From positions 1 to 19,329 of the IMG/VR virus record IMGVR_UViG_2802429248_000011: a stretch of 19,329 bases of DNA. One strand, 5' to 3'. The notes under the pieces were generated by a model. That model had not been told where the DNA came from. It saw only the letters and a program-made list of their open reading frames with translations, and ran no database searches. Of this stretch, positions 1 through 19,329 are shown piece after piece. Made by a program: the position numbers and the translations under genes. Origin of the DNA: a virus (Duplodnaviria > Heunggongvirae > Uroviricota > Caudoviricetes). The number at the start of each line of letters is the position of its first letter. Positions within the stretch are counted from its first letter, which is position 1.

Positions 1-462
1 ATCCCGTTTCAGGAAATCAACATGTCGGTTTTCCAGTTCCGGAAAACGCCGCTGTACCGAGAGAGGGATCCCGTCAAGAATACTGGCAATTTCACCTGCG
101 ATCCGTGACAGCACGAAAGTACAGAATGCGGTTTCCACCACTTCTGCGGAGTCTCTGGCATTCTTCAGCTCCTGGGCGTCAGCCTGCGCACGCGTAAGTC
201 GATGGCGTTCGTACTCAATAGTCCCAGGCTGGAGATCTGCCTCGCTGGCAGCCCTGTAATCCTCAACCTCTTTACGGAGTTTTTCATTTTCGATATCAGC
301 TTCCCTCTGCGCATACCACTGAATTGCCATGGCGGTATCAAATACAGATTCAACGCCCTTACCACCTCCGGAGACGCAAGGGAGTCCCTGAGACTGCCAG
401 CGTTCAATCGTTCGCGGATCCACGTTGAAAATTTCGGCAAGTTTCTTTTTATTAACCTTCAT
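1..462 (-). CDS. nu1: Terminase small subunit, lambda Nu1-like (3' end cut by window edge)
   Basis: Minus-strand ORF with ATG at 460-462 running off the window start. Translation begins [23 protein letters not shown] and continues ...[58 protein letters not shown]..., matching lambda Nu1 as I remember it. It lies directly beside a lambda-type cos site. Confidence 0.9.
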
Positions 463-638
463 GAAACAGTCTCACAATAAATACAGGGTCCGACATGAAA
501 GTGCCCGAAAATGACTTTTTTAGGCGTTTTCATGTCGGACCTTTTACGGATTCGATATTAGAAAAAACAGATAGTTATGTTCGAGAAGTACCGACATGAT
601 TTTCCCCGGAAAATTTTCATAAATAGCGAAAACCCGCG

Positions 639-650
639 AGGTCGCCGCCC
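639..650 (-). other. cosN cohesive-end sequence of a lambda-type cos site (cosB expected in 463-638, cosQ side in 651-700)
   Basis: Minus strand reads GGGCGGCGACCTCGCGGGTTTTCGCTATTTATGAAAATTTTCC, which matches the lambda left end as I recall it. The plus-strand flank CGTAACCTGTCGGATC..CCGGAAAGGACCCG resembles the lambda right end. Position between Rz and Nu1 is as expected for a prophage. Confidence 0.8.
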
Positions 651-922
651 CGTAACCTGTCGGATCGCCGGAAAGGACCCGCAGGCGTTCTGGTTTATTC
701 GCAATGAATTCAATATCTGACAGACCTGAATACACGTCCTGTTTCTTCCACCCCCGCACAGGACTGGCGAGCATGAGGGACAAACCCGCGCACCATAAAC
801 GCGGTAAAAACCCGGTGTGCATCGTTTTTGATTATTCCCGCACACTCACGCAGAAGGAATTCCCCGTCGGGCTACGGTCATGGTTAATGCGGGAATACAG
901 CGACGATACTGCGCATGATGTG

Positions 923-1472
923 TCAGACTTGAATACCCTTATCGAATCCCGGTAATAAAAACTGTCCCTGTCTCTCCAGGCGTTTCAGCTTTGCAAGCAA
1001 TTGAGGTTTTTTCGTTCTTCCCCAGCGATTGAGCAGCCGGCCAGACATACTGGCGACATCCTTCTCTTTCATATACTCCAGCATTATGGCGTTGCGTTCT
1101 GCTTCATAACTTTCGCTGTACTTACGGAGTTCTGCTGACATCCAGTTAAAGGCATTTATATAGGCCTCTTTAACGGCGTCGGCTTTTGCGCCATTAAATC
1201 CCATGACCAGCATAACGAAGCCACTAAAGTCCATGCGGTAGTAAATCTGTTTCTTGTCGAAAATCCCTAATTCATTGATTTTTTTCGGCAACGCAAAAAT
1301 GCGCGCTCCGGAAATCTTCAGAGCAATGACAATTTTTCAGCGCCCTCAATACGTCCGCGTGACGCTTACCAAAAGCCTTTGCGATCTGGAAGGTGTCAGT
1401 TACCGGTTGACCTTCTGCTGCGGTAACTAACTGGCGAAAGTCAAAGTCATGATTCACAATTAATTCATTCAT
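923..1472 (-). pseudogene. Rha-family phage regulatory protein (antirepressor-like), reading frame broken in an A7 homopolymer
   Basis: Two overlapping minus-strand ORFs (1272..1541 and 923..1291) together encode a Rha-like protein (N part ...QPVTDTFQIAKAFGKRHADVLRAL..., C part ...YYRMDFSGFVMLVMGFNGAKADAVKEAYINAFNWM...). The frames join if the A7 run (plus 1279-1285) is read as A6. Likely start is ATG at 1472 with an AGGTAA Shine-Dalgarno. Confidence 0.55.
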
Positions 1473-1623
1473 GGCGTTACCTGCTACTTCGAAATGAACC
1501 TTTGCCGCACAGGAAACCAGCCCACCGAGGCTCGCCAGCACTAACTGGTATCCTCAAAGGCCCATTCCAAAGGGTCAGGTTCGGTGGTTATTGTGCGCTG
1601 CGGTGCGCGGTGAAATACCTATA

Positions 1624-1652
1624 CAAAAACGCCCCGCATCTGCGAGGCATTT
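1624..1652 (-). terminator. Possible intrinsic terminator downstream of the lysis cassette
   Basis: Minus strand GCCTCGCAGATGCGGGGCGTTTTTG: imperfect GC-rich hairpin followed by a T5 run, just after the Rz stop. Confidence 0.3.
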
Positions 1653-1690
1653 TCCTGAAAGTCACTTGTTAAATTTCAGTGAAATTAAAA

Positions 1691-2140
1691 TTATTTTAAG
1701 CACTGCGTCCTAATGTACTCCTGCAAGTAGTTAACCTGCGCGGTTATCCTGTCGATTCCACTTCGGAGACGGTAATAATTGAGTTCAGCATCTGCTGTAA
1801 GTCTTGGGCTTTCTCCATCGCCCATGCCGCTGGCTCCGGTCTTTGACTTTGCACAGGAGGCGGCGACTTGCAGCCGCTTACGCCCAGCAGAAACATCATC
1901 ACGGAGACTTTCGATAGTCGCGTTAGCATCAGCAAGCTCCTTTGTATATCTGGCATCGAGTTCTGCTACATCACGTTGACGCTTCTGCATATCAGCGATG
2001 ATGGATGTGGCTTTATCGCGCTGGTCTTTGTAGGCGATGGCGTTATCACGGTAATGATTAACAGCCCATGACAGGCAGACGATGATGCAGATAACCAGAG
2101 CGGAGATAATCGCGGTTACTCTGTTCATTACTGACCCCAC
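1691..2140 (-). CDS. Rz: Rz inner-membrane spanin (i-spanin)
   Basis: 149-aa ORF with an N-terminal TM segment ([19 protein letters not shown]) and coiled-coil periplasmic domain, similar to lambda Rz as recalled. Overlaps the end of R and contains an embedded +1-frame lipoprotein ORF. Confidence 0.9.
1744..1929 (-). CDS. Rz1: Rz1 outer-membrane lipoprotein spanin (o-spanin), embedded in Rz; start codon uncertain
   Basis: ORF wholly inside Rz in another frame. Signal peptide with lipobox ...LLGVSGC followed by a proline-rich mature region ([17 protein letters not shown]...), the typical Rz1 architecture. Confidence 0.7.
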
Positions 2141-2622
2141 AAACAGATTTCACGCTCAATCTCACGACGAGTCATGAGACCTTTCCATTGCTTACCGCCA
2201 GCATATGTCCAGCGACGTAGCTGATCACATGCGCCTTTGATATCGCCCTGGTTTATTTTGCGAAGAAGCGTCGATGTTCTGAAATTGCCAGCACCCACGT
2301 TGTAAACGAATGAGTAAAGAGCGCCGCGCGTTGTTTCCGGTATATCGACTTTGATGTACGGGTTAATTTGTCTGGCGACAGTGGCAAGGTCTTTATTCAA
2401 GAGTGCTTTGCATTCTGCTTTGGTATACGTTTTACCGAGCATGATGTCTTTTCCTGTATGCCCGTGACATACAGTCCATACACCAACAATATCTTTGTAT
2501 GGTATGTAGCTGACACCTTCCAGACCATCGTTACCACTTGGGCCAGTGATTAACACTGATGCTATAGCAATTGCTCCGCCACCAATAGCAGCAACAACGG
2601 CTTTTCGTAATGATGGAGGCAT
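2128..2622 (-). CDS. R: SAR endolysin (phage 21 R-type lysozyme)
   Basis: 164 aa. N-terminal Gly/Ala-rich SAR segment ([20 protein letters not shown]) and the Glu35/Asp44/Thr50 catalytic positions (..[22 protein letters not shown]..). Near-identical to the phage 21 / DLP12 lysozyme as recalled. Confidence 0.92.
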
Positions 2623-2837
2623 TATTCACCTCTCGCAGCCTTACGCCTGTCTTCTTTAATCTTGAAATAAAGATTTGTCAGATACGTCAGCAGGCCAAAA
2701 ACCAGGCTACCCAGCACACCGATTGCAGCCCACTGTGACGGAGTTACTTTATCGAGTAACTGCAATGCCCAGAAACCAGCATTACCCGCCGATGTGCCAT
2801 AGGCAACACCTGTTGTTAACTTATCCATTGATTTCAT
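2622..2837 (-). CDS. S: Pinholin (phage 21 S-type holin) with dual-start motif
   Basis: 71 aa beginning [26 protein letters not shown]... with two TM segments. The Met1-Lys-Ser-Met4 dual start is typical of S21 antiholin/holin. Its stop overlaps the R start. Confidence 0.9.
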
Positions 2838-3056
2838 ATCCTCACCCCGATGTACACGGATGGTGCAATATGTTTGAAAATATCGGAGTCTACGGGGTAG
2901 TTTTTACAGCACACGTTGTTCTCAACGGCGCTAAAAAAACATACACATTAAAAATGTGGTTAATTATTTTGAAAGAAAATCATATATTAATTAATAATAC
3001 GAGAAATGTTTTCATATTTAGTGTACTGTATACGGCCATTTATACAGGAAAAGCCT

Positions 3057-3227
3057 ATGTCAGAACGTAAAGACTCAAAATCACGCCGTAATTATCTCGT
3101 TAAATGTTCCTGCCCAAACTGCACCCAAGAGTCAGAACACAGTTTTTCAAGAGTACAAAAAGGTGCCCTTTTGATCTGCCCTCATTGCAACAAAGTATTC
3201 CAGACAAATCTTAAAGCTGTAGCCTGA
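3057..3227 (+). CDS. Small zinc-ribbon protein (two CxxC pairs), moron gene
   Basis: 56-aa ORF MSERKDSKSRRNYLVKCSCPNCTQESEHSFSRVQKGALLICPHCNKVFQTNLKAVA. AGGAAA Shine-Dalgarno 6 nt upstream; TTGAAA / TAATAA promoter-like hexamers at 2969-2997. Confidence 0.6.
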   Translation: MSERKDSKSRRNYLVKCSCPNCTQESEHSFSRVQKGALLICPHCNKVFQTNLKAVA

Positions 3228-3286
3228 TTGATTTTATTCGCAACAAGTATTTTTTATATTTTAATAATATATTTAAAGCAGATAAT

Positions 3287-3309
3287 AAAAAACCCGCCTG
3301 AGCGGGTTT
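3287..3309 (-). terminator. Intrinsic terminator (strong on minus strand, weak on plus)
   Basis: AAAAAACCCGC-CTGA-GCGGGTTT hairpin. The minus strand has a T-run after the stem, so it would end the cspB-like transcript; the plus strand is followed by TAATATT. Confidence 0.55.
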
Positions 3310-3590
3310 AATATTGTGGTGCTTTTTGTGAGAGTCATCCACTTACGCACTTTGTTTTGCTATGCCAGCAGTTAGCTTCTGCTGTAAAACTATTCATGCA
3401 GCAAACCTGCACTTCACCACAATGGTTAGCATACTTTTCCTGATTAAGTTATTACCAAATATGCTGGCCATTGTTTCATGTATTGGACCGCCTTACTCTT
3501 TATTAAAGAGATCCAATATTCACCACTCTGTCTGTATCTCCACTCAGGCATCAGCCTTCTTCGTTATCGTATACAGACAAACTATGAATT

Positions 3591-3806
3591 TTAATCATTA
3601 ATGATGACATTTGCTGCTGCAGGACCTTTAGCACCACTCTCTACAGAGAAGGTAACCTTTTGACCTTCAAATAAGGTTCGATAATTATCATTCTGAATCG
3701 CAGAAAAATGCACAAACACATCTTTACTACCATCAACAGGAGAAATAAAGCCGAAACCTTTATCAGCGTTAAACCATTTTACTAAACCAGTCATTTTATT
3801 TGACAT
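3591..3806 (-). CDS. cspB: Cold-shock protein, CspA family (CspB-like)
   Basis: 71 aa [67 protein letters not shown]...; canonical cold-shock-domain RNP motifs; long upstream untranslated region as in csp genes. Confidence 0.9.
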
Positions 3807-4105
3807 TCTACATTCCTTAACTTGAGCCTTTCGGCATAAATGGTTTGTATAACAGAAACGACTTCGTACTTAATTGGAGAGACTCAAAGAAGGAATAAGT
3901 GAATAACACCTGAAATGAGAACTGCTTTAGTAAACTACTTCGTATATCGTCTGTTCTTCAAACCGACGCAATCATTAACGCATAGTTGAACATATGAAGC
4001 AATGTTTATTTTAGACATCCAGCCATCTTCAACCCCATCAAAAAACTATAGCTTTCTTCAGGAACGTGTGTATAGTGCGCCAAGTTATCAGTATTAAGGA
4101 ATTTT

Positions 4106-4318
4106 TTGTCCCGTAAAATGACAGGAATTGTCAAAACCTTTGACTACAAAAGCGGCAAAGGTCTTATCATACCATCCGATGGCCGTATCGATGTCCAGCT
4201 GCACGTTTCTGCTCTCAATCTCCGCGATGCAGAAGAAATTACCACAGGATTACGCGTGGAATTTTGCCGAATCAATGGTCTACGTGGACCTTCAGCTGCC
4301 AATGTTTATCTTTCATGA
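4106..4318 (+). CDS. cspF: Cold-shock-domain protein, CspF/CspH-like
   Basis: 70 aa [70 protein letters not shown]. Divergent from the cspB-like gene, as in the Qin prophage arrangement. First codon is TTG with AGGA upstream. Confidence 0.85.
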
Positions 4319-4372
4319 GCTATATTAAAGCTTTTACTTTAAGCCCCATCGGATCACACATGGAGAGTTTTT

Positions 4373-4462
4373 ATGAATAACCCCGTCTGCCTTGATGACT
4401 GGTTGATTGGCTTTAAAAGCTTATGCTGTACTTTGGCCGTAATAGCTCTGCTAATAATATAA
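4373..4462 (+). CDS. Putative 29-aa hydrophobic peptide (speculative small protein)
   Basis: GGAGAG Shine-Dalgarno 8 nt upstream of the ATG; encodes [29 protein letters not shown]. Lies between the cspF-like gene and its terminator. Confidence 0.25.
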
Positions 4463-4611
4463 TAAGCAGACTCATTGTGTTTAGGGACATTGTACTGGAA
4501 GAAAACATTTTAAACATCAGGCAAATAACTAAGTCACCAGCTAAATAATAAGTTAACAGACATGGGTCCCGGGATGAGGTTCAACATCACCATTGCCCCA
4601 TTTAAAGCACA

Positions 4612-4637
4612 AAACCCGCTCATCAGCGGGTTTTCTA
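4612..4637 (+). terminator. Intrinsic terminator, plus strand
   Basis: AAACCCGC-TCATCA-GCGGGTTT followed by TTCTAATTTCTTT. Confidence 0.6.
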
Positions 4638-5049
4638 ATTTCTTTCTAAACATCAGATATACAAAGCCCATCATTGAGGGAATCTTATCCATATTTTTTG
4701 AAAAATGCAAGCATCACGTTGCCATCTTCATTGAAAAACCTTTATCGTGTTACTTTTATCAATTGCACTTCAGCATAGAGTTATCCCAGGCAGCACTTTA
4801 AAGACTTCTACATTACACACACCTTGTCTCCCCTTCTCGTCATATCTGCAAGACCGATATGCATGACGCAGTACATACGCTGAACTGCTTTATCCATCAG
4901 CATATTCTAGTGCTAAAGCGACTTCAGTAGCAGAAGCAAAATTCTGCTACTGTGCCAAACAGGAGTAAACGTCATTTTATGTAATGTTGATTGAGTGGTC
5001 ATAGTATCACCTCAATAACAGCTCTTCGCCCTATCATTGAAAGCATATC

Positions 5050-5058
5050 TGCTATAAT
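5050..5058 (+). promoter_or_regulatory. Extended -10 promoter element (TGcTATAAT)
   Basis: TGCTATAAT lies about 32 nt upstream of the ATG at 5090; no good -35 hexamer, consistent with an extended -10 promoter. Confidence 0.35.
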
Positions 5059-5089
5059 TAAAAAGCCACTTAACATCAGGACTTCAAAC

Positions 5090-5275
5090 ATGACTTCAAA
5101 TCAATCTGAAAACGAAATAGTTAATACTGTCAAAAAATATGCATCATGTGCTGACGATGCTTTGCAGGCAGGCAAAGAAAACGTTAAAGATAAATTTAGA
5201 AATTATCCACTGACTAGCGTGGTGGTCGCTCTAAGCATAGGGTTAACGCTTGGTTTTATTATTGGCAGAAAATAA
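5090..5275 (+). CDS. Small C-tail-anchored membrane protein (ElaB/YqjD/DUF883-like)
   Basis: 61 aa MTSNQSENEIVNTVKKYASCADDALQAGKENVKDKFRNYPLTSVVVALSIGLTLGFIIGRK. AGGA Shine-Dalgarno 8 nt upstream; C-terminal TM anchor ending in basic residues as in the DUF883 family. Confidence 0.55.
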   Translation: MTSNQSENEIVNTVKKYASCADDALQAGKENVKDKFRNYPLTSVVVALSIGLTLGFIIGRK

Positions 5276-5338
5276 TCTTAAGCCTCCCATAAGTCGTACA
5301 CAATCACATCTACCAATTAATGTTCCATTAGTAAAAAA

Positions 5339-5357
5339 CCACCTCCTGTGGAGGTGG
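5339..5357 (-). terminator. Intrinsic terminator (strong on minus strand, weak on plus)
   Basis: CCACCTCC-TGT-GGAGGTGG: perfect 8-bp stem, A6 on the plus side upstream (T6 on the minus strand after the stem), TTT on the plus side. Confidence 0.5.
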
Positions 5358-6403
5358 TTTAAGGATAGCAACAAAACACAACCTACTTTAAACGGCTATA
5401 TTCTGCTATATCTAAATAATAGGTTCTCTTTTATCATCCGGTGAAAAAGGGTTCAATGGTTGCCCCTCATCAGGACGCTCAACGGGCTCATCATCAGGCT
5501 TACGGTCATCAAAATCTGGATGTTCTGACATATTCCACCCTAGTATTTTTATGCAGGAAAGATTATTTACTCTTTCCGGTTGTCTTTTTTATTATCCTTA
5601 CCCTTACTATCCTCATTGTTTTTATTCCTGTCATGAGATTTTTCATTTGAATCACTTACATATAATGTATTCATGGGGACTCCAGTTTTTTAACAGCACA
5701 ATGCTGTATCTGTAATTATAGATGCAATTAATCATTATGGTATGTATGTTTCATGCACAAATCAGAAACGCATCTAGTGCTTTAATTAATATGGATTTTA
5801 TTGCTGTAGATTTACAAAAATTTTCATAATTAACCAGCAATATAAGACAAATATCTCATAACATGAGGGAAATCAAGCTCATTTAAAGCAATTTATAATT
5901 TTCATCCTACTATTTTCCCTACACTGCCAACACCAGTTTCGTCGCAACACTCTGACAAGACACCTATAAAATCAGTTTCGTTATCACCTTAATTTTCTTC
6001 ATGGGTAACAAACCGGTAATACATCGATAGCCTGATTGATGCACGTTACTGTTACCTCTTCCCTGCATCAGGATGGCTTCCCAAGATGATATGGTTAATC
6101 ACACTGGAACATTCACGCATAACCGTTTCCTTCATATCCTGCCGTTTTAGCATGTCTTTTCCCCTTCTTGTTAATATCAATGACTAACACAAATCTAAAA
6201 AAGCCAGCAATGTAAAAAAACTGCATTCACGGCAACCAGAATGGTTACCGTTCTGCACAAAGTTTATGTCCACAAAAAAACCACTCTGCGCGGCTTATTG
6301 ATATTTTCCACCGGTATGCATATAAGGCTCATCATTGGAAAACTCTTTGCACGTTTCCTTAGAAAATACAATCGTTATGTCGCCATCGTTCGGTGAAAAT
6401 CTT

Positions 6404-7156
6404 TTATCTTGTCACTTTTCTCAGTTGTGCTTCTGCATACGCTTCTTCCTGCCAGCACTTTGTTACCAGTTTATCAATGACGTCCGCATACCCCTTGTAC
6501 CACTGATAATCTGTCAGGTCCGGTACCAACTTCTGGACATGACGTCGTGCCAGTGTGGTCGGTAAACGACTAAACCTGTTTCCATTACAACGCCCACAAA
6601 TCTTATAAACCGGTACGCCATGAAGCCGGGTTCTTTTTTCATCCAGGACAATACCTTTACCCTTACACCCTCTGCACGCTGTGCTGACTTCGCCCTTACC
6701 ATGGCAATGCTGACATAGTTCCTTCCCCCATTCTTCCTTGATAACAGATTCCCCACTTCTGTAGTGTTTCACCACTTCGCGCAATACATTATGAAATCCC
6801 GTACCTGCACAATGTTCACAGCGAGCCTTACTTGCCGCAGACCTGGAATAATCAGCAAAGGCAAAATTCACAAGGTAAGGGATGATCTGTAACCGGGTTT
6901 CTTCACTCAATTTGTTCAATATCGGGTTATCCAGTGCCATCGCGTAATTGAGCAGACCTTCAATCGCAAACTGAGGGTTCTGAACACCAACTTTTGCCAG
7001 AAATAAGGCAAACCCAAGCGGTGCTTTCGACTGCACCATCCCCTGCGCAGCCATCACATCCGTAATTGTTAAACCACCAGAGCCTGTCGCCGGTGCGTCA
7101 TCGCTCAGTTTTGGTGATTTCGGGGAGTAATATTTCGGTAAGACTTCAAGGTTCAT
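6404..7156 (-). CDS. Q: Late-gene antiterminator Q (lambda Q family)
   Basis: Translation from ATG 7156 (GGAGA Shine-Dalgarno) begins MNLEVLPKYYSPKSPKLSDDAPATGSGGLTITDVMAAQGMVQSK..., closely paralleling the lambda Q N-terminus as recalled. Cys-rich zinc-binding pairs (CEHCAGTG, CQHCHGKG, CRGCKGKG, CGRCNGN). Longest ORF is 6404..7198. Confidence 0.88.
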   Translation of the reverse strand: MNLEVLPKYYSPKSPKLSDDAPATGSGGLTITDVMAAQGMVQSKAPLGFALFLAKVGVQNPQFAIEGLLNYAMALDNPILNKLSEETRLQIIPYLVNFAFADYSRSAASKARCEHCAGTGFHNVLREVVKHYRSGESVIKEEWGKELCQHCHGKGEVSTACRGCKGKGIVLDEKRTRLHGVPVYKICGRCNGNRFSRLPTTLARRHVQKLVPDLTDYQWYKGYADVIDKLVTKCWQEEAYAEAQLRKVTR

Positions 7157-7169
7157 GCTCGTTCTCCAC

Positions 7170-8165
7170 TTACGCCAGCACGCCAATTGCCAGCGCACGA
7201 TCGATAAAACGAAATATCAGCTTCAGCTGGGAGCCATACTTCTCTTCAAATGCCACGGTATCCGCATGCAGCTCGTCGTGATGCTTTCTGCACAAAGGCA
7301 ACACAAAGAGGTCATGCGCTTTTGTAGCCATTCCACCCTGACCGTGGCCTATCAGGTGGTGGGGATCATCAGCAGGCTTTCCACAACATGCACACGGCTG
7401 TGTCTTAACCCAGCGCGTGTACTTTTCGTTAACCCAGCGGCGACGTTTGGGGCGTAACATAAAAGACTCCGGCGACTCCGGATCCACTTTCAGCGCCAGC
7501 ACCTTTTTCGCTTTATCCTGGATAATGCTGGTGGCAGGAACCGAAGGCACAAGGTCACTTTCCCGGGTGACAGACGGCACAACAGGCTTCGGTAATCTCA
7601 GTGCCTTACGGGCTGCACTTTCCGGTAAGGCATCCGCCAGGTCATTACGAATCAGCCACCAGCACAGTTCCGGCATTGTCACAACGTGACTATCATCAAA
7701 ACCGAGATCCCGACGCACAACAGACAACACCCAACGGGCACAGTTATCCGTTGCCATTGATTCCAGCCGTTCCGTGAACTGATCGCGCAGCTGGTTATCG
7801 CAGTGCCAGCACAGACGGATTGCGCCCGGGGCGTGTCGCATTGTGGTCATGTTCTCGCTGTGCCAGTCGGAATGAGGCCACTGGCAGCCCTTTTCACGAA
7901 GTAACCAGCTTTCAAGACATTCCACGCCACCAGCACGACGGATCACTGCCTCATTGCGGAACACGGCCCGAACGGCAGGATCATCCGCCAGCGGTTGTGA
8001 TGCCGCCGGAACGGCACCACTGGCGAAAGATGAATAACGCTCCGGCTCAGGCTCCAGCAGGACACGCCCCTGCATAAACAGGGGCATCAGCTCTGAACCT
8101 GGCCTGAACAATACGATCCCCATACGCGGGGCAATTTCAGGGGTCAGCAGTGCTCTCACGGTCAC
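7170..8165 (-). CDS. DUF968-like protein with C-terminal HNH/zinc-finger-like Cys/His motif; start codon uncertain
   Basis: 331-aa ORF. C-terminal ...TQPCACCGKPADDPHHLIGHGQGGMATKAHDLFVLPLCRKHHDELH... resembles the DUF968 family found just upstream of Q in E. coli lambdoid prophages (memory-based). Several candidate starts. Confidence 0.7.
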   Translation of the reverse strand: MTVRALLTPEIAPRMGIVLFRPGSELMPLFMQGRVLLEPEPERYSSFASGAVPAASQPLADDPAVRAVFRNEAVIRRAGGVECLESWLLREKGCQWPHSDWHSENMTTMRHAPGAIRLCWHCDNQLRDQFTERLESMATDNCARWVLSVVRRDLGFDDSHVVTMPELCWWLIRNDLADALPESAARKALRLPKPVVPSVTRESDLVPSVPATSIIQDKAKKVLALKVDPESPESFMLRPKRRRWVNEKYTRWVKTQPCACCGKPADDPHHLIGHGQGGMATKAHDLFVLPLCRKHHDELHADTVAFEEKYGSQLKLIFRFIDRALAIGVLA

Positions 8166-8211
8166 CTCAGCGAACGGTATTGCATGAACGCAGAAGAAAA
8201 AAATTCAGCCA

Positions 8212-8469
8212 TCACGCAGTAAACTCCTTCACCAGCGTTTCAAACTGGCTTACCTGGCCTTCCAGTTCCGCCACGCAATCCACCAGCTCATCCACCGCCT
8301 TTTGTGTGCGGTGTTTTGCCTGCAGCAGATCACGCAGCGCCGGAGTAAGCTGCTTGCAGAGCGTATCCTTTGCCACGCTCGTTTTTTCCATCTGTTCAGC
8401 ACAACGAAGCATCTCCTGTGCCTGCCGACGAAGTTGTTCCGGTGAAACAGTGGTTGTTCTGTTATTCAA
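8212..8469 (-). CDS. Hypothetical small coiled-coil protein (85 aa)
   Basis: ORF MNNRTTTVSPEQLRRQAQEMLRCAEQMEK... whose TTG start overlaps the DnaB-like stop (TTGA), suggesting translational coupling; no recognised family. Confidence 0.45.
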   Translation of the reverse strand: MNNRTTTVSPEQLRRQAQEMLRCAEQMEKTSVAKDTLCKQLTPALRDLLQAKHRTQKAVDELVDCVAELEGQVSQFETLVKEFTA

Positions 8470-9866
8470 AATAAACGCTCCGTTTTACTGCCCGACATGC
8501 GTTTATTGCTGTATCTGCGCGGATTGCCCGGAGTCATGGGTGTGGAAAGAACCCGGGCACTCTCCTGGTCCACAGGCAGAAAATGTCCGTTATAAAAACG
8601 CCGGTAAATCGTCCCCAGAGAACCGTTACGTTGTTTCGTGATATTGATTTCTGCGATGCCCCTGGCCTGCGTATCCGGGTTGTACACTTCATCCCTGTAA
8701 AGCATCAGAATGATGTCTGCATCCGCCTCTATTTCTCCGGAATTTTTCAGGTCCGAGTTCATGGGGCGTTTATTGGGTCTGGATTCCACGCCGCGGGAGA
8801 GCTGGCTAAGAGCAATCAGCGGAAAACCGCCGGATTTTGCCAGGCTTTTAAGTCCCTTTGAGATTTCCCCCACCGCAAGGTCGTGACGCCCCGTGCTGCG
8901 GGTTTTAATCAGGCCGAGGTAATCGACCACCACCAGCGCCGTTTCCGGGTGTTTCATCCGGTGGTGCTTCGTGGTTGCACATATCTCATCAATGGTCAGG
9001 TTTGCCTGGTCCACCATCCAGATATTACGCCCCGTCATTCGTCCCACGCCCTGCGAGAAACGCGCCCAGTCTTCATCTTCAAAACGGGCAACAGACTTAA
9101 GACGTGATACCGGCATTCCTCCAGCCGCAGACACCATACGTTCACCAATCTGGATGTTCGACATCTCCATGGTGAACAGAAGCACACCATGCCCCTGCTC
9201 AGTCACCTTGTCGATGATGTCCAGCGCAAGTTCGGTTTTCCCCATCGAAGGACGGGCGGCAATGAATACCAGGTCTCCGGGCTCCATACCGCCCGTTTTT
9301 GCGTCCAGTTCATCAATACCGGTCATCAGCGCCCTGGATTTCTCCAGTCCCTGATTGCGGCATTCAACACGGTCGACCACTTCCGGAAGGACATCATCAA
9401 TGTGAACCGGCTGAATGACGCCCTTTCCTGTCGACAGTGTGACCATCATGTTCTGCGCATCCTTCAGAGCATCCTCGGCTGCTTCACAGGTATGCGCATC
9501 ACGTAAATTCTGTAATGCTTCAGTCAGTGTTTTTTCTGCATCGCGCAGTGCGGCATTTCGCCGCAGCGCTGCAACATAGTGCTCCAGTGAAGACTTCACC
9601 CAGGTTTTACGCCCGGTGTCGGTAATCACCGGGGCAAGTTCCGGCATCTCATTGCACAGCAGCACGGGGTCAATGACGCCGGATACGCGAGCCTGTCTGC
9701 AAATCCCCGCGTAAATATCCCTGTACTGACGCACGAAAAAGACATCCGCCGGAAGCGTGGCCAGAATATCCATCACTTCCGGATCAGCCCCACGCAGAAA
9801 AAACGCGCCAATCACGGCACCTTCCAGGTCATCGTTACGCCATGCCGGATTTGTCGTTTTTGTCAT
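8466..9866 (-). CDS. Replicative DNA helicase, DnaB-like
   Basis: 466 aa from ATG 9866 (ATGA overlap with the upstream DnaC-like stop). Walker A ...FIAARPSMGKTELAL... and DnaB C-terminal RecA-like domain motifs. Confidence 0.9.
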   Translation of the reverse strand: MTKTTNPAWRNDDLEGAVIGAFFLRGADPEVMDILATLPADVFFVRQYRDIYAGICRQARVSGVIDPVLLCNEMPELAPVITDTGRKTWVKSSLEHYVAALRRNAALRDAEKTLTEALQNLRDAHTCEAAEDALKDAQNMMVTLSTGKGVIQPVHIDDVLPEVVDRVECRNQGLEKSRALMTGIDELDAKTGGMEPGDLVFIAARPSMGKTELALDIIDKVTEQGHGVLLFTMEMSNIQIGERMVSAAGGMPVSRLKSVARFEDEDWARFSQGVGRMTGRNIWMVDQANLTIDEICATTKHHRMKHPETALVVVDYLGLIKTRSTGRHDLAVGEISKGLKSLAKSGGFPLIALSQLSRGVESRPNKRPMNSDLKNSGEIEADADIILMLYRDEVYNPDTQARGIAEINITKQRNGSLGTIYRRFYNGHFLPVDQESARVLSTPMTPGNPRRYSNKRMSGSKTERLF

Positions 9867-10753
9867 GCTGCCACACCTCTGATATGCGCACGGTAGCTTT
9901 CCCAACCAAACACCAGGCAGTTACACCCACCATCAGTAACGCGATCCACAATCCGTTCACCAATGGATTCTTTAAGCTGTTCAAACGTCAGGTTGCTGAT
10001 CAAAATTGTCGGTAAAACGCTTTCGTAACGCGCATTTATGATTTCCTGCAGGATGGTTATCTCTGTAGGCGTGCCGAACTGCACACCAACCTCATCAATG
10101 ATCAGCAGGTTCAGTGAGGCGAAATGAGCGAGAACTTCATCCTCGGTACGCTCTGAATTGTGGCGCCAGGTATTTTTCACAGCGCGGGTCAGTCGCATAA
10201 CATCCGTAATTTCGACGGTCGCCTGGTGGTGGCGAATAATATTTTTTGCCATTGATACAGCCAGATGATTTTTCCCGGTACCACAATTGCCAATCATGAC
10301 CATGCTGGTACCCGCAGCAAGACACTTCTCCCATGAACCGGCATAGCGCCGACAAGCCTCAAGATTTCTCTGTGCGTCAGCATTCACCGCCTGATAATTC
10401 TCAAACTCGCAGTTCTGGAAGCGGCGGGCAATACCAGCCCTGTCGAGTAATTCATGAACTTTCAGGATGCGTAACGCCTCCTGTACCTGATCCAGCTCAT
10501 TCGCAATGCAGGTCGGGCAACCAGACACCCGTTTGATGGTTTCCCCACGAACATCTGGCCCTTTCAACACCAGACGTGTGTATTTCCCGTGTTTCTCACA
10601 CTCAGCAGTATCCTCGCTTGTCAGCCAGTGTTCACAGCGCCACGGACGCTTCCCGACACGGGCAAACTGCATCTCCTCCTCCAGTTCCGCCCTGCGGTTG
10701 AGCAATTGCGCTTTGTCGTGTTGTGCGTAGTGTTTTTTTAACTGTTCAAACAT
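9863..10753 (-). CDS. Helicase loader, DnaC/IstB-like AAA+ ATPase
   Basis: 296 aa. Walker A GNCGTGKNHLA and Walker B LLIIDEVG; GAGGTGA Shine-Dalgarno before ATG 10753. Confidence 0.88.
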   Translation of the reverse strand: MFEQLKKHYAQHDKAQLLNRRAELEEEMQFARVGKRPWRCEHWLTSEDTAECEKHGKYTRLVLKGPDVRGETIKRVSGCPTCIANELDQVQEALRILKVHELLDRAGIARRFQNCEFENYQAVNADAQRNLEACRRYAGSWEKCLAAGTSMVMIGNCGTGKNHLAVSMAKNIIRHHQATVEITDVMRLTRAVKNTWRHNSERTEDEVLAHFASLNLLIIDEVGVQFGTPTEITILQEIINARYESVLPTILISNLTFEQLKESIGERIVDRVTDGGCNCLVFGWESYRAHIRGVAA

Positions 10754-10772
10754 TGTTCATCACCTCGAAAAA

Positions 10773-11582
10773 TCACCAGTTGAAGTTCGTTGAACCGTAG
10801 TCCTGCTCACTGAATCCCGAGATCGGGAGGCCGGTAGTTCGCCCACCTCCGGGAGCGGCTGGCTGTTGCCAAGATTCCTCGAAGTGACGATCGGGTCCAA
10901 AGAACGTCGCAGCCTGCTTCACGAACTGTGTGCCGATATTTCCGGTAGCTCGTACCCAGGCGGCATACCGCTTCACGCCATCAAGCATGGTCTCCGGTTT
11001 TATTCCCTCCCTGATACGGGCTTTCCAGGCTTTGAAGGCTGCTGACTTGGAATTGCCACCGGCACGTTTGGGATATTCCTGCCAGGCCTGTTCAAATTCC
11101 GGTGAATATTCCTGTCGGGCAGAACGCGCTGGTGCAGACGCGTCAGCGGATGCGCCAATAGTTGATTCATTGACTGGTTCTTTGACTGGTTCAAAAGAGT
11201 GACTGGTTCTGGGTGAATCTCCTGCACTACCCCCTAGTGCAACTCCTGCACCACCTGGTGAATTTGTTGCACTAGGTAGTGAATTATTTGCACTACCACC
11301 TAGTGAATCTTTTGCACCATCAAGACGAAGAAGATAAATATTGCTCGAGTTGCCTTTTTCACCTTTCCGGGAAACTTTTTTTACCAGTCCCGATTCACAA
11401 AGAGCCGTAATATGATTCATCACAGAACGTTTGCTAATCTCGCACTGATCAGCAATATGCTGATAGCTGGGCCAGCACTCGCCCTGATCGCTGGCATTAT
11501 CAGCCAGCTTAATCAGAACCAGTTTTCGCAATGGATTCCCCACACGAATTTTCATCGCTTTAACCATCAGCTCCATGCTCAT
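10773..11582 (-). CDS. Replication initiator (lambda O-like; N-terminal winged-HTH, low-complexity linker, C-terminal domain)
   Basis: 269 aa. GGGAGG Shine-Dalgarno before ATG 11582. Direct repeats with internal dyad symmetry (iterons) lie in the linker-coding part of the gene, as in lambda O/ori. Confidence 0.8.
   Translation of the reverse strand: MSMELMVKAMKIRVGNPLRKLVLIKLADNASDQGECWPSYQHIADQCEISKRSVMNHITALCESGLVKKVSRKGEKGNSSNIYLLRLDGAKDSLGGSANNSLPSATNSPGGAGVALGGSAGDSPRTSHSFEPVKEPVNESTIGASADASAPARSARQEYSPEFEQAWQEYPKRAGGNSKSAAFKAWKARIREGIKPETMLDGVKRYAAWVRATGNIGTQFVKQAATFFGPDRHFEESWQQPAAPGGGRTTGLPISGFSEQDYGSTNFNW
11223..11310. repeat. Origin-of-replication iterons (four ~20-22 bp repeats with internal dyad symmetry) inside the initiator gene
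   Basis: TGCACTACCCCCTAGTGCAA / TGCACCACCTGGTGAATT / TGCACTAGGTAGTGAATT / TGCACTACCACCTAGTGAAT in tandem. Adjacent at 11165-11215 are three copies of TGACTGGTTC. Confidence 0.7.
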
Positions 11583-11803
11583 AGAGCACCTCCCAGGCGT
11601 TTAAACATTTTTCCGGACTGAAACGCCATCAACGGATAGCTAATGGTGTAGTTACGCCCCAGTAATTCACACACAACTTTCTGGCTTTCGGTGCTGACCA
11701 GGCAAACCCGCAGAACGTGACCGTTGCTGGTGGCGAACCACTGCCCCACACGGGGGCAACGGTTGTATCGGTGATACAGGGAATTAACGATGTAGCGGAT
11801 CAT
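11579..11803 (-). CDS. Hypothetical protein (74 aa)
   Basis: GGAGGTG Shine-Dalgarno; ATGA overlaps with both the upstream ORF and the initiator gene downstream; no recognised family. Confidence 0.55.
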   Translation of the reverse strand: MIRYIVNSLYHRYNRCPRVGQWFATSNGHVLRVCLVSTESQKVVCELLGRNYTISYPLMAFQSGKMFKRLGGAL

Positions 11804-11994
11804 GGACGCACCTCCGCCGTAGTTACGTATTTAACCGGGCTACCTTTCATTGAGATGGTTTCACACATCTCTGCCGCTTTCAGTTCCGCCGTTTTTCTGG
11901 ATTTATAGCGACGGTGCCAGACAGATACATCCGTGCGAACTGATACATCGTTTCTGTATTCCGTAGTGGAGATGATGATTTCGTAACTAATCAT
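11800..11994 (-). CDS. Hypothetical protein (64 aa)
   Basis: GGGAGG Shine-Dalgarno 7 nt before ATG 11994, which overlaps the upstream stop (ATGA); MISYEIIISTTEYRNDVSVRTDVSVWHRRYKSRKTAELKAAEM... Confidence 0.55.
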   Translation of the reverse strand: MISYEIIISTTEYRNDVSVRTDVSVWHRRYKSRKTAELKAAEMCETISMKGSPVKYVTTAEVRP

Positions 11995-12653
11995 GGGCGT
12001 ACCTCCCATTGATTACGGCGAAAAGCAGTGTGATTCAGGCTGGTTTCAGCCTCATGGAATGCTCCAATGCAGCTCTCGTAGTACCGCATTGTGCGTAGAC
12101 TTAACCCAAGCTGAAGCATCATCAGGCCATCAAGGGTGATGTAATAACCACGCAGGGAGTCACCATAGATGTGGTAAGTACCCGGTATGAAGTTGCGGGT
12201 AAAAAATTCGCGCGAGCAGTTCAGATACTCGATTTTGTCGACGATGTTCTGGTGCATGCGCTTAAAGTGGCAGGCAACATGCAGGGAGAAAATAACAGCT
12301 TTGCCGTTGACGACTTCGATTTTGAGGAATGGGGAAGTTGGGACTGTAGCCATGATGGCAGCCTCCTTGATCGGTGAAAAACTTCCACCACCGGAGCTGC
12401 GAAACTCATGGGTGGTGAACTGAACAGGGTTCGCAGTACCGGCGATCAAGGAAACCGGCGAGCCTTTCGGCTCCCCTGCCCAGCCCACCATAATTCTGGC
12501 GTGCGTGAGCGCAGACGATAAAAAAGACGCTGGCGCGTCGTATATCGCCTTGATCAATTCCGGGCTGCGACCCCCGGCACCCGCTTTATAAGGTGCTGGA
12601 ACAGTGTAACGTCCCGAAATTACAGAATCAATATTTTGGCTTGAAACATTCAT
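11991..12653 (-). CDS. Hypothetical protein with Gly/Ser/Pro/Ala-rich N-terminal region and folded C-terminal domain; start codon uncertain (open frame extends to 12887; strong internal Shine-Dalgarno + ATG at 12353)
   Basis: 897-nt open frame. The first in-frame ATG (12653) lacks a Shine-Dalgarno; an internal ATG at 12353 has AAGGAGG 8 nt upstream. C-terminal domain ...YYITLDGLMMLQLGLSLRTMRYYESCIGAF... is not confidently assignable. Confidence 0.5.
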   Translation of the reverse strand: MNVSSQNIDSVISGRYTVPAPYKAGAGGRSPELIKAIYDAPASFLSSALTHARIMVGWAGEPKGSPVSLIAGTANPVQFTTHEFRSSGGGSFSPIKEAAIMATVPTSPFLKIEVVNGKAVIFSLHVACHFKRMHQNIVDKIEYLNCSREFFTRNFIPGTYHIYGDSLRGYYITLDGLMMLQLGLSLRTMRYYESCIGAFHEAETSLNHTAFRRNQWEVRP

Positions 12654-12677
12654 ATGCTTACTGGTATTTTTACTAAC

Positions 12678-12767
12678 GCAAATGTTCTTGGATGTTACTG
12701 GCTTACTTCTTTGTGAGGTTGCCTTTACTAACGTTGAGCGAGCCGGGTCACTACCCGGCTTTTTTTC
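12678..12767 (+). ncRNA. Candidate oop-like antisense small RNA (about 90 nt)
   Basis: Promoter-like TTGAAA (12641-12646), 18-bp spacer, TG-extended -10 TGgTATTTT (12662-12670), and a strong plus-strand terminator ending at 12767. Antisense to the Rha-2 stop and the region upstream of the next gene. Confidence 0.3.
12741..12767 (+). terminator. Intrinsic terminator oriented against the pR-type operon (antisense terminator)
   Basis: Plus strand AGCCGGGT-CACT-ACCCGGCT followed by T7; on the minus strand the hairpin is preceded by A7 and has no U-tract. Confidence 0.6.
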
Positions 12768-13473
12768 ACCGCTGCCAACCAATAACCTGAAATAACCCCA
12801 TTTTCGGGTGATACCAGCGAGTCCCTCGCGGTTCTGCTTCCGCCATAACCTGATGGAAAGCAGCCATAAACGGTTCCACGGCAACAATTGCGCGACGTGA
12901 CAACAATCCGTCCGGCGTCATGAACTCATGGGTGTCTGTAGGAATTTGATAAGCGTTCACCAGATTGCGGCATTTATCATCTGACAAACCGGTTTTCGCT
13001 TTCAGTTGGCGATATCCGGCATAGCCCTCACGAATGTTGCCCTTTTTGATTTGCTCAACTGTTTCGGCAACGTGGCTGACTTTTTCTTCCACCTGAGTGA
13101 TCCGTTTCTGCTGACGAACAGCTTCAAGAGCCATCGCGGCAACCATTTCGATTTCGCTCATTGGCTTACGGATCTGTTCTTCCAGTTCGCGCCAGCGATC
13201 TACTAGGCGGGCTGTGAATTCGGGACAAAGCTGTGCGACGACAATGATGCTGTCGCGCTTACCTTGTTCGCCTTCGAAGATGTAAGCACCTACATTTCGT
13301 TTTAATCCTAAGTTGTTGATTATTTCGAAATTCGCCATTGGCGCACTTCGAATAATCCCCTTATCCATGAGCCTTTCAATGCTGCGCTTAACATCTTTGT
13401 GTTGGCTGCCCACCAACTCTGCGATTTCAAGGCTGGTCATGGATGCTTTGCCGTTAAAAATTGCGGTGTTCAT
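12766..13473 (-). CDS. Rha-family phage regulatory protein (antirepressor-like)
   Basis: 235 aa. N-terminal ...MTSLEIAELVGSQHKDVKRSIERLMDKG... fits the Rha domain pattern; its ATG overlaps the cro-like stop (ATGA). Confidence 0.78.
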   Translation of the reverse strand: MNTAIFNGKASMTSLEIAELVGSQHKDVKRSIERLMDKGIIRSAPMANFEIINNLGLKRNVGAYIFEGEQGKRDSIIVVAQLCPEFTARLVDRWRELEEQIRKPMSEIEMVAAMALEAVRQQKRITQVEEKVSHVAETVEQIKKGNIREGYAGYRQLKAKTGLSDDKCRNLVNAYQIPTDTHEFMTPDGLLSRRAIVAVEPFMAAFHQVMAEAEPRGTRWYHPKMGLFQVIGWQR

Positions 13474-13733
13474 TGTTGGTCTCCTGTGGGCTTGTCATCC
13501 TCTGTGTGCGCTAAGCTTGGATGTGGAAAAAGCTCTGGTAGGTCTGGACGAAATTCATACGCTTGGATCTTTCCGTCGACAGCTGCAACCAATAACGGCA
13601 CAAATTCTGGTGAAATCTTGTTCTTGCAGTTCAACCAATCGCAGACTGTTGACTGGGCCTTTCCGCATCGCTTGGCTAAGGCTTGCTGACTTCCAAGAAT
13701 CTCAATAGCTTTCTCTATGGCTTTATGTTTCAT
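13470..13733 (-). CDS. cro: Cro-like repressor (Cro/YdaS-family HTH)
   Basis: 87 aa from ATG 13733 (GGAG Shine-Dalgarno): MKHKAIEKAIEILGSQQALAKRCGKAQSTVCDWLNCKNKISPEFVPLLVAAVDG.... Divergent from the CI gene. Longest ORF extends to 13784. Confidence 0.8.
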   Translation of the reverse strand: MKHKAIEKAIEILGSQQALAKRCGKAQSTVCDWLNCKNKISPEFVPLLVAAVDGKIQAYEFRPDLPELFPHPSLAHTEDDKPTGDQQ

Positions 13734-13755
13734 AATCGCATCTCCTATTGAACGC

Positions 13756-13784
13756 ATAATAACAACAGGAAAAGCGATATTCAA
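13756..13784 (-). promoter_or_regulatory. pR-type promoter for the cro-like operon
   Basis: On the minus strand, TTGAAT (-35), a 17-bp spacer and TATTAT (-10), about 20 nt upstream of the cro-like Shine-Dalgarno. Confidence 0.5.
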
Positions 13785-13803
13785 CGTTAAACCTAGAACA
13801 TTT

Positions 13804-13817
13804 ATCGGAAAGCCGAT
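13804..13817. promoter_or_regulatory. Palindromic operator candidate in oR (ATCGGAAAGCCGAT); a weaker related site at 13765-13778
   Basis: 14-bp dyad matching two sites beside the pL-type promoter (ATCGATAAACCGAT, ATCGGTAAACCTAT); located between divergent cI and cro start regions. Confidence 0.45.
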
Positions 13818-13852
13818 AGACTAGCCAAGATAGAGAGGGGAGGAAAATCGCA

Positions 13853-14545
13853 ATGACATTTTCAGAACGACTTGATTTAGCTATGCGCAACGCAAAATTT
13901 ACGCAAGGTAGGCTGGCCAAAGAAGTGGGTATGGCTCAGTCCAGTGTCAATCAACTACTTAACAAAGCCAACGGTTCCAGAAAAACAGTCGAAATAGCAA
14001 AAGTTTTGGGCGTTAACCCGGAATGGCTCGCATCGGGTGTTGGCCCAATGGAAATCGTGACCTCTGCAGACTCACACCAAATACGTAACATTTCTGAAGA
14101 TTGGGTTACTGATTCGTATGTCGTGGATGTTTTAGACATCAGATATAGTTGCGGACCTGGCAGTTATAACTCTGATTTTCCTGACATTGTCAGATCTATA
14201 GCGATAGAACCAGGATACGCATCAAGAGTTTTTGGCGGCAGACCAGCATCAGCAATCAAAGCAATAAACGCCCACGGCGACAGTATGAAAGGCACAATAG
14301 ACCCTGAAGACTTGGTATTTGTAGATGTATCAGTTCGCACATTTAATGGTGATGGTATATACGCCTTTACATACTCTGGAACATCGCACATCAAAAGACT
14401 TCAAAAAATCAAAGATACTCTAACGGTGATATCTGACAACCCAGCTTACAAGGATTGGGCTATCGAACCGGAAGACTTTGAACAACTTCACATTGACGGA
14501 AAAGTAATTGTCAGTTGGCCTATGACACTACACCGTTTTGCATAA
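13853..14545 (+). CDS. cI: CI-type prophage repressor (N-terminal HTH, C-terminal LexA-like S24 autopeptidase domain)
   Basis: 230 aa. N-terminal HTH (..QGRLAKEVGMAQSSVNQLL..) and C-terminal S24 motifs (..HGDSMKGTIDPEDLVFVD.. and ..IKRLQK..). GGAGG Shine-Dalgarno; divergent from cro. Confidence 0.9.
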   Translation: MTFSERLDLAMRNAKFTQGRLAKEVGMAQSSVNQLLNKANGSRKTVEIAKVLGVNPEWLASGVGPMEIVTSADSHQIRNISEDWVTDSYVVDVLDIRYSCGPGSYNSDFPDIVRSIAIEPGYASRVFGGRPASAIKAINAHGDSMKGTIDPEDLVFVDVSVRTFNGDGIYAFTYSGTSHIKRLQKIKDTLTVISDNPAYKDWAIEPEDFEQLHIDGKVIVSWPMTLHRFA

Positions 14546-14563
14546 GCAAAAATCATTTAACCC

Positions 14564-14589
14564 GCCCACTCTTAAGTGGGCTTTTTTTT
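14564..14589 (+). terminator. Intrinsic terminator after the repressor gene
   Basis: GCCCACT-CTTA-AGTGGGC followed by T8. Confidence 0.75.
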
Positions 14590-14596
14590 GGAAAAA

Positions 14597-14638
14597 ATCG
14601 ATAAACCGATTGACAGGCGAAATCGGTAAACCTATTAT
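14597..14638 (+). promoter_or_regulatory. pL-type early-left promoter with two operator dyads
   Basis: Consensus TTGACA (14610-14615), 17-bp spacer, TATTAT (14633-14638). Dyads ATCGATAAACCGAT (14597-14610) and ATCGGTAAACCTAT (14622-14635) overlap the -35 and the spacer/-10. Confidence 0.6.
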
Positions 14639-14687
14639 TATGGCATAGGTATCGAACTCACCAAAGCAATTATAGAGGATGAGAAAA

Positions 14688-15185
14688 ATGTCATCGTATA
14701 TGGGGTTACCAACAAATCAGCACGATGCTCTTGAGAATATTCAGCTCTTAGTCGGGGCTGGTGCACTACTGTATAGCAGCAATAACCCTGAGTTAATTGA
14801 ACTTGCCAGCTCCATCCTGGCTGTAACTCAAAAATATAGCCTCACAGCGTCGCGTTTATGCAAACAAAATTTAGCTATTAATTCCCAGAATCGGATTAGC
14901 ACTCAACGCGAAGCCTGCGGCTTAACAACCGCCGAACTCGCCAGGCTGCTCGATCTCGATGAAGAAATTATCATCCAGTGGGAGAGCGGAGAGTATGAAC
15001 CAACCATCAGCATGCTTATCCCACTGGCAAATATTCTTGGCTGCGATCCGATGTGGCTGTTAACTGGCGAGGTTACTCCTCCGGAGCAACCAAAAAGTGA
15101 GGAGCAGCAACACCATGACGCATCTCAACAAGTTTGCTCCTTATCTCGCGAAGCTCTTCTACGGAAGAACCAATACCAATGGTGA
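14688..15185 (+). CDS. HTH (XRE-family) protein, first gene of the early-left operon; N-terminal domain of unknown function
   Basis: 165 aa from ATG 14688 (AGAGGA Shine-Dalgarno). XRE-type HTH in residues ~95-150 (..CGLTTAELARLLDLDEEIIIQWESGEYEPTISMLIPLANILGCDPMWLLTG..). Occupies the position of N in lambda but is not N-like. Confidence 0.7.
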   Translation: MSSYMGLPTNQHDALENIQLLVGAGALLYSSNNPELIELASSILAVTQKYSLTASRLCKQNLAINSQNRISTQREACGLTTAELARLLDLDEEIIIQWESGEYEPTISMLIPLANILGCDPMWLLTGEVTPPEQPKSEEQQHHDASQQVCSLSREALLRKNQYQW

Positions 15186-15313
15186 CATAATCACCGCTTC
15201 GCCCCTCAAGGTACATGCGAACATTTTTATCAATCATTGCGGAAACAGTCTCAATATGAAAACACTTCTGAGACTCGCTATATAGCAGAACATATAAGTC
15301 AGCTGAGGAAGCC

Positions 15314-15679
15314 GTGAAAAAGTTCGAAAACATAACTGCTCTCCATGTTGATGACTTTGATTATACAAACCCGGAACTTCTCCCGGAGGTTGTAAAGGCA
15401 ATAGATGTTGCCGATATAGTGATTAGAGGAAAGAGAATCGTCAAAAACAGGCTCGCATGCACTTCAGGAGCAATGACAGAAACAACCTCACAACAAGATG
15501 ATTATGAAGGCATTTGTCTGGAGCCGGACTCATTTGCGGTAAATGTTTATCATTTATTGCATGCAACACAGGTATTACATATGTCAAGTAATCACGAAAC
15601 AAAAACACTTGGCAGCGAAATTCTGAATTTTGCATGTGAATATGCAAAAGCTGCTGCCGAAAAAGAATTAGCACAATAA
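15314..15679 (+). CDS. Hypothetical protein (121 aa)
   Basis: GTG start with GAGGAA upstream; balanced composition; the antisense frames over its body are Leu/His/Cys-rich and look non-coding. Confidence 0.5.
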   Translation: MKKFENITALHVDDFDYTNPELLPEVVKAIDVADIVIRGKRIVKNRLACTSGAMTETTSQQDDYEGICLEPDSFAVNVYHLLHATQVLHMSSNHETKTLGSEILNFACEYAKAAAEKELAQ

Positions 15680-15875
15680 CAATAAATATTCCCTGAATGT
15701 TTATTACGGTTTTATCGCCGGGGATTGTTGCAACCTTTATTCGCAGGTGATTATGTTATGACTTTCCTGAAACATAAGGCATCGTATAAAACTGCCTGCC
15801 TCATTGTACAACATGGAGATTCTTATCTTCATATAGCCAACCTGTATTTGCGCAAAGCATATGGGAGATAAGTCA

Positions 15876-16064
15876 ATGGAAGAAAAACAACAAAACATAA
15901 CACATAAAAAAGTAAGAGTGTTGCTAACCATTGAAAATGGGAAGGTAATTCACTCAAAACATCTGTTGGATAATGAATTTGTTGGCTGCATGGATACATT
16001 TTTGTTGGTGGTAAAAAGAGCGGGTTACACTATTATTCCACCAGCAAAGGAGCAAACATTATGA
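15876..16064 (+). CDS. Hypothetical protein (62 aa)
   Basis: GGGAG Shine-Dalgarno before ATG 15876; stop overlaps the next ATG (ATGA). Confidence 0.5.
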   Translation: MEEKQQNITHKKVRVLLTIENGKVIHSKHLLDNEFVGCMDTFLLVVKRAGYTIIPPAKEQTL

Positions 16065-16642
16065 ATCATTCAGAGTTCCGACCAGAAGTTACGCCACACG
16101 GTATAAAAATTGGCAATACAACCATAGATTATGCCGAGGCCGTACAGCGACTTAATGATGGTGAATACGATAATCCAAATTCTCAAGGTTTAAGAATTAT
16201 GCAGTGTATTGCTGAAGCCGATGATGCCGGATTACTGGGACGATTTTCAGTCGATATGAAAGTTGCTCAATGGCGATGGCTGTATGTGACAACATTTATA
16301 AATGAAGAGGAAGACAAGAACGGCACCATTGATATCCCTAACGATAATGGAACTACAGATCGCGCAGTTATTTACAAGGGTAAACATGGTTGCCTGAGTA
16401 TCTACCCAGGGCCACTTCGCATTGCCCTGCAAAACCATGTCGAATGGAGATTCATTGAAAAATATGGCGAAGCTGAAGGCATGGGGCGAGTTCTGTTTCT
16501 CTATCAAAAAATGCTCATCGCAGATCCTGATAATGGCTTCATTGTCTCTGCTATGGGACGAGAAGGGCTTGAACTTCTTCTGGATGAAATGATTCACGAT
16601 CTGAATACTCATGGTATGCCAGAAACACCATTGGCACATTAA
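16061..16642 (+). CDS. Hypothetical protein (193 aa), acidic
   Basis: AGGAG Shine-Dalgarno 8 nt upstream; ATGA coupling to the upstream ORF; no recognised motif. Confidence 0.7.
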   Translation: MNHSEFRPEVTPHGIKIGNTTIDYAEAVQRLNDGEYDNPNSQGLRIMQCIAEADDAGLLGRFSVDMKVAQWRWLYVTTFINEEEDKNGTIDIPNDNGTTDRAVIYKGKHGCLSIYPGPLRIALQNHVEWRFIEKYGEAEGMGRVLFLYQKMLIADPDNGFIVSAMGREGLELLLDEMIHDLNTHGMPETPLAH

Positions 16643-16644
16643 AC

Positions 16645-16926
16645 ATGTCAAATCAGAATAAAATTAATGTATTTCAGGTTGAATCAAAACATAAAACACC
16701 TGTGATAAAACACGTTCGCCGCCATACACTCATCTATACGCCAGAAGAGTTTATGGCAATTCCAATGATAAAGAAGTTTATTCGTGATAATCCCGATCAC
16801 ATTGCTATAGATAAACATAACGGAGAAATAATGTTATCACGCGAACTTGCCGAAATTTACTGTAACGTGAATAACGGTAAAAAATTGAAAAAGGCAATCC
16901 GAAAAAAATCAGGAGTAACAAAATGA
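16645..16926 (+). CDS. Hypothetical protein (93 aa) with Lys-rich C-terminal tail
   Basis: Starts 2 nt after the upstream stop and overlaps the next start (ATGA); C-terminus ..NNGKKLKKAIRKKSGVTK. Confidence 0.62.
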   Translation: MSNQNKINVFQVESKHKTPVIKHVRRHTLIYTPEEFMAIPMIKKFIRDNPDHIAIDKHNGEIMLSRELAEIYCNVNNGKKLKKAIRKKSGVTK

Positions 16927-17291
16927 ATAGCATCGAGACACAATGTTCCTCATCTGAAGTTATGAACTATGACCCGAATCTGACGTTGTACGGACGCATG
17001 GCAAAACAAACTGTTCTATTAACTTTCGGGCTATGGGAATACCGCGAAACATTCGAAGTTTCTGTCGGCGGCAATCTGACCGGACTGGATGTTATCAGTT
17101 GCGCCATTGAAAGCCTGTACGCAACGCTGCCTTATGAAGAAGTCGAGGATGAGCGCGATATCATAGCCACCATTAATATCGGCGGCATGGAATGCAAGGA
17201 TGAAAACCTGAACGGAGAACTCTGGCTTGCCGGGATGCTTATCTCGGCAGAAATCATCAGTATTGAACCCGCTACAAACATACGACTCTGA
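16923..17291 (+). CDS. Hypothetical strongly acidic protein (122 aa)
   Basis: AGGAG upstream; about 20 acidic versus about 6 basic residues (..LPYEEVEDERDIIATINIGGMECKDENLNGE..). Confidence 0.62.
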   Translation: MNSIETQCSSSEVMNYDPNLTLYGRMAKQTVLLTFGLWEYRETFEVSVGGNLTGLDVISCAIESLYATLPYEEVEDERDIIATINIGGMECKDENLNGELWLAGMLISAEIISIEPATNIRL

Positions 17292-17322
17292 AGTTCTCAC
17301 AACTCAGGGAGCAGGAGAAAAA

Positions 17323-17565
17323 ATGTTCGCTTTGATTAATCAGGGGCAACTGTATACCGATAGTGCTGGCTACCCGATAAAAATTATTCGCTGCATAAAC
17401 AACACTGTGTTGTACAGAAGAATGGATGGGCGAACACAGTCGGTAAAAATAAACGATTTTAATGAACTGTTTGAACGAATCGATCACCAGGAATACCGAC
17501 AAATTCTGGCAGAAACAGAGCAGGAAGCTCATCTGAAAAAATTACGGGTCATGAAAAGGAAGTAA
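17323..17565 (+). CDS. Small protein resembling the DUF4222 family common next to xis/int in lambdoid prophages
   Basis: 80 aa from ATG 17323 (AGGAG Shine-Dalgarno): MFALINQGQLYTDSAGYPIKIIRCINNTVLYRRMDGRTQSVKINDFNELFERI...; family assignment from memory. Confidence 0.55.
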   Translation: MFALINQGQLYTDSAGYPIKIIRCINNTVLYRRMDGRTQSVKINDFNELFERIDHQEYRQILAETEQEAHLKKLRVMKRK

Positions 17566-17568
17566 AGA

Positions 17569-17715
17569 ATGAATAAAGCGTTTGAGCTATGGGTACGCCA
17601 GCGTTACGGCAATCGCTATGACCTGACGCGAGATGTTGACGGTTTCCACTGTCGTGAAATTGTGAAACGAATGTTTGAAGTGTGGTGTTACTGTCGTGGA
17701 CTGAATGTTGTGTGA
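17569..17715 (+). CDS. Hypothetical small protein (48 aa)
   Basis: AGGAAG Shine-Dalgarno 6 nt upstream; MNKAFELWVRQRYGNRYDLTRDVDGFHCREIVKRMFEVWCYCRGLNVV; its stop overlaps the xis Shine-Dalgarno. Confidence 0.45.
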   Translation: MNKAFELWVRQRYGNRYDLTRDVDGFHCREIVKRMFEVWCYCRGLNVV

Positions 17716-17723
17716 GGTAATGC

Positions 17724-17960
17724 ATGGGCAATGTGATTCAACTGGCTCCCAATGAATGGGTTTGTGAAAGCGTTCTTATCGCAATTACCGGGCTCAAACC
17801 AGGCACAATTCTTCGGGCCCGGAAAGAATGCTGGATGGTTGGAAGAGAGTATATTCACGTATCACCAGACGGTAATCCAAAGCCTTCCAGCGAATGTATG
17901 TATAACAGAAAAGCAATAGATGCCTGGGTCGCTTCAATGAAAAACAAACAACCTGGGTGA
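17724..17960 (+). CDS. xis: Excisionase-like protein (DUF1233-type putative Xis)
   Basis: 78 aa MGNVIQLAPNEWVCESVLIAITGLKPGTILRARKECWMVGREYIHVSPDG... directly upstream of the integrase; GAGGT Shine-Dalgarno. Confidence 0.7.
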   Translation: MGNVIQLAPNEWVCESVLIAITGLKPGTILRARKECWMVGREYIHVSPDGNPKPSSECMYNRKAIDAWVASMKNKQPG

Positions 17961-18015
17961 TTTAATGCCATGAAATATGTAAGCTCGTATCGCTCTTGGG
18001 CGTCTGGAGGTATGA

Positions 18016-19329
18016 ATGGATAAAGTTAAATATCCAACAGGCGTCGAAAACCACGGTGGCACATTGCGCATCTGGTTTAATTTTAAAGGTAAACGTGTCA
18101 GGGAAAATCTTGGTGTCCCTGACACTGCCAAGAACAGGAAGATTGCCGGAGAACTGCGGACATCGGTATGTTTTGCCATCCGCACAGGAAGCTTTGATTA
18201 TGCTGCACAGTTCCCTGACTCCCCTAACCTTCAGGCTTTTGGGGTAAGTAAAAAAGAAATTACGGTGAAAGAACTTGAAGAAAAGTGGCTGGATCTGAAA
18301 CGAATGGAAATCTCTGCAAATGCATTCAATCGTTATGAATCCGTTGCAAGAACGATGGTCCCGAAAATTGGAGGTAGCAGACTGGTGTCAACGGTGACCA
18401 AAGAGGAATTGCTGTATATCAGGAAAGATTTGCTGACCGGATACCAAAATCCAACAAAAGGTAAGGCTCCGGTAAAAGGGCGAAGCGTTATCACAGTAAA
18501 TTATTACATGACGACAATCGCTGGAATGTTTCAGTTTGCTGCAGATCACGGTTACTTAGAAGCAAATCCCTTCCAGGGAATTAAGCCTCTTAAAAGAGCC
18601 AGGGCAGAGCCAGATCCGCTAACTCGTGACGAATTTATTCGCCTGATAGATGCTTGCCGACATCAGCAGACGAAAAACCTGTGGTCATTGGCTGTGTACA
18701 CAGGAATGCGTCACGGTGAACTGGTCTCCCTGGCCTGGGAAGATATCGATCTGAAAGCAGGAACTATTACTATCAGGCGCAATTATACGAAACTCGGTGA
18801 GTTCACTCTACCTAAAACTGAAGCAAGTACAAACAGGGTTGTGCATCTTATCCAGCCCGCTATCAGTGTCCTGAAAAATCAGGCTGAAATGACAAGACTG
18901 GGTAAGCAGCACAACATCAAGGTTCAACTACGTGAATATGGACGTTCAGTGAATCATGAATGTACTTTCGTGTTTAACCCCCAGGTGGTTAGAAAAAGCA
19001 AACAGGTCGGTTTTATCTACAAGGTAGATTCTATTGGCGACTCATGGGAAACAGCCATTAAGCGTGCGGGCATCAGGCACCGGAAAGCATACCAGTCACG
19101 ACACACTTATGCGTGCTGGTCATTATCTGCCGGAGCAAACCCAAGCTTCATTGCCAGCCAGATGGGCCATGCAAGTGCCCAGATGGTGTTCAATGTATAC
19201 GGAGCATGGATGACTGACAGTAATGCAGAACAGATCGCAATGCTGAATCAGAAGCTGGCAGATTATGTCCCAATGATGTCCCATGGTCACCAAAGTGACA
19301 CAAGAGACTTATTAAAATCAGTGGGTTAG
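18016..19329 (+). CDS. int: Tyrosine-recombinase integrase (phage integrase family)
   Basis: 437 aa. C-terminal catalytic region with ..RHTYACWSLSAGANPSFIASQMGHASAQMVFNVYGAW..; GGAGG Shine-Dalgarno; stop codon is the last triplet of the window, so att lies beyond it. Confidence 0.92.
   Translation: MDKVKYPTGVENHGGTLRIWFNFKGKRVRENLGVPDTAKNRKIAGELRTSVCFAIRTGSFDYAAQFPDSPNLQAFGVSKKEITVKELEEKWLDLKRMEISANAFNRYESVARTMVPKIGGSRLVSTVTKEELLYIRKDLLTGYQNPTKGKAPVKGRSVITVNYYMTTIAGMFQFAADHGYLEANPFQGIKPLKRARAEPDPLTRDEFIRLIDACRHQQTKNLWSLAVYTGMRHGELVSLAWEDIDLKAGTITIRRNYTKLGEFTLPKTEASTNRVVHLIQPAISVLKNQAEMTRLGKQHNIKVQLREYGRSVNHECTFVFNPQVVRKSKQVGFIYKVDSIGDSWETAIKRAGIRHRKAYQSRHTYACWSLSAGANPSFIASQMGHASAQMVFNVYGAWMTDSNAEQIAMLNQKLADYVPMMSHGHQSDTRDLLKSVG

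Follow-up and report, generated by a model that had tools for sequence, protein, structure and literature searches.

The window, a stretch of 19,329 nucleotides of DNA analysed at its full length, carries near its left end a cos site and the beginning of a small terminase gene, both read on the minus strand. It corresponds to positions 2-19330 of PTSI01000028.1, a 56,972-bp draft contig (assembly GCA_002965825.1), so that it starts one base inside the contig end. In the numbering used for cos, bp 1 of the cohesive end is window position 650. Reading down the minus strand from 720 to 440, one passes cosQ (680-674), cosN (650-639), an A/T-rich stretch, three CATGTCGG cores and then the ATG at 462. 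Every element of a lambda-like cos is present: cosN, cosQ, a complex cosB, the proper distance between cosN and R3, and an adjacent Nu1-family gene. The minus strand was aligned with the phage 21 head-operon record (M81255), using its depositors' annotations of R4/cosQ, the cohesive end, I2, R3, I1, R2, R1 and I0, and with the joined ends of lambda (NC_001416). A scan of 400-1700 for promoters and terminators returned none above shuffles.

The 12-nt cohesive end GGGCGGCGACCT (cosN, 639-650, minus strand) occurs in the window as a single exact copy, where shuffles predict 0.04 copies at one mismatch or fewer, and it is identical in lambda and in phage 21. Beside it lies cosQ, the site needed to end packaging, which reads GGGTCCT (674-680, minus strand; bp -30 to -24). 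It is the same as lambda 48473-48479 and as the “R4” box of M81255, it is spaced as expected of a lambda-like cos (7 bp, about 17 bp upstream of cosN), and it is invariant across 13 related cos sequences. On the other side of cosN, a putative positional homologue of the IHF site I2 is found at 607-621 (minus strand; bp 30-44), at the same bp as the I2 annotated in M81255. In this segment the window is the same as lambda, and the alignment shows it departing from phage 21 at bp 42 and 44. Overall, the minus strand at 606-683 (bp -33 to +45), whose counterpart is lambda 48470-48502 joined to bp 1-45, is one base off lambda (CGGCGATCC vs CGGTGATCC in lambda), and bp -21 to +45 are lambda-identical. 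A 92-aa ORF (544-822, minus strand) spans cosQ, cosN and R3. The identical ORF is called a “hypothetical protein” in the record of phage IdasGreatGrand (PP925829), where cos is unannotated and the annotated ORF runs across cosN. Because virion DNA would have it severed, this ORF is probably a spurious gene call.

Beyond bp 45 the resemblance changes. The layout R3-I1-R2-R1 is that of phage 21, and so are the boxes. R3, AATCATGTCGGTACTT (586-601, minus strand; bp 50-65), matches 15/16 bases of the annotated 21 box AATCGTGTCGGTACTT, the lambda box being AGGCGTTTCCGTTCTT. R2, AAGGTCCGACATGAAA, is inverted (528-543, minus strand; bp 108-123) and matches its annotated 21 counterpart at 16/16, while R1, TTTCATGTCGGACCCT (485-500, minus strand; bp 151-166), does so at 14/16. 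A blind repeat finder run on 440-720 recovered the R1/R2 and R2/R3 inverted repeats and the R1/R3 direct repeat. The cores of R3, R2 and R1 are CATGTCGG, CCGACATG and CATGTCGG at bp 53-60, 113-120 and 154-161, and all three follow the phage 21 core (C/T)(A/G)TGTCGG. The lambda core CGTTTCC, which puts T at bp 56 and C at bp 59 of R3, is found at none of them; at these two specificity positions the window and phage 21 both have G and G. In register, the cores coincide with lambda's CGTTTCC boxes (53-59, 114-120 and 155-161), so that all subsite positions are those of lambda, and they lie within 1 bp of those of phage 21. The R3-to-R2 spacing is 1 bp longer than in phage 21. This distance varies by ±1 bp in natural relatives; the R3 core itself is fixed at bp 53-60, both in the three aligned sequences (window, lambda and 21) and in all the relatives compared that have an R3. 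In lambda, even a 3-bp deletion between cosN and R3 is severely defective (PMC9026076). Between R3 and R2, a putative IHF bending site occupies the place of I1 in M81255 (565-579, minus strand; bp 72-86). Its plus strand at 565-577 reads AAACAGATAGTTA, with 2 mismatches to the consensus WATCAANNNNTTR, and the lambda equivalent is AAACATTAAGTTA. Because a scan of the window for this consensus at two mismatches or fewer is without statistical value (255 matches vs 237 expected, not significant), it is the position of the putative I1 that supports it.

The Nu1-family ORF (PF07471, E 2e-85 over residues 1-154) starts at the ATG at 462 on the minus strand, which is bp 189 as in phage 21, and leaves the start of the window after 154 codons. 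Its first 65 residues (268-462, minus strand) make up a predicted winged helix-turn-helix DNA-binding domain of phage 21 type. Over residues 1-62 the identity is 90% to 21 gp1, against 60% to lambda Nu1. The closest solved structure is PDB 7LWR, that is 21 gp1 residues 1-54, with 49/54 residues matching (91%), and the lambda domain structure (PDB 1J9I) scores lower. The helix of the small terminase (TerS) comprises residues 17-24 and the wing residues 31-39 (PMC9026076). The window's recognition helix, RTIERWQS, is identical to that of 21 and has E20 and S24, whereas lambda's is RTIQNWQE with Q20 and E24. The wing, SGGGKGVES, differs from the SKGSKGIES of 21 at 3/9 positions. From there on the protein changes type: residues 66-154 (1-267, minus strand), the presumptive central oligomerisation region, are of lambda type, and over residues 63-154 the identity is 95% to lambda Nu1 and 58% to 21. 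The 21-type C-terminal half that pairs with gp2 is thus replaced in the window. The last ~27 residues of Nu1 and all of the large terminase lie beyond the contig break. This truncation is the end of a draft-assembly contig and no deletion. The break was likely induced by a repeat, since it sits in the lambda-type part that is common to many prophages.

The cos-Nu1 region is therefore a three-part natural mosaic, made of lambda cosQ-cosN-I2, a phage 21 cosB with the N-terminus of Nu1, and a lambda Nu1 body. From bp -40 to +45, where 13 sites are informative between lambda and 21, the window agrees with lambda at 6, with 21 at 3 and with neither at 4. Over bp 47-381 it follows 21 at 120/148 informative sites, and from about bp 384 onward, as far as the window reaches, it sides with lambda at 85/101. 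The best two-breakpoint model places the junctions at bp 45/47 and 381/384, which are window positions 606/604 and 270/267. The second falls at Nu1 codon ~65, right after the conserved IENEKLR motif. Between the two lies a 335-bp “specificity cassette” of phage-21 type (270-604, minus strand; bp 47-381) with lambda-type sequence on both sides. The R boxes and the recognition helix, both inside it and both of 21 type, are mutually matched. The cosQ-side sequence appears to reassort independently of cosB type. In one IMG/VR locus (L017), compared over bp -40 to -1, a 21-identical right end is joined to a window-type left end, consistent with frequent recombination at or through cos.

An earlier note, made from the sequence of the window, had placed a lambda-type cos in reverse orientation beside Nu1 at 463-700. 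The site is indeed there, with complete cosQ, cosN and cosB, and the Nu1-family ATG lies one base below that interval. The same note took the cohesive end and its flanks, Nu1 and packaging as a whole to be lambda-like. For the flanks this holds at cosN, at cosQ and as far as bp 45, and fails on the cosB side beyond it. For Nu1 it is right from about residue 65 onward and wrong for residues 1-62, where 21 is much the closer relative. As a description of packaging it therefore suits the cutting and termination part, while the cosB R boxes and the DNA-binding domain of Nu1 are of 21 type. A disrupted cosB, which by the note's own terms would have told against it, is not what the alignment shows: cosB is intact, of predicted 21 specificity, and accompanied by its cognate DNA-binding domain. 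The packaging-competent prophage that the note proposed would also need a large terminase and head genes, which lie outside the window.

Relatives in IMG/VR show how these parts are combined elsewhere. Scanning for ACGGGGCGGCGACCTCGCGG gave at least 120 contigs with the lambda cosN, and 126 sites were classified among the matches listed. Among these matches, a lambda-type R3 goes with the helix RTIQNWQ[E/D] in 66/66 cases and a 21-type R3 with RTIERWQS in 10/10, with no cross-pairing; these counts come from kin sequences rather than independent events and are descriptive. Nine 21-specificity loci among the matches listed could be typed, five of which are 21-type throughout. The remaining four have the window-type arrangement, defined as R3 CATGTCGG, the wing SGGGKGVES and a lambda-type Nu1 C-half. 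The N-terminus of the large terminase is of lambda gpA type in IdasGreatGrand and in loci L042 and L105 (93% over 96 residues), and also in L079 (89% over 65 visible residues), whereas in the pure 21-type loci it is of gp2 type (97-100%). Because gpA type accompanies the window-type loci and gp2 type the pure 21-type loci, the C-half of the small subunit and the N-terminus of the large one travel together, in keeping with the mapped interaction domains. For phages with lambda-like cohesive ends one more specificity, the third, is documented, that of N15/Monarch; it shares the overall layout, but it has a helix of RTVTAWQS type and a different R3, and is not the window's type. Behind the exact lambda cosN, two more pairs of R3 and helix were seen in IMG/VR. 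The first, AATCAGATCCGTTCTT with RTITAWQS (L005, L024, L114), a helix similar to that of PDB 7LXS, is possibly of N15/Monarch kind. The second, AAGCATGTCAGTTCTT with the helix RTIDRWQT (L055), may be a packaging specificity not yet characterised.

The closest phage is IdasGreatGrand, whose complete genome was deposited with swamp mud as its source and which, according to that database record, is a viable isolate; a literature search for it found no publication. Window positions 1-700 are 100% identical to it and positions 1-2100 differ at 3 places, the small terminase is identical over the 154 visible residues, and the lysis cassette is also of 21 type. Its small terminase closes with ...LSEYIEQSD, where the lambda protein has ...EQSG. 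Its early region is unlike the window's, with Red/Gam-type recombination genes and a different replication module. In bacterial genomes the allele is widespread. A 591-bp query spanning both breakpoints is at least 80% covered in 1152/5426 complete E. coli genomes, many of them at 98.8-99.3% identity and including O157:H7, O26 and O121 strains. Many genomes carry several copies (median 2, at up to 8 places). That the allele is common and conserved in E. coli argues for a functional cos. It is a well-understood kind of site, and public records already contain its exact sequence, as do roughly one in five complete E. coli genomes. The whole window is in no complete E. coli genome or phage record at 80% coverage or more, and for this reason the context beyond Nu1 was taken from relatives.

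Lambda and phage 21 share cosQ and cosN, yet they discriminate more than 1000-fold between each other's DNA, and this discrimination has been mapped to residues 20 and 24 of the TerS helix and to bp 56 and 59 of R3 (PMC4669245). We read window 463-700 as the cos of a lambda-family temperate phage, in which recognition of 21 type is set on a cutting part of lambda type and is served by a predicted lambda-type large subunit, and we give this reading a probability of about 0.88. Because the R boxes, the recognition helix and the specificity positions all carry 21 states, the DNA specificity is predicted to be that of phage 21, not that of lambda. It is likely to be identical to that of canonical 21, though short of proven because the wing differs at 3/9 positions and R3 at bp 54. 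The large-terminase partner is predicted to be lambda-like, by analogy with the relatives that carry the window allele. Since the C-half of Nu1 is of lambda type and the large subunit of these relatives of gpA type, the terminase would be a lambda/21 chimera and not the 21 holoenzyme (gp1 + gp2).

Such an enzyme would recognise 21-type DNA, not lambda DNA, and would work with a lambda-type large subunit. By analogy with the lambda and 21 paradigm, R1 would be an accessory site. The large terminase would be anchored on cosN, 41 bp away, and would introduce nicks staggered by 12 nt. Across cosN, cosQ would serve the end of the preceding genome's packaging. For this particular site, we infer cleavage, the virion DNA ends, IHF binding and the discrimination between 21 and lambda from homology. 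The arrangement has a laboratory precedent: a hybrid small terminase with the N-half of 21 and the C-half of lambda was functional (Frackman, Siegele and Feiss, 1985, J Mol Biol 183:225, as summarised in PMC9026076). As far as that summary goes, the hybrid combined, like the window allele, a 21 N-half that binds cosB with a lambda C-half that binds the lambda large subunit. The hybrids came from laboratory crosses, whereas the window allele is natural and widespread in E. coli prophages.

The rest of the window is that of a lambdoid prophage assembled from several lineages. Lysis, described in the earlier note as phage-21-like, is so: the 71-residue holin, which shows no similarity to lambda S, belongs to PF04971 (“P21 holin S”). 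The endolysin has a hydrophobic N-terminus, presumably as in the signal-anchor-release endolysin R21, and an Rz gene is present. Q (6404-7198, minus strand), which the note called lambda-like, is so at the family level, with PF03589 in both proteins and 35% identity (E 4e-41), and an initial view of it as lying outside lambda Q's Pfam family was rejected on these grounds. It has an insertion of ~48 residues in the zinc-binding region, with extra CxxC motifs (a DnaJ-type zinc-finger match). The interval between Q and S bears out the Qin-like csp genes of the note, as it is a Qin-type cspB/cspF/ynfU block (97.6% match); nearly all complete E. coli genomes contain at least part of it. The cspA thermoregulator of Rfam matches at full length (158 bits; 3526-3967, minus strand), over the csp gene at 3591-3806 (minus strand), and a second csp gene lies at 4106-4318 (plus strand). 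Positions 3000-6000 have 32-41% G+C and few long ORFs.

The replication, immunity and int genes expected from the note are all in the window. The early genes seen encode a DnaB-type helicase, a DnaC-like loader, an initiator-like HTH protein, a LexA-like repressor and an integrase, and the half of the window from int to Q is phiP27-like. Rfam matches to the C4 antisense RNA (85 bits; 12408-12495, minus strand) and to isrK (57.6 bits; 12520-12596, minus strand) lie in or beside the Ash/Rha-family ORFs at 11991-13473 (minus strand), a region resembling the P1/P7-style units in which antisense RNA controls an antirepressor. The window ends with the integrase stop codon. A DUF72 gene (possibly yecE), yecN, cmoA, cmoB and torZ adjoin it, named here after the corresponding region of E. 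coli 377323_2f. That strain (NZ_CP039404, L125) has the same int-to-Q region as window 2012-19329, at 96% identity and at the same integration site, joined to a lambda-family holin and an HNH/P27-family terminase module. Because the same early region carries a different lysis and terminase module there, the comparison is a clear case of the lysis-packaging end being swapped as a unit. Between Rz and cos, a Rha-family (ORF11CD3 “anti-repressor”) gene at 923-1541 (minus strand) is broken at 1285, where a homopolymer has an additional A/T, into ORFs of 89 and 122 aa; IdasGreatGrand has a single 182-aa gene at this place. This could be either a real pseudogene or a draft-assembly error.

The split gene bears on the alternative that survives best, in which cos is intact but its carrier is a defective prophage. 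The site would then be a passive target, cut by a phage of 21 specificity, either co-resident or infecting, which would mobilise or mis-package the adjacent DNA. In addition to the 1-nt frameshift upstream, the structural genes are outside the window, the multiplicity of such cos copies in E. coli genomes would suit it, and packaging initiated at prophage cos sites has been discussed by Feiss and colleagues (PMC4669245). Against it, int, xis, cI, the replication genes, Q, S, R, Rz and the N-terminus of Nu1 are all open and of normal length. Since the assembly is a draft and the frameshift sits in a homopolymer, it may be a sequencing error; the contig break arose in assembly and gives no evidence of deletion. 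We judge a defective carrier possible but unlikely, at something like one chance in five.

Considerably more doubtful is the idea that the window allele has a sub-specificity apart from canonical 21, in which the wing SGGGKGVES and the A at bp 54 of R3 would have co-evolved. Among the IMG/VR matches listed, SGGGKGVES always goes with R3 CATGTCGG, and SKGSKGIES always with CGTGTCGG. This association is fully confounded with lineage, there being two haplotypes only. Moreover, canonical 21 has CATGTCGG at its own R2 and R1, so the DNA-binding domain of 21 itself binds that core, and the recognition helix is identical in both. It would be equally surprising if a fourth, sub-21 specificity with this wing and R3 base had spread through E. 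coli prophages, or if the 335-bp segment were a mobile cassette moving by double crossover between lambda-type packaging modules. Were such a cassette real, the gain would be that a prophage is kept apart from the terminases of other lambdoid prophages in the same host.

Still less probable, to the point of being nearly negligible, is a cos and Nu1 of lambda specificity, a site that the lambda terminase would recognise. It would account for cosQ, cosN and bp 13-45, which agree with lambda except at one nucleotide, and for residues 65-154 of Nu1, which are 95% lambda. But the recognition helix is of 21 type, as is each of the three R boxes, R3 bp 56/59 and TerS residues 20/24 are in 21 states, and neither the lambda nor the 21 terminase packages the other's DNA (PMC4669245). 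A cos belonging to a phage satellite (PICI) hardly deserves credence: although 39/126 of the lambda-cosN sites among the IMG/VR matches listed have a non-phage cosB and lack a Nu1 gene, in the window a canonical R3-I1-R2-R1 array makes up cosB, a Nu1-family gene comes next, and a full lambdoid early and lysis region beside the DUF72 gene surrounds them; on this anatomy a satellite identity is rejected. Because so many lambda-cosN sites are without phage cosB and Nu1, cosN alone is no proof of a phage.

Nor does the 12-nt cohesive end of lambda reveal packaging specificity, because the parts that set it, cosB and residues 1 to ~65 of the small terminase, lie ~50-380 bp further on. The value of the result is mainly that of an annotation correction. 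If the 21-specific reading is right, only terminases of 21 specificity, either the prophage's own or those of co-resident prophages, should cut the window's cos, which bears on which prophages of a poly-lysogen cross-package or interfere. The arrangement is also a natural counterpart to the lambda-21 hybrid terminases made in the laboratory, and E. coli prophages commonly show this mix; such a natural chimera confirms in wild populations the domain boundaries mapped with the hybrids of the 1980s.

Several other IMG/VR loci (L014, L026, L083 and L103, also L011 and L092) have two exact lambda cosN in inverted orientation, ~865 bp apart. In L026 the first cos is preceded by the genes of a capsid protein of lambda-E type and a decoration protein of D type. 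It faces a cosB that is not of lambda type, TGGTGGTGGTTTTGTT, and a Nu1-family protein of 180 aa whose N-terminus is unrelated; this resembles a capsid-forming satellite. The other cos of L026 is a 21-type cosQ-cosN-R3 without a terminase gene and points into the end of the ORF for the 180-aa Nu1-family protein, with gtrA/gtrB-like genes beyond.

Follow-up and report, generated by a model that had tools for sequence, protein, structure and literature searches.

The window, i.e., the whole 19,329-nucleotide stretch of DNA analysed here, represents the right arm of a lambda-like prophage, the left end of which is read on the − strand. At this end, the genes of the lysis cassette, the slot occupied by rha, the cohesive-end site, and a small terminase gene follow one another (Table 1), with rha located between Rz and cosN. 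The earlier note had described the gene as lying near cos, and the lambda cohesive-end sequence is indeed found at the expected place. The start of the window is the end of the source contig and falls inside the Nu1-type small terminase gene. In the stretch between cos and rha, two ORFs, 544..822 (−) and 704..955 (+), are listed as “hypothetical proteins” in relatives; the first of them spans cosN, and both may not be real genes. A promoter and terminator scan of positions 600-1800 has given chance-level matches only. In the late region, positions 3526-3967 (−) match the cspA thermoregulator over its full length (157.9 bits), in agreement with the CSD cold-shock genes and YnfS/YnfU-like small genes called there on the source contig, and this region fits a Qin/DLP12-like moron cluster between Q and holin. 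Farther to the right, the window comprises Q, replication genes, a cro-like/cI-like pair, and an integrase.

Table 1. Positions of rha, its fragments, and other features of the prophage arm discussed in the text.
Feature	Position	Strand	Basis
Nu1-type small terminase, cut by the end of the window and contig	1..462	−	
cosN, lambda cohesive-end sequence GGGCGGCGACCT	639-650		
Frameshifted rha orthologue in full, a pseudogene in its present state	923..1541	−	domains, TIGR02681, orthologue identity
3′ fragment (ORF2), +1 frame relative to ORF1	923..1291	−	ORF reading and Pfam
5′ fragment (ORF1)	1272..1541	−	ORF reading and Pfam
A7 homopolymer, +1 insertion site	1279..1285	−	sequence, alignments with relatives
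Rz	1691..2140	−	
Lysozyme	2128..2622	−	
Holin	2622..2837	−	
Early-region gene with Phage_pRha domain, intact, 235 aa	12766..13473	−	

The T7 tract on the + strand corresponds to an A7 run on the coding − strand, and two overlapping − strand ORFs flank this run. ORF1 encodes 89 amino acids when read from GTG or 66 from the ATG at 1470-1472. Its product consists of native residues up to ...CVAEK, after which the out-of-frame residues N and Q are added before the TGA stop at 1272-1274 (codons GCC-GAA-AAA-AAT-CAA-TGA, i.e., ...FCVAEK-N-Q-stop). ORF2 encodes 122 amino acids from a TTG at 1289-1291 and begins as (TTG)-CCG-AAA-AAA-ATC-AAT... (MPKKINELGIF...). As read from the sequence, this nominal start has no well-spaced Shine-Dalgarno element, the nearest GGAG being 14 nt upstream. 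Removal of one A creates a continuous ORF of 182 amino acids from the ATG at 1470-1472 or 205 from the GTG at 1539-1541; the junction then reads ...FCVAEKINELGIF..., and the protein across it ...CVAEKINELGIF.... Relatives bear at the same position either A6 (GAA-AAA-ATC, E-K-I) or GAG-AAA-ATC.

In the repaired protein, the Phage_pRha domain (PF09669) is recognized with 78.5 bits against a cutoff of 29.9; the match covers residues 25-112 and profile positions 1-90 of 91 and spans the junction. C-terminal to it lies an ORF11CD3 domain (82.8 bits), while TIGR02681 matches with 69.8 bits (cutoff 45.95) and phrog_518 with 1e-83. Taken apart, the fragments share the Phage_pRha profile between them: ORF1 alone corresponds to positions 1-41 with 27.9 bits, which is under the Pfam cutoff, and ORF2 alone to positions 51-90, together with the complete ORF11CD3 (84.3 bits). 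By domain profile, therefore, the repaired A6 protein belongs to the Rha family, and the unrepaired gene, with its profile halved and ORF1 below the cutoff, does not pass. Since the profile crosses the junction, and since orthologues with 92-99.7% nucleotide identity are collinear with the locus except for a single-base gap in the run, the neighbourhood of ORF1 and ORF2 is no chance juxtaposition, and the two are parts of one gene. The earlier claim that a Rha-family gene is split here by a frameshift in A7, with A6 restoring a protein of ~182 amino acids, is thus supported by the sequence, the domains, and more than 150 orthologous sequences.

Both Phage_pRha and ORF11CD3 are among the HMMs of the Bro network of domain-shuffling phage regulators (PMC10111431). 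The rha product has the architecture of this network, an N-terminal DNA-binding module (Phage_pRha) joined to a swappable C-terminal module (ORF11CD3), and in some relatives KilA-N genes are situated at the same locus in place of rha. Two PHROG families named “anti-repressor” align over their whole length with parts of the repaired protein, phrog_15204 (79 positions) with residues 1-66 and phrog_20738 (103 positions) with residues 80-182. They look as if they had been built from halves of frameshifted or mis-called rha genes of phage records; the 103-residue profile of phrog_20738 corresponds to the MDFSGF... fragment. Another type of shortened rha is represented by AVS47464.1 (P0057; complete genome of E. 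coli CFSAN018748) and P0002, where ...KYSESYE is succeeded by a short tail of unrelated sequence (PERSRRGSISVHWH...) and ORF11CD3 is lacking. These alleles are a different truncation or rearrangement of rha in other genomes.

The founding member of the Rha family is rha (ORF201) of phage P22. The window gene is its orthologue, because it shares 95.6% nucleotide identity with P22 rha over 619 nt and occupies the same slot after an Rz-type lysis gene, and because it is 99.6-99.7% identical to intact rha genes of E. coli phages and prophages. In P22, the late operon is likewise arranged as holin-lysozyme-Rz (gene 15)-rha, with the packaging genes next in order, and the domain make-up (N-terminal Phage_pRha, C-terminal ORF11CD3) and the GTG/ATG start region of rha in P22 and phi80 are as in the window. 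Differences from P22 concern the run itself (A6 in P22, A7 and a split gene in the window), the last ~35 codons, which belong to the E. coli/lambda-like variant and not to the P22 variant, and the adjoining packaging module, which is lambda-type cos/Nu1 in the window and pac/gene 3 in P22. The closest intact orthologues have been found in the phage IdasGreatGrand (PP925829, annotated as “anti-repressor”, 99.7%) and in E. coli prophages (WP_096941708, “Rha family transcriptional regulator”; 99.6% for the gene so named in E. coli CP182378). Their neighbours are window-like, with an Rz-like spanin gene upstream and cos plus a Nu1/nohD-type small terminase gene downstream; however, they bear A6 followed by GAC (Asp) and have rha as one CDS, whereas the window bears A7 and GAA (Glu).

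The description of the locus as a second Rha-family gene in this prophage is likewise correct, as an intact 235-amino-acid Phage_pRha gene is present in the early region (Table 1). It is only a distant paralogue of late rha, with 32% identity over 50 residues and another C-terminal part, and is unlikely to substitute for the lost gene. An A7 tract at 12760-12766 (+; A7 on the − strand) has been considered as a second frameshift and rejected, since it lies just after the TGA of the early Rha gene, and relatives annotate separate Rha and Ash genes there; the tract precedes a hairpin GCCGGGT-AGTG-ACCCGGC and is overlapped by a TTG-start ORF, 11991..12887. Just downstream of the early Rha-domain gene, the 5′ half of an ORF homologous to “ash family protein” (11994..12653) contains matches to two Rfam families above their gathering scores, the C4 antisense RNA (12408-12495, −; 85 bits) and the Hfq-binding RNA isrK (12520-12596, −; 57.6 bits). 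This region resembles a regulatory module of the P1 c4/ant or Gifsy-1 isrK type, and Ash may have been annotated with an over-extended N-terminus.

The length of the run in related prophages and phages, a comparison proposed in the earlier note, has been followed in several collections. A degenerate pattern in which the run was allowed to grow by up to 6 bases, its minimum being A6-equivalent and hence blind to A5 deletions, has yielded 103 homologues (73 from IMG/VR, 5 from GTDB species representatives, and 25 from metagenome contigs), and the run has an in-frame length in 103/103. In 73 of the 103 (71%), the site reads GAGAAAATC, so the run is broken and amounts only to A4, and the remaining 30 (~29%; P22-type and related E. 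coli alleles) carry GAAAAAATC. A blastn probe against deposited phage genomes, which also covers the A5 alleles that the pattern could miss, has found A6 in 30 of the 32 genomes with an A-run allele, A5 in two (Salmonella phages 22 and 25), and A7 in none. A 76-nt megablast query at the tract is uninformative because a private substitution of the window disrupts the 28-mer seeds, and blastn probes have been used instead. With a 68-nt A7 probe, 316 E. coli records cover the site, and among the best 25 of these 316, A7 occurs in ETEC1702 only. Compared with the window, each full-length megablast alignment inspected in complete E. coli genomes lacks one base; the sole exception, H20, is a more divergent partial match with 86% identity and shows zero net length difference. 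Over window positions 1-2100, IdasGreatGrand differs by two substitutions and this single-A indel.

The longest run observed at the site in any homologue is A7. Split products identical to those of the window are found on 1 contig, as against 61 contigs for the intact 205-amino-acid protein of the nearest relatives. Because the in-frame length, A6 or its GAG equivalent, prevails in nearly all relatives and the intact protein so outnumbers the split one, the in-frame state is ancestral and overwhelmingly dominant, and the A7 of the window derived.

The same run has changed its length elsewhere. A second A7 allele, with another residue differing in the 89-amino-acid fragment that ends ...AEKNQ*, is present in GCA_003358715.1 (NCBI) and in SRR10536657 (Logan assembly); this rha is P22-type, 92% identical to the gene of the window, and on the SRR10536657 contig it stands beside Sf6/P22-type packaging genes. 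The third A7 is that of ETEC1702 (NZ_CP122929), where the gene is marked “frameshifted” by PGAP. Compared with its sister ETEC4089 (NZ_CP122625), which bears A6, the extra A is the sole difference in 3,068 bases around rha, so either the mutation is very recent or one of the two assemblies contains a homopolymer consensus error. ETEC1702 and ETEC4089 are complete genomes of pig ETEC from Belgium. One A is lost, not gained as in the window, in two Salmonella phages deposited from India, 22 and 25, and in phage 25 the A5 gene is annotated as two “putative antirepressor” pieces; phage 34, with an adjacent accession (KR296688), bears A6.

All these alleles have an indel in the identical homopolymer of the same gene, and the other A7 alleles give the same truncated ...AEKNQ* N-terminal product as the window. 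Since their backgrounds are unlike that of the window (a P22-type 3′ end, Sf6/P22-type packaging genes), they represent independent events. In total, the run has changed its length at least 3-4 separate times (A7 in the window, in GCA_003358715.1/SRR10536657, and in ETEC1702; A5 in phages 22 and 25). Because the A6-to-A7 change recurs in at least two backgrounds besides the window, the run is a generic indel hot spot with a frequency of ~1%, and such changes are to be expected of any coding A6 in a dispensable gene.

The best explanation of the locus, with a probability of roughly 70%, is a genuine A6-to-A7 mutation that has inactivated rha and left a simple, non-programmed pseudogene allele. 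The gene affected is a late-operon accessory gene between the holin-lysozyme-Rz lysis cassette and cos of a lambda-like prophage, and the insertion itself would have arisen from ordinary replication slippage. The extra A causes a +1 shift behind codon 64, counted from the ATG, which is midway through the DNA-binding Rha domain, with a stop two codons on, and the 118 remaining codons, i.e., the second half of the Rha domain and ORF11CD3, are placed in another frame. The gene product is presumably non-functional. Full-length protein might be made at most in traces, via unprogrammed slippage of RNA polymerase or if tRNA-Lys slips by +1 on the A run. Loss of function with no more than this trace leakiness is expected because nothing suggests that either the +1 slip or the loss of an A is stimulated, the arrangement is not conserved, and the TTG start of ORF2 is poorly spaced.

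Mutants that lack rha are viable, and it was their growth on him hosts for which they were selected; as lytic growth does not need the gene, its loss would be tolerated. The Rha phenotype is known only from the genetics of phi80 and P22, where this late-operon gene makes a product harmful to lytic growth in an IHF-deficient (him/hip) host (PMC4936722, a summary of Mozola & Friedman 1985 and of later work). The loss of rha should not disable the prophage, and the other genes in the window look intact.

The principal competitor, less probable though to be taken seriously, is a sequencing or assembly artefact: the isolate would truly possess A6 and an intact rha, the extra A, perhaps together with the neighbouring substitution, being a miscall or consensus error. 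The source of the window is a draft WGS contig, PTSI01000028.1 of GCA_002965825.1 (56,972 bp), which ends inside the Nu1 gene, and this A7 allele is private to that one contig, a change of homopolymer length being a classic type of error. Moreover, a second private change, a substitution at 1275 (+; GAC to GAA, Asp to Glu, on the − strand), is located only 4 nt from the run and is confined to the same assembly; GAA at this position has been found neither in the 103 collection matches nor in complete E. coli genomes. It is unlikely (roughly 1%) that two private changes should fall within 5 nt by independent events, in 2.1 kb with otherwise a single difference; the pair suggests a single complex event or else a local fault in the sequencing or assembly. 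Discrepancies at this very run are also seen in records that are plausibly erroneous, such as A5 in phages 22 and 25 against A6 in phage 34, and ETEC1702 and ETEC4089 differ by only this base in 3 kb. A literature search for PTSI00000000, aimed at the sequencing platform, has given no match.

Against an artefact stands the quality of the rest of the window. The 22 other genes at 6.4-19.3 kb are full length in comparison with a complete-genome relative, and the other homopolymers of six or more bases agree with that relative, divergent intergenic stretches excepted, or match known alleles, so that systematic over-calling of homopolymers in the assembly is unsupported. The sole other A7-versus-A6 difference has been examined as a possible second private expansion, namely A7 at 16902-16908 (+), whose context, CCG-AAAAAAA-TCA, is nearly identical to that of the rha tract. 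It lies at the 3′ end of ORF 16645..16926, and in the 96%-identical relative CP039404 it is A6, so that the final few residues of the ORF differ, as does its overlap with the DUF5406 gene that comes next. However, among 11 complete E. coli genomes that contain this segment, A7 is found in 7 and A6 in 4; A7 here is the commoner natural allele, and the suggestion has been rejected. The end of the contig in a repeated prophage gene would be typical of short-read assemblies, whose consensus rarely miscounts A7. Finally, genuine A7 alleles do occur, as the frameshift of the other lineage is present identically in two separately assembled data sets. A real mutation is favoured over an assembly error because the rest of the window is without frameshifts or unusual homopolymer lengths.

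Far less probable is a functional role of the tract, either as a phase-variable switch or as a recoding site from which regulated full-length Rha would be produced by the A7 allele. The idea has certain attractions: the run has changed its length repeatedly, as described above; according to the sequence, the exact wild-type protein would be restored if tRNA-Lys slipped by +1 on A-AAA-AAA-U or if the transcript lost one A; and since Rha harms the phage in some hosts, its down-tuning could in principle be useful. In known cases of homopolymer phase variation and programmed slippage (dnaX, transposases of IS elements, contingency loci), the length of a coding A run decides the downstream frame, as it does here, but, unlike in those systems, the rha run comprises only 6-7 nt, is not conserved, is in-frame in nearly all relatives, and is in the wrong frame for −1. 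Homopolymers serving phase variation or transcriptional slippage usually have at least 8-9 nt, and a run of seven is short for efficient slippage of RNA polymerase. A phase-variable locus implies a conserved and long tract, but 71% of the homologues retain only A4, and the maximum is A7. It also implies that ON and OFF lengths are both common between genomes, but off-length alleles are rare: 0/103 (insertions only), 2/32 phage records, and 1 among the best 25 of 316 E. coli records, so that both tract lengths are not common across the genomes compared. Viable phages carry the in-frame A6.

A programmed frameshift or slippage gene would, in turn, be marked by an appropriate frame and a conserved split, but the split is a rare derived state, the run has no conserved stimulatory element, and no stop or structure is placed as a +1 stimulator, the TGA being two codons downstream and not adjacent. 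The −1 programmed frameshifting on A-AAA-AAU is ruled out: the −1 frame leads to ...KKSMN-stop and ends after five codons, and it cannot rescue ORF2 because ORF2 lies in the +1 frame. Equally doubtful is a weaker version of the same idea, namely that the A6 of GAAAAAATC rha alleles acts as a mild recurrent mutational switch, with Rha lost and regained by the gain or loss of one A and the A7 state leaking full-length Rha. If it were true, the switch would be of advantage where Rha is harmful, e.g., in hosts with low IHF. Off-length alleles at ~1% resemble neutral decay or occasional miscalling rather than a contingency locus. Among the three causes offered in the earlier note, error and genuine mutation are both possible, with mutation favoured, while on/off switching is not borne out for a run of 6-7 nt that is absent in 71% of homologues and whose off-length alleles are rare and scattered.

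With inactivation by a genuine mutation as the preferred reading, the locus is nothing out of the ordinary: it carries a frameshifted allele of a well-known phage gene, and annotation pipelines already flag alleles of this kind. Its biological weight is small: what has probably been lost is a single accessory late gene, in a lambdoid prophage that otherwise looks intact. As to annotation, 923..1541 should be given as one frameshifted rha pseudogene and not as two small “anti-repressor” or hypothetical genes; split rha calls are already in databases, as the two PHROG families that look like rha fragments illustrate. If the prophage is inducible, it would be a natural rha-null that may be compared with the near-identical rha+ phage IdasGreatGrand with regard to the poorly understood function of Rha.

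Follow-up and report, generated by a model that had tools for sequence, protein, structure and literature searches.

How does transcription reach the lysis genes of a lambdoid prophage when some 3.5 kb of AT-rich DNA, with genes and hairpin terminators of its own, lies between them and the antiterminator gene Q? In lambda, Q and S are separated by 676 bp. In the window analysed here (the whole stretch of 19,329 nucleotides) the corresponding distance is about 3.6 kb, the late-promoter module is duplicated and Q carries a 47-residue zinc-finger insert.

Cold-shock cargo between Q and the lysis cassette

The AT-rich island extends exactly from 2838 to 6403: Q, on the minus strand, ends at 6404 and the P21-type holin gene, also on the minus strand, starts at 2837. 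Its GC content is 0.374, against 0.481 on the holin side (1-2837) and 0.520 on the Q side (6404-12000). A preliminary description of this DNA had placed an AT-rich island of 3.5 kb here, with divergent cold-shock genes, a zinc-ribbon gene and a gene for a tail-anchored membrane protein; all of these are present (cspB/cspF, ynfU and a 61-aa ORF, respectively). The accepted genes cover about 25% of the length of this Q-to-holin interval (about 3.57 kb).

6404-7156, minus strand: antiterminator Q, 250 aa (PF03589, E=9e-54; lambda Q, PDB 7UBM, E=1.6e-37)
5674-5567 and 5531-5412, minus strand: candidate tiny hydrophilic ORFs of 35 and 39 aa, each preceded by a Shine-Dalgarno sequence
5090-5275, plus strand: tail-anchored membrane protein, 61 aa (phrog_11629, 5e-46), antisense to late transcription
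4373-4462, plus strand: ynfS, small protein of 29 aa (PF23697)
4106-4318, plus strand: cspF, CspF/CspH subfamily (NF012007, 157.2 bits, cut-off 111), antisense to late transcription
3526-3967, minus strand: cspB transcription unit, comprising a cspA-type 5′UTR thermoregulator and the coding sequence, in late-gene orientation
3591-3806, minus strand: cspB coding sequence (NCBIfam NF007679, 143.2 bits, cut-off 130)
3057-3227, plus strand: ynfU, zinc-ribbon small protein of 56 aa (PF23499, 2.5e-31), antisense to late transcription
2622-2837, minus strand: class II (P21 S-type) holin, first of the late genes (PF04971, E=4e-34)
2128-2622, minus strand: endolysin of the lysis cassette
1691-2140, minus strand: Rz spanin of the lysis cassette

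Q, a member of the lambda-Q family, has an additional DnaJ-type zinc-finger insert of 47 residues; the phmmer match to PDB 7UBM spans both halves, and the identity of the protein is 97% with SfV Q, 94% with K-12 YdfT/QuuQ and 42% with lambda Q. The island is the cold-shock cargo (‘moron’) slot that a Qin/SfV-type lambdoid prophage has between Q and its lysis cassette. The flanking genes adjoin in related phages and the base composition of the intervening DNA is deviant, two of the marks of a moron. The Q-S slot measures between 0.63 and 4.5 kb, the lower value coming from one IMG/VR contig with the same promoter.

The likeness to Qin that had been proposed for this lambdoid Q-S slot is borne out by direct comparison. 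The K-12 Qin locus from quuQ (ydfT) to essQ (b1559-b1556) has the same gene order and orientation, and the segment essQ-ynfU-cspB-cspF-ynfS aligns with 2621-4799 of the window at 95.8% identity over 2,180 bp, colinear and on the same strands. Position 2621 is a mosaic joint, where the holin gene gives way to a non-Qin, SAR-type endolysin; past the holin, K-12 Qin instead has ydfR and rrrQ. This Qin-type cold-shock region is well known, ordinary and largely annotated, and here it is enlarged by a recombination scar of 1.5 kb.

CspF and CspB both score above the curated cut-off for CspA-family cold-shock proteins of about 70 aa. Upstream of cspB, Rfam RF01766 is matched over its full length at 3967-3526 (157.9 bits; threshold 78), and this UTR is the sole match in the island at Rfam gathering thresholds and at permissive E-values; the region upstream of cspF scores an insignificant 12.6 bits for a cspA-type UTR. 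Induction on temperature downshift is known for K-12 cspB, not for cspF. We infer cargo promoters from the homology to the cspA-type UTR and from sigma-70-like matches, whose frequency is that of chance. The genes ynfU, cspB, cspF and ynfS would be host-type genes that form self-contained units, complete with regulatory regions and hairpin terminators, and a lysogen would express these Qin-type cargo genes independently of the phage, cspB by way of its cspA-like cold-responsive 5′UTR.

The 61-aa tail-anchored protein belongs to a small family whose relatives are 36-50% identical. Its C-terminal glycine zipper bears a weak likeness to DUF883_C that is confined to the anchor, and membership of the DUF883 / ElaB-YqjD-YgaM group was rejected, as no Pfam match appeared at E<0.1 and remote relatives reach 12-17 bits against a DUF883_C cut-off of 27. 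One remote relative has a contig of only 1.8 kb as its genomic context. A perfect TATAAT (5719-5714) stands ahead of the putative 35- and 39-aa ORFs; these and a putative 42-aa ORF have no matches in Pfam, NCBIfam, PHROGs or PADLOC.

Stx phages of the 933W/H-19B type use the same slot and the same logic, with stx or nanS-p cargo past PR′/tR′ that needs Q read-through. In contigs whose promoter core is identical to the one found here, the slot holds a 616-aa ORF that we take, by eye, to be NanS-p-like. The parallel with the Stx toxin slot drawn in the preliminary description holds for the position and not for the contents: no toxin or defence-system matches were found in the island, where PADLOC returned generic cold-shock-domain similarity (CSD_V) only, and no esterase gene is present there. 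ARAGORN found no tRNA genes across the window, in contrast to Stx-type slots; Stx phages carry tRNA genes, as do more distant Q relatives retrieved here. Unlike stx, most of the island genes (cspF, ynfS, ynfU and the 61-aa ORF) have terminators of their own and run antisense to late transcription; cspB would be the only cargo gene co-transcribed with the late genes. The slot holds a Qin-type cold-shock cargo region that is annotated already, with no hidden toxin or defence locus.

A recombination scar of 1.5 kb

K-12 Qin has one promoter module directly after Q and an interval of 1.9 kb, compared with 3.57 kb in the window. The window differs from it in a 1.52-kb insert (4800-6319), a degenerate second module, scars of Rha′ and Q′ and the gene for the 61-aa membrane protein. 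The insert places ynfS 1,941 bp away from the Q stop codon, where the Qin-type csp region has about 280 bp. Read from this alignment, the island is made of two parts, a K-12 Qin segment and a recombination scar, and is not a single insertion.

6052-6180, minus strand: truncated remnant of an SfV orf47-like gene, of which the N-terminus MLKRQDMKET alone is conserved (8/11 residues)
4820-5002, minus strand: pseudogene fragment of a Rha-family regulator, the N-terminal 61 codons, interrupted by two in-frame stops
4745-4798, minus strand: dead 3′ remnant of a second Q, KCCLG*LYAEVQLIKVTR against KCWQEEAYAEAQLRKVTR

An orf47-like gene is the next one after tR′ in related phages. Phage PhiR26_1 has a Rha gene with 79% nucleotide identity to the Rha pseudogene, which is fused to the dead 3′ end of Q. 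This Q remnant lies within one arm of a 73-nt direct repeat (4727-4799 and 6389-6461) whose arms are 75% identical and 1,662 bp apart, and positions 6407-6547 of the K-12 locus match the window twice. These features indicate that the Q-proximal part, 4800-6319, is the product of recombination between two lambdoid genomes, one contributing ‘Q - PR′/tR′ - orf47′ - small ORFs - 61-aa gene’ and the other ‘Rha′ - Q 3′ - PR′/tR′ - cspF...’. The outcome is two late-promoter modules in tandem.

Two late-promoter modules

The window contains two promoter/pause/terminator modules of the lambda type, A beside Q (6371-6274) and B in the middle of the island (4710-4611).

6331-6371, minus strand: module A, degenerate homologue of PR′, 32 nt downstream of the Q stop codon
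6274-6296, minus strand: tR′-A hairpin, 7 bp, −7.8 kcal/mol, followed by U7, the weakest of the four solid late-strand hairpins
5333-5360, minus strand: strong late-strand hairpin terminator, AAACCACCUCC-ACA-GGAGGUGGUUUUUU, −17.3 kcal/mol, z = −3.85
4670-4710, minus strand: module B, intact PR′/predicted QBE/pause cassette
4611-4634, both strands: tR′-B, bidirectional GC-rich hairpin of 10 bp, −16 kcal/mol on the late strand and −14 on the plus strand
3287-3309, both strands: bidirectional hairpin terminator, −15.5 kcal/mol with U6 on the late strand (cspB), serving ynfU on the plus strand

The Q-PR′-qut-tR′ region of lambda, with a Q protein of the same family, can be aligned base for base with the window. 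The alignment locates the −35, the 17-bp spacer, the −10 and the AACGAT pause element in both modules, and lambda likewise has a TAnnnT −10, an AACGAT-type pause at the transcript start and then an intrinsic terminator. Module B reads TTGCAT (4710-4705), spacer TTTTCAAAAAATATGGA, TAAGAT (4687-4682) and AATGAT (4675-4670), and K-12 Qin has the same core, TTGCAT-17-TAAAAT/TAAGAT followed by AAYGAT. Module A reads TTGTAT (6371-6366), a 17-bp spacer, AAAGAG in place of the −10 (6348-6343) and AATGAT (6336-6331).

We compared these elements with 16 other modules, from phages or prophages whose Q is 39-97% identical (E. coli, Kosakonia, Mangrovibacter, Phytobacter, Atlantibacter, Scandinavium, Buttiauxella, SfV and lambda). 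A TAnnnT −10 together with AAYGAT is found in 16/16, and module A alone has AAAGAG, in which T-12 and T-7, invariant among the relatives, are missing. The spacer motif TTCAAAAA..TGG, conserved among Q relatives, has been lost from module A as well, whereas the pause pattern A-A-n-G-A-T is invariant in all 17 sequences. Module B matches the cross-genus consensus exactly (0 mismatches, 0 occurrences expected by chance), and the pattern occurs in the window only at 4666-4710. It departs from most relatives in its discriminator, TCCCTC, and in having AATGAT instead of AACGAT, a pause variant present in two other natural modules.

A TAnnnT promoter right beside Q is therefore not what the adjoining module offers; the full copy lies 1.66 kb downstream, in module B (4710-4682). 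Module A and its downstream flank, where orf47 starts, are orthologous to the single module of SfV (Q-terminator-orf47-orf48-S), which is intact (TAAGAT, AACGAT) where module A is not; the SfV cargo, orf47 and the 350-aa orf48, is in late orientation throughout. Identity of the core to that of SfV is 95% for K-12, 88% for module B and 85% for Kosakonia, and functional cores remain 78-95% identical even between genera. The core of module A is 74% identical to SfV, close to the 73% of the neutral flank after the terminator, which suggests that module A has drifted at a neutral rate and has been kept without sign of selection.

The preliminary description had proposed a Q-dependent promoter near 6400, and the comparison speaks against this part of it. 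Module A is degenerate and module B consensus-perfect, and late transcription therefore most likely starts near 4675; the Q-dependent start is probably about 1.7 kb further downstream than had been thought. For this subgroup of Qin/SfV-type phages, the place to look for the functional late promoter is 1.7 kb downstream of Q and not beside it. An intact and a decayed copy of the module, side by side, provide a natural read-out of which late-promoter positions are selected. The terminator of cspB was considered as a third PR′ remnant and rejected, since the similarity stops at the palindromic hairpin. A literature search for the late promoter of Qin, or for a two-module variant, found no paper; its matches were general papers on the Q mechanism and genome-wide studies that mention cspB and cspF.

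Late transcription, its alternatives and their distribution

Terminator-like sites number nine in the island, against 2.8 +/- 1.5 in shuffled sequences, and the four solid hairpins on the late strand (6296-6274, 5360-5333, 4634-4611 and 3309-3287) agree with the at least three terminators first described. tR′-A and tR′-B lie where the SfV terminator is annotated and would end the transcripts of their modules at about 65 nt, unlike the 6S RNA of lambda, which is 194 nt long; on the plus strand tR′-B would also end the cspF-ynfS transcript. The view that only transcription ignoring these terminators could reach the lysis genes agrees with the lack of any convincing promoter close to the holin (13 sigma-70-like matches, 13.9 expected) or conserved element upstream of it. 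The candidate TTAATA-16-AATAAT (2990-2963) was rejected because such matches are as frequent as chance predicts in AT-rich DNA.

We favour, with moderate confidence, the reading in which a Qin/SfV cargo slot carries the scar of a two-genome recombination and the Q encoded at 6404-7156 acts at module B. After induction, Q would work in trans and load onto RNA polymerase paused at AATGAT (about +1 to +6, with a start near 4675). The modified polymerase would then cross tR′-B (4634-4611), antisense cspF, the cspB unit with its terminator at 3309-3287 and antisense ynfU, and its read-through would end in the holin gene at 2837. The late transcript through the whole island that had been suggested would thereby keep its terminator read-through; its extent is probably about 1.8 kb with two strong terminators, not 3.5 kb with four. 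The gene for the 61-aa membrane protein and the small ORFs would lie upstream of the likely late start. The position of the promoter also bears on which cargo is predicted to be co-induced with lysis, here cspB only. Taken as a whole, the earlier interpretation is partly supported.

It seems unlikely that module A is the working promoter, with a start near 6336 and a Q-modified polymerase that reads the whole 3.5 kb, through four late-strand terminators and module B. Its place, 32 nt past the Q stop, is where SfV, K-12 and over 100 viral contigs have their single module, and it still has AATGAT, the 17-bp spacer, TG at −15/−14 and a hairpin followed by U7. Since pause element, TG, U7 terminator and canonical position are kept, module A could retain a weak activity usable by Q. 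The lost −10 thymines and spacer motif and the neutral-like divergence argue against a working promoter, as does its distribution: the module A core occurs in 14 IMG/VR contigs, 11 of which are long enough to be informative, and all 11 have the B core 1,661-1,693 bp downstream (A without B, 0 of 11), in a sample of near-identical E. coli sequences that may therefore represent one lineage. The B core by itself, 35 nt after Q, is found in more than 100 contigs.

Firing of both modules, with A giving a minor and B the major Q-modified transcript, or the two being redundant and the duplication functionally neutral, appears distinctly unlikely. It would account for the pause element and terminator kept in each module, and Q is trans-acting and processive over kilobases (PMC9388147), but the promoter defects of module A and its lack of any sign of maintaining selection tell against it.

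We regard as decidedly doubtful the idea that the tandem modules are not debris and serve the lysogen through regulatory sRNAs of about 65 nt, late antisense shut-off of cargo and co-induction of CspB. Module B, and perhaps the crippled A, could constitutively produce such terminated RNAs, of which lambda 6S RNA and the Stx-phage PR′ sRNA StxS are analogues. The RNA from module B could share its terminator hairpin with the convergent cspF-ynfS transcript, Q-driven antisense RNA over cspF, ynfS and ynfU could be a deliberate shut-off of lysogen-expressed genes, and CspB, an RNA chaperone, could be co-induced to help late gene expression. The PR′ transcripts and the AT-rich stretch at 5700-6050 match no known sRNA family in Rfam.

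Finally, K-12 Qin is annotated as a cryptic prophage, so the prophage in the window may itself be inactive, its domesticated genes host-regulated, its phage regulatory DNA decaying and its late genes silent. The pseudogene fragments would fit this, and a truncated Rha-like ORF follows Rz. We nevertheless consider it very improbable, given that the window has intact ORFs for Q, the holin, the endolysin, Rz, the repressor and the replication proteins, that module B matches the consensus exactly and that PhiR63_1 and HannyBb, two phages with named E. coli hosts whose genomes are deposited as complete, carry the same two-module island. Other phages of the PhiR series are plaque-forming temperate phages (PMC13190303), from the panel of Brenes & Laub 2025. 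Among 5,426 complete E. coli genomes, 40 carry the insert form; the insert is known only as near-identical E. coli copies. The shared arrangement in PhiR63_1 and HannyBb lends indirect support to a Q-dependent read-through to the late genes, and these two phages offer tractable systems for the late-promoter question.

The Q-to-holin interval and the Qin prophage

Late genes lie on the minus strand of the window. Q ends at 6404 and the holin gene starts at 2837, so that 2838–6403 is exactly the interval between antiterminator and holin. The genes of this island and its borders are as follows.

6404–7156 (−): Q, 250 aa counted from the ATG; Pfam Antiterm PF03589, E = 9e-54
5090–5275 (+): tail-anchored ORF, 61 aa; phrog_11629, E = 5e-46
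4373–4462 (+): ynfS, PF23697
4106–4318 (+): cspF, divergent from cspB; NCBIfam score above the curated cut-off
3591–3806 (−): cspB; NCBIfam score above the curated cut-off
3057–3227 (+): ynfU, PF23499
2622–2837 (−): P21-type class II holin, first lysis gene
2128–2622: SAR-type lysozyme, after the holin
1691–2140: Rz spanin of the lysis cassette, after the holin

Q matches the lambda Q structures 7UBM and 4MO1 (phmmer, E = 1.6e-37); it is 42% identical to lambda Q and differs in carrying an inserted DnaJ-type zinc-finger segment. The remaining window is a lambdoid early region, with a CI-like repressor, antirepressors, O/DnaC/DnaB-type replication genes and DUF968. Rfam matches to C4 antisense RNA (85 bits) and to isrK (57.6 bits) are neighbours there at 12408–12596 (−) and overlap two antirepressor/Rha-like ORFs (11991–12887 and 12766–13473) that themselves overlap; the arrangement resembles the antisense control of an antirepressor in P1/P7, here within a lambdoid prophage.

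The island has a GC content of 37.4%, below the 48.1% of the sequence on its left and the 52.0% of that on its right. It holds nine terminator-like sites, compared with 2.8 ± 1.5 in shuffled sequences, and four convincing late-strand hairpins (6296–6274, 5360–5333, 4634–4611 and 3309–3287), of which 4634–4611 and 3309–3287 are bidirectional. The Rfam cspA thermoregulator is matched over its full length at cspB (157.9 bits, threshold 78). The preliminary description of an AT-rich island with cold-shock, zinc-ribbon and tail-anchored genes and at least three terminators is thus borne out. Searches turned up no toxin or defence gene in the island and no tRNA gene in the window.

That description had also pointed to Qin-like prophages for comparison, and megablast against complete E. 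coli genomes, together with RefSeq annotation, identified the region as the ydfT(quuQ)-cspF-cspB-ynfU-essQ interval of Qin, the cryptic prophage of E. coli K-12. Window 2621–4799 is 95.8% identical to K-12, where the island core is already annotated. However, the Q-to-essQ distance in K-12 is only 1.9 kb, whereas the window carries an extra 1.52 kb (4800–6319). The 3′ end of K-12 Q plus 83 bp downstream aligns to the window twice, at 4659–4799 and 6320–6460, and a repeat finder returned a 73-nt direct repeat of 75% identity at 4727–4799 and 6389–6461. The island does contain a Qin segment but is a composite rather than a single insertion. Of 5,426 complete E. coli genomes, 40 have this long form; two phages whose genomes were deposited as complete, HannyBb and PhiR63_1 (host field ECOR13), have it too. 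Other PhiR-series phages were used as plaque-forming temperate phages in PMC13190303, which credits the panel to Brenes & Laub 2025.

Window 2621 is a sharp mosaic joint at the holin/endolysin boundary, and Qin homology (K-12, strain 2022H047) begins exactly there; to its left the SAR-type lysozyme gene of the window overlaps the holin stop, whereas Qin has ydfR plus rrrQ.

Two late-promoter modules

When the DNA downstream of Q was aligned with lambda, two segments of the window lined up with the lambda −35, 17-bp spacer, −10 and AACGAT pause-inducing element, each with a hairpin terminator about 40 nt further on.

6371–6331 (−): module A, adjoining Q; TTGTAT / TTTCTAAGGAAACGTGC / AAAGAG / AATGAT
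4710–4670 (−): module B, within the island; TTGCAT / TTTTCAAAAAATATGGA / TAAGAT / AATGAT

Relatives of Q were sampled from one genome per species, giving 17 loci (Q 39–97% identical) from Escherichia, Shigella, Kosakonia, Mangrovibacter, Phytobacter, Atlantibacter, Scandinavium, Buttiauxella and Entomohabitans. The aligned set comprised 13 of their Q-downstream regions, those of Shigella phage SfV and lambda, and modules A and B. All 16 modules other than A combine a 17-bp spacer with a TAnnnT −10 and an AAYGAT pause element, and the spacer motif TTCAAAAA...TG recurs in every module with a Q identity of 64% or more. Module B is the sole match to the consensus pattern in the window (no mismatches, none expected by chance). 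Module A has neither T−12 and T−7 nor the spacer motif.

Among presumably functional modules, conservation is highest in the core (−35 to pause element), with identities to SfV of 95% (K-12), 85% (Kosakonia) and 78% (Mangrovibacter) and flanks down to 48–66%. The module A core is 74% identical to its SfV orthologue, equal to its post-terminator flank (73%), which suggests that module A is under relaxed constraint. The exact A core occurs in 14 IMG/VR contigs, and in all 11 that extend far enough the B core lies 1,661–1,693 bp downstream; over 100 IMG/VR contigs have the B core alone, 35 nt downstream of Q. SfV, whose Q is 97% identical to that of the window, differs in having a single module, of B type. 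A limited search of the literature found no description of a duplicated late module with one decayed copy; such a tandem is a minor structural variant.

By the established mechanism, Q binds an element embedded in PR′ and loads on polymerase paused at a sigma-dependent pause element, and the loaded polymerase then ignores terminators over kilobases (PMC9388147). Applied to the window, loading of Q would most likely take place at module B, with a transcript start near 4675 and read-through from there to the holin, a model of moderate confidence. Without Q, the transcript would end at the module B terminator (4634–4611) at a length of about 65 nt; in the presence of Q it would proceed antisense across ynfS and cspF, sense across the cspB unit, past the cspB/ynfU terminator (3309–3287), antisense across ynfU and into the holin gene. 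Module A adjoins Q and keeps the AATGAT pause element, but given its degenerate −10 and spacer it is unlikely to be the main late promoter; both modules firing, or neither, jointly take up the remaining share of probability. The cargo slot and the need for antitermination that had been proposed stand, whilst placement of the promoter near Q (about 6400) is probably wrong, module A being degenerate and module B intact. A separate late promoter immediately upstream of the holin, the case named as contradicting read-through, was looked for, and nothing upstream of the holin supports it.

Scars and genes of the insert

With a late start at module B, the 61-aa gene (opposite strand), two tiny late-strand ORFs, a TATAAT and the hairpin at 5360–5333 would all lie upstream of it, and any expression of the Q-proximal insert genes would be independent of it. 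The tiny ORFs, within 5333–5719 (−), encode 35 aa (Lys/Asn/Asp-rich) and 39 aa (acidic, Pro-rich), each with a Shine-Dalgarno sequence. A perfect TATAAT (5719–5714) precedes both and the terminator at 5360–5333 (−17.3 kcal/mol) follows them; this may be an autonomous small transcription unit. Both are also called in the PhiR63_1 and HannyBb annotations; no homologues were found. The lowest-GC stretch of the window (5700–6050, 31–36% GC) has no ORF of at least 40 aa and no Rfam match, and its similarity is confined to the 40 E. coli genomes and the two phages.

Three remnants mark the ends of the insert.

6180–6052 (−): orf47-like remnant, N-terminus alone kept, at the Q-proximal end
5002–4820 (−): Rha-family regulator fragment, first 61 residues, two in-frame stops, E = 7e-8
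4798–4745 (−): dead copy of the last 18 Q codons, directly downstream of the Rha fragment

In SfV, as in many other phages, the terminator is followed by an orf47-like gene, and the Rha fragment is 79% identical in nucleotides to the Rha gene of PhiR26_1. The simplest history would be recombination between two lambdoid genomes, one giving the Q-proximal late region and the other a Rha...Q-PR′-csp segment, and then a deletion that began inside Rha and reached almost to the end of the second Q. A 122-aa Rha-like anti-repressor ORF downstream of Rz (923–1291, −) covers only positions 63–177 of a 268-position profile; it appears truncated, and would therefore be a second Rha-family remnant in the window.

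Cargo of the slot

Judged by its relatives, which show 36–50% identity and have 16 invariant positions in common, the 61-aa ORF belongs to a genuine small gene family. Placement in DUF883/ElaB was rejected, as the protein has no Pfam match and its relatives fall below the DUF883_C threshold. Its top match is P0003, a protein of 3,151 aa that is matched in 26 stretches and is a mosaic of unrelated Pfam fragments; this seems to be no true relative but a repeat protein that is artificial or misassembled.

Cargo genes (morons) in the Q-S slot are a textbook concept. In the 65 viral contigs where a holin was found downstream of the identical B-type core, the promoter-to-holin slot spans 0.63 to 4.5 kb, and the csp block is its most frequent filling (45 of 65). 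Other fillings, read from the sequences by eye, include an orf47-like gene with a 350-aa DPPY-motif methyltransferase-like ORF, a 141-aa lipoprotein-like ORF, a 143-aa ORF and a 616-aa NanS-p-like esterase ORF. All of these are in late orientation, and what sets the csp filling apart is solely that most of its genes run against late transcription. More distant Q relatives carry tRNA genes after the terminator, a likeness to Stx phages, in whose Q-S slots this arrangement is typical.

L148: tRNA-Met(CAT) and tRNA-Arg(TCT/TCG), about 150 bp after the Q stop
L149: tRNA-Arg(TCT) only, about 150 bp after the Q stop
L150: tRNA-Met(CAT) and tRNA-Arg(TCT/TCG), about 1.7 kb after the Q stop

As these three loci show, very different cargo is served by one and the same promoter architecture. 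Given such varied fillings across contigs and Q relatives, the Q-to-holin slot is thus a known variable cargo site. One relative locus, L136 (JAGZPX010000007.1), is labelled a Veillonella parvula metagenome-assembled genome and carries an E. coli/E. ruysiae-type Qin Q and late promoter; it is identical to locus L135 over the stretch compared, and is probably binning contamination.

Follow-up and report, generated by a model that had tools for sequence, protein, structure and literature searches.

ynfS, a translated gene for a 29-residue hydrophobic protein downstream of cspF in Qin-type lambdoid prophages

Introduction

Is the 29-codon open reading frame (ORF) that follows a cspF-like cold-shock-domain gene in a lambdoid prophage a real gene, and, if so, does it encode a toxin? 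The original prediction, made from the letters of a 19,329-nucleotide stretch of viral DNA (the window), described the ORF as encoding a hydrophobic peptide that resembles small membrane peptides, including type I toxins, and as probably co-transcribed with the gene before it. Our analysis supports this first reading in part: the ORF is a real hydrophobic small gene, plausibly co-transcribed with cspF, and its likeness to toxins is unsupported.

Sequence signals of the open reading frame

Because the window contains 202 ATG-initiated ORFs of 20 to 50 codons, a short ORF alone is uninformative. Sixteen of these ORFs have a Shine-Dalgarno-like motif, and only 1 of the 202 combines such a motif with a strongly hydrophobic 13-mer. 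This single ORF must be the one at 4373..4462, because that ORF meets all three criteria (length, motif, and hydrophobic 13-mer). Across 100 first-order Markov simulations of the window, the number of ORFs with both a Shine-Dalgarno-like motif and a hydrophobic 13-mer was 0.05 ± 0.22, compared with 1 observed. The combination exceeds the chance expectation.

The ATG, the stop codon, and the length of the ORF are as originally claimed (Table 1), and a second TAA directly follows the stop codon. The hydrophobic character of the C-terminal half was also borne out: the last 13 residues have a Kyte-Doolittle mean of 3.14, and the whole 29-aa product has a GRAVY of 1.47. The GGAGAG motif is present as described, but the spacing of 8 nt given for it was slightly off. 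The gap between the hexamer and the ATG is 5 nt (7 nt if counted from the GGAG core), which is still in the usual working range.

Table 1. Coordinates of ynfS, its transcription unit, and neighboring genes in the window
Feature	Position	Strand	Evidence or remark
P21-type holin	2622-2837	-	
cspB-like gene	3591-3806	-	
cspF-like cold-shock-domain gene, 70 aa	4106..4318	+	Pfam CSD, 75.9 bits; TTG start as in the K-12 annotation
cspF-ynfS spacer, 54 nt, contains the Shine-Dalgarno sequence	4319..4372	+	Terminator scan, alignment
Shine-Dalgarno sequence GGAGAG	4362..4367	+	Read directly from the sequence
ynfS, 29 codons	4373..4462 (stop included)	+	ATG 4373, TAA 4460-4462, read from the sequence
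3′ untranslated stretch, 148 nt, from the ynfS stop to the terminator	4463..4610	+	Most variable part of the unit
Intrinsic terminator, 10-bp stem AAAACCCGC...GCGGGTTTT and T-rich tail	4611..4644 (hairpin 4611-4634)	+	Terminator scan
Q antiterminator	6404-7198	-	

Identity with ynfS of Escherichia coli K-12

The ORF is ynfS, which encodes a small hydrophobic protein and belongs to Qin-type lambdoid prophages; the original prediction did not recognize it as a named and annotated gene. All 29 of its 29 residues are identical to those of YnfS of E. coli K-12 (b4750, Qin cryptic prophage), and the DNA differs from the K-12 gene at 1 of 90 positions, a synonymous difference (TGC for TGT at Cys6). 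The peptide matches the Pfam family PF23697 (YnfS) with 80.9 bits, where the cut-off is 27 (E = 4.7e−23), with residues 1 to 29 aligned to positions 1 to 29 of the 29-position model, and no other Pfam family was matched at E ≤ 10. In an exact-sequence look-up, the peptide fell into a cluster that carries the UniProt name YNFS_ECOLI and is found on more than 1,000 contigs. Searches of NCBIfam, PADLOC, and PDB with the peptide returned nothing, and the PHROGs search gave a chance-level match alone (E = 0.12).

The surroundings of the gene agree with this assignment. A megablast search of positions 3500-4700 against complete E. coli genomes yielded approximately 1,400 genomes with cspB, cspF, and a "hypothetical protein" in this arrangement at approximately 96% identity, K-12 included, and the stretch from cspF through ynfS to the terminator aligns to K-12 with 97% identity. 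In the curated K-12 record, ynfS (b4750, 1642122-1642211) comes after cspF. RefSeq annotates cspF at the homologous place, and both RefSeq/PGAP and the curated K-12 record have a plus-strand gene at the place of ynfS. The gene is, in short, already known: it has a name, entries in RefSeq and UniProt, and a Pfam family to itself, and its translation has been demonstrated in K-12.

Evidence for translation

VanOrsdel et al. (2018) list YnfS, with exactly the same sequence, among 36 small proteins that were seen by immunoblotting after chromosomal, in-frame tagging with SPA at the C terminus in K-12; their Table 1 entry for it reads "cspF / ydfT, > > <, 29 aa" (PMC6001520). The tagged protein accumulates in ordinary LB cultures, and YnfS was also an unidentified positive of a tetracycline ribosome-profiling screen (PMC6001520). 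Weaver et al. used YnfS as a comparison protein with "strong start peaks" in the presence of retapamulin and Onc112 and with a detectable tagged product (bioRxiv 10.1101/511675). Elsewhere, a tiling-array study found ynfS among the transcripts lowered by fluoride (PMC10100675), and a 2024 survey of the E. coli y-ome placed it among the uncharacterized genes of the Qin prophage (PMC11551758). Beyond detection, the papers searched report no function, localization, phenotype, or toxicity for YnfS.

Given this translation evidence from the identical K-12 gene, ynfS is a genuine translated small gene. The original prediction had allowed that the frame might turn out to be neither translated nor conserved in related prophages. 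Translation is documented in K-12, and of the 121 loci that we extracted, 120 keep an intact frame, the exception being a start loss (ATA in place of ATG).

The strand of the gene deserves a separate comment, because the phage HannyBb record (PP925841.1) places a minus-strand "hypothetical protein" across this position. The corresponding 34-codon ORF (4413..4517, minus strand) is intact in the window, in K-12, and in strain M-17, and it could in principle be the real gene. However, the plus-strand frame is favored by RefSeq/PGAP, the curated K-12 record, the in-frame C-terminal SPA tag, and the profiling of start codons. Moreover, the HannyBb deposit is densely filled with minus-strand "hypothetical proteins" of 30 to 55 aa and misses cspB, cspF, and ynfS, which is typical of over-calling, and its minus-strand calls are probably an annotation artifact. 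The minus-strand ORF was also not recovered in two loci of the 2H10 lineage, a weak point that comes from a string filter on the translation only. We regard it as extremely improbable that the minus-strand ORF is the gene at this locus.

The cspF-ynfS transcription unit

The hairpin at 4611-4634 is the sole plus-strand terminator-like structure from the cspF-like gene to position 5100. It starts 149 nt past the ynfS stop codon, it forms in the predicted fold, and its stem is kept in all aligned lineages. No terminator-like hairpin was found by the scan in the 54-nt spacer between cspF and ynfS. The terminator at 4611..4644 is presumed to be the end of the cspF-ynfS transcript; its symmetry is such that it could also work on the minus strand. 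Because the only terminator past the cspF-like gene comes after ynfS, co-transcription of the two genes is plausible. The original prediction, which had called co-transcription probable, correctly placed ynfS before the terminator.

A scan for sigma-70 promoters detected none inside cspF that would serve ynfS. By eye, a TATATT can be seen at 4321-4326, without a convincing −35 hexamer, and it might at most be an internal promoter. We consider it likely that ynfS would share the transcript of the cspF-like gene or have a weak promoter close to the 3′ terminus of cspF, and that transcription would stop at 4611-4634. The GGAGAG sequence of ynfS would then drive independent initiation of its translation.

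According to a review, expression of cspF is very low and no CspF protein has been detected (PMC4956666). That YnfS is readily detected, yet cspF is weakly expressed, hints at a separate promoter for ynfS or at differences in translation or stability. In long-term stationary phase cspF is raised, and a cspF deletion causes no competitive defect (PMC7406224).

Distribution and variation of ynfS

The 332-nt unit that extends from the cspF stop codon to the terminator is present at ≥80% coverage in 1,406 of 5,426 complete E. coli genomes, and it is carried by the isolated phages HannyBb, PhiR42_1, PhiR63_1, and 2H10. Among 185,579 species-representative genomes, a degenerate DNA pattern for residues 8 to 19 hit Escherichia and Shigella only, with two records from E. 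coli and one from Shigella flexneri, and a Salmonella enterica variant of YnfS is present in the protein collection. All copies are at least 89% identical in DNA. The degenerate DNA patterns returned near-identical copies only.

Two main lineages of ynfS can be distinguished, one of the K-12 type and one of the 2H10 type (A22T and I29M, with or without N3K and V23L). The GGAGAG motif is invariant in 119 of 119 related loci, and the ATG is kept in 118 of the 119. Disrupted alleles also exist: in one, a nonsense change (K15*) is marked by PGAP as an internal stop. Approximately 220 E. coli records match the terminator-proximal part of the query only, and in the 2 of these that were examined, a deletion takes the 3′ end of cspF and all of ynfS.

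Some strains have a frameshifted cspF and an intact ynfS, and others have lost ynfS and the 3′ end of cspF in a single deletion (frameshift and deletion loci: L134, 965-1178, from E. coli O84:H7 Trh52; L008 and L009, 999-1201). Since frameshift-only and joint-deletion alleles both occur, cspF and ynfS decay independently in cryptic prophages.

When the K-12 and 2H10 lineages are compared, the differences amount to 0 of 213 positions in cspF, 3 of 54 in the cspF-ynfS spacer, 2 of 90 in ynfS, 22 of 147 in the 3′ stretch up to the terminator, and 66 of 753 in the Q gene, and the region is a mosaic. The ynfS gene shows significantly lower divergence than the 3′ stretch next to it (Fisher's test, P = 0.0014). 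The difference points to some constraint, but a recombination breakpoint close by could also play a part in it. In a set of 26 haplotypes, the density of polymorphic sites is 0.13 in ynfS, 0.15 in cspF, 0.17 in the spacer, and 0.23 in the 3′ stretch. The events within ynfS comprise 8 to 9 non-synonymous or disruptive changes and 1 synonymous change, with no departure from the neutral expectation; these selection tests involve few substitutions and are partly biased, as the search pattern required residues 6 to 15. The replacements within the hydrophobic segment are conservative (A22T/G/V/S, V23L, and I29M).

This variation neither proves nor excludes selection on the YnfS peptide, and the evolutionary support for a selected protein is weak. 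It is the experiments in K-12 that make the case for a real gene. It is possible, if on balance unlikely, that ynfS is translated without a selected function, as a young, lineage-restricted ORF (a proto-gene) that has a favorable ribosome-binding site, lies on a prophage transcript that is expressed, and gives a product that is tolerated but not used. The narrow species range with near-identical copies, the substitution counts consistent with neutrality, the existence of nonsense, start-loss, and deletion alleles, and a polymorphism no lower than that of the spacer or of cspF would all fit such an origin. On the other hand, the lower divergence of the ORF relative to the 3′ stretch, the conservative nature of the replacements in the hydrophobic segment, and the essentially invariant Shine-Dalgarno sequence and start codon argue against it, as does the persistence of the unit in phages that can still be isolated, beyond decaying prophages.

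Variation at the nucleotide level also bears on the proposal that the RNA itself is the functional element, with the ynfS region serving as a regulatory 3′ part of the cspF transcript, where translation would affect mRNA stability or terminator efficiency and the peptide would be incidental. A single synonymous site in approximately 120 loci is nucleotide-level conservation of the kind expected under constraint on an RNA, and the 346-nt region folds somewhat better than its shuffled versions (z = −1.82, with 4 of 100 shuffles as good). However, this z-score is marginal, no Rfam family matches the region, and conservation is lowest just where one would look for such an element, from the end of the ORF to the terminator. 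Low synonymous variation is, in addition, what one expects of recent copies exchanged by recombination, as in this mosaic region. We consider an RNA element of this kind improbable.

Prophage neighborhood

The window is a lambdoid prophage with an integrase, a cI-like repressor, replication genes, and DUF968, and the cspB, cspF, and ynfS group is located between Q and the holin gene, in the late region. Late transcription would run from Q through a candidate tR′ (6296→6278) to cspB and the lysis genes, as judged from the gene layout. The candidate tR′ is a terminator-like hairpin with a T-run at 6278-6296 (minus strand), approximately 100 nt downstream of the Q stop codon; if it is the tR′ of the late operon, it would imply a short pR′ leader transcript such as the 6S RNA of lambda.

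The cspB-like gene is covered by a full-length match to the Rfam cspA thermoregulator (RF01766, 157.9 bits, 3526-3967, minus strand), which spans its 5′ leader and coding region; because of this match, we conclude that the prophage copy of cspB keeps a cold-sensing mRNA leader. Between the holin gene and cspB, a small zinc-ribbon protein similar to YnfU is encoded at 3006-3227 (plus strand; Pfam YnfU, 106.9 bits). Its ORF has 73 aa from the first ATG, and the K-12 annotation has 56 aa.

The cspF-like allele (4106-4318, plus strand) differs from that of K-12 at 16 of 213 positions (7.5%), including G14Y and T22I in the protein, whereas the flanking genes are nearly identical to those of K-12 (cspB, 2 of 216; ynfS, 1 of 90), which makes for a sharp recombination mosaic. 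This cspF-like allele was found in 3 IMG/VR loci. On the other side of the ynfS terminator, the 1.76 kb at 4640-6400 that separate it from Q are absent from the Qin prophage of K-12, and only 40 complete E. coli genomes contain them at ≥80% coverage. The stretch is almost unannotated, with one 61-aa hypothetical protein. For one ORF within it (4991-5275, plus strand), whose product has a transmembrane-like tail at its end (...VVVALSIGLTLGFIIGRK), Pfam gave no match.

In the early region, adjoining genes of the Rha/Ash type, Rfam matches to the C4 antisense RNA (12408-12495, minus strand, 85 bits) and to the Hfq-binding small RNA isrK (12520-12596, minus strand, 57.6 bits) lie side by side. To judge from these matches, this region looks like an antisense-controlled module of the P1/P7 or Gifsy kind.

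Is YnfS a type I toxin?

YnfS could be pictured as the membrane-depolarizing toxin of a module similar to type I toxin-antitoxin systems, with an antisense RNA that normally keeps its synthesis low. Its small size and hydrophobic character fit those of type I toxins; TisB and ZorO have the same length as YnfS (29 aa). The prophage that carries ynfS also carries hokD. However, YnfS has no Pfam match to Hok, Ldr, Ibs, TisB, ShoB, or similar families, and NCBIfam and PADLOC are empty for it, as noted above.

The original prediction had suggested a search for an antisense RNA partner. Rfam models matched no RNA on either strand of positions 4300-4600 at permissive thresholds, and on both strands of 3800-5000 (E ≤ 5) they gave nothing but weak, chance-level matches on the terminator. 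A weak minus-strand promoter-like site (4483→4454, 9 of 12 matches) lies near the 3′ end of ynfS, but the region has 7 promoter-like sites where 5.2 ± 2.0 are expected from shuffled sequences, which is not above chance, and no minus-strand terminator that fits this site was found nearby. The unpaired probability predicted for the ynfS Shine-Dalgarno sequence (0.34-0.35) is close to the regional mean (0.39-0.43), so the sequence is not predicted to be sequestered.

The behavior of the gene also argues against a repressed toxin. From its position, ynfS looks like a downstream cistron after cspF and not like a stand-alone, tightly repressed unit. In K-12, YnfS-SPA accumulates in LB, and unstressed cells show heavy ribosome occupancy at its start codon (PMC6001520; bioRxiv 10.1101/511675). 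In the literature that mentions ynfS, there is no report of growth arrest or membrane depolarization upon its overexpression. With no match to a toxin family or an antisense RNA family, no antisense promoter signal above chance, and no predicted masking of the ribosome-binding site, the proposed resemblance to type I toxins did not hold up, and we consider a type I toxin very improbable.

A different form of antagonism can be derived from the gene layout, in which Q-dependent late transcription would cross ynfS in the antisense direction. Because the unit opposes late transcription, Q-modified polymerase would make RNA antisense to both ynfS and cspF during lytic growth. YnfS might, on this basis, be a membrane effector of the prophage (a superinfection-exclusion, abortive-infection, or conditionally toxic peptide) that is made in the lysogen and shut off in lytic growth by the convergent, Q-antiterminated late transcript acting as the "antitoxin." Such a system would be an unconventional, protein-antiterminator-controlled relative of type I systems; we consider it quite improbable.

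A proposed small membrane protein of the prophage

We are highly confident that the best explanation of the locus is ynfS, an accessory ("moron"-type) gene of Qin-like lambdoid prophages. Its product would be anchored in the inner membrane by its C terminus and would be made from a cspF-ynfS transcript. Residues 11 to 29 of YnfS sum to approximately −1.0 kcal/mol on the biological hydrophobicity scale of Hessa 2005 (with no position weighting). The uninterrupted hydrophobic run is 13 to 14 residues long, and a full membrane span must take in Lys15 and Ser16; Lys15 could sit at the membrane interface. It seems reasonably probable that YnfS would enter the inner membrane via residues from about 10 or 11 to 29, leaving its short acidic N terminus (MNNPVCLDD) outside the bilayer.

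If YnfS has a selected function and is inserted in the membrane, we speculate, at somewhat short of even chances, that it would act as other small membrane proteins of enterobacteria do and modulate a larger partner protein in the membrane by binding to it, which may benefit the lysogen or the phage. A defined membrane or phage-host role, if found, would add one more example of a small protein and overturn nothing. For gene discovery, ynfS means little, as the gene and its translation are known. It is, nonetheless, a convenient case for study: it encodes one hydrophobic helix, is found in a quarter of E. coli genomes and in phages that can be isolated, and adjoins cold-shock-domain genes in the late region.

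Comparison with known systems

The closest known counterpart is YnfS of K-12, which matches the gene of the window in its protein, in the divergent cspB, in the cspF upstream, in the shared terminator downstream, and in its Shine-Dalgarno sequence and start codon. The two loci differ in that Q of K-12 follows approximately 100 nt past the terminator, whereas 1.76 kb lie between the terminator and the Q antiterminator gene in the window, and in the 7.5% divergence of their cspF alleles.

Small ORFs directly downstream of a cold-shock-domain gene are also known as YnfR, YnfQ, and YmcF, which are located next to cspI and cspG, either in the same prophage as ynfS or in its chromosomal paralogue. 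They share this position with YnfS but have no sequence similarity to it. YnfR-SPA increases after cold shock (PMC6001520); cold induction has not been reported for YnfS. We found no YnfS-like ORF downstream of cspH, the paralogue of cspF, or elsewhere in the window.

Like YnfS, the products TisB, ZorO, Ldr, Ibs, ShoB, and HokD are short, hydrophobic, predicted to be membrane active, and often encoded by prophages. YnfS differs from them in having no sequence relationship to any of them, no match to an antisense RNA family, and a ribosome-binding site that is not predicted to be masked.

The small inner-membrane regulators AcrZ, MgtS, KdpF, and CydX are chromosomal, are conserved across genera, and each have a known partner. 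They have no homology to YnfS, which is prophage-borne and restricted to Escherichia and Shigella, plus the Salmonella variant. Like YnfS, however, they are shorter than 50 aa, have one hydrophobic helix, and were found by the same tagging and ribosome-profiling approaches, and their mode of action is the one that we propose, tentatively, for YnfS.

Follow-up and report, generated by a model that had tools for sequence, protein, structure and literature searches.

In Stx and other lambdoid phages, the interval between Q and the lysis genes serves as a slot for accessory genes, which holds stx genes, tRNAs and methyltransferases that are expressed by Q read-through. The class of elements to which the locus reported here is compared are the morons of lambdoid phages, such as HK97 gene 15 and lambda bor and lom (Cumby, Davidson & Maxwell 2012, PMC3594210). 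In the late region of the K-12 Qin prophage, furthermore, the small proteins YnfU, YnfQ/YmcF-like and YnfR are documented by ribosome profiling and tagging (Weaver et al. 2019, bioRxiv 10.1101/511675). Genes of the YnfU, YnfQ/YmcF-like and YnfR type also sit next door in relatives of the window, i.e. of the whole stretch of 19,329 nucleotides analysed here.

In this Qin-like lambdoid prophage of E. coli, DNA of low GC content has been inserted over some 1.3-1.5 kb (about 4800-6125/6320), and it holds a unit with two small open reading frames, ORF1 and ORF2, on the minus strand. With a probability of about one half, the unit is a moron-type small-protein cassette in the late region of the prophage. 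The features referred to below are:

4800-6125, no strand: lineage-restricted low-GC insertion carrying the unit (comparison with K-12 Qin, GC profile)
5738-5743, minus: candidate -35 hexamer ATACCA, weak, 3/6 match, 17-nt spacer, best at that spacing
5715-5720, minus: candidate -10 hexamer TATAAT, perfect consensus without TG extension (sequence inspection)
5693-5707, minus: small 5'-proximal hairpin ACAGCA-uug-UGCUGU, -6 kcal/mol (folding)
5680-5683, minus: GGAG Shine-Dalgarno sequence of ORF1, 5 nt upstream of the ATG
5567-5674, minus: ORF1, 35 aa, Lys/Asn/Asp-rich, GRAVY -2.51, pI 8.1, three hydrophobic residues, coding status uncertain
5556-5577, minus: 7-bp hairpin enclosing the ORF1 stop codon, -9.1 kcal/mol, without U-tract (folding)
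5412-5531, minus: ORF2, 39 aa, acidic (net charge -8, pI 4.2), eight prolines, most likely a genuine CDS (codon usage, periodicity)
5364-5412, minus: long hairpin of 19 bp with six G.U pairs, between the ORF2 stop codon and the terminator (folding)
5333-5360, minus: intrinsic terminator AAACCACCUCC-aca-GGAGGUGGUUU followed by UUU, -17 kcal/mol, U-tract on the minus strand only
5090-5275, plus: convergent gene of 61 aa, tail-anchored, ElaB/DUF883-like by name only (phrog_11629, E = 2e-45)

A lineage-restricted insertion between Q and the lysis genes

The insertion site is bordered by the Q antiterminator gene and the late promoter on one side and by cspF, cspB and the lysis genes on the other, and the unit, which lies within the Q-dependent late operon, is on the minus strand like Q and the lysis genes. 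The segment 4800-6320 is missing from K-12 Qin and from other Qin-like prophages, in which the cspF side joins Q directly; positions 6125-6320 represent the part common to other lambdoid Q-downstream regions. The left edge of the insertion is marked by what remains of a second 3' end of Q (4727-4799), which is a diverged direct repeat (75%) of 6389-6461, the latter copy overlapping the intact Q gene just outside the right edge. The GC content amounts to 0.316-0.380 over 5001-6000 versus 0.47-0.56 over 6501-9500, where Q and the early genes are located. The adjoining csp region is likewise of low GC (0.36-0.41); the whole Q-to-lysis interval is a low-GC patchwork, and the GC contrast is therefore one with the phage core and not with the immediate neighbours.

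The insertion segment is present at about 99% identity in 40 of the 5426 complete E. coli genomes, and further in two phage records, 15 IMG/VR contigs and four metagenome contigs, with no occurrence among 185,579 species-representative genomes. Its carriers are prophages found in STEC O121 and O103 as well as in varied isolates from animals. A 70-bp methyltransferase fragment detected by tblastn at 6052-6120 within the insertion implies that the slot held such cargo earlier. Searches by tblastn with the CX08 methyltransferase, the UMNK88 methylase and the neighbours of both gave nothing over either ORF, and a decayed larger gene underlying them was rejected as a candidate.

On the plus strand, the convergent 61-aa gene is preceded by an extended -10 element (TGcTATAAT, 5050-5058). 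It shares the inter-gene hairpins with the unit, and its distribution is exactly the same as that of ORF2. The odds are even that the unit is the core of a moron-type cassette made up of horizontally acquired extra DNA. The lineage-restricted insertion, the position in the late operon and the convergent membrane-protein gene all went unmentioned in the preliminary description of this DNA.

Candidate promoter and 3' hairpins of the unit

The consensus TATAAT on which that description based a minus-strand promoter is found at 5720-5715 and represents the best sigma-70-like candidate on the minus strand from 6330 to 5560. The putative promoter does not exceed chance, since its -35 element matches at three of six positions, a consensus promoter scan did not call the ATACCA/TATAAT site, and the TATAAT count in the module (4) lies within that of shuffles (2.4 +/- 1.6). 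Of the compact minus-strand unit as originally proposed, the anatomy and a terminator oriented for the minus strand are retained, while the promoter is reduced to a lone -10 hexamer in DNA of 32% GC. The GGAG at 5683-5680 is indeed located 5 nt ahead of the ATG at 5674, and the perfect -10 hexamer sits about 34 nt ahead of this SD-ATG with the 5' hairpin in between. This hairpin would begin 1-3 nt away from the inferred start of transcription, and the Shine-Dalgarno region behind it is rich in A and unpaired.

At the opposite end of the unit, the strong minus-strand terminator suspected before is confirmed with its GC core at 5357-5339. The full terminator hairpin (5360-5336) comprises 11 bp and an ACA loop and is followed by a T-run of six residues, including three that are paired in the stem. 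The first base of the long hairpin is at the same time the last base of the ORF2 stop codon. Owing to its six G.U pairs this hairpin forms in minus-strand RNA only, and the region harboring both hairpins (5330-5415) folds with -36.7 kcal/mol on the minus strand versus -22.1 kcal/mol on the plus strand. For the 3' 147 nt (5334-5480) a folding z of -5.8 is obtained, which amounts to -3.6 when the terminator is left out. The terminator contains one polymorphism, at 5358, by which an A-U pair becomes G-U; as the copies are nearly identical and this is the sole change in the 3' module, a covariation test is precluded. The terminator module recurs (91.5%, 47 bp) in another island, where it closes an N-6 DNA methylase gene, and because it is common to an unrelated island the terminator could be the relic of an earlier gene.

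Coding signals of ORF1 and ORF2

Both reading frames are present as previously described, ORF1 at 5674-5567 (MNTLYVSDSNEKSHDRNKNNEDSKGKDNKKDNRKE) and ORF2 at 5531-5412 (MSEHPDFDDRKPDDEPVERPDEGQPLNPFSPDDKREPII). The ORF2 product contains a recurring P-D-(D/E) motif, has a GRAVY of -1.73 with seven hydrophobic residues, and is predicted by AlphaFold2 as essentially all coil. Its N-terminal DFDD resembles the C-terminal tip of SSB; as the motif is not C-terminal in ORF2, this resemblance was set aside. A hydrophobic transmembrane segment as in type I toxins or prophage membrane peptides is absent from both products (GRAVY -2.51 for ORF1 and -1.73 for ORF2). Upstream of ORF2 a canonical 4-mer Shine-Dalgarno sequence is missing and merely AGGGTGGA is found at 5541-5534.

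The codon log-odds of ORF2 amount to +0.20 per codon, which is the top of the six frames and comparable to essD and cspB, with GC contents at the three codon positions of 0.69/0.36/0.28. The z-score of these log-odds against plain shuffles was dropped as uninformative, since such shuffles contain stop codons and any open frame beats them, and a periodicity test conditioned on an open frame was used instead. The periodicity of ORF2 (chi2 29.4) was equalled by none of 1000 shuffles; for six control ORFs the same test gave P = 0.08-0.66. Phase 0 holds all seven GAT, 13 of 15 GA and eight of 11 CC occurrences. In an ORF-blind scan the highest periodicity peak coincides exactly with ORF2, and in the mostly coding 19.3-kb window it ranks third (99.45th percentile). 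The codon periodicity of ORF2 and the strand-specific 3' structure are the features that exceed chance, unlike ORF length or the promoter: ORFs of at least 35 aa with ATG and Shine-Dalgarno sequence occur 0.3 times per strand in shuffles, so that length alone is unremarkable, and the filling of the interval by two ORFs has P ~0.015, a neighbouring plus-strand stretch being filled even more. Low-complexity, trinucleotide-like sequence can also yield strong periodicity. As judged from these intrinsic signals, ORF2 is most likely a true gene, and its 39-aa product would be disordered, rich in proline and strongly acidic.

For ORF1 the codon log-odds are -0.45 per codon, similar to those of spurious ORFs nearby, and the three-base periodicity reaches P = 0.011 against shuffles, z ~3.8 in the ORF-blind scan and the 91.6th percentile of the window. 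One natural frameshift allele of ORF1 is observed (P0041). ORF1 may encode a second small hydrophilic peptide or may merely be a translated or untranslated leader. The suggestion of small disordered proteins made in the preliminary description is hence upheld for ORF2 by codon log-odds, periodicity and the coil model, and carries over only faintly to ORF1.

Both ORFs are strict orphans. For ORF2, a word-seeded search of 5.8 billion clusters (with the natural 46-aa version as query) and an exhaustive HMMER search of 1.84 billion representatives retrieved nothing beyond the single allele. The same allele or nothing was also returned by megablast and blastn against E. coli genomes and phages, by tblastn against phages and plasmids, by a degenerate back-translated ORF2 pattern in genome and viral collections, and by searches that started from the 61-aa neighbour gene, both in collections of viruses, genomes and metagenomes and among proteins. 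Pfam, PHROGs, NCBIfam, PADLOC and PDB gave zero matches to ORF2, and in protein-family libraries ORF1 found nothing beyond a phrog match at E = 0.36. Comparative tests are consequently powerless, and so is dN/dS with only three in-ORF polymorphisms among 18 copies, all three of which change an amino acid. Both ORFs are predicted by ab initio gene callers on more than 1000 contigs, PGAP annotates neither in any of the 40 RefSeq genomes, and a search for literature and expression data yielded no paper that names the two peptides or the two phage records and no transcriptome or Ribo-seq data set of carrier strains.

Interpretation and comparison with known systems

In its anatomy the unit resembles a short mRNA (about 375 nt) and comprises, in this order, a candidate sigma-70 promoter, a 5' hairpin, ORF1 with its Shine-Dalgarno sequence, ORF2, the 19-bp hairpin and the strong terminator. 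In the lysogen, transcripts from the local promoter, or those leaking past the first late terminator (6296-6278), would stop at the tandem hairpins, and as a consequence the downstream lysis genes are proposed to stay silent. After induction, Q-modified polymerase is proposed to read through, so that the ORFs would be part of the late transcript as well. In a more elaborate version, ORF2 would be of recent origin (de novo or through extremely fast evolution) and would give rise in the lysogen, from its own promoter, to a polyanionic, proline-rich and disordered peptide of 39 aa. By mimicking charge or serving as a decoy, this peptide would bind a basic protein of the host or the phage in an anti-defence or host-modulating role, and the G.U-rich stop-codon hairpin would control mRNA stability or processing; this version must be regarded as a long shot. 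The binding of a host or phage protein by the acidic peptide is, as a function of ORF2, a guess.

The unit could alternatively be non-functional filler, i.e. the ORFs would have arisen by accident in mosaic DNA of high AT content, which was carried along with the 61-aa gene or by the recombination event, and the terminator would be a relic or would serve the plus-strand gene and the insulation of the late operon. This is unlikely, but to be taken seriously, as the ORFs are strict orphans without detectable constraint or PGAP annotation, their lengths and the promoter lie within chance, frameshift alleles occur, and the interval is a patchwork of joints consisting of the Q remnant, the 70-bp methyltransferase fragment and the terminator shared with another island. 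Filler does not account well, however, for a periodicity peak that ranks third in 19.3 kb and lies exactly on ORF2, for codon usage placing the frame of ORF2 first of six, or for a minus-strand-specific hairpin starting precisely at the ORF2 stop codon; moreover, the U-tract is on the wrong side for the plus-strand gene. It is rather improbable that the ORFs are real but lack a promoter of their own, thus being late accessory genes reached by Q-modified read-through instead of lysogen-expressed morons. The unit is found on the Q and lysis strand downstream of the late-promoter and terminator module, and its local promoter has a poor -35 element and is within chance. Acquired AT-rich DNA of this kind is, in addition, commonly silenced by H-NS. 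On the other hand, a strong sense terminator like the one right behind ORF2 is required by an autonomous unit and would be superfluous for a purely Q-driven gene, and a perfect -10 hexamer with the 5' hairpin precedes the SD-ATG at a distance of about 34 nt.

A structured small RNA had been offered beforehand as the alternative to proteins, and for the body of the unit this is not supported: z ranges from about -1.2 to +1.6 across 5400-5760, no Rfam family matches, and strong structure is confined to the 3' 80-150 nt, whereas the ORF bodies are unstructured and mRNA-like. Rfam 15 covariance models over 4800-6450 gave no hit at the gathering threshold (best 12-21 bits versus cut-offs of 45-130) and no family match even at E <= 5. 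That a non-coding RNA is nevertheless the functional product, either as the transcript of about 375 nt or as a 3'-end sRNA made of the long hairpin and the terminator, with the ORFs being irrelevant, is very unlikely. It would agree with the strand-specific structure of the 3' 147 nt (z = -5.8), and the succession of a structured module, a terminator hairpin and a U-tail resembles the 3' module of Hfq-dependent and 3'-end-derived sRNAs; ordinary mRNA 3' ends have the same feature, so it does not discriminate. Where the homologous 3' module occurs elsewhere, it merely terminates a protein gene as a tandem terminator. GGA motifs of the CsrA type are not enriched (seven observed versus 6.1 expected), and a CsrA sponge was rejected as well. 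Scarcely credible is the plus-strand ORF at 5456-5650 (64 aa, hydrophobic C-terminal half, AAGGG Shine-Dalgarno) as the real gene with ORF1 and ORF2 as its antisense shadows. No other ORF in the stretch is as long (P ~0.06 in shuffles), and it has an SD-like AAGG 5 nt ahead of its ATG, is membrane-protein-like with a GRAVY of +0.82, and inherits periodicity (P = 0.013). However, gene callers never emitted it on more than 1000 contigs with the allele, zero family matches were found, and its codon log-odds (-0.22) are below those of the ORF2 frame in the shared stretch. It begins right after the hairpins without a promoter or a plus-strand terminator of its own, contains a terminator-like plus-strand hairpin inside, and is in exact codon-register antisense to ORF1, as is typical for a shadow ORF; on codon usage, gene calls and family searches it was judged an unlikely gene.

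If ORF2 is translated, the accessory-gene slot of lambdoid prophages would gain another micro-protein of restricted lineage. ORF2 would then also exemplify cleanly an orphan peptide that, for want of homologues, is detectable by intrinsic signals only, namely codon periodicity and strand-specific mRNA architecture. Since the carrier prophages reside in STEC O121 and O103 and in animal isolates, a lysogen-expressed peptide could affect host fitness. In practical terms, the unit is a low-cost candidate for small-protein validation.

In order to compare the unit with the described systems, the morons (PMC3594210) are considered first. Like these, the unit is extra DNA with respect to close relatives and of atypical GC, and it is short, delimited by a promoter-like site and its own intrinsic terminator, and sense-oriented in the late operon. 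Unlike these, its predicted products are two tiny hydrophilic orphan ORFs and not a membrane or surface protein, and its promoter is a candidate. By its sequence anatomy the architecture fits the published moron description. With YnfU, YnfQ and YnfR the ORFs share the prophage type, the Q-to-lysis neighbourhood, a size of at most 50 aa and the fate of being missed by standard annotation, but there is no sequence similarity, ORF1 and ORF2 are known from their sequence alone, and the insertion is missing in K-12. As in the accessory-gene slot of Stx phages, the unit follows the Q-dependent late promoter and precedes the holin gene, the cargo being an orphan small-ORF unit and a convergent 61-aa gene in place of a toxin. 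In the UMNK88-type genomic island (L004), the tandem terminator behind the N-6 DNA methylase gene matches the unit at 91.5% over 47 bp that include the terminator hairpin; both loci have two hairpins, which are oriented alike with respect to the gene ahead of them. This gene is, however, unrelated, and the first hairpin has, in the window, been remodelled into a 19-bp G.U-rich helix abutting the ORF2 stop codon. Nothing in these comparisons suggests a new kind of system; the proposed cassette belongs with the ordinary add-on genes of phages.

Architecture and 3' structure of the minus-strand unit

The preliminary description of 5339-5720 placed a promoter, a Shine-Dalgarno (SD) motif, two tiny ORFs and a terminator on the minus strand, and reading this strand over 5100-6000 followed by re-derivation of the features by script recovers all of them in place, with both peptide sequences matching exactly.

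Features of the unit and its antisense ORF
5720-5715, minus: TATAAT; candidate -35 ATACCA at 17-nt spacing, a 3/6 match and the best available, without TG extension
5683-5680, minus: GGAG SD motif, 5 nt ahead of ATG 5674
5674-5567, minus: ORF1, 35 aa
5531-5412, minus: ORF2, 39 aa; degenerate SD only, AGGGTGGA
5412-5364, minus: long hairpin, 19 pairs including 6 G.U, starting at the last base of the ORF2 stop codon
5360-5336, minus: full terminator AAACCACCUCC-aca-GGAGGUGGUUU followed by a U-run, -17 kcal/mol; GC-rich core 5357-5339
5456-5650, plus: 64-aa ORF antisense to ORF1 and ORF2, C-terminal half hydrophobic

A consensus promoter scan does not report the TATAAT site, and the surrounding low-GC module holds four TATAAT hexamers versus 2.4 +/- 1.6 in shuffles, which also yield 0.3 ORFs of at least 35 aa with ATG and SD per strand. 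Of the 306 nt separating promoter and hairpins, ORF1 and ORF2 occupy 228 (P ~0.015 versus shuffles), a coverage exceeded by the ORF fill of an adjacent plus-strand stretch without gene features. Given the shuffle counts, the 3/6 -35 element and this better-filled neighbouring stretch, ORF size and promoter hexamer are therefore each, taken alone, within chance.

The entire putative transcript folds with z = -3.75 against shuffles, and the structure signal is restricted to the 3' end: the ORF bodies are unstructured (z ~ -1.2 to +1.6 over 5400-5760 in a sliding scan), while z is -3.6 for 5365-5480, which excludes the terminator, and -5.8 for 5334-5480, which includes it. Jointly the two hairpins reach -36.7 kcal/mol on the minus strand versus -22.1 on the plus strand; the U-tract exists on the minus strand only, and the long hairpin is confined to minus-strand RNA because 6 of its 19 pairs are G.U. 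The unit matches no Rfam family and is not enriched in GGA motifs. Elsewhere in the window, Rfam matches at gathering score are a cspA-type thermoregulator leader upstream of cspB (3526-3967, minus, 158 bits) and, in the early region, a C4 antisense RNA (12408-12495, minus, 85 bits) adjoining the Hfq-binding sRNA IsrK (12520-12596, minus, 57.6 bits).

Fifteen other E. coli genomes carry a 91.5%-identical copy of the 47-bp stretch 5330-5376 (2501-2547 of the UMNK88-type island locus L004), where the same two-hairpin module lies directly 3' of an N-6 DNA methylase gene as a tandem terminator; the island also carries ThiF-like, nucleotidyltransferase, DUF1281 and ArdC genes. The hairpins appear to be a portable 3'-end module.

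Coding signals and orphan status of the ORFs

ORF2 probably encodes a real peptide, acidic and disordered; the coding status of ORF1 is uncertain. With codon log-odds trained on 3,500 codons from the long genes of the window, the reading frame of ORF2 outscores the other five at +0.20 bits per codon (GC1/GC2/GC3 0.69/0.36/0.28); for comparison, essD scores +0.27, cspB +0.08 and the 61-aa neighbouring gene +0.03, and ORF1, at -0.45, resembles nearby spurious ORFs. Three-base periodicity, which low-complexity sequence inflates and which is insensitive to frame and strand, reaches chi2 29.4 in ORF2, matched in 0 of 1000 shuffles constrained to an open frame; the corresponding P values are 0.011 for ORF1 and 0.08-0.66 for six control ORFs of the module. 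Frame was assigned from the open frame together with codon log-odds. Codon phase 0 of ORF2 holds 7/7 GAT, 13/15 GA and 8/11 CC, and a P-D-(D/E) motif has four in-frame copies that use three different Pro codons.

An ORF-blind scan of 2600-7300 has its global maximum (z ~6.4) at 5405-5536, exactly ORF2, compared with ~4.8 for the 61-aa gene, ~4 for cspB, ~3.9 for cspF and ~3.8 for ORF1. ORF2 ranks third among the periodicity peaks of the full 19.3-kb window (99.45th percentile; ORF1, 91.6th). Two other peaks stand out, one in AT-rich DNA upstream of the unit (5885-6016, z 3.8), where ORFs have only 23-34 aa, and the strongest of the window (11212-11328, chi2 52 at ~11212), within a 269-aa minus-strand ORF (10773-11582).

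ORF2 has a net charge of -8, a pI of 4.2, 8 Pro and a GRAVY of -1.7 (ORF1: pI 8.1, GRAVY -2.5). Single-sequence AlphaFold2 predicts practically no secondary structure for it (pTM 0.13), which is consistent with disorder and no proof of it. Where the preliminary description offered small disordered proteins or a structured small RNA, the former thus gains from periodicity, codon log-odds and the coil-like model for ORF2 and stays uncertain for ORF1, and the latter is not supported for the body of the unit.

In a 15-billion-protein collection both peptides are found solely as Escherichia hypothetical proteins and single-substitution variants. No further relative of ORF2 emerged from a word-seeded search of 5.8 billion clusters or from HMMER run exhaustively against 1.84 billion representatives; tblastn finds ORF2 only in the HannyBb and PhiR63_1 phage records and in no plasmid, and, among phages, ORF1 in these two records only. 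Pfam, NCBIfam and PADLOC give zero matches for either ORF, the PDB none for ORF2, and PHROGs none for ORF2 and a best E = 0.36 for ORF1. PGAP annotates neither in any of 40 RefSeq genomes; both are called hypothetical proteins in HannyBb, where almost all small ORFs are called, and in PhiR63_1.

Prophage setting, origin and distribution of the insertion

The window represents a lambdoid prophage of the Qin type from E. coli. According to the RefSeq annotation of the identical region in STEC299, the unit lies between the antiterminator (Q) gene ydfT/quuQ (~6404-7156, minus) and cspF, cspB, ynfU and the lysis cassette essD-ydfR-rrrQ-rzpQ, on the strand of Q and the lysis genes. It thus belongs to the Q-dependent late operon, with a terminator (6296-6278) and a late-promoter-like region upstream of it.

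Features of the insertion and of the remnant Q copy
5090-5275, plus: 61-aa gene, convergent; extended -10 TGcTATAAT at 5050-5058; C-terminal membrane anchor
5002-4913, minus: 29-aa ORF MTTQSTLHKMTFTPVWHSSRILLLLLKSL; strong SD GAGGTGAT; called by both phage annotators
4742-4799: second, K-12-like Q 3'-end remnant, 58 nt
4710-4705 (TTGCAT) and 4687-4682 (TAAGAT): the remnant copy's own promoter-like site
4634-4611: the remnant copy's terminator hairpin

The 61-aa gene matches phrog_11629 (E = 2e-45) and is named DUF883 in one UniRef entry but has no Pfam match; it shares with ORF2 both the orphan status and the narrow range, the two always occurring together with identical distributions. The insertion may hold a third small gene in the 29-aa ORF; the stretch around it, 4820-5011, unannotated by PGAP, shows three-base periodicity (z 3-4), and its folding z-scores are below zero on either strand.

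K-12 Qin aligns to 3900-4799 and again to 6320-6900, and its positions 2259-2399 (the Q 3' end and the region downstream) match two window sites; a repeat search pairs 4727-4799 with 6389-6461 as diverged direct repeats (75%). The order is thus intact Q with its own late-promoter/terminator module, ~1.5 kb of extra DNA, then the Q remnant. Since the late-control region is duplicated (4604-4799 versus 6278-6461), the remnant copy lying 1.66 kb downstream of intact Q, the prophage may possess two late-promoter modules in series. On the right side, 6125-6320 is common to other lambdoid Q-downstream regions, and 6052-6120 preserves ~70 bp (77-83% identity) of the DNA methyltransferase gene that immediately follows Q in strain CX08, a trace of cargo that the slot held before. 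The unique part, ~4800-6050, has the lowest GC of the window (0.32-0.38).

IMG/VR contig UViG_2802429244_000003 matches 4400-6700 at 100% identity (2.3 kb), against ~4.4% divergence in most of the other copies. These differences cluster at 4600-4700, at 6000-6100 (32-bp indel) and within Q, which points to additional recombination joints at these places. Of 5426 complete E. coli genomes, 40 carry the segment, in very diverse hosts and serotypes (all at least 95% identical, mostly at least 99%); it is also found in 2 phage records, 15 IMG/VR contigs and 4 metagenome contigs, and is missing from 185,579 species-representative genomes queried by protein handle and degenerate ORF2 pattern. Across 18 aligned copies, 5300-5780 has five variable sites, and comparative tests of coding or RNA structure are therefore powerless; the three in-ORF variants all change amino acids (ORF2 E36D and ORF1 S13T, both conservative; the third is S23G). 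Two odd-length variants, seen once each and possibly assembly errors, are frameshift alleles, P0041 shifting in an A-run at ORF1 codons 29-30 and P0042 at the ORF2 C-terminus.

Interpretation and known kinds

The unit is read here, with a probability of about 0.5, as a cassette for small proteins on the strand of the late operon. In the lysogen its tandem 3' hairpins would stop transcription that starts locally or leaks through; after induction, Q-modified polymerase would pass them, and the ORFs would therefore be expressed late as well. Promoter activity, translation and function are what we infer for the unit.

Weighing the recurrent terminator and the chance-level ORF size against the coding signal of ORF2, mosaic filler devoid of function, with the terminator as a relic, is an unlikely reading, if one to be taken seriously. 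Real ORFs that lack a promoter of their own and are expressed only late, for which the 3/6 -35 element speaks and the intact TATAAT does not, are improbable. A non-coding or 3'-derived RNA would suit the structured 3' end and not the unstructured ORF bodies, and is very unlikely. The 64-aa plus-strand ORF opposes ORF1 in exact codon register; ab initio gene prediction yields ORF1 and ORF2 on >1000 contigs and the longer antisense ORF never, so it is probably a shadow ORF, and that it is the real gene is hardly credible.

Morons, phage add-on genes, are described as extra DNA of atypical GC with their own promoter and terminator (PMC3594210). The unit agrees in three of these four sequence features (extra DNA, atypical GC, terminator); as to the promoter, it has a perfect TATAAT but a 3/6 -35 element and is missed by the consensus scan. 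Orphan small ORFs in an accessory slot of lambdoid prophages are an already familiar category, and validated small proteins such as YnfU are already known from the same Qin region of K-12 (bioRxiv 10.1101/511675).

Follow-up and report, generated by a model that had tools for sequence, protein, structure and literature searches.

We identified two families of short repeats at positions 11157–11317 of the window, the 19,329-nucleotide stretch of viral DNA analyzed here. This segment is likely to be the replication origin of a lambdoid prophage, lying in the linker-coding part of the initiator gene and consisting of iterons and a putative unwinding and helicase-loading element. Judged from its sequence, it is most likely a lambda-style origin in a prophage of E. 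coli, carried by an initiator of the HTH_36 type and not of the lambda O type. The second repeat family forms a conserved element that is new as far as we checked, and its conservation probably marks the site of origin opening or helicase loading in this initiator class. The candidate origin is now assigned to a very common, uncharacterized replication module: 1230 of 5426 complete E. coli genomes contain it, as do many phages of Klebsiella, Vibrio and Pseudomonas and many of the Stx2-converting and SfV-like types.

The initiator gene heads a module that continues with genes for a DnaC-like and a DnaB-like protein:

10773–11582, minus strand: replication initiator gene, 269 aa (ORF list, translation, Pfam, PHROG, AlphaFold2)
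11319–11582, minus strand: part coding for the winged-helix N-domain, aa 1–88 (AlphaFold2, family comparison)
9863–10753, minus strand: DnaC-like (IstB-like AAA+) helicase loader, directly downstream of the initiator gene
8466–9905, minus strand: DnaB-family replicative helicase, third gene of the replication module

Over a 1-kb region here the prophage is 99.7% identical to one in E. coli CP039404. AlphaFold2 predicts that the initiator consists of a winged helix (aa 1–88, pLDDT 79–93), a disordered linker (aa ~89–156, with pLDDT below 50 for residues 91–156) and a helical C-domain (aa ~157–225). Both repeat families fall into codons 89–140 of the ORF, inside the predicted disordered linker. 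In gene direction the N-domain coding part is followed by the iterons, the second element and the C-domain coding part, as in lambda. The preliminary description had placed the repeats in the linker-coding part of the initiator, as in lambda ori, and the predicted disorder of residues 91–156 agrees with that placement.

To which protein family does the initiator belong? Its N-domain matches Pfam HTH_36 (PF13730) with E = 2.6e-11 and 43.6 bits against a cut-off of 25, which makes it a member of this profile, and PF13730 is present in 5711 homologues. The protein also matches PHROG 270, 'replication initiation protein', with E = 1e-87. No Pfam family was matched by the C-terminal half. The DnaD_N score of 24.5 bits lies under the cut-off of 27 and there is no DnaD/DnaB_2 C-terminal domain, which places the protein outside the DnaD-like class. 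The Pfam search likewise gave no Rep_3 match. The class of iteron-plasmid origins was rejected, as there is no Rep_3 match and no DnaA box beside the iterons, and only the direct repeats next to them are shared. Phage_rep_O (PF04492) gave no match at E ≤ 0.01, with lambda O as control scoring 5.7e-36. A BLASTP comparison with lambda O reached at best E = 0.019 over 30 residues in the wrong domain, and hhalign gave a probability of 0.6%. We therefore rejected membership in the lambda O family, and the earlier designation 'O-like' holds for the role and layout of the gene and fails for its family. An HTH_36 fold has been reported in lambda O by a published HHpred analysis (PMC5509034). No relatives of solved structure were found by sequence, and Foldseek with the initiator model returned generic winged-helix folds only, none at E ≤ 1e-3, with DnaD-N (2v79) among them at E = 0.03.

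The first repeat family consists of five 15-bp units of the pattern GTGMA-N5-TGCAC, starting at 11213, 11237, 11258, 11279 and 11303 and spaced by 24, 21, 21 and 24 bp. They were located by pattern search:

11303–11317: iteron 1 (numbering follows the gene direction), plus-strand sequence GTGAATCTTTTGCAC
11279–11293: iteron 2, GTGAATTATTTGCAC
11258–11272: iteron 3, GTGAATTTGTTGCAC
11237–11251: iteron 4, GTGCAACTCCTGCAC, a perfect 5-N5-5 palindrome
11213–11227: iteron 5, GTGAATCTCCTGCAC, separated from the conserved element by CC only

The pattern was matched six times against 0.15 expected matches, and none of 200 shuffles scored as high; five units yield six matches because the one at 11237 is palindromic and is matched on either strand. 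No further copy of GTGMA-N5-TGCAC occurs elsewhere in the window. Both repeat families were found where the preliminary description had them, and a repeat search reproduced its four and three copies, the former as 23-nt copies at 11229–11317 with spacings of 21, 21 and 24. The four palindromes around CACTA..TAGTG that it had reported exist, but they are better read as the junctions between five 15-bp units. Three of these junctions are CACTA..TAGTG and one is CACCA..TGGTG, with centers of 2 or 5 bp. We preferred the 5-N5-5 phase since it uses all ten half-sites at constant spacing, whereas the palindrome phase strands one half-site at each end of the array. The layout corresponds to that of a lambdoid-type intragenic origin, that is, at least three to four tandem dyad-symmetric repeats of 15–20 bp, about two helical turns apart, in the segment coding for the linker between a DNA-binding N-domain and a C-domain.

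Comparison with the iteron sets of relatives, which had been proposed as a check, was carried out on 29 clusters of N-domain homologues. All 29 clusters retain 15-bp 5-N5-5 units at a spacing of 21–24 bp, and the iteron sequence differs among them, with at least 10 repeat types, among them TGCCA-N5-TGGCA (Klebsiella) and GGGCAG-N3-CTGCCC (Xuzhou21). The identity of the recognition helix correlated with that of the iterons (rho 0.43, 0 of 2000 permutations), whereas the invariant residues 1–47 (rho −0.03) and the wing (rho 0.03) showed no correlation. Family-wide, residues 1–47 of the N-domain are almost invariant and residues 48–66, the recognition-helix region, vary with the iteron type. The number of iterons ranges from 4 to 8 in close relatives and changes by whole units, for example by a 66-bp duplication in phage cdtI; near-identical relatives, found with a seeded N-domain alignment, served the copy-number statistics and not the estimate of diversity. 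Covariation with the recognition helix is expected of iterons, and the repeats behave as candidate protein-binding sites, in line with the earlier suggestion that they are origin iterons. Iterons as such are an ordinary feature. The pairing of at least 10 iteron types with distinct recognition helices provides a natural specificity table.

The second repeat family directly adjoins the array:

11171–11212, minus strand: conserved GAACCAGTCA repeat element (repeat search and family comparison)
11157–11170, minus strand: a fourth, degenerate repeat of 12 bp, read as AT GAATCAACTATT along the gene strand, which forms the element's A/T-richer tail (sequence, composition, homology)

On the gene strand the element reads CC AGAACCAGTCAC TCTTTT GAACCAGTCA AA GAACCAGTCA, and on the plus strand its copies read TGACTGGTTC at 11200–11209, 11183–11192 and 11171–11180. 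The repeat search returned three TGACTGGTTC(T) copies starting at 11171, 11183 and 11200. The start-to-start distances are 12 and 17 bp and not 11–13 bp as previously described. GACTGGTTC is present in three exact copies, the sole exact ones in the window, and the three 10-mers lie inside 39 bp. They occupy two reading frames (AGA ACC AGT CAC versus GAA CCA GTC A). The family-wide core spans 11176–11212 and follows the pattern AGAACCAGTCAC-TCTTTT-GAACCAGTCA-nn-GAACC. Copy number varies from 1 to 5 among relatives. Homology of the C-domain module to another initiator family starts directly past the repeat at 11157–11170.

With regard to composition, the element and the following ~20 bp (about 50 bp in total) contain 60–64% A+T versus 40% in the last iteron, and a 28-mer of the element contains a modest 57% or so. 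The element ranks within the least stable ~2% (median) of the 30-bp windows within ±400 bp. Only 3 of 29 representatives have their least stable 30-bp window at the element, which therefore does not qualify as a classical AT-rich unwinding element. Nor does the 17-bp spacing of the first and second copies match a simple helical repeat, which counts against the unwinding reading.

The core is conserved as DNA, synonymous sites included, and this holds in more than one reading frame. Among homologues collected solely by protein search, 8 of 9 invariant amino-acid columns of the element use a single codon, compared with 1 of 32 in the N-domain (Fisher p = 8e-7). The AACCAGTCA motif reappears in phage mEp044, there in a different frame and encoding an unrelated peptide. 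The comparisons indicate that the second element is constrained as DNA and not as peptide. An exact 22-mer is carried by over 120 viral contigs and by the genomes of 54 species, from Enterobacterales, Vibrio, Shewanella, Pseudomonas, Haemophilus and Microbulbifer, and was found in Gammaproteobacteria only. In 145 of 149 contexts it keeps the same frame and is preceded by at least 100 codons (103–191) of an initiator ORF. Of the remaining four, three lack an intact ORF upstream in this frame, one of them (L177) being visibly frameshifted by a 1-bp insertion, and L135 is in frame with 90 codons before it. Two further seeded scans supplied samples independent of the element, and in the element-independent sample 43 of 55 distinct loci carry it with at most two mismatches in 28 nt. 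Whatever the iteron type, the host or the C-terminal domain, the element always adjoins the last iteron. Different sequences take the same position in other groups: a sister subfamily has GAACCGTMA repeats with an 11–12 bp period, and an unrelated N-domain family joined to this C-domain has four 12-bp direct repeats. These comparisons show that the element is no accessory site: no other DNA of the module is as conserved, and it belongs to the fixed layout of origins throughout this initiator superfamily. What sets it apart is nucleotide-level conservation inside a coding region across bacterial orders, with diverged surroundings.

The observations can be combined into a model of initiation in three steps. 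In the first, suggested by the covariation, dimers of the winged-helix N-domain would bind the five dyad-symmetric iterons, about two helical turns apart, and form an O-some-like complex. In the second, this complex would destabilize the adjoining GAACCAGTCA direct repeats, which have a period of ~12 bp, are locally A/T-richer and begin 2 bp off the last iteron. The block would then serve for sequence-specific unwinding and loading, much as the 13-mers of oriC and RK2 oriV do, with either an invariant segment of the initiator's N-domain or a conserved protein of the host replisome probably keeping it single-stranded or distorted. In the third step, to which the gene order points, the variable C-domain would recruit the helicase system, here the DnaC-like loader and DnaB-like helicase encoded by the phage downstream. 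Transcription of the early operon would traverse the origin, as in lambda.

More tentatively, we propose that the GAACC(A)GTCA block is an undescribed sequence-specific origin element of the phage winged-helix initiator superfamily, which comprises at least 5,700 clustered proteins across Gammaproteobacteria. The invariant portion of the initiator, or a universal replisome component, may read it, probably in single-stranded form, and so set the place of unwinding and helicase loading. If this is true, phages would have in the block their own equivalent of the DnaA-trio or 13-mer elements, located inside coding sequence. Since the element is constant, iteron-specificity and helicase-recruitment modules could then be swapped on either side of it with origin function retained. 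Some loci combine canonical N-terminal residues with an element that carries 6–7 changes, which weakens the idea that residues 1–47 read the element.

The iterons could also define an origin in which the GAACCAGTCA block binds a conserved host protein such as IHF, Fis, DnaA, DnaB or primase, a reading that would correspond to the 'second factor' of the preliminary description and that we regard as unlikely. The element is independent of the iteron type, the C-domain type and the helicase or loader genes that follow, which fits a partner common to all hosts. Its restriction to Gammaproteobacteria points the same way, direct repeats about one helical turn apart would suit a protein on one face of the helix, and the variants in different subfamilies are alike enough to suit a conserved host factor. 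However, no DnaA box lies in or beside the origin (none with up to one mismatch in 11150–11350), and inspection revealed no good IHF consensus. Canonical and divergent elements moreover coexist within one host genus and track the initiator subfamily, as in Pseudomonas prophages versus MD8/TC7 and in E. coli mEp044, and the unrelated initiator family has its own 12-bp repeats at the same place.

It is improbable that the block is a homology patch, or 'linker sequence', for recombination between N- and C-modules with no direct role in initiation. Its position is suggestive, as it lies exactly at the module boundary, and the same N-module and element are joined to at least four different C-domains. 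Initiators of Stx1_499/PPyecE, which have another N-domain, are homologous from directly past the element, and SfV and the window diverge right past it. But the observed joints lie past the element and not inside it. Second-order selection is unlikely to fix 28–37 bp from Haemophilus to Pseudomonas while neighboring synonymous sites are saturated. Tandem repeats varying between 1 and 5 copies would also be unnecessary for such a patch, and the sister subfamily retains the repeat architecture with another sequence.

Still less probable is that the palindromic repeats are autoregulatory operators or a transcriptional roadblock of an HTH protein, with the origin elsewhere in the prophage. Elsewhere the initiator is annotated merely as 'helix-turn-helix domain-containing protein', and dyad-symmetric 15-bp sites are typical of operators. 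An array of five to eight tandem sites midway through the protein's own gene, with no promoter-like site nearby, is however not how operators are arranged; an initiator, loader and helicase module starts with this gene, the layout matches lambda ori, and iteron copies are absent from the rest of the window. There is hardly any chance that the repeats are by-products of a repetitive low-complexity peptide linker with no role as DNA: the disordered linker does consist of G/S/A/N/P-rich heptads (DSLGGSA/NNSLPSA/TNSPGGA) and EPV repeats (EPVK/EPVN), and all family 1 spacings are multiples of 3, yet the DNA half-sites are kept while the peptides differ, peptide repeats do not require dyad-symmetric units, and the frame used in mEp044, the codon test with its frozen synonymous sites and the covariation with the recognition helix largely refute it.

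The origin proposed here resembles lambda ori and those of the Stx phages 933W and P27 (six iterons) in being placed midway through the initiator gene, where the inter-domain linker is encoded. In lambda, ori occupies the middle of gene O and combines iterons with a neighboring AT-rich tract; additional iterons lengthen the O protein (PMC7466680). In both systems tandem dyad-symmetric sites are about two helical turns apart (four 18-bp sites at 20–24 bp in lambda), and the repeats are followed in gene direction by a second element, where lambda unwinds. The number of iterons varies in both, adding residues to the protein, and early-operon transcription traverses the origin of lambda as it would here. 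Unlike in lambda, the initiator is not a Phage_rep_O protein and has no detectable similarity to lambda O, and the iteron sequence is unrelated. In place of the ~40-bp A-rich tract there are moderately A/T-rich GAACCAGTCA repeats conserved across bacterial orders, and the partners are a DnaC-like loader and a phage DnaB instead of lambda P.

In oriC and RK2, the initiators bind 13-mer repeats of the unwinding element sequence-specifically as single strands; sequence, not A/T content alone, matters there because the initiator binds one strand specifically (PMC4980987). Like oriC and RK2 oriV with DnaA, TrfA or RepE, the element has 3–4 direct repeats of ~12–13 nt beside the double-strand sites of the initiator. 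It differs in that its 10-bp repeat has a period of 12 or 17 bp, contains about 50% G+C and lies in coding sequence; it is accompanied by no DnaA boxes.

A three-gene module is also found in the Bacillus phage SPP1, whose host is Gram-positive: oriL lies inside gene 38, and G38P, G39P and G40P are the initiator, the loader and a DnaB-type helicase. The initiator's repeats are again within its own gene, whereas proteins and repeats are unrelated to those described here. We know of no equivalent cross-family conserved DNA element in SPP1.

The same HTH_36 protein family occurs in the non-lambdoid ('Eru') Stx phages, in SfV (orf39) and in mEp460. Initiators of Stx2a_WGPS2 (Eru6), SfV, cdtI and many Stx2c phages are 74–84% identical to that of the window and share its iterons and element. 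The Eru papers list the HTH proteins by domain content only and discuss no replication origin; the words 'iteron' and 'repeats' are absent from one of them (PMC8044961). Literature searches on iterons and origins in such phages returned work on the lambda O type only, and neither replication or binding experiments on this initiator family nor a published description of this origin or element were found in the searchable literature. Among the matches listed for the motif string there were only unrelated eukaryotic papers.

Several further searches and candidates were considered. An Rfam scan of 10500–12100 at E ≤ 1 detected no known RNA, and no promoters or terminators were predicted in 10600–11800. 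DnaA boxes number 29 in the entire window against a shuffle mean of 20.8, which is near chance. A programmed −1 frameshift at UCU UUU G, which would run into UGA immediately, was rejected, because the heptamer is non-canonical and the UUA variants in Vibrio lose re-pairing; mEp044, with the DNA motif in the other frame and lacking the TCTTTT spacer, also contradicts it. The Rac prophage oriJ was discarded as a characterized relative, since YdaU (DUF1376) belongs to a different family. Phage mEp515 was uninformative, as its N-domain is a separate 84-aa ORF and linker repeats are missing.

Matches in the plasmid database were phage-like circular records of 33–54 kb or mislabeled chromosomes and no true plasmid replicons. 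One circular Klebsiella 'plasmid' record of 41 kb is in fact the genome of a phage that carries this module, which lends weak support to origin function. The element could serve to mark such origins in prophages and phage-plasmids. Its variants include a change of AGT to TAT, a concerted GAATCTATCA type and the GAACCGTMA type.

The window is an E. coli lambdoid prophage. The 1 kb around the repeats matches E. coli 377323_2f at 99.7% identity, in a prophage that there adjoins yecN/cmoA, and 1230 of 5426 complete E. coli genomes carry similar sequence. Both repeat families lie within the first gene of a replication module:

10773–11582, minus strand, initiator ORF of 269 aa with both repeat families inside (from ORF list and translation)
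9863–10753, same strand as the initiator, DnaC/IstB-like AAA+ loader, after the initiator ORF
8466–9905, same strand as the initiator, DnaB-family helicase, after the loader

That lambdoid phages have iteron origins within initiator genes is textbook knowledge, and the putative iteron origin in the window is a further case. As in lambda ori, midway through gene O, the order is N-domain coding, iterons, second element and C-domain coding, and early-operon transcription crosses lambda ori as it does the window's putative origin. Given this layout, we read 11157–11317 as the likely replication origin of the prophage. The preliminary description had placed two repeat families at 11165–11320, with the iterons in the linker-coding part as in lambda ori; both families were found there, and the linker corresponds to predicted disordered residues (91–156).

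The initiator product matches Pfam HTH_36 (43.6 bits, cut-off 25) and PHROG 270, "replication initiation protein" (1e-87), with a DnaD_N match below threshold. It has no match to Phage_rep_O, the lambda O family, to which lambda O itself scores 5.7e-36, and neither BLASTP nor hhalign found meaningful similarity to lambda O. Since none of the three comparisons shows kinship, the gene, previously called O-like, deserves that name in role and layout but not in family. The AlphaFold2 model, run with 32 homologues, predicts a confident winged-helix domain at aa 1–88 (pLDDT 79–93), disorder at residues 91–156 (pLDDT below 50) and a helical C-domain at about aa 157–225. Foldseek returned generic winged-helix proteins, among them the DnaD N-domain, with no hit at E≤1e-3. 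The HTH_36 initiator family comprises 5711 clustered homologues, every one named "helix-turn-helix domain-containing protein". The initiator of the phage representing the "Eru6" type of Stx phages (PMC8951638) is a member, 81% identical to that of the window. Phage mEp515 (locus L273, 1201–2514; L-numbers denote homologous loci collected for comparison) has an 84-aa ORF that looks like the initiator N-domain, a stop codon and a separate 351-aa ORF, whose tail matches the C-terminus of the mEp044 phage initiator; the linker repeats are absent, and the initiator may be split or degenerate here.

The first repeat family resolves best into five 15-bp units, GTGMA-N5-TGCAC, at 11213, 11237, 11258, 11279 and 11303, spaced 24, 21, 21 and 24 bp. 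There are 6 matches to this pattern (one palindromic unit counts on both strands) versus 0.15 expected by chance, and the rest of the 19.3-kb window has no copy. The four CACTA..TAGTG palindromes described earlier are present and are the junctions of neighbouring 15-bp units. In that phase the centres vary and one half-site is orphaned at either array end, while the 5-N5-5 phase uses all ten half-sites at constant spacing and is kept in other family members.

Homologous loci were collected by protein search, by element search and by seeded scans without the element. The comparison with relatives' iteron sets proposed in the preliminary description revealed a 5-N5-5 array in 29 of 29 N-domain clusters (75% identity): 3–8 units of ~15 bp with dyad symmetry and 21–24 bp spacing, always in the stretch that separates the winged-helix coding part from the second element. 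Unit sequences vary from cluster to cluster, e.g. GTGCA..TTCAC, TGCCA..TGGCA, GGGCAG..CTGCCC, TAGGCC..AGCAC, GTGAC..GTCAC and GTGTA..TACAC. Pairwise identity of the last iteron correlates with that of the recognition-helix region, aa 48–66 (Spearman 0.43, 0 of 2000 Mantel permutations), and not with the nearly invariant aa 1–47 (rho -0.03) or the wing (rho 0.03). Close relatives of the window mostly have five units in the 24/21/21/24 pattern (range 4 to 8). In phage cdtI (L003, 1501–2385) a 66-bp in-frame duplication of three iterons yields 8 units and adds 22 residues to the initiator, now 294 aa. Lambda and Stx-phage iterons behave likewise, 6 copies instead of 4 lengthening O by 13 residues (PMC7466680). 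By these comparisons, the first family appears to behave as iterons.

The second family, here called the element, consists of three exact copies of TGACTGGTTC at 11171, 11183 and 11200, with no further exact copy in the window. Three copies beside the iterons had been described, at 11–13 bp; the actual spacing is 12 and 17 bp. On the coding strand it reads CC AGAACCAGTCAC TCTTTT GAACCAGTCA AA GAACCAGTCA AT GAATCAACTATT, its copies falling in two reading frames (RTSH versus EPV(K/N)). Seven diverse homologues found by protein search alone (E. coli, Salmonella, Klebsiella and two Vibrio phages; N-domains 48–57% identical in tblastn) all carry AGA ACC AGT CAC TCT TT(T/A) GAA CCA GTC A with identical codons, the sole deviation being one AGT to TAT variant. 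Among columns with an invariant, degenerate amino acid, codon choice is confined to one codon in 8 of 9 in the element versus 1 of 32 in the N-domain (Fisher p = 8e-7), and the only common element substitution, TTT to TTA, is non-synonymous. Phage mEp044 (N-domain 55% identical) keeps the motif as CCT AACCAGTCA TATAT AACCAGTAA in another reading frame, encoding HPNQSYITSKEN, which excludes selection at the peptide level. The unexpected result is a putative origin element that is conserved at the DNA level.

More than 120 contigs of IMG/VR contain the exact 22-mer GAACCAGTCACTCTTTNGAACC, as do 54 species-representative genomes, from genera including Xenorhabdus, Photorhabdus, Erwinia, Providencia, Proteus, Citrobacter, Vibrio, Photobacterium, Shewanella, Pseudomonas, Haemophilus and Microbulbifer. 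None of the 149 contexts of the 22-mer lies outside an initiator gene. It stands in a constant frame at least 100 codons (103–191) into the initiator ORF in 145 of them; in three exceptions the upstream ORF in that frame is not intact (in L177 a 1-bp insertion visibly shifts the frame), the fourth (L135) keeps the frame, with 90 codons before the 22-mer, and all four retain the iteron layout. The 29-cluster consensus, cacCcAGAACCAGTCACTCTTTtGAACCAGTCAatGAACC, has three GAACC cores at +1, +18 and +30 and starts 2 bp (or 1 bp) past the last iteron. In an element-independent sample seeded by N-domain peptides (55 distinct loci), 43 have at most two mismatches to the 28-mer, six have 6–7 mismatches, some with a concerted change of both copies (GAATCTATCAC..GAACCTATCA), and six are of the divergent mEp044 type. 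Relatives with window-type iterons carry 1 to 5 exact GAACCAGTCA copies, and their iteron units also number 4, 6 or 7. The Pseudomonas MD8/TC7-type sister subfamily has AGAACCGTAATAGAACC at the same place (exact in 52 of 69 distinct sequences). More GAACC(A/G)TCA units come after it at 11–12 bp, making 3–5 copies in total; Morganella and Acinetobacter relatives have recognisable variants. The literature searched, mostly outside subscription journals, yielded no description of an HTH_36-family origin or of the conserved element, although an earlier one is possible.

A known RNA (no Rfam match at E≤1 in 10500–12100), a promoter or terminator, and a DnaA-box cluster were each ruled out as the identity of the element. 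The element is independent of what lies after it. The same N-module plus element is joined to at least four unrelated C-domains, and the genes that come next can encode DnaC and DnaB, a primase-helicase or a P-like protein, or replication genes can be lacking altogether. At this module boundary it is a natural recombination joint, which we judge a by-product and not the cause of conservation.

As an origin element, its GAACCAGTCA repeats would be the place of duplex opening and helicase loading, with winged-helix-domain dimers binding the five iterons. Its region is modestly A/T-rich (60–64% A+T over about 50 bp versus 40% in the last iteron) and ranks in the least stable ~2% (median) of the 30-bp windows across the surrounding ±400 bp, though it is the absolute stability minimum in only 3 of 29 representatives. 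Functionally, the 13-mer repeats of oriC and RK2 oriV come closest; DnaA or TrfA binds their single strands sequence-specifically, and point mutations in them stop opening (PMC4980987). The invariant aa 1–47 of the initiator are an attractive candidate reader of the element, and every element repeat includes a GTCA(C) that resembles half an iteron. However, some loci combine a canonical N-terminus with an altered element: the L351–L357 type from IMG/VR has an identical two-base change in both copies, GGAATCTATCAC TCTTTT GAACCTATCA, and canonical N-terminal 47 residues, which argues against this candidate. The concerted change suggests one reader for both copies; alternatively to aa 1–47, a conserved host factor may read the element.

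The window's C-domain (10773–11156, from TIGASADASAP on) is 84–92% identical to those of the initiators of Stx1a phage Stx1_499 (L004:1300–1650) and PPyecE_EH1910 (L005), whose N-domain is unrelated and without Pfam match. Their genes have their own palindromes (TTTCCCGAAATGGGG / CCCGTTTTCGGGAAA) and four 12-bp direct repeats, ACAGAGAATACA, directly before the shared C-module, equivalent to the element's position. This looks like a third origin type on the same plan; since an unrelated N-domain family has them too, short direct repeats between iterons and C-module look like a general design. Within the C-domain coding region, a direct repeat ATATTCCTGCCAGGC / ATATTCCTGTCGGGC at 11073–11087 and 11106–11120, 33 bp apart, encodes a peptide repeat QEY..WQEY and is also present in Stx1_499.

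A helicase/loader gene is absent after the same initiator type in SfV (L002), cdtI and Vibrio D186 (L008), and the next gene in SfV and cdtI is dam/PAPS-reductase-like. These phages presumably use host DnaB/DnaC, whereas the window phage supplies its own. The same initiator, loader and helicase module is carried by Klebsiella pneumoniae pKPTCM2-4 (L272), a 41,452-bp circular lambdoid phage genome deposited as a plasmid and without a typed plasmid replicon. Comparable "plasmids" of 33–54 kb are on record for E. coli, Salmonella, Shewanella, Microbulbifer and Pasteurella; such records may represent phage-plasmids, or phage DNA captured while replicating.

Two adjacent, partly overlapping minus-strand ORFs of the window (11991–12887 and 12766–13473) carry Rha domains, one together with an Ash domain. 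In a near-identical E. coli prophage they are annotated as an "ash family" gene and a separate "Rha family" gene whose boundaries differ from those in the window, so the start of the long 298-aa ORF in this region may be extended too far upstream.

Follow-up and report, generated by a model that had tools for sequence, protein, structure and literature searches.

A probable IsrK–C4-type RNA immunity module within the long 'Ash' reading frame of a lambdoid prophage

On the minus strand of a 19,329-nt stretch of Caudoviricetes DNA (IMG/VR record IMGVR_UViG_2802429248_000011, hereafter the window) lies a long open frame in which a convincing ribosome-binding site is found only in front of an internal ATG. 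What, then, is the upstream part of this frame, and which product is made from it? The original prediction offered three readings: a short 120-aa protein behind a non-coding leader, a protein made from a weak or leaderless start, or recoding. Of these the first is best supported, although the leader proved not to be merely non-coding, as it consists of two structured RNAs, isrK and C4. We regard the region, with a probability of a little under 0.8, as an RNA-based immunity or antirepressor-control module of the IsrK(seqA)–C4(CI) type, carrying a nested frame like that of P4 eta and kil.

The long open frame and its surroundings

The coordinates of the features are collected in Table 1. The frame is open for 924 nt, from TGA 12920-12918 to TGA 11993-11991 on the minus strand, and measures 897 nt including its stop, as first reported, when counted from its first start-type codon (TTG 12887). 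Other parts of the earlier description were also borne out, namely the AAGGAGG (12368-12362) upstream of ATG 12353 with a spacer of 8 nt, the want of a Shine-Dalgarno sequence at ATG 12653 (preceded by GTAAAAATACCAGTAAGCAT), and the biased composition, residues 1-93 being rich in S, L, R and K and residues 94-178 in A, G, S and P. ATG 12653 had been taken for the only in-frame ATG upstream; there is a second at 12491, which likewise lacks a Shine-Dalgarno sequence and forms part of the C4 basal stem. From here the frame runs on to ATG 12353 without a stop, so that a start at 12491 would give a 166-aa product. ATG 12653 is the start of the 220-aa ORF which RefSeq names 'ash family protein'. Only transcripts begun upstream, from the early rightward promoter through Rha-2, would offer it to ribosomes, and it may act there as a weak or leaderless start.

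Table 1. Features of the module and its neighbours, listed in the direction of transcription
Feature	Position	Strand	Basis
Rha-2 (Rha/Ant-like, 235 aa), left flank of the module	12766..13473	(-)	Pfam, PHROG
Long open frame	11991..12917	(-)	ORF listing and start-codon scan
ATG 12653	12651..12653	(-)	In-frame, 22 nt upstream of the -35 hexamer
Putative constitutive promoter P_isrK	12603..12631	(-)	Read from sequence; hexamer conservation
IsrK-type sRNA (equivalent of seqA or the a1/b1 element)	12520..12596	(-)	Rfam RF01394
ATG 12491	12489..12491	(-)	In-frame; C4 5' end; transcript nt 106 (predicted)
C4/CI-type antisense RNA	12408..12495	(-)	Rfam RF01695
mRNA target region a2 + b2	12362..12403	(-)	Complementarity to a'/b'
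120-aa Rha-like protein gene	11991..12353	(-)	Strong Shine-Dalgarno, profiles, substitution pattern
Downstream gene chain	10773..11994	(-)	ORF listing, ATGA stop/start overlaps
64-aa gene	11994-11800	(-)	First in ATGA chain
74-aa gene	11803-11579	(-)	Second in ATGA chain
O-like replication initiator	11582-10773	(-)	HTH_36 and DnaD_N matches
DnaC-like gene	10753-9863	(-)	Follows O-like gene

The upstream neighbour, Rha-2, matches Pfam Phage_pRha (34.3 bits) and PHROG 63 (anti-repressor Ant), and its stop lies 113 nt upstream of ATG 12653 without overlap. Downstream, three ATGA overlaps link the 120-aa Rha-like gene through to the O-like gene, by way of the 64-aa and 74-aa genes, which match PHROGs 7046 and 1153. 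The module belongs to the early rightward operon of a prophage that is lambdoid and Stx-phage-like, and it immediately precedes the replication genes. As had been pointed out, this is a position like that of lambda cII, between the cro-like gene plus Rha-2 and the O-like and DnaC-like genes; we rejected a cII-like function, since the Pfam, NCBIfam/TIGR and PHROG profiles gave no match to a cII-type family, and the likeness is one of position. PADLOC gave no defence-system match for the ORF or its neighbours, except a weak one for Rha-2.

The protein at the 3' end of the frame scores just under the thresholds of two Rha models (Pfam Phage_pRha, PF09669, 27.8 bits against a gathering score of 29.9; TIGR02681, 39.1 bits against a cut-off of 45.95) and matches PHROG 995 (3e-57) and PHROG 518 ('Rha-like'; 4e-14). 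The precomputed Pfam assignment of its close homologues includes PF09669, and exactly this 120-aa product is predicted by some gene callers. The homologue search with the 120-aa protein gave close E. coli relatives only, and a PDB sequence search returned nothing meaningful, its one match being amicyanin (E 0.39). Judged from these profiles, it may serve as an antirepressor or regulator.

The frame is also open across the last 122 nt of Rha-2, in a different frame, as the original prediction stated. A Rha-2-linked fusion, arising by recoding, by an unconventional start (TTG 12887 or 12782) or by a frameshift out of Rha-2, could draw on this overlap and on the opening at 12917, but we consider it scarcely credible. 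In seven related loci (L001, L002, L095, L029, L046, L113 and L018) an in-frame stop separates the end of Rha-2 from the 12653 equivalent, and in the closest four (L001, L002, L095 and L029) it falls at the equivalent of about 12701, the stretch upstream of 12653 not being conserved as open. Furthermore, the phase is shifted by a 1-nt indel in the hairpin after Rha-2, the upstream genes of other loci are unrelated, and inspection of the overlap, short of a dedicated search, brought no slippery or recoding signal to notice. The recoding option is therefore rejected, since nothing points to it and the nearest relatives have these in-frame stops after Rha-2.

The long frame accordingly divides into three: an incidental extension (12917-12654), a translatable RNA leader which is the 'Ash' part (12653-12354), and the true protein domain (12353-11991).

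The putative internal promoter, the two RNAs and their pairing sites

The putative promoter is of the sigma-70 type, with a -35 hexamer TTGATT (12631-12626), a 17-nt spacer and a -10 hexamer TACACT (12608-12603). With 8 of 12 consensus matches it falls under the cut-off of the consensus scan. Its hexamers are nevertheless invariant in 13 lambdoid loci, four of them with unrelated upstream flanks, and the homology of the module therefore begins at the -35 hexamer. From the 5' end of the Rfam isrK match, the transcription start of the module is predicted at G12596.

Residues 94-185 of the long frame are the translation of two minus-strand Rfam RNAs, isrK and C4. The first (57.6 bits; gathering score 50) is 77 nt long and is predicted to fold into three hairpins, the last of which is an intrinsic terminator that was also found by scan (stem 12539-12526, U6 12525-12520). 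The Rfam family c4-a1b1 (RF03163), which overlaps the isrK matches in P4, Gifsy-1 and other loci, gave no match in the window at E<=1. The second RNA, of 88 nt, matches its family over the full length (1-87; 85 bits, gathering score 45) and has the architecture of a long basal stem with two hairpins. Folded alone it gives the consensus structure (-46.6 kcal/mol, z -5.3), and in 46 sequences compensatory changes occur at 16 of the 28 consensus pairs; the stem of hairpin 2 is uninformative in this respect because it was fixed by the search pattern.

C4 carries two antisense segments. One, b' (UCCUUGAUCG, 12452-12443), is exposed in the hairpin 2 loop; the other, a' (CUGCGAA, 12436-12430), lies in a single-stranded stretch. 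Their exact reverse complements follow in the mRNA as a2 (TTCGCAG, 12403-12397; 7 nt) and b2 (CGATCAAGGA, 12373-12364; 10 nt), the latter overlapping the Shine-Dalgarno sequence of ATG 12353. Weaker copies of these targets lie inside IsrK, a1 (TCGCAG, 12570-12565; 6 nt) in the loop of hairpin 2 and b1 (GATCAAGG, 12555-12548; 8 nt) in a single-stranded linker. The fold of the whole leader (z -4.6) alternates between pairing of a1b1 with a'b' and of a'b' with a2b2. Among 87 unique loci, which have 31 variants of b' and 19 of a', the a'/b', a2/b2 and a1/b1 sites change together. Over these loci the mean length of the longest cognate complement is 8.4 nt for b2 and 7.0 nt for a2, whereas non-cognate pairings average 5.2 and 3.6 nt, respectively.

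By analogy with c4-icd-ant of P1, seqA-CI-seqC of P4 and isrK-orf45-anrP of Gifsy-1, the internal promoter would in the lysogen make IsrK, as well as C4 by read-through and processing, a step that RNase P carries out in the C4 family. C4 would pair with a2/b2 and block ribosome entry at 12353; the untranslated RNA would then terminate early, silencing the ATGA-coupled downstream genes including the O-like and DnaC-like ones. IsrK in excess would titrate a'/b' and turn translation on. Where transcription begins before the internal promoter, ribosomes initiating at ATG 12653 could read across IsrK and C4 into the Rha-like gene, and on read-through transcripts they could start at the orf45-like ATG 12491. 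In passing they would undo the RNA pairings and forestall termination, as translation of the long P4 ORF does with Rho-dependent termination, a prediction that has indirect support in the excess of open sense over antisense frames (76 against 13 of 87 loci). The selected trait would be translatability rather than peptide sequence. The transcription start, the processing of C4, the Rho-dependent termination and every translation start in this scheme are predictions.

Coding constraint and openness of the leader

In the 120-aa gene the synonymous fraction is 0.57 in frame versus 0.22 and 0.20 off frame; in the leader the corresponding values are 0.31 versus 0.27 and 0.29, and the third-position excess of the gene is absent. 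On the substitution pattern, then, the 120-aa part alone appears to evolve as protein, with constraint beginning at 12353.

The leader frame is nonetheless kept open. Between the start of isrK and 12353, 68 of the 87 unique loci have no stop in the long-ORF frame, as against 9 and 2 for the other two forward frames; shuffling gave a null value of 0.18. The segment from -32 to +106 is open in 78 of 87 loci, and the downstream start is in frame with the leader in 62 of 86 loci (20 of 33 groups; p = 0.001); as the loci are related by descent, the per-locus counts over-state independence, but groups formed at 85% identity point the same way. The homolog of ATG 12491, the ATG at the 5' end of C4, is found at -32 in nearly all loci. 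An in-frame ATG occurs at -194 or -191 in 12 of 16 aligned lambdoid loci, three of these with unrelated upstream flanks; in the remaining four the nearest is further upstream. About a fifth of the loci, including Gifsy-1, close the frame before or at the downstream start, and read-through translation is therefore not obligatory for the module.

It might be argued that the openness is incidental, the leader being purely non-coding, the 120-aa protein the sole product, and the scarcity of stops a result of G+C-rich stems and shared ancestry. The lack of amino-acid-level constraint in the leader agrees with this, as do the missing Shine-Dalgarno sequences at both 12653 and 12491, the closure of 12917-12654 in the nearest relatives and the interrupted fifth of the loci. 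We think it unlikely. The antisense strand has the same composition and stems, yet 13 of 87 loci have any antisense frame open across the RNAs, versus 76 with some sense frame, and the other two sense frames average 2.2-2.9 stops per locus against 0.45 in that of the long ORF. The spacing from the C4 AUG to the downstream start varies mostly in 3-nt steps (97, 100, 103, 106, 109), and of the four loci with flanks unrelated to that of the window, three have an in-frame ATG just ahead of the promoter. Moreover, translation across this RNA has been shown experimentally for orf45 in Gifsy-1 (PMC4825925) and is reported for P4 eta across the CI RNA region (Forti 1999, as relayed in PMC10111431). 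The original prediction held that homologs conserved from the equivalent of 12353 would make the upstream frame incidental. Protein-type conservation does begin there and is absent upstream, but from its openness and phase, both kept far more often than in controls, the upstream frame appears not to be simply incidental.

The same segment bears a protein label. Pfam Phage_ASH (PF10554) matches residues 94-185 (nt 12608-12333) with 66.4 bits against a gathering score of 26; six PHROG families include the segment, and E. coli counterparts of the ORF at 95% identity carry the RefSeq name 'ash family protein'. In the Stx-phage literature the Ash domain is given as of unknown function and 'Rha/Ash' proteins are named (PMC8951638). 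Could the 220-aa (or longer) ORF be a genuine two-domain protein, N-terminal 'Ash' plus Rha, with the RNA matches secondary, or a dual-coding stretch with a functional peptide? The profile matches and the name speak for it, as do the open frame in most loci and the reported translation of P4 Eta. Against it, the leader lacks the synonymous excess and third-position bias of the following gene, and its variable 'residues' co-vary in blocks which are the a'/b'/a2/b2 RNA sites. The PF10554 limits agree with the transcription start as predicted and with the internal start codon, the segment being isrK, C4 and the a2/b2 leader, and in P4 the model falls on an obsolete 'cI protein' ORF over the CI RNA and not on epsilon/Ash, which instead matches PF25738. 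Some loci keep the long frame open through the region in another phase relative to C4 hairpin 2, and the amino-acid sequence of Gifsy-1 orf45 varies while its nucleotide sequence is conserved (PMC4825925). In the AlphaFold model, residues 1-100 of the 220-aa ORF have pLDDT values around 25-30, which is weak evidence because the alignment is shallow (32 sequences); the mean over the ORF is 35, with residues 150-180 slightly better (45-59), and the model was therefore not used for a fold search. Taken together we consider a two-domain protein very unlikely.

NCBIfam has no model matching the leader translation. Phage GenBank records name the segment 'putative antirepressor' or 'hypothetical protein', and isrK and C4 are unannotated in all three close-relative records inspected; a regulatory-RNA segment is thus labelled as protein in public records. 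We tentatively suggest, at somewhat less than even odds, that the 'Ash domain' is no protein domain but the conceptual translation of a mobile IsrK–C4 RNA cassette, kept stop-free and in frame with its cargo (Rha, Bro-N, ORF6N, Kil and others) so that upstream ribosomes override RNA immunity. If so, the cassette would generalise the P4 eta mechanism and would give Stx-type lambdoid phages a second gate, made of RNA, that controls access to their replication genes. The surplus of open frames offers a fairly clear case in which selection would act on translatability and not on the peptide itself.

We detect the module in 378 phage records; among 5,426 complete E. coli genomes, 652 contain the 1-kb region around it. 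As the cassette stands directly ahead of the replication genes and the a'/b' variants define immunity types, it is plausible that in the Stx-phage-like prophage it constitutes a second layer of control over induction, replication and hence toxin output.

Comparison with P4, Gifsy-1 and P1/P7

The immunity region of the satellite phage P4 has the order PLE – seqA – CI RNA – seqC with the nested genes eta and kil (Forti et al. 1999 via PMC10111431; Sabbattini 1995; PMC3632133). In the P4 sequence the in-frame ATGs give products of 199, 198 or 197 aa (eta) and of 65 aa (kil). The resemblance to the window is close. P4 has isrK (60.8 bits) followed by C4 (74.9 bits), the frame through both RNAs is identical, and kil starts at +106 from C4 hairpin 2, which is the exact offset of ATG 12353. 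In both, the long frame starts ahead of the internal promoter and extends through seqA, CI and seqC, with replication genes downstream; the nested gene, in the same frame, is the first translated after that promoter and has its ribosome-binding site in the antisense target, the Shine-Dalgarno sequence lying inside the b2/seqC site. The cargo differs, being a Rha-like protein of 120 aa here and the 65-aa Kil in P4, which has no Pfam match and is unlike the 120-aa protein in sequence. The spacer from isrK to C4 is about 84 nt shorter in the window, and the ATG of the long frame does not overlap the stop of the upstream gene, with no obvious translational coupling; as ATG 12653 is without a Shine-Dalgarno sequence and 113 nt past the Rha-2 stop, the coupling of P4 eta is not reproduced. 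The host element here is a lambdoid prophage, in which a protein CI/Cro switch is also present.

In Salmonella Gifsy-1 the isrK–orf45–anrP module has been described by Hershko-Shalev et al. 2016 (PMC4825925), who report that IsrK binds Hfq and activates the read-through mRNA in trans. There too IsrK, with a promoter and terminator of its own, precedes a C4-type RNA (69 bits), which probably corresponds to their STnc1160. The fold of the leader in the window also reproduces the cis pairing ('structure A') predicted between the middle of IsrK and the C4 region. The AUG of orf45 lies at the C4 5' end and is nt 107 in Gifsy-1 and nt 106 (12491) in the window, in the same frame, and the peptides are similar (IMVGRMGEPKGSPV in Gifsy-1, IMVGWAGEPKGSPV in the window). 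The Gifsy-1 frame, however, is closed two codons before this AUG, whereas that of the window is open far upstream. Moreover, orf45 stops on the start of anrP (AUGA), which lies in another frame; no such short ORF with its stop on the downstream start occurs in the window, where the frame from the AUG at nt 106 runs without a stop into the 120-aa gene. The downstream proteins are unlike, and the Gifsy-1 module follows the Q antiterminator gene rather than occupying the cII position ahead of O/P-type genes. Loci of the L016 type were considered as cases of the Gifsy-1 arrangement and ruled out, their downstream gene being Tad2-like with the stop 5 nt into it.

The immI region of P1 and P7 consists of the c4 antisense RNA, icd and ant, an order which Citron and Schuster are said to have described in 1990. 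There a'/b' are in the RNA, a1/b1 upstream and a2/b2 downstream, with b2 over a ribosome-binding site, and a gene of the antirepressor class is controlled through a translation block of the first ORF, a logic that the module here would share. It differs in that the first ORF in P1 is icd, with ant further on. Nothing described here constitutes a new kind of system: the region is a further IsrK/seqA–C4/CI immunity module, and its RNAs, pairing logic and nested-ORF idea are already in the published record.

RNA elements and pairing sites within the long frame

The minus-strand frame is open for 924 nt, from TGA 12920-12918 to TGA 11993-11991, and the ORF lister takes it from TTG 12887 (298 aa). 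As described in the original prediction, it overlaps the 3' end of Rha-2, the upstream Rha-like gene (12766-13473), by 122 nt in a different frame, has a compositionally biased N-terminal half (Ser/Thr/Lys-rich, then Gly/Ala/Pro-rich), and contains an ATG at 12353 preceded by AAGGAGG (12368-12362, 8-nt spacer) and an ATG at 12653 lacking a Shine-Dalgarno sequence. The latter was wrongly taken to be the single upstream in-frame ATG; another is found at 12491, from which the product would be 166 aa long. In the nearest relatives a stop closes the stretch 12917-12654, and its openness here appears incidental.

An Rfam scan at the gathering threshold, run twice, places two RNA families, isrK and C4, inside the frame on the minus strand (Table). 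C4 alone is predicted to fold into the family consensus structure (-46.6 kcal/mol, z -5.3), and 16 of the 28 pairs of that structure show compensatory changes. IsrK is predicted to form three hairpins, of which the third is an intrinsic terminator with U6 after it. When 16 lambdoid loci are aligned, similarity starts at the -35 hexamer of the putative isrK promoter, and both hexamers are unchanged in 13 of them, including loci with unrelated upstream flanks.

Table. Coordinates of the features discussed (in the window unless another genome is named).
Feature	Coordinates	Strand	Description
isrK (RF01394)	12596-12520	-	57.6 bits (gathering score 50)
C4 antisense RNA (RF01695)	12495-12408	-	85 bits (gathering score 45)
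Putative sigma-70-type promoter	upstream of G12596, at a fitting distance	-	TTGATT, 17-nt spacer, TACACT
a'	single-stranded stretch of C4	-	CUGCGAA
b'	loop of C4 hairpin 2	-	UCCUUGAUCG
a2	12403-12397	-	TTCGCAG, exact reverse complement of a', downstream of C4
b2	12373-12364	-	CGATCAAGGA, exact reverse complement of b', downstream of C4
a1	12570-12565	-	TCGCAG, shorter copy within IsrK
b1	12555-12548	-	GATCAAGG, shorter copy within IsrK
Two small genes, function unassigned	11579-11994		64 aa, PHROG 7046; 74 aa, PHROG 1153
Promoter-like site	12641-12670	+	TTGAAA, 18-nt spacer, TATTTT, extended -10 TG
Strong intrinsic terminator	stem 12740-12761, then T7	+	antisense to the operon, directly past the Rha-2 stop
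cspA 5'-UTR thermoregulator (RF01766)	3526-3967	-	157.9 bits, full-length; covers 71-aa ORF 3591-3806
Gifsy-1 (NC_010392) isrK	34316-34240		
Gifsy-1 (NC_010392) C4	34214-34131		69 bits

Most of the Shine-Dalgarno sequence of ATG 12353 falls within b2, one of the two downstream targets of the exposed C4 sites a' and b'. A frame-blind DNA pattern for C4 hairpin 2 recovered 119 viral contigs, reduced to 87 unique loci, among which b' occurs in 31 versions and a' in 19, the target sites varying along with them. Measured as the mean longest complement in cognate versus non-cognate pairings, covariation amounts to 8.4 versus 5.2 nt for b2, 7.0 versus 3.6 nt for a2, 6.7 versus 4.2 nt for b1 and 4.4 versus 2.8 nt for a1. 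The entire leader (12596-12340) has a predicted fold z of -4.6. In its minimum-energy fold a' and b' of C4 pair with a1 and b1 of IsrK, and in the centroid fold with a2 and b2; these predicted folds are the mutually exclusive pairings expected of such a switch. Variants of a' and b' are reassorted between IMG/VR loci, which suggests that immunity specificity may be exchanged by recombination.

The frame through the leader and the onset of protein constraint

In the 243-nt stretch between the isrK start and the internal ATG, the ORF frame is stop-free in 68 of the 87 loci and the remaining sense frames in 9 and 2; at least one sense frame is open in 76 loci and at least one antisense frame in 13 (shuffle null 0.18). 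Grouping the loci at 85% identity left 37 groups, of which 22 have the ORF frame open, 29 at least one sense frame and seven at least one antisense frame. Between the C4 AUG and the internal ATG the frame is open in 78/87 loci. The downstream start shares the ORF frame in 62 of 86 loci and in 20 of 33 groups (p = 0.001, with one third as the expectation), and its spacing from C4 hairpin 2 differs mainly by multiples of three. About one-fifth of the loci lack a continuous frame. Judged by these comparisons, the open frame through the leader is not accidental.

Coding was assessed in the 68 loci whose frame is open through the leader, all sequence pairs being compared codon by codon in three frames. 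Between the isrK start and the internal ATG the synonymous fraction is 0.31 in the ORF frame versus 0.27 and 0.29 in the others, and this pairwise comparison gave no third-position excess for the leader. In the first 64 codons past the internal ATG the values are 0.57 versus 0.22 and 0.20, with a clear third-position excess. The leader thus resembles the off-frame values and the gene has the in-frame excess; therefore protein-type conservation begins at the equivalent of 12353. The original prediction gave such an onset among homologues as what would refute it, the upstream frame then being incidental. The result speaks against a long protein, yet the frame through the leader is not accidental. 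Of the three explanations it offered (a short protein plus non-coding leader, a weak or leaderless start, or recoding), the first is the best, with the amendment that the leader is made up of two known RNAs and forms a conserved nested frame that can be translated.

By its profile matches the 120-aa product is Rha-like: PF09669 (27.8 bits) and TIGR02681 (39.1 bits) fall slightly below their cut-offs, and PHROG 518 and PHROG 995 match at 4e-14 and 3e-57. The 120-aa gene, the 64- and 74-aa genes and an O-like initiator are linked by three ATGA overlaps, so that the small genes, between the Rha-like gene and the initiator, have one on every side; a DnaC-like gene comes next. The ORF lister's start for the 64-aa gene, ATG 12009, is probably wrong; ATG 11994, preceded by GGGAGG, agrees with the PHROG alignment. 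On the upstream side are Rha-2, a cro-like gene and, divergently oriented, an S24-type repressor gene (13853-14545).

Protein-family labels, distribution and neighbouring elements

Within the long ORF, residues 94-185 (nt 12608-12333) match Pfam Phage_ASH at 66.4 bits, as well as several PHROGs, and in RefSeq the 220-aa ORF from the 12653-equivalent ATG is an "ash family protein", the RNA there being unannotated. In P4 (L003) the Phage_ASH model (PF10554) matches the obsolete "cI protein"/"cI gene product" ORF above the CI RNA and not epsilon (8168-8584 versus 7888-8175). Taken with the lack of a coding signal in the leader, this placement indicates that what the family captures is mainly RNA-level conservation translated in one frame. 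In the protein alignment variable blocks occur in pairs (e.g. SLI/SPIK, SVC/PLHT, SDN/SLLS), which is b'/b2 complementarity viewed through translation. With a shallow alignment, the AlphaFold pLDDT was about 25-30 over residues 1-100 and reached 45-59 in part of the C-terminal domain; these values are suggestive only. PF10554 served as the epsilon profile in a search for P4-like satellites (PMC8628076). P4 epsilon matches PF25738 and not PF10554; since the latter matches the CI-RNA ORF, that marker probably picked up the CI-RNA region and not epsilon.

The isrK–C4 cassette is common and of a known type, to which the window adds another member. It occurs in 378 phage records, mainly Stx phages, and the surrounding 1-kb region in 652 of 5,426 complete E. 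coli genomes; no E. coli record exceeds 95% identity to the window over this 1 kb. A survey of IMG/VR loci L004-L122, from +85 to +1216 relative to C4 hairpin 2, revealed diverse cargo: Kil-like 65-aa proteins, Rha, Bro-N, ORF6N, a Tad2-like (Thoeris anti-defence) domain protein and several small proteins without a family. L004 and L054 keep the frame open for more than 1.1 kb, and in L054 it enters an integrase-family gene. Two tandem cassettes in a single open frame, split by a short N-terminal fragment of the Rha-like gene, are found in L085 (8047-8598) and L012 (3165-3716); this arrangement accounts for the "ash family proteins" of 341-343 aa among the listed homologues. In PhiP27, too, there appears to be an insertion at the cassette site.

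On the plus strand a promoter-like site lies back to back with the isrK promoter and about 70 nt before a terminator. This pair (12641-12770) would yield a roughly 90-nt RNA, antisense to the sequence immediately 5' of ATG 12653 and to the Rha-2 3' end. The hairpin, TTGAAA and TGnTAT are retained in the diverged ASU11/Stx2-type subgroup, in which the intervening sequence is different; the predicted fold has a z of -3.5 for the window and -2.1 for L002, and no Rfam match was found for the element. Elsewhere, 3526-3967 has the appearance of a cold-shock protein gene carried by the prophage together with its RNA thermosensor.

Proposed mechanism and relation to P4 and Gifsy-1

By analogy with P4, P1 and Gifsy-1, IsrK and C4 would be supplied in the lysogen by the internal promoter. 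C4 would mask the Shine-Dalgarno sequence at 12368-12362 and the untranslated transcript would end early, with IsrK titrating C4. Ribosomes traversing the open frame could override this block, entering upstream transcripts at 12653 or read-through transcripts at 12491; against this, neither ATG has a Shine-Dalgarno sequence, the Rha-2 stop and ATG 12653 are uncoupled, and a continuous frame is dispensable in the fifth of loci without one.

P4 (NC_001609) possesses both Rfam families in the same order as the window, and the corresponding frame is likewise open. Its in-frame ATGs predict products of 199/198/197 aa and 65 aa, reportedly the sizes of eta and kil according to Forti et al. in 1999. 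That work, as summarised in PMC10111431, places the CI RNA within eta; an upstream promoter is the sole source of full-length Eta, translation of Eta prevents termination, and Kil is the truncated product of translation after read-through. Relatives of CI and seqA are detectable with the Rfam C4 and isrK profiles (PMC10111431), and IsrK and C4 are also equated with seqA and CI RNA in PMC3632133, which records IsrK–C4 systems in lambdoid Salmonella prophages.

In Gifsy-1 the C4 5' AUG coincides with the orf45 start as published (nt 107), and the frame equals that of the window ORF. In Gifsy-1 this frame is closed two codons 5' of the orf45 AUG, and it ends on the anrP start (ATGA). There orf45, with conserved nucleotides and varying amino acids, is translated and anrP expression requires this translation; IsrK in trans activates translation (PMC4825925). 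Compared with P4 and Gifsy-1, the window thus has the nested geometry of P4 in a lambdoid setting, with a Rha-like gene as its cargo.

Follow-up and report, generated by a model that had tools for sequence, protein, structure and literature searches.

Facing against the pR-type operon of the window (the whole 19,329-nucleotide stretch of Caudoviricetes DNA that was analysed), a short plus-strand segment combines a promoter-like sequence with a terminator-like hairpin. The initial annotation had suggested that this segment specifies an antisense RNA of the kind represented by OOP of phage lambda, and the locus raises the question of whether a small RNA gene is present at this site and, if so, on which transcript its product might act. 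Judged from sequence and conservation, the unit is most likely a real and hitherto undescribed small antisense RNA gene which resembles OOP in its topology.

The candidate unit in the early right operon

The minus-strand operon begins with a pR-like promoter detected by consensus scan (TTGAAT-17-TATTAT; 13784..13756), followed by a Cro/YdaS-like gene (ATG at 13732; domain and profile matches) and an early gene of the Roi/Rha type (13473..12766). The 235-aa product of the latter contains a Phage_pRha domain and matches phrog_63 and anti-repressor/Roi-type PHROGs, and relatives are annotated as Roi or Rha family. Then comes the region of the candidate unit and, further along, two small ORFs and the genes for an O-like initiator, a DnaC-like loader and a DnaB-like helicase; the replication genes (11582..8466) were assigned by domain matches. 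On the plus strand, a cI-like repressor gene (13853..14545) was recognized by domain matches and a pL-like promoter by consensus scan.

The leader of the downstream gene, which had been put forward as a target of the candidate RNA, turned out to be something else, namely the isrK and C4 RNA genes with a putative promoter of their own, followed by the antirepressor gene, all on the minus strand. The isrK gene (12520..12596) matches Rfam family RF01394 with 57.6 bits (gathering score 50) and has its own terminator at 12539..12526 according to the terminator scan. The C4/CI-type antisense RNA gene (12408..12495) matches RF01695 with 85 bits (gathering score 45). An antirepressor-type CDS with a Rha domain (11991..12353) was delimited by a codon-position test, Pfam and PHROG matches and the sequence itself; its true start is the ATG at 12353, which is preceded by a Shine-Dalgarno (SD) sequence AAGGAGG (12368..12362) that is complementary to the C4 loop. 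The loop sequence CCUUGAUC pairs with GAUCAAGGAGG and corresponds to GAUCAAGG, which occurs at the ant SD as well as in IsrK, and the genes are ordered isrK, C4, ant. By its sequence features the module of the window is the known IsrK / STnc1160(C4) / AnrP arrangement of Gifsy-1, which is related to P1 c4-ant and P4 seqA-CI. In Gifsy-1, IsrK is transcribed from its own promoter (PMC4825925).

Both RNA genes are located inside an ORF (12653..11991) that is named 'ash family protein' in RefSeq relatives. Among 65 distinct relatives, variable sites in the first 300 nt of this ORF are distributed over codon positions 1, 2 and 3 as 43/47/38, as compared to 32/29/73 in its Rha-domain part. Since an uneven split is seen only in the Rha-domain part, the first 100 codons are not under coding selection. 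This corrects the public annotation, in which ORFs termed 'ash family protein' or long 'antirepressor' start with 300 nt of RNA genes.

The promoter elements described in the initial annotation are present on the plus strand, both on inspection of the sequence and in the promoter scan. The -35 hexamer TTGAAA (12641..12646) is followed at a spacing of 18 nt by an extended -10 element, TG-n-TATTTT (12662..12670, with TG at 12662-12663 and the -10 hexamer at 12665-12670), which reads TG-n-TATCTT in sequence type B described below. With a score of 9/12 plus TG in the consensus scan, this putative promoter fits the layout of the extended -10 class of sigma-70 promoters, equals the presumptive pR and exceeds the isrK promoter as read from the sequence (8/12; TTGATT at 12631..12626 and TACACT at 12608..12603, spaced by 17 nt, with a predicted +1 at 12596, where the isrK model starts). 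Promoter-like sites of at least 9/12 are not enriched as a class, 26 being found in the window versus 32 expected from shuffles; the TG extension occurs in three of the 26, and the presumptive pR is one of these three. The chance of finding any site of at least 9/12 on the right strand within 70 nt upstream of a given terminator is about 5%, and it drops to about 0.5% if only TG-bearing sites are considered. A stronger argument than this estimate is the conservation of the promoter and terminator pair across sequence types. No other promoter-like site was called by the scan on the plus strand between 10240 and 12641, that is, over 2.4 kb upstream of the terminator. Control of the candidate promoter via a CI operator was considered and rejected, given that the palindrome present at OR and OL (TATCGG-N4-CCGATA) has no similar counterpart nearby.

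Read in this way, the candidate promoter and the isrK promoter (12603..12631) are positioned back to back, which puts the candidate RNA upstream of where isrK begins. As the isrK promoter is located on the other side of the candidate promoter, the two transcripts would diverge, and the candidate would not be antisense to that of isrK.

Scan and folding both bear out the proposal that a perfect plus-strand terminator is placed where the minus-strand Roi/Rha-like gene ('Rha-2') ends, and that it opposes transcription of the operon. The predicted intrinsic terminator (12740..12766) consists of the hairpin GAGCCGGGT-CACT-ACCCGGCTT at 12740-12761, with a G+C-rich stem of nine base pairs (six of them G-C) and a 4-nt loop, and a T7 run at 12760-12766; the perfect stem core is AGCCGGGT/ACCCGGCT (12741-48/12753-60). 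It is the first-listed and strongest of 34 terminator-like sites in the window, its hairpin folds with -15.2 kcal/mol, and the -35/-10 region lies about 70 nt upstream. In every copy of the unit the T-run is 6-8 nt long. Its last T is shared with the TGA (12768..12766) of the Roi/Rha-like gene, the two thus overlapping by one base. The tail on the minus-strand side of the hairpin (GCTCAACGTTAGTA, also given as GCTCAACG) has no U-tract, and for this reason the hairpin is predicted to terminate transcription in the plus direction only.

Sequence types, conserved blocks and predicted RNA structure

The unit occurs in three sequence types on about 100 viral or metagenome contigs and in about 4-5% of the complete E. 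coli genomes, where it is always located between a Rha/Roi-type gene and an 'ash' ORF. Type A is represented by the window, whose 146-nt segment is 100% identical to that of E. coli NZ_CP141863. Type B is carried by the Stx2 phage ASU11, by eight Stx2a/2d-converting phages and by PhiR49_2, and type C is found, for example, in E. coli MS8345. Further carriers are E. coli SE11 (NC_011415, 2159337-2159483; type A) and the O145:H28 strain RM13516 (NZ_CP006262, 2303766-2303911). Of 5,426 complete E. coli genomes, 33 were matched by the type A query and 237 by the type B query. A sensitive blastn search of the phage collection with the 146-nt type A segment gave no match even though type B phages are contained in it, and these were recovered with the type B query. 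Scanning viral contigs (about 90 loci) and metagenome contigs for sequence patterns returned variants only, with neither a fourth type nor another context. A loose pattern, GTTCTTGGAT-N-GTTGAG, was discarded for yielding mostly chance matches; tighter patterns led to types A, B and C only. When genome contigs were searched with the translated 'ash' segment, only four distant isrK/C4 loci were obtained (Scandinavium, Symbiopectobacterium, Arsenophonus), none of which has a comparable divergent unit upstream of isrK.

All three types keep the -35 and -10 elements, the terminator, an invariant 10-mer close to the predicted 5' end (GTTCTTGGAT; 12684..12693) and a hairpin, the latter with a different sequence in each type. 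In types B and C, too, the scan called both the promoter (TTGAAA-18-TG-n-TAT[T/C]TT) and the terminator. The -35 hexamer is the same in types A, B and C, the only exceptions being two single-contig variants, one with TTGGAA (L209) and one with an altered base preceding the hexamer (L210). Between types A and B, identity amounts to 7/7 positions in the -35 block, 5/6 in the -10 block, 10/10 in the 10-mer (as in all three types), 6/7 in the GTTGAGN block and 25/27 in the terminator, as compared to 6/13 in the leader, 22/42 in the hairpin region and 12/18 in the promoter spacer, the length of which is nevertheless fixed. The leader sequences flanking the 10-mer are 38-57% identical between types. 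Outside the unit, the two types are identical at 190/190 positions across isrK and C4 and at 62/62 positions of the 3'-terminal part of the roi-like gene. Thus, blocks that look functional are retained while the sequence between them has been replaced.

Further information comes from phages which possess the IsrK-C4-ant module at the same operon position but lack the unit, such as L004 and phiP27. In Stx1a phages and in phiP27, the isrK locus (isrK-C4-ant, without the unit) loses similarity to the window at about 12634-12639, and the roi-like gene of phiP27 matches the window only from 12772 onward. These mosaic breakpoints coincide exactly with the promoter-to-terminator unit, so that the indel is this very unit, a pattern characteristic of a moron-like insert. 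It is also evident from this comparison that the isrK promoter does not require the conserved blocks of the unit. In phiP27, the intergenic space at this site measures only about 50 nt; behind the roi-like stop codon, a different plus-facing hairpin ending in a T-rich tail occupies the corresponding spot, and no promoter was called there by the scan.

The predicted RNA is about 90 nt in length (85-92 nt; 12676..12766), its start being deduced from the position of the -10 element and its end lying in the T-run. In type A it folds with -31.8 kcal/mol (z = -3.8 versus shuffles), and in each of the three types the fold consists of an internal hairpin plus the terminator (z-scores from -3.2 to -3.8). 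The sequence of the internal hairpin (12700..12723) is GGC-UU-ACUUC-UUUGU-GAGGU-U-GCC in type A, GGAGC-C-GUUU-UAUGCG-AAAC-A-GCUCC in type B and GGC-CUGC-UUUAU-GCAG-UU-GCC in type C; that is, the sequence has been replaced between types and the hairpin kept. Variation within type A is confined to the loop (UUUGU, UCUGU, UCAGU, UUUUGU) and to one U-G/U-A wobble position. Alignment of the types shows a conserved linker, GTTGAG(C/T), ahead of the terminator (12733..12739). RNAalifold additionally predicts a long-range helix in which the invariant GUUCUUGG pairs with YYAA..GAGY (12727-30, 12736-39) just before the terminator, mostly via G-U pairs in type B. In the consensus fold of a nine-sequence alignment, 95.8% of the cells are paired as opposed to 36-51% with slid partners, a figure to be read in light of the fact that the structure was derived from the same sequences. 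Double changes are present at three pairs, but as only three lineages contribute, all of them E. coli-type prophages, covariation statistics are weak. The RNA contains no conserved ORF. An ATG at 12683 (37 codons) exists in type A only and no toxin-like ORF is present on the minus strand, so that a small peptide as the product was dismissed.

Whether the structure belongs to the plus-strand or the minus-strand RNA was addressed by inspection of stem variants, with mixed results. The long-range helix can form on the plus strand only, since on the minus strand 1 to 5 of its 8 pairs turn into A-C. Three stem variants, GAGGU of type A, GCUGGG in the terminator of L022 and GUC in the internal hairpin of L235, also pair only on the plus strand; the changes in the helix, in L022 and in L235 are tolerated solely as G-U pairs of that strand. 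By contrast, the type B variants GGAAC and AGAGC (12 and 5 contigs) preserve pairing of the internal hairpin only on the minus strand. A cis-antisense pair with mirror-image hairpins in both RNAs would be expected to produce such a mixed picture.

Proposed mode of action and competing explanations

Based on these features we propose that positions 12640-12768 constitute an autonomous, moron-like plus-strand unit with a sigma-70 promoter of the extended -10 type, a structured RNA and a strong terminator. It is flanked by the Roi/Rha-like stop codon on one side and by the promoter of the IsrK-C4-antirepressor module on the other, and would be transcribed divergently from the isrK promoter and convergently with pR. 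Expression is a prediction of this model, and we regard the existence of the RNA as drawn here as reasonably probable. The pR read-through transcript contains a perfect complement of the candidate RNA between the roi-like stop codon and isrK. Given the divergent orientation with respect to the isrK transcript, the candidate could pair only with pR read-through RNA, on which it would act in cis as an antisense RNA along the spacer of about 90 nt that separates the roi-like stop codon from isrK. The claim that it is complementary to the stop region of Rha-2 holds for the stop codon (12766-12768), beyond which there is no further coding overlap, and it does not cover a ribosome-binding site. For the latter reason, an OOP-like mechanism appears likely: RNase III might cleave the RNA duplex, convergent transcription might interfere with transcription from pR, or both might occur. 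Either effect would lower the amount of roi-like message and uncouple pR from the IsrK-C4-ant module.

The model as a whole, including the mechanism, is tentative, and we would not be surprised to see it fail in part. A cis target devoid of coding or ribosome-binding sequence suggests that the regulatory payoff is questionable, and the modest promoter match and the fact that the module functions elsewhere without the unit (L004, phiP27) also count against it. Other targets of the 10-mer did not emerge from the searches. Exact or single-mismatch complements in the window were no more frequent than expected by chance, the whole ASU11 genome contains 4 matches versus 4.2 expected, and in a duplex-energy scan of both window strands the best non-self value (-13.5) was weaker than the mean of shuffled seeds. 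Duplex folding of the candidate RNA with the IsrK/C4/ant leader was no better than with shuffles in types A and C. The C4 specificity sequence is GAUCAAGG in the window and type B and UGUUAUCGG in type C; since the 10-mer remains constant while this sequence changes, the candidate does not seem to be tied to the recognition code of C4. The chance-level matches in ASU11 include one of 10/12 at the start codon of the roi gene, which is not kept in the window.

Could the hairpin alone account for the locus? In an explanation that does without a dedicated RNA, the promoter-like hexamers are inconsequential and the terminator is a one-way insulator against stray plus-strand transcription, which shields the roi-like gene, cro and the immunity region from divergent firing of the isrK promoter or from antisense transcription arising in the ant and replication region. 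That the strongest terminator of the window is combined with a mere 9/12 promoter fits this idea, as does phiP27, where a different plus-facing hairpin with a T-rich tail occupies the same spot and no promoter was called. We nevertheless consider it unlikely because it leaves unexplained the conserved -35, TG and -10 elements, the fixed 18-nt spacer, the invariant 10-mer and the kept hairpin; moreover, the indel relative to other phages takes in the promoter, and the 2.4 kb upstream offer no other plus-strand promoter-like site from which such transcription could start. A role of the hairpins in the minus-strand RNA is improbable in our view, although both of them fold on that strand too and two type B variants pair only there. 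Following the roi-like stop codon, they could serve as a 3' stabilizer of the pR mRNA, as a processing site, or as a put-like RNA that assists passage of the isrK terminator, directly downstream, which pR transcripts must pass on their way to the replication genes. However, such a role would leave the conserved A7/T7 run without purpose, there being no U-tract on the minus side, the long-range helix cannot form there, phages with isrK-C4-ant at the same place do without the element, and neither similarity to the putL/putR region of HK022 nor the architecture of put RNA (PMC9378689) was found.

If, on the other hand, the RNA is made, its antisense position might be incidental, and the 5' 10-mer could pair in trans with a host mRNA or with the transcript of another phage. 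The order of a conserved 5' segment, a stem-loop and a terminator with U7 conforms to the pattern of enterobacterial Hfq-type sRNAs, many of which reside in E. coli prophages (PMC4104026; PMC13502914), and the cis target lacks a ribosome site. Yet neither the window nor the whole ASU11 genome holds above-chance complements, and the 10-mer is predicted to be base-paired inside the RNA, which makes this kind of action distinctly unlikely. Least probable seems the absence of any function, with a fortuitous promoter-like match beside a leftover terminator in a recombination linker. The narrow phylogenetic range with three types and the commonness of promoter-like matches would be in line with this, but conserved blocks stand within an otherwise replaced segment whose flanks are identical, and a hairpin was retained in all three replacements.

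Returning to the cis-antisense RNA gene as the preferred reading, it would add a third regulatory RNA to IsrK and C4 in the early right operon of widespread E. coli prophages, including the Stx2-converting phage ASU11 and several Stx2a/2d phages. IsrK and C4 gate the antirepressor and hence prophage induction. A bolder extension, for which we see only a slim chance, rests on the replaceable hairpin with its three cassettes, invariant anchors and identical flanks: the RNA could be typed for specificity, the hairpin determining which pR transcripts are attacked, and when made from a resident prophage it could target, in trans, lambdoid phages with the same cassette that enter the cell or already reside in it (Stx2 phages among them). 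If so, a layer of RNA-based exclusion or cross-talk would operate ahead of the IsrK-C4 antirepressor switch.

Comparison with known phage RNAs

OOP RNA of lambda, a 77-nt transcript from the pO promoter, is antisense to the 3' end of cII with a coding overlap of about 50 nt. In common with OOP, the candidate is a short, in this case predicted, RNA whose unit has a promoter of constitutive appearance and ends in a strong intrinsic terminator. It would run against the pR operon in the interval that separates an early regulatory gene from the replication genes, with its terminator placed where the upstream gene ends. Unlike OOP, it overlaps only a stop codon, the upstream gene is of the Roi/Rha type and not cII, and its promoter adjoins the isrK promoter instead of gene O. 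Direct alignment with lambda oop produced generic terminator columns only, and common ancestry was rejected for want of similarity in sequence or structure in that alignment. What is left of the suggested OOP equivalence is therefore the conserved topology of a promoter-to-terminator unit facing the pR operon, whereas homology, overlap with cII and the cII/O boundary do not apply. If the RNA is made, it would be a non-homologous counterpart of OOP at a site where a roi-like gene and the ant module replace cII/O of lambda, and the design of a small antisense RNA facing pR would have arisen more than once. For OOP itself, duplex formation with the pR mRNA followed by cleavage by RNase III is attributed in PMC7067206 to Krinke and Wulff (1987).

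Comparison of the plus strand from 12640 to 12770 with the 4227 families of Rfam gave AS-pc01 (15.4 bits) and SorY (14.9 bits) as best hits with E>1, well short of their gathering scores, and no family, AgvB and AsxR included, was detected at gathering score and E<=10; as Rfam holds no OOP model and lambda's own oop region matches no family, this silence is uninformative with respect to OOP. The literature searched on IsrK, STnc1160, EcOnc/anti-sRNA, Pas sRNAs, HnrS, oop of Stx phages and phage sRNAs yielded no description of an RNA at this position.

The sar RNA of P22 is encoded in the immI region and is antisense to the ribosome-binding site of ant. What the candidate shares with sar is that a small (here predicted) antisense RNA is specified by a unit which has its own promoter and terminator and immediately precedes the antirepressor module of a temperate phage. 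It differs in that some 300 nt, including two RNA genes and the candidate's promoter, separate it from the ant SD (12368..12362); the layout in phiP27 is nearer to that of sar than is the layout in the window. With respect to the IsrK / STnc1160(C4) / AnrP system of Gifsy-1, P1/P7 c4-ant and P4 seqA-CI-seqC, it is the immediate neighbour of the candidate that is a true member, and for none of these systems is a divergent RNA gene reported upstream of the isrK promoter (PMC4825925).

The put RNA of HK022 is about 70 nt long and forms two adjoining irregular stem-loops (PMC9378689), unlike the two perfect hairpins of the candidate unit, which are 17 nt apart. Comparison with HK022 positions 27600-34000, which comprise the putL and putR region, revealed only chance 9-10-mers, and a put-like antiterminator was rejected on these sequence grounds.

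Like prophage morons and sRNAs such as AgvB/AsxR, HnrS, the Pas sRNAs and STnc6030 of BTP1, the candidate is an autonomous promoter-to-terminator insert in lambdoid prophages, and it is likewise present in prophages of pathogenic E. coli, Stx2 phages included. Those sRNAs, however, are encoded in the late or PR' region, whereas the candidate lies in the early right operon. Taken together, the predicted design, a gene for a small antisense RNA that runs from promoter to terminator within the early operon of a lambdoid phage, is a familiar one; what sets the candidate apart is that in Stx2 phages it adjoins the IsrK-C4 switch and that its hairpin varies like a cassette.

Variable segment of the candidate RNA unit

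When the candidate unit (plus strand, 12640-12768) was compared with its counterpart in the Stx2 phage ASU11 (L001, 1741-1865), the flanks proved to be 100% identical over 190 nt and 62 nt, and spacer, leader and hairpin parts had an identity of only 46-67%. This pattern looks like the swapping of cassettes between blocks that are conserved and serve as anchors. At 12669-12678 and 12724-12733, a perfect 10-nt direct repeat, TTTACTAACG, flanks the 5' portion of the putative RNA. It is confined to type A, the sequence type of the window; at each of the two positions, types B and C retain just (A)ACGTT or TGTT. The repeat may be a trace of the mechanism by which the variable segment was exchanged.

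A plus-strand ORF of 37 codons (12683-12796) reads through the terminator. Because its ATG at 12683 arises from a type A-specific 6-nt insertion and is missing in types B and C, the ORF is unlikely to be a coding sequence. As a possible target of the conserved 10-mer (12684-12693), we considered the roi start region of ASU11, CATCCATGACCA (L264, 38032-38043), which matches the complement of the 10-mer at 10 of 12 positions. This candidate was rejected since matches in ASU11 are at chance level (four versus 4.2 expected) and the match is not retained at the start of the window's roi-like gene.

Immunity region and a cold-shock element

A perfect operator-like palindrome, TATCGG-N4-CCGATA, lies between the cI-like and cro-like genes (13803-13818). 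Just beyond the cI-like gene, which is followed by a plus-strand terminator (14564-14581), a near-consensus plus-strand promoter (TTGACA-17-TATTAT, 11/12; 14610-14638) is overlapped by two weaker operator-like copies (14596-14611 and 14621-14636); together they probably represent pL/OL. Elsewhere, 3526-3967 on the minus strand matches the cspA thermoregulator 5' UTR family at full length (157.9 bits), which indicates that the late or nin region of the prophage contains a gene of the cold-shock-protein type.

RNA genes annotated as coding sequence

The isrK and C4 RNA genes make up the first ~100 codons (12354-12653) of an annotated minus-strand ORF, and the ORF likewise starts with them in loci L001, L005 and L006. 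Public names for such ORFs are 'ash family protein', 'hypothetical protein' and 'antirepressor'. Variable sites in the isrK/C4 part number 43/47/38 by codon position, without third-position bias, unlike those in the Rha-domain part (32/29/73). The true coding sequence probably starts at ATG 12353.

Recognition code and relation to known phages

The IsrK-C4-ant recognition code exists in two versions. Version 1, found in the window (12408-12596 and 12353-12375) and in L001, combines IsrK GAUCAAGGCG, C4 loop CCUUGAUC and ant SD GAUCAAGGAGG; version 2, found in L005 (about 1230-1470), combines UGUUAUCGGCG, CCGAUAACG and UGUUAUCGGAGG, respectively. All three sites differ jointly, a change that resembles P1/P7 heteroimmunity.

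Phage phiP27 (L101, 1400-1500) carries a different plus-facing hairpin, GGCCGG-N-CCGGCC followed by TTTCTTATTT, directly after the roi-like stop and ~50 nt ahead of the GTG of its ant gene L15. By eye, TTGATT-18-TATTGT (8/12) can be discerned within the L15 start, a putative promoter not called by the scan. This layout is reminiscent of sar of P22, since an RNA from such a plus-strand unit would span the ribosome site of ant.

What the first reader, a model, noticed from the sequence alone, without database searches (positions are those of the whole stretch)
12766..13733. Rha-family antirepressor-like gene translationally coupled to cro, in place of cII
The Rha-2 ATG overlaps the cro-like stop codon (ATGA), so an antirepressor-like protein is made with Cro from the pR-type promoter. 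In lambda this position holds cII. It suggests a lysis-lysogeny circuit wired differently from lambda.
Basis: partly seen in the sequence, partly recalled or inferred. Interest (0 to 1): 0.5.

Follow-up and report, generated by a model that had tools for sequence, protein, structure and literature searches.

The report
Roi/Rha-type regulator gene after cro
The gene overlapping the cro stop codon is real, but it encodes a Roi/Rha-type DNA-binding protein in an already catalogued prophage layout, and it carries a conserved palindrome inside its own coding sequence that is probably its own binding site.

Summary
A 235-aa Phage_pRha protein (12766-13473, minus strand) starts at an ATGA that overlaps the stop of an 87-aa YdaS/Cro-type gene. 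That gene sits behind a pR-like promoter with operator-like sites, divergent from a cI-like repressor.

No lambda CII, 186 CII, YdaT or N homologue is found in any of the 380 six-frame ORFs of 30 aa or more.

- **Overlap is ordinary.** Four other gene junctions in the window are also ATGA overlaps. Rha-2 has its own accessible AGGAG Shine-Dalgarno. In relatives it also works uncoupled, from a GTG start after an inserted gene.
- **'Antirepressor-like' is weak.** Rha-2 shares only the N-terminal winged-helix domain with HK022/Stx-phage Roi. It lacks their ANT/KilAC domain.
- **The layout is known.** It matches the published 'Eru7' Stx-phage type, whose function is unknown.

New here:
- Rha-2 is always followed by an isrK/C4 RNA module.
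- Its alleles vary almost only in the recognition helix and wing (residues 22-65).
- Inside that segment lies a dyad (13324-13352) next to an IHF-consensus site.
- The dyad sits at the same codon in homologues down to about 30% identity. It is kept by compensatory and even non-synonymous changes, and shows no G-U bias.

Most likely Rha-2 is an early DNA-binding regulator that binds its own gene.

The parts
13756..13784 (-). pR-like promoter (TTGAAT-17-TATTAT, TG-extended) driving cro and Rha-2
   Evidence: Consensus scan. It is flanked by operator-like sites at 13804-13817 (2 mismatches to the consensus ATCGGTAAACCGAT) and a weaker one at about 13783-13796 (repeat D4).
13470..13733 (-). cro-like gene (87 aa, YdaS/Cro-type HTH)
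   Evidence: Pfam YdaS_toxin E 9.5e-15. phrog_35 transcriptional repressor. Hits Rac YdaS at E 1.2e-6. The homologous gene is annotated 'transcriptional regulator' in E. coli MS8345.
13470..13473 (-). ATGA start/stop overlap between cro-like gene and Rha-2
   Evidence: Read directly from the sequence. The same -4 junction occurs in 48 of 80 related loci.
13481..13485 (-). Shine-Dalgarno AGGAG of Rha-2, inside the cro 3' end, 7 nt before the ATG
   Evidence: Sequence. Predicted largely unpaired. The last ~56 nt of cro plus this SD are shared among loci with different cro genes.
12766..13473 (-). Rha-2 CDS, 235 aa: N-terminal Rha/Roi winged helix (about 8-100), long helix (106-142), C-terminal domain (150-227)
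13279..13410 (-). Hypervariable segment of Rha-2 (codons 22-65: putative recognition helix plus wing); five allele types in otherwise nearly invariant proteins
   Evidence: 30 distinct proteins from 80 loci; allele type is not linked to cro type or to spacer type; no allele-specific 11-mers anywhere else within +-4 kb.
13324..13352 (.). Intragenic dyad TTCGAAgTgCGCCA-A-TGGCGaAtTTCGAA (gene nt 122-150, codons 41-50); candidate operator for Rha-2 itself
   Evidence: Best palindrome in the whole gene. Single copy in the window. Same aligned position in 41 of 52 distinct homologue contexts against 2.0 expected. Not explained by the protein sequence: 0 of 200 synonymous recodings reach the observed score. 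Covariation score 0.58 against 0.16 in shuffles, 0 of 500, and 0.06-0.17 for slid controls. No G-U excess.
13309..13321 (-). IHF-consensus match AATCAACAACTTA (WATCAANNNNTTR), 17 nt downstream of the dyad centre
   Evidence: A perfect consensus sits at the same offset in 14 of 52 contexts, including HK022 roi. About 0.8 would be expected after synonymous recoding.
12740..12768 (+). Hairpin plus T-run just after the Rha-2 stop; it is a terminator only for plus-strand (antisense) transcription
   Evidence: Conserved across spacer variants; the variants differ only at unpaired loop positions.
12603..12631 (-). isrK promoter (TTGATT-17-TACACT), invariant in all spacer variants
   Evidence: Sequence; alignment A2.
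12408..12596 (-). isrK-like RNA (12520-12596) and C4 antisense RNA (12408-12495), always linked to Rha-2
   Evidence: Rfam isrK 57.6 bits and C4 85 bits, both above gathering score. The spacer and the start of isrK directly follow Rha-2 in all 80 related loci; full-length isrK and C4 matches in most of them.
11991..12353 (-). Rha-1 (120 aa, Rha domain only), in the position of Gifsy-1 AnrP / P1 ant; its SD is complementary to a C4 loop
   Evidence: phrog_995, and TIGR02681 phage_pRha below its cut-off. C4 nt 44-53 UCCUUGAUCG is complementary to CGAUCAAGGA, which overlaps the SD; 0 of 1000 shuffles reach this.

Best explanation
Rha-2 is an early DNA-binding regulator of the Roi/Rha class. It is not a cII homologue, and nothing shows it to be an antirepressor.

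Expression (anatomy shown, expression itself inferred). It is transcribed with cro from the CI-controlled pR-type promoter. It is translated from its own strong Shine-Dalgarno, with possible re-initiation at the ATGA.

Protein (modelled). An N-terminal winged helix is joined by a long, probably dimerising helix to a second small winged-helix-like domain.

Target (inferred). Its most likely target is the 29-bp dyad inside its own coding sequence (13324-13352), next to an IHF-consensus site. The dyad lies in the DNA that encodes the wing, directly downstream of the DNA that encodes the recognition helix. Protein specificity and site therefore travel together as one roughly 150-bp hypervariable cassette.

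Effect (inferred). Binding there, probably helped by IHF, would feed back on the pR transcript. It could limit Rha-2's own synthesis, act as a roadblock, or both. The genes affected would be those downstream: the isrK/C4 gate, Rha-1, the O-, DnaC- and DnaB-like replication genes, and Q.

This fits the published phenotype of the closest studied relative, HK022 Roi. [quoted passage not shown]
For: - **Family.** Phage_pRha is above its cut-off. Identity to HK022 Roi is 52% over 143 aa, E 6e-38, and 60-72% over residues 1-98 to Stx-phage Roi.
- **Variation.** It is confined to residues about 22-65, the helix at 24-37 plus the wing strands.
- **Dyad position.** All 12 reference genes have a palindrome centred on the same aligned codon. 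In 9 of them it is the best palindrome in the whole gene. In 52 distinct contexts it is the top palindrome of a 330-nt window in 41, against 2.0 expected.
- **Nucleotide-level selection.** Mean palindrome score is 6.88 observed against 2.84 after synonymous recoding. A silent Pro third base co-varies with Glu, Gly or Val on the other arm. There are 113 cells with changes on both sides, and 0 of 500 shuffles reach the covariation score.
- **DNA rather than RNA.** Mismatches are G-T 32, A-C 41, other 78. Symmetry is bipartite, at positions 1-5 and 9-11 from the centre.
- **Only co-varying partner.** Nothing else within +-4 kb co-varies with the dyad type, and the same cro/cI occurs with two different dyad types. 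The only co-varying protein segment is Rha-2's own helix and wing.
- **IHF.** A perfect IHF consensus sits at +17 in the enterobacterial members, including HK022 roi, far above the level seen after synonymous recoding.
[quoted passage not shown] Roi is 'implicated in phage lytic growth' (PMC3430580).
- **From memory, not verifiable here.** The 1996 abstract reports that Roi binds a site within its own gene, closely linked to an IHF site.
Against: - No binding data exist for this protein. Self-recognition of the dyad is inferred from position, covariation and one remembered precedent.
- Helix and dyad are only about 40-60 nt apart, so their co-variation cannot be separated from simple linkage.
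- Five of the 52 contexts show essentially no palindrome near the centre under the spacer geometries tested (score 1-2, not above synonymous recoding). In 11 the top palindrome of the 330-nt window lies elsewhere.
- The IHF consensus codes for a conserved I-N-N-L-G motif and is absent from distant homologues.
- Rha-2's C-terminal domain differs from Roi's, so its output may differ.
- The effect on transcription (autorepression or roadblock) is untested.
- The 33 dyads used for the formal pair count were chosen as the best palindromes near the centre, which inflates pairing of the inner positions. In most of them the centre was fixed by the protein alignment.
Confidence: 0.55

Rival explanations
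1. Rha-2 is an antirepressor. Made with Cro once pR fires, it binds and inactivates CI, either this phage's or a co-resident prophage's. That would lock in lytic development.
For: - The best PHROG match is phrog_63, 'anti-repressor Ant', and several public records label homologues as antirepressor.
- The neighbouring module (isrK/C4 followed by a Rha-domain gene) is the kind that controls antirepressors in P1 and controls AnrP in Gifsy-1. AnrP expression induces that prophage (PMC4825925).
- Antirepressors made from an early lytic promoter have a precedent in TP901-1 Mor (abstract of PMC11149083).
Against: - Rha-2 has no ANT/KilAC, AntA, Bro-N or P22 Ant domain. The Roi proteins that carry the label have ANT/KilAC.
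- The fold looks like DNA-binding winged helices.
- The variable surface does not track the cro/cI type.
- The gene under C4 control, in the antirepressor position, is Rha-1 and not Rha-2.
- No member of this subfamily has been shown to bind a repressor.
Confidence: 0.13
2. Rha-2 is a functional analogue of cII. It would be an early, dosage-sensitive regulator that slows lytic development or promotes establishment of repression, without being a homologue of CII.
For: - It occupies the same slot as cII/YdaT, directly after a YdaS-type cro.
- No CII, YdaT or N homologue is present in the window.
- Roi relatives are reported to inhibit lytic growth under some host conditions.
- The link to a host factor (IHF) recalls the host-factor sensitivity of CII.
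Against: - No convincing cI-directed (plus-strand) promoter was seen next to the dyad when the flanking sequence was read by eye. The only plus-strand promoter-like site in the scanned region (12641-12670) runs into a terminator at 12740-12768.
- The gene is separated from cro by inserted DNA in many relatives.
- Roi-type genes sit in the nin region of other phages, far from the switch.
- There is no evidence that Rha-2 activates any promoter.
Confidence: 0.12
3. The intragenic dyad is not Rha-2's operator. It could instead be an RNA hairpin, a recombination hotspot that generates the hypervariable cassette, or the site of another protein. Rha-2 would then act elsewhere, for example on the isrK promoter or at the replication origin, as the 'Eru' (EHEC phage replication unit) idea suggests.
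For: - Rha-2 is linked to the isrK promoter and RNA in all 80 related loci, whatever lies upstream.
- The authors who defined Eru types suspect that Rha proteins take part in replication (PMC8951638).
- A palindrome at the centre of a hypervariable segment could promote exchange.
- An 11-12 bp stem could also form in the mRNA.
Against: - There is no G-U enrichment, and the symmetry is bipartite, which points to DNA rather than RNA.
- The dyad lies in the middle of the variable segment, not at its borders.
- The isrK promoter and spacer do not co-vary with the allele type.
- A separate O-like initiator, a DnaC-like loader and a DnaB-like helicase are encoded downstream.
- Homologues with the same dyad sit in nin regions without isrK.
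Confidence: 0.2

Closest known systems
HK022 Roi and the Roi proteins of Stx phages (e.g. VT2-Sakai roi)
   Same: - Homologous N-terminal Rha/winged-helix domain: 52% identity over 143 aa to HK022 Roi; 60-72% over residues 1-98 to Stx-phage Roi.
- A palindrome centred on the same codon, followed 17 nt later by a perfect IHF consensus.
- Both lie in the rightward early operon.
   Different: - Roi has a C-terminal ANT/KilAC domain. Rha-2 has an unrelated C-terminal domain with no Pfam match.
- Roi sits in the nin region between the replication genes and Q. Rha-2 sits directly after cro.
- Rha-2 is linked to isrK/C4; Roi is not.
Eru7-type early region of Shiga-toxin phages (Llarena et al. 2022, PMC8951638)
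   Same: - Same gene order next to cI: a Rha protein, a 'Rha/Ash' protein, then HTH_36, DnaC-like and DnaB-like replication genes.
- The best DNA matches are Stx phages from the sequencing series (LC5678xx) that also supplies the Eru7 reference LC567818.
   Different: - That paper catalogues the genes, leaves their function open, and suggests a role in replication.
- The word 'cro' occurs nowhere in its text, and neither the passages read nor my searches turned up the isrK/C4 RNAs, the dyad or the hypervariable segment.
- This window carries no stx gene. Membership of Eru7 was inferred from gene order and DNA matches, not typed formally.
Lambda cII, and Rac / CP-933P YdaT after YdaS
   Same: Position only: the first gene after a Cro-type gene in the pR operon.
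   Different: - No sequence similarity (E > 1) and a different domain family.
- In lambda, cII is separated from cro by nutR/tR1. Here the genes overlap.
- No evidence for activation of a cI-directed promoter.
P1/P7 immI (c4-icd-ant) and the Gifsy-1 isrK-orf45-anrP locus
   Same: The module immediately downstream of Rha-2 has an isrK-like RNA and a C4 RNA. The C4 loop pairs with the Shine-Dalgarno of the next gene, Rha-1. This is the same logic as c4 blocking icd/ant translation and IsrK controlling anrP.
   Different: - Rha-2 lies upstream of this gate, not under it.
- In Gifsy-1 the upstream gene is antQ.
- Here the module sits between cro/Rha-2 and the replication genes.

Membership tests
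Phage_pRha (PF09669) regulatory proteins | Match to the Rha domain profile above the curated cut-off | tested here: met
   34.3 bits against a cut-off of 29.9, residues 12-99, full profile 1-91. The NCBIfam subfamily model TIGR02681 gave no hit for Rha-2.
Roi (HK022 type) | Homologous N-terminal DNA-binding domain | tested here: met
   BLASTP to HK022 Roi: 52% identity over 143 aa, E 6e-38.
Roi (HK022 type) | C-terminal ANT/KilAC domain | tested here: not met
   HK022 and VT2-Sakai Roi match PF03374 at E about 1e-33. Rha-2 has no such hit at E <= 0.01, and the C-terminal halves do not align.
Roi (HK022 type) | Binding site within its own gene next to an IHF site (experimental feature, recalled from the 1996 abstract) | tested here: inconclusive
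   A dyad and an IHF consensus are present at equivalent positions in both genes. Binding cannot be tested with these tools, and the original paper is not held.
Roi (HK022 type) | Location in the nin region between replication genes and Q | tested here: not met
   Rha-2 lies directly after cro. Roi genes lie next to ninF/ninG.
Phage antirepressors (P22 Ant, P1 Ant/KilA, AntA/B, Bro-N types) | Presence of an antirepressor-associated domain (ANT/KilAC, AntA, Bro-N, P22_AR_N/C) | tested here: not met
   The Pfam scan returns only Phage_pRha and a sub-threshold HTH_24.
Phage antirepressors (P22 Ant, P1 Ant/KilA, AntA/B, Bro-N types) | Binds and inactivates the immunity repressor | not testable with these tools
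   This needs interaction or derepression assays. Indirectly, the variable surface does not track the cro/cI type.
CII-type establishment activators (lambda CII PF05269; 186 CII/CP76 PF06892; YdaT PF06254) | Sequence membership of one of these families, for Rha-2 or any other ORF in the window | tested here: not met
   phmmer of lambda CII, 186 CII and YdaT against 380 six-frame ORFs: best E 0.1 to above 1. No Pfam or NCBIfam hits. The PHROG label 'CII-like regulator' on ORF 14679-15185 is not backed by these direct comparisons.
Translationally coupled gene pair | Start codon of the downstream gene overlaps or abuts the stop of the upstream gene | tested here: met
   ATGA at 13470-13473.
Translationally coupled gene pair | Downstream translation depends on upstream translation (sequestered or absent SD) | tested here: not met
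   By prediction only. AGGAG lies 7 nt upstream and is mostly unpaired, in a weakly structured 120-nt context (MFE -12.6 kcal/mol). Uncoupled versions exist in 32 of 80 relatives. Real dependence needs a cro nonsense or frameshift test.

The most novel reading that the evidence does not exclude
Rha/Roi-type phage proteins (PF09669, N-terminal subfamily) may generally carry their own operator inside the DNA that encodes their DNA-binding wing.

Recognition helix, wing and dyad would then form a single exchangeable cassette of about 150 bp that sets specificity. The five alleles seen among near-identical E. coli prophage genes would be 'specificity types', comparable to immunity types. They would keep co-resident prophages from cross-regulating each other's early operons.

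In this prophage the Rha-2/IHF complex on the dyad would act as a feedback brake inside the pR transcript, ahead of the isrK/C4 gate and the replication genes.
Probability: 0.4. Interest if true: 0.6.

Novelty: new member of a known kind. Interest (0 to 1): 0.42.

Why it matters
As stated, the finding is mostly ordinary: a common, already catalogued early-region layout of E. coli and Stx prophages, with an unremarkable 4-nt gene overlap.

It matters for two reasons:
- **It corrects a label.** The gene should not be read as an antirepressor or as a cII replacement on present evidence.
- **It gives a testable mechanism.** The Rha/Roi family is very widespread in temperate phages (1,655 clusters at 50% identity) and has no established mechanism. 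A conserved, co-varying intragenic dyad next to an IHF site suggests self-binding, with allele-specific recognition and IHF dependence.

Eru7-type Stx2 phages are reported to be common in severe EHEC disease (PMC8951638). A brake on their early operon would therefore bear on toxin-phage induction.

Tried and rejected
- **Search for a cII/N equivalent.** Lambda CII, 186 CII, YdaT, lambda N and 186 Apl were compared with all six-frame ORFs. Nothing was found. The PHROG 'CII-like' label on ORF 14679-15185 is not supported; that protein is a DicA-like HTH protein at the N position.
- **Solved-structure search by sequence.** No relative was found.
- **Defence-system profiles.** Only a marginal hit, E 3.7e-4; rejected.
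- **Obligatory translational coupling through a sequestered SD.** Not supported.
- **Rha-2 specificity tied to cro/cI type or to the Rha-2/isrK spacer.** No association found.
- **C-terminal domain tied to isrK/C4.** Eight genomic loci that share only the C-terminal domain have no isrK or C4 nearby.
- **RNA.duplexfold on C4 against its targets.** The output was uninterpretable. It was replaced by an exact-complementarity count.
- **Extra copies of the dyad or its half-site in the window.** None above chance.
- **The original HK022 Roi paper (PMC178163).** Not held. A search for Roi + HK022 + IHF found nothing.
- **A cI-directed promoter next to the dyad.** None convincing by eye.
Full report
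**1. What is at the coordinates**

The genes of the finding lie on the minus strand. Window 13470-13473 reads ATGA on that strand. ATG 13473-13471 opens a 235-aa ORF (12766-13473), and TGA 13472-13470 closes an 87-aa ORF (13470-13733).

The 235-aa protein, 'Rha-2', matches Pfam Phage_pRha above its cut-off (34.3 against 29.9 bits, residues 12-99). An identical protein exists in E. coli records.

The 87-aa protein matches YdaS_toxin, the Cro-position protein of prophage Rac, at E 9.5e-15. It also hits Rac YdaS directly at E 1.2e-6.

Upstream lies a sigma-70-like promoter on the minus strand (13784..13756, TTGAAT-17-TATTAT with TG). Divergent from it is an HTH + S24 repressor gene, 13853-14545.

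Sites resembling ATCGGTAAACCGAT occur at 13804-13817. Two more lie across a strong pL-like promoter (14597-14610 and 14622-14635; promoter 14610-14638). The window has 14 matches against 1.5 expected.

**2. How special is the overlap**

- Four other junctions in the same window are also ATGA overlaps, and one is TTGA. This is simply how the operons of this phage are built.
- Rha-2 has its own AGGAG 7 nt before the ATG. In a 120-nt fold that SD and the AUG are mostly unpaired (P unpaired 0.65 and 0.79; MFE only -12.6 kcal/mol). Nothing therefore suggests that its translation depends on cro.
- Among 80 viral contigs carrying Rha-2 at 86-98% identity, 48 have the same -4 overlap, ATGA or GTGA. 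The upstream proteins fall into five or six sequence types. Three of the four types tested are YdaS/P22_Cro-type; the commonest, a 75-aa protein, has no Pfam match.
- The other 32 loci have Rha-2 starting at GTG behind AAGGAG, 37-296 nt after other DNA. Some of these carry the same cI and cro as the window with about 440 bp inserted between cro and Rha-2.

The junction is thus recurrent but not obligatory.

**3. No cII**

Lambda CII, 186 CII, Rac YdaT, lambda N and 186 Apl were compared with all 380 six-frame ORFs of 30 aa or more. The best hits were E 0.1 (lambda CII) and E 0.015 (186 Apl), both to a truncated ORF at 1-471. Neither is significant.

Pfam and NCBIfam scans of the plausible genes found no Phage_CII, CP76 or YdaT domain.

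ORF 14679-15185 sits behind the pL-like promoter and matches a PHROG labelled 'CII-like regulator'. It is a DicA-like HTH_3 protein and resembles neither CII protein.

The window runs from lysis genes to the integrase, so the whole early region was covered.

**4. What Rha-2 is**

By tblastn, residues 1-98 are 60-72% identical to the N-terminus of 'Roi' of Stx phages, and less so to many other phage proteins. Against HK022 Roi the match is 52% over 143 aa, E 6e-38, and it stops there.

HK022 and VT2-Sakai Roi carry a C-terminal ANT/KilAC domain (E about 1e-33). That domain is the origin of the 'antirepressor' label. Rha-2 does not have it, nor any other antirepressor domain.

Its C-terminal part (residues 100-234) is a separate shuffled module, found behind other N-termini in other genomes.

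An AlphaFold model built on 50 homologues is confident (pLDDT 92.8). It shows three parts:
- a winged helix at residues 8-100;
- one long helix at 106-142;
- a small alpha/beta domain at 150-227.

On this evidence Rha-2 is a DNA-binding protein. The antirepressor reading has only annotation labels behind it.

**5. The layout is already catalogued**

The closest DNA matches are phiP27, ASU11 and a series of Stx phages, plus many E. coli chromosomes (1,273 of 5,426 genomes have some match).

Llarena et al. 2022 (PMC8951638) define the 'Eru6, Eru7 and Eru9' Stx phages by Phage_pRha and 'Rha/Ash' proteins next to cI. They state that the function of these proteins is unknown. The Eru7 reference phage (LC567818) belongs to the same sequencing series as the best hits here.

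**6.

Rfam finds an isrK-like RNA (12596..12520) and a C4 antisense RNA (12495..12408), both above gathering score. They lie between Rha-2 and the next gene, Rha-1 (11991-12353).

In all 80 related loci Rha-2 is followed directly by the same spacer and the start of isrK. Full-length isrK and C4 matches follow in most of them, whatever lies upstream. The isrK promoter TTGATT-17-TACACT is invariant across spacer variants.

C4 nt 44-53 (UCCUUGAUCG) is perfectly complementary to CGAUCAAGGA, which overlaps the Rha-1 Shine-Dalgarno; 0 of 1000 shuffles reach this. The same C4 segments also match IsrK.

This is the logic of P1 c4-icd-ant and of Gifsy-1 isrK-orf45-anrP, where AnrP expression induces the prophage (PMC4825925). 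The gene in the antirepressor position, under RNA control, is therefore Rha-1. Rha-2 lies upstream of the gate.

**7. A hypervariable segment and a dyad inside the gene**

The 80 loci encode 30 distinct Rha-2 proteins. These are nearly invariant except in residues about 22-65, which fall into five types. In the model these residues are the helix that precedes the wing, plus the wing strands.

The type is not linked to the cro type or to the spacer type. No type-specific 11-mer occurs anywhere else within +-4 kb.

Inside this DNA every type has a palindrome centred on the same base, gene nt 136, with a different sequence in each type. In the window it is TTCGAAgTgCGCCA-A-TGGCGaAtTTCGAA, 13324-13352. 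It is the best palindrome in the gene and occurs once in the window.

The same holds in distant relatives:
- VT2-Sakai roi, a Klebsiella phage, APSE-2 P42 and a Pseudomonas phage have their best whole-gene palindrome at the aligned codon.
- HK022, mEpX1 and HK75 have shorter ones there.

**8. Statistics on the dyad**

- **Position.** Two further scans of viral contigs gave 52 distinct contexts, with identity to Rha-2 falling to about 30 of 110 N-terminal residues. In 41 of them the top palindrome of a 330-nt window lies within 6 nt of the aligned centre, against 2.0 expected.
- **Not a by-product of the protein.** With codons redrawn synonymously, the mean palindrome score falls from 6.88 to 2.84. 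In 45 of 52 contexts at most 10% of recodings reach the observed score. For the window the figure is 0 of 200.
- **Compensatory changes cross the coding constraint.** CCT..GAG, CCC..GGG and CCA..GTG pair a silent Pro third base with Glu, Gly or Val on the other arm.
- **Formal pair count on 33 distinct 29-nt dyads.** 79.7% of cells are complementary against 55.7% in shuffles (0 of 500). The covariation score is 0.58 against 0.16 (0 of 500), and 0.06-0.17 when the partner is slid. 13 of 14 pairs change on both sides.
- **Caveat.** The 33 were the better palindromes near the centre, which favours the inner pairs. In most of them the centre was fixed by the protein alignment, and the outer pairs co-vary with four pair types each.
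- **DNA or RNA.** Mismatches show no G-U preference (G-T 32, A-C 41, other 78). Symmetry is bipartite: positions 1-5 and 9-11 from the centre are strong, 6-8 weak. This points to a DNA dyad read by a dimer rather than to an RNA stem.

**9. IHF**

Seventeen nt beyond the dyad centre the window has AATCAACAACTTA (13309-13321), a perfect WATCAANNNNTTR match. The same offset holds a perfect match in 14 of 52 contexts. These include four of the five E. coli allele types, HK022, mEpX1, HK75 and VT2-Sakai; the fifth E. coli type has one mismatch. About 0.8 would be expected after synonymous recoding. More distant homologues lack it.

[quoted passage not shown] From memory of that paper's abstract, which I could not retrieve, Roi binds a site within its own gene close to an IHF site. 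If that recollection is right, the dyad and IHF consensus found here in HK022 roi (nt 131-141 and 153-165) are that site. Rha-2 would then have the same arrangement.

**10. Best explanation**

- **Shown:** the gene structure, the family, the modelled fold, the linkage to isrK/C4, the hypervariable segment, and the selected dyad with its IHF consensus.
- **Inferred:** Rha-2 dimers bind the dyad. The argument is that the site differs between alleles, and the only thing that co-varies with it within +-4 kb is Rha-2's own helix and wing. The same cro/cI is found with two dyad types, which argues against CI or Cro as the binder.
- **Further inferred:** binding inside the pR transcript feeds back on Rha-2 itself and on read-through towards isrK/C4, Rha-1 and the replication genes, with IHF assisting.

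I put this at about 0.55. The rivals are an antirepressor (0.13), a functional cII analogue (0.12), and a dyad that has another role while Rha-2 acts elsewhere (0.2).

**11. Verdict**

The position and the absence of cII are right. 'Antirepressor-like', 'translationally coupled' and the implied uniqueness are not supported.

The gene is a new member of the known Roi/Rha kind, in a known (Eru7-type) layout. The added value is the intragenic, co-varying dyad, which offers a concrete mechanism for a very common phage protein family of unknown function.

Noticed in passing
window 12408-12596 (-) and 12335-12407 (-): An isrK-like RNA and a C4 antisense RNA sit between Rha-2 and Rha-1. A C4 loop (UCCUUGAUCG) is perfectly complementary to the Rha-1 Shine-Dalgarno region, and the same C4 segments match IsrK. 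A P1 immI-like / Gifsy-1 isrK-like gate is thus embedded in the pR operon, upstream of the replication genes.
   Followed up: partly
window 12333-12608 (-), within ORF 11991-12656: The Pfam 'Phage_ASH' domain (E 2.6e-18) maps exactly onto the isrK/C4 RNA genes and the Rha-1 leader. The 'Ash domain' of 'Rha/Ash' proteins in annotations, and in the Eru paper, looks like a translation of an RNA locus rather than a real protein domain.
   Followed up: partly
window 12641-12770 (+): A plus-strand promoter-like site (TTGAAA-18-TATTTT, -35 invariant in relatives) is followed by a canonical terminator (12740-12761 plus T7) that ends at the Rha-2 stop codon. The roughly 95-nt transcript it predicts would fold well (z -3.7). 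It would be antisense to the Rha-2/isrK spacer, reminiscent of lambda OOP.
   Followed up: partly
window 13352-13379 (-): A promoter-like site inside Rha-2 (TTGAAA-16-GATTAT) has its -10 abutting the left edge of the dyad, so the dyad would cover the start site. It may be a by-product of conserved codons.
   Followed up: no
window 14597-14638 (+) and 14679-15185 (+): A strong pL-like promoter (11 of 12 consensus matches) is overlapped by two operator-like sites. It is followed at the 'N position' by a 168-aa DicA-like HTH protein. No N homologue is present. The PHROG 'CII-like regulator' label on this protein is not supported by direct comparison.
   Followed up: partly
window 3526-3967 (-): Full-length Rfam match to the cspA thermoregulator (157.9 bits). 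This implies a cold-shock-protein gene with its 5' UTR inside the prophage, between the Q-like gene and the lysis genes.
   Followed up: no
L013 4869-5420 and L048 4874-5925: Some relatives carry two tandem copies of the isrK-C4 unit after Rha-2.
   Followed up: no
L012 3517-3960: A relative with the same cI and cro has about 440 bp inserted between cro and Rha-2. The insert holds a 97-aa ORF on the opposite strand, or a 117-aa ORF on the same strand. Rha-2 then starts at GTG with its own SD.
   Followed up: partly
Rha-2 residues 100-234 (window 12769-13176): The C-terminal module is 72% identical to part of an 'ORF6N domain-containing protein' in a phage of Elizabethkingia (Bacteroidota). That is unexpectedly high across phyla. 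It also occurs behind other N-termini in Atlantibacter, Trabulsiella, Budvicia and Citrobacter.
   Followed up: no
cro 3' end, window 13470-13525: The last ~56 nt of cro (coding ...HPSLAHTEDDKPTGDQQ) are shared among otherwise unrelated upstream genes. The recombination boundary of the Rha-2 cassette therefore lies inside the upstream gene's tail.
   Followed up: partly
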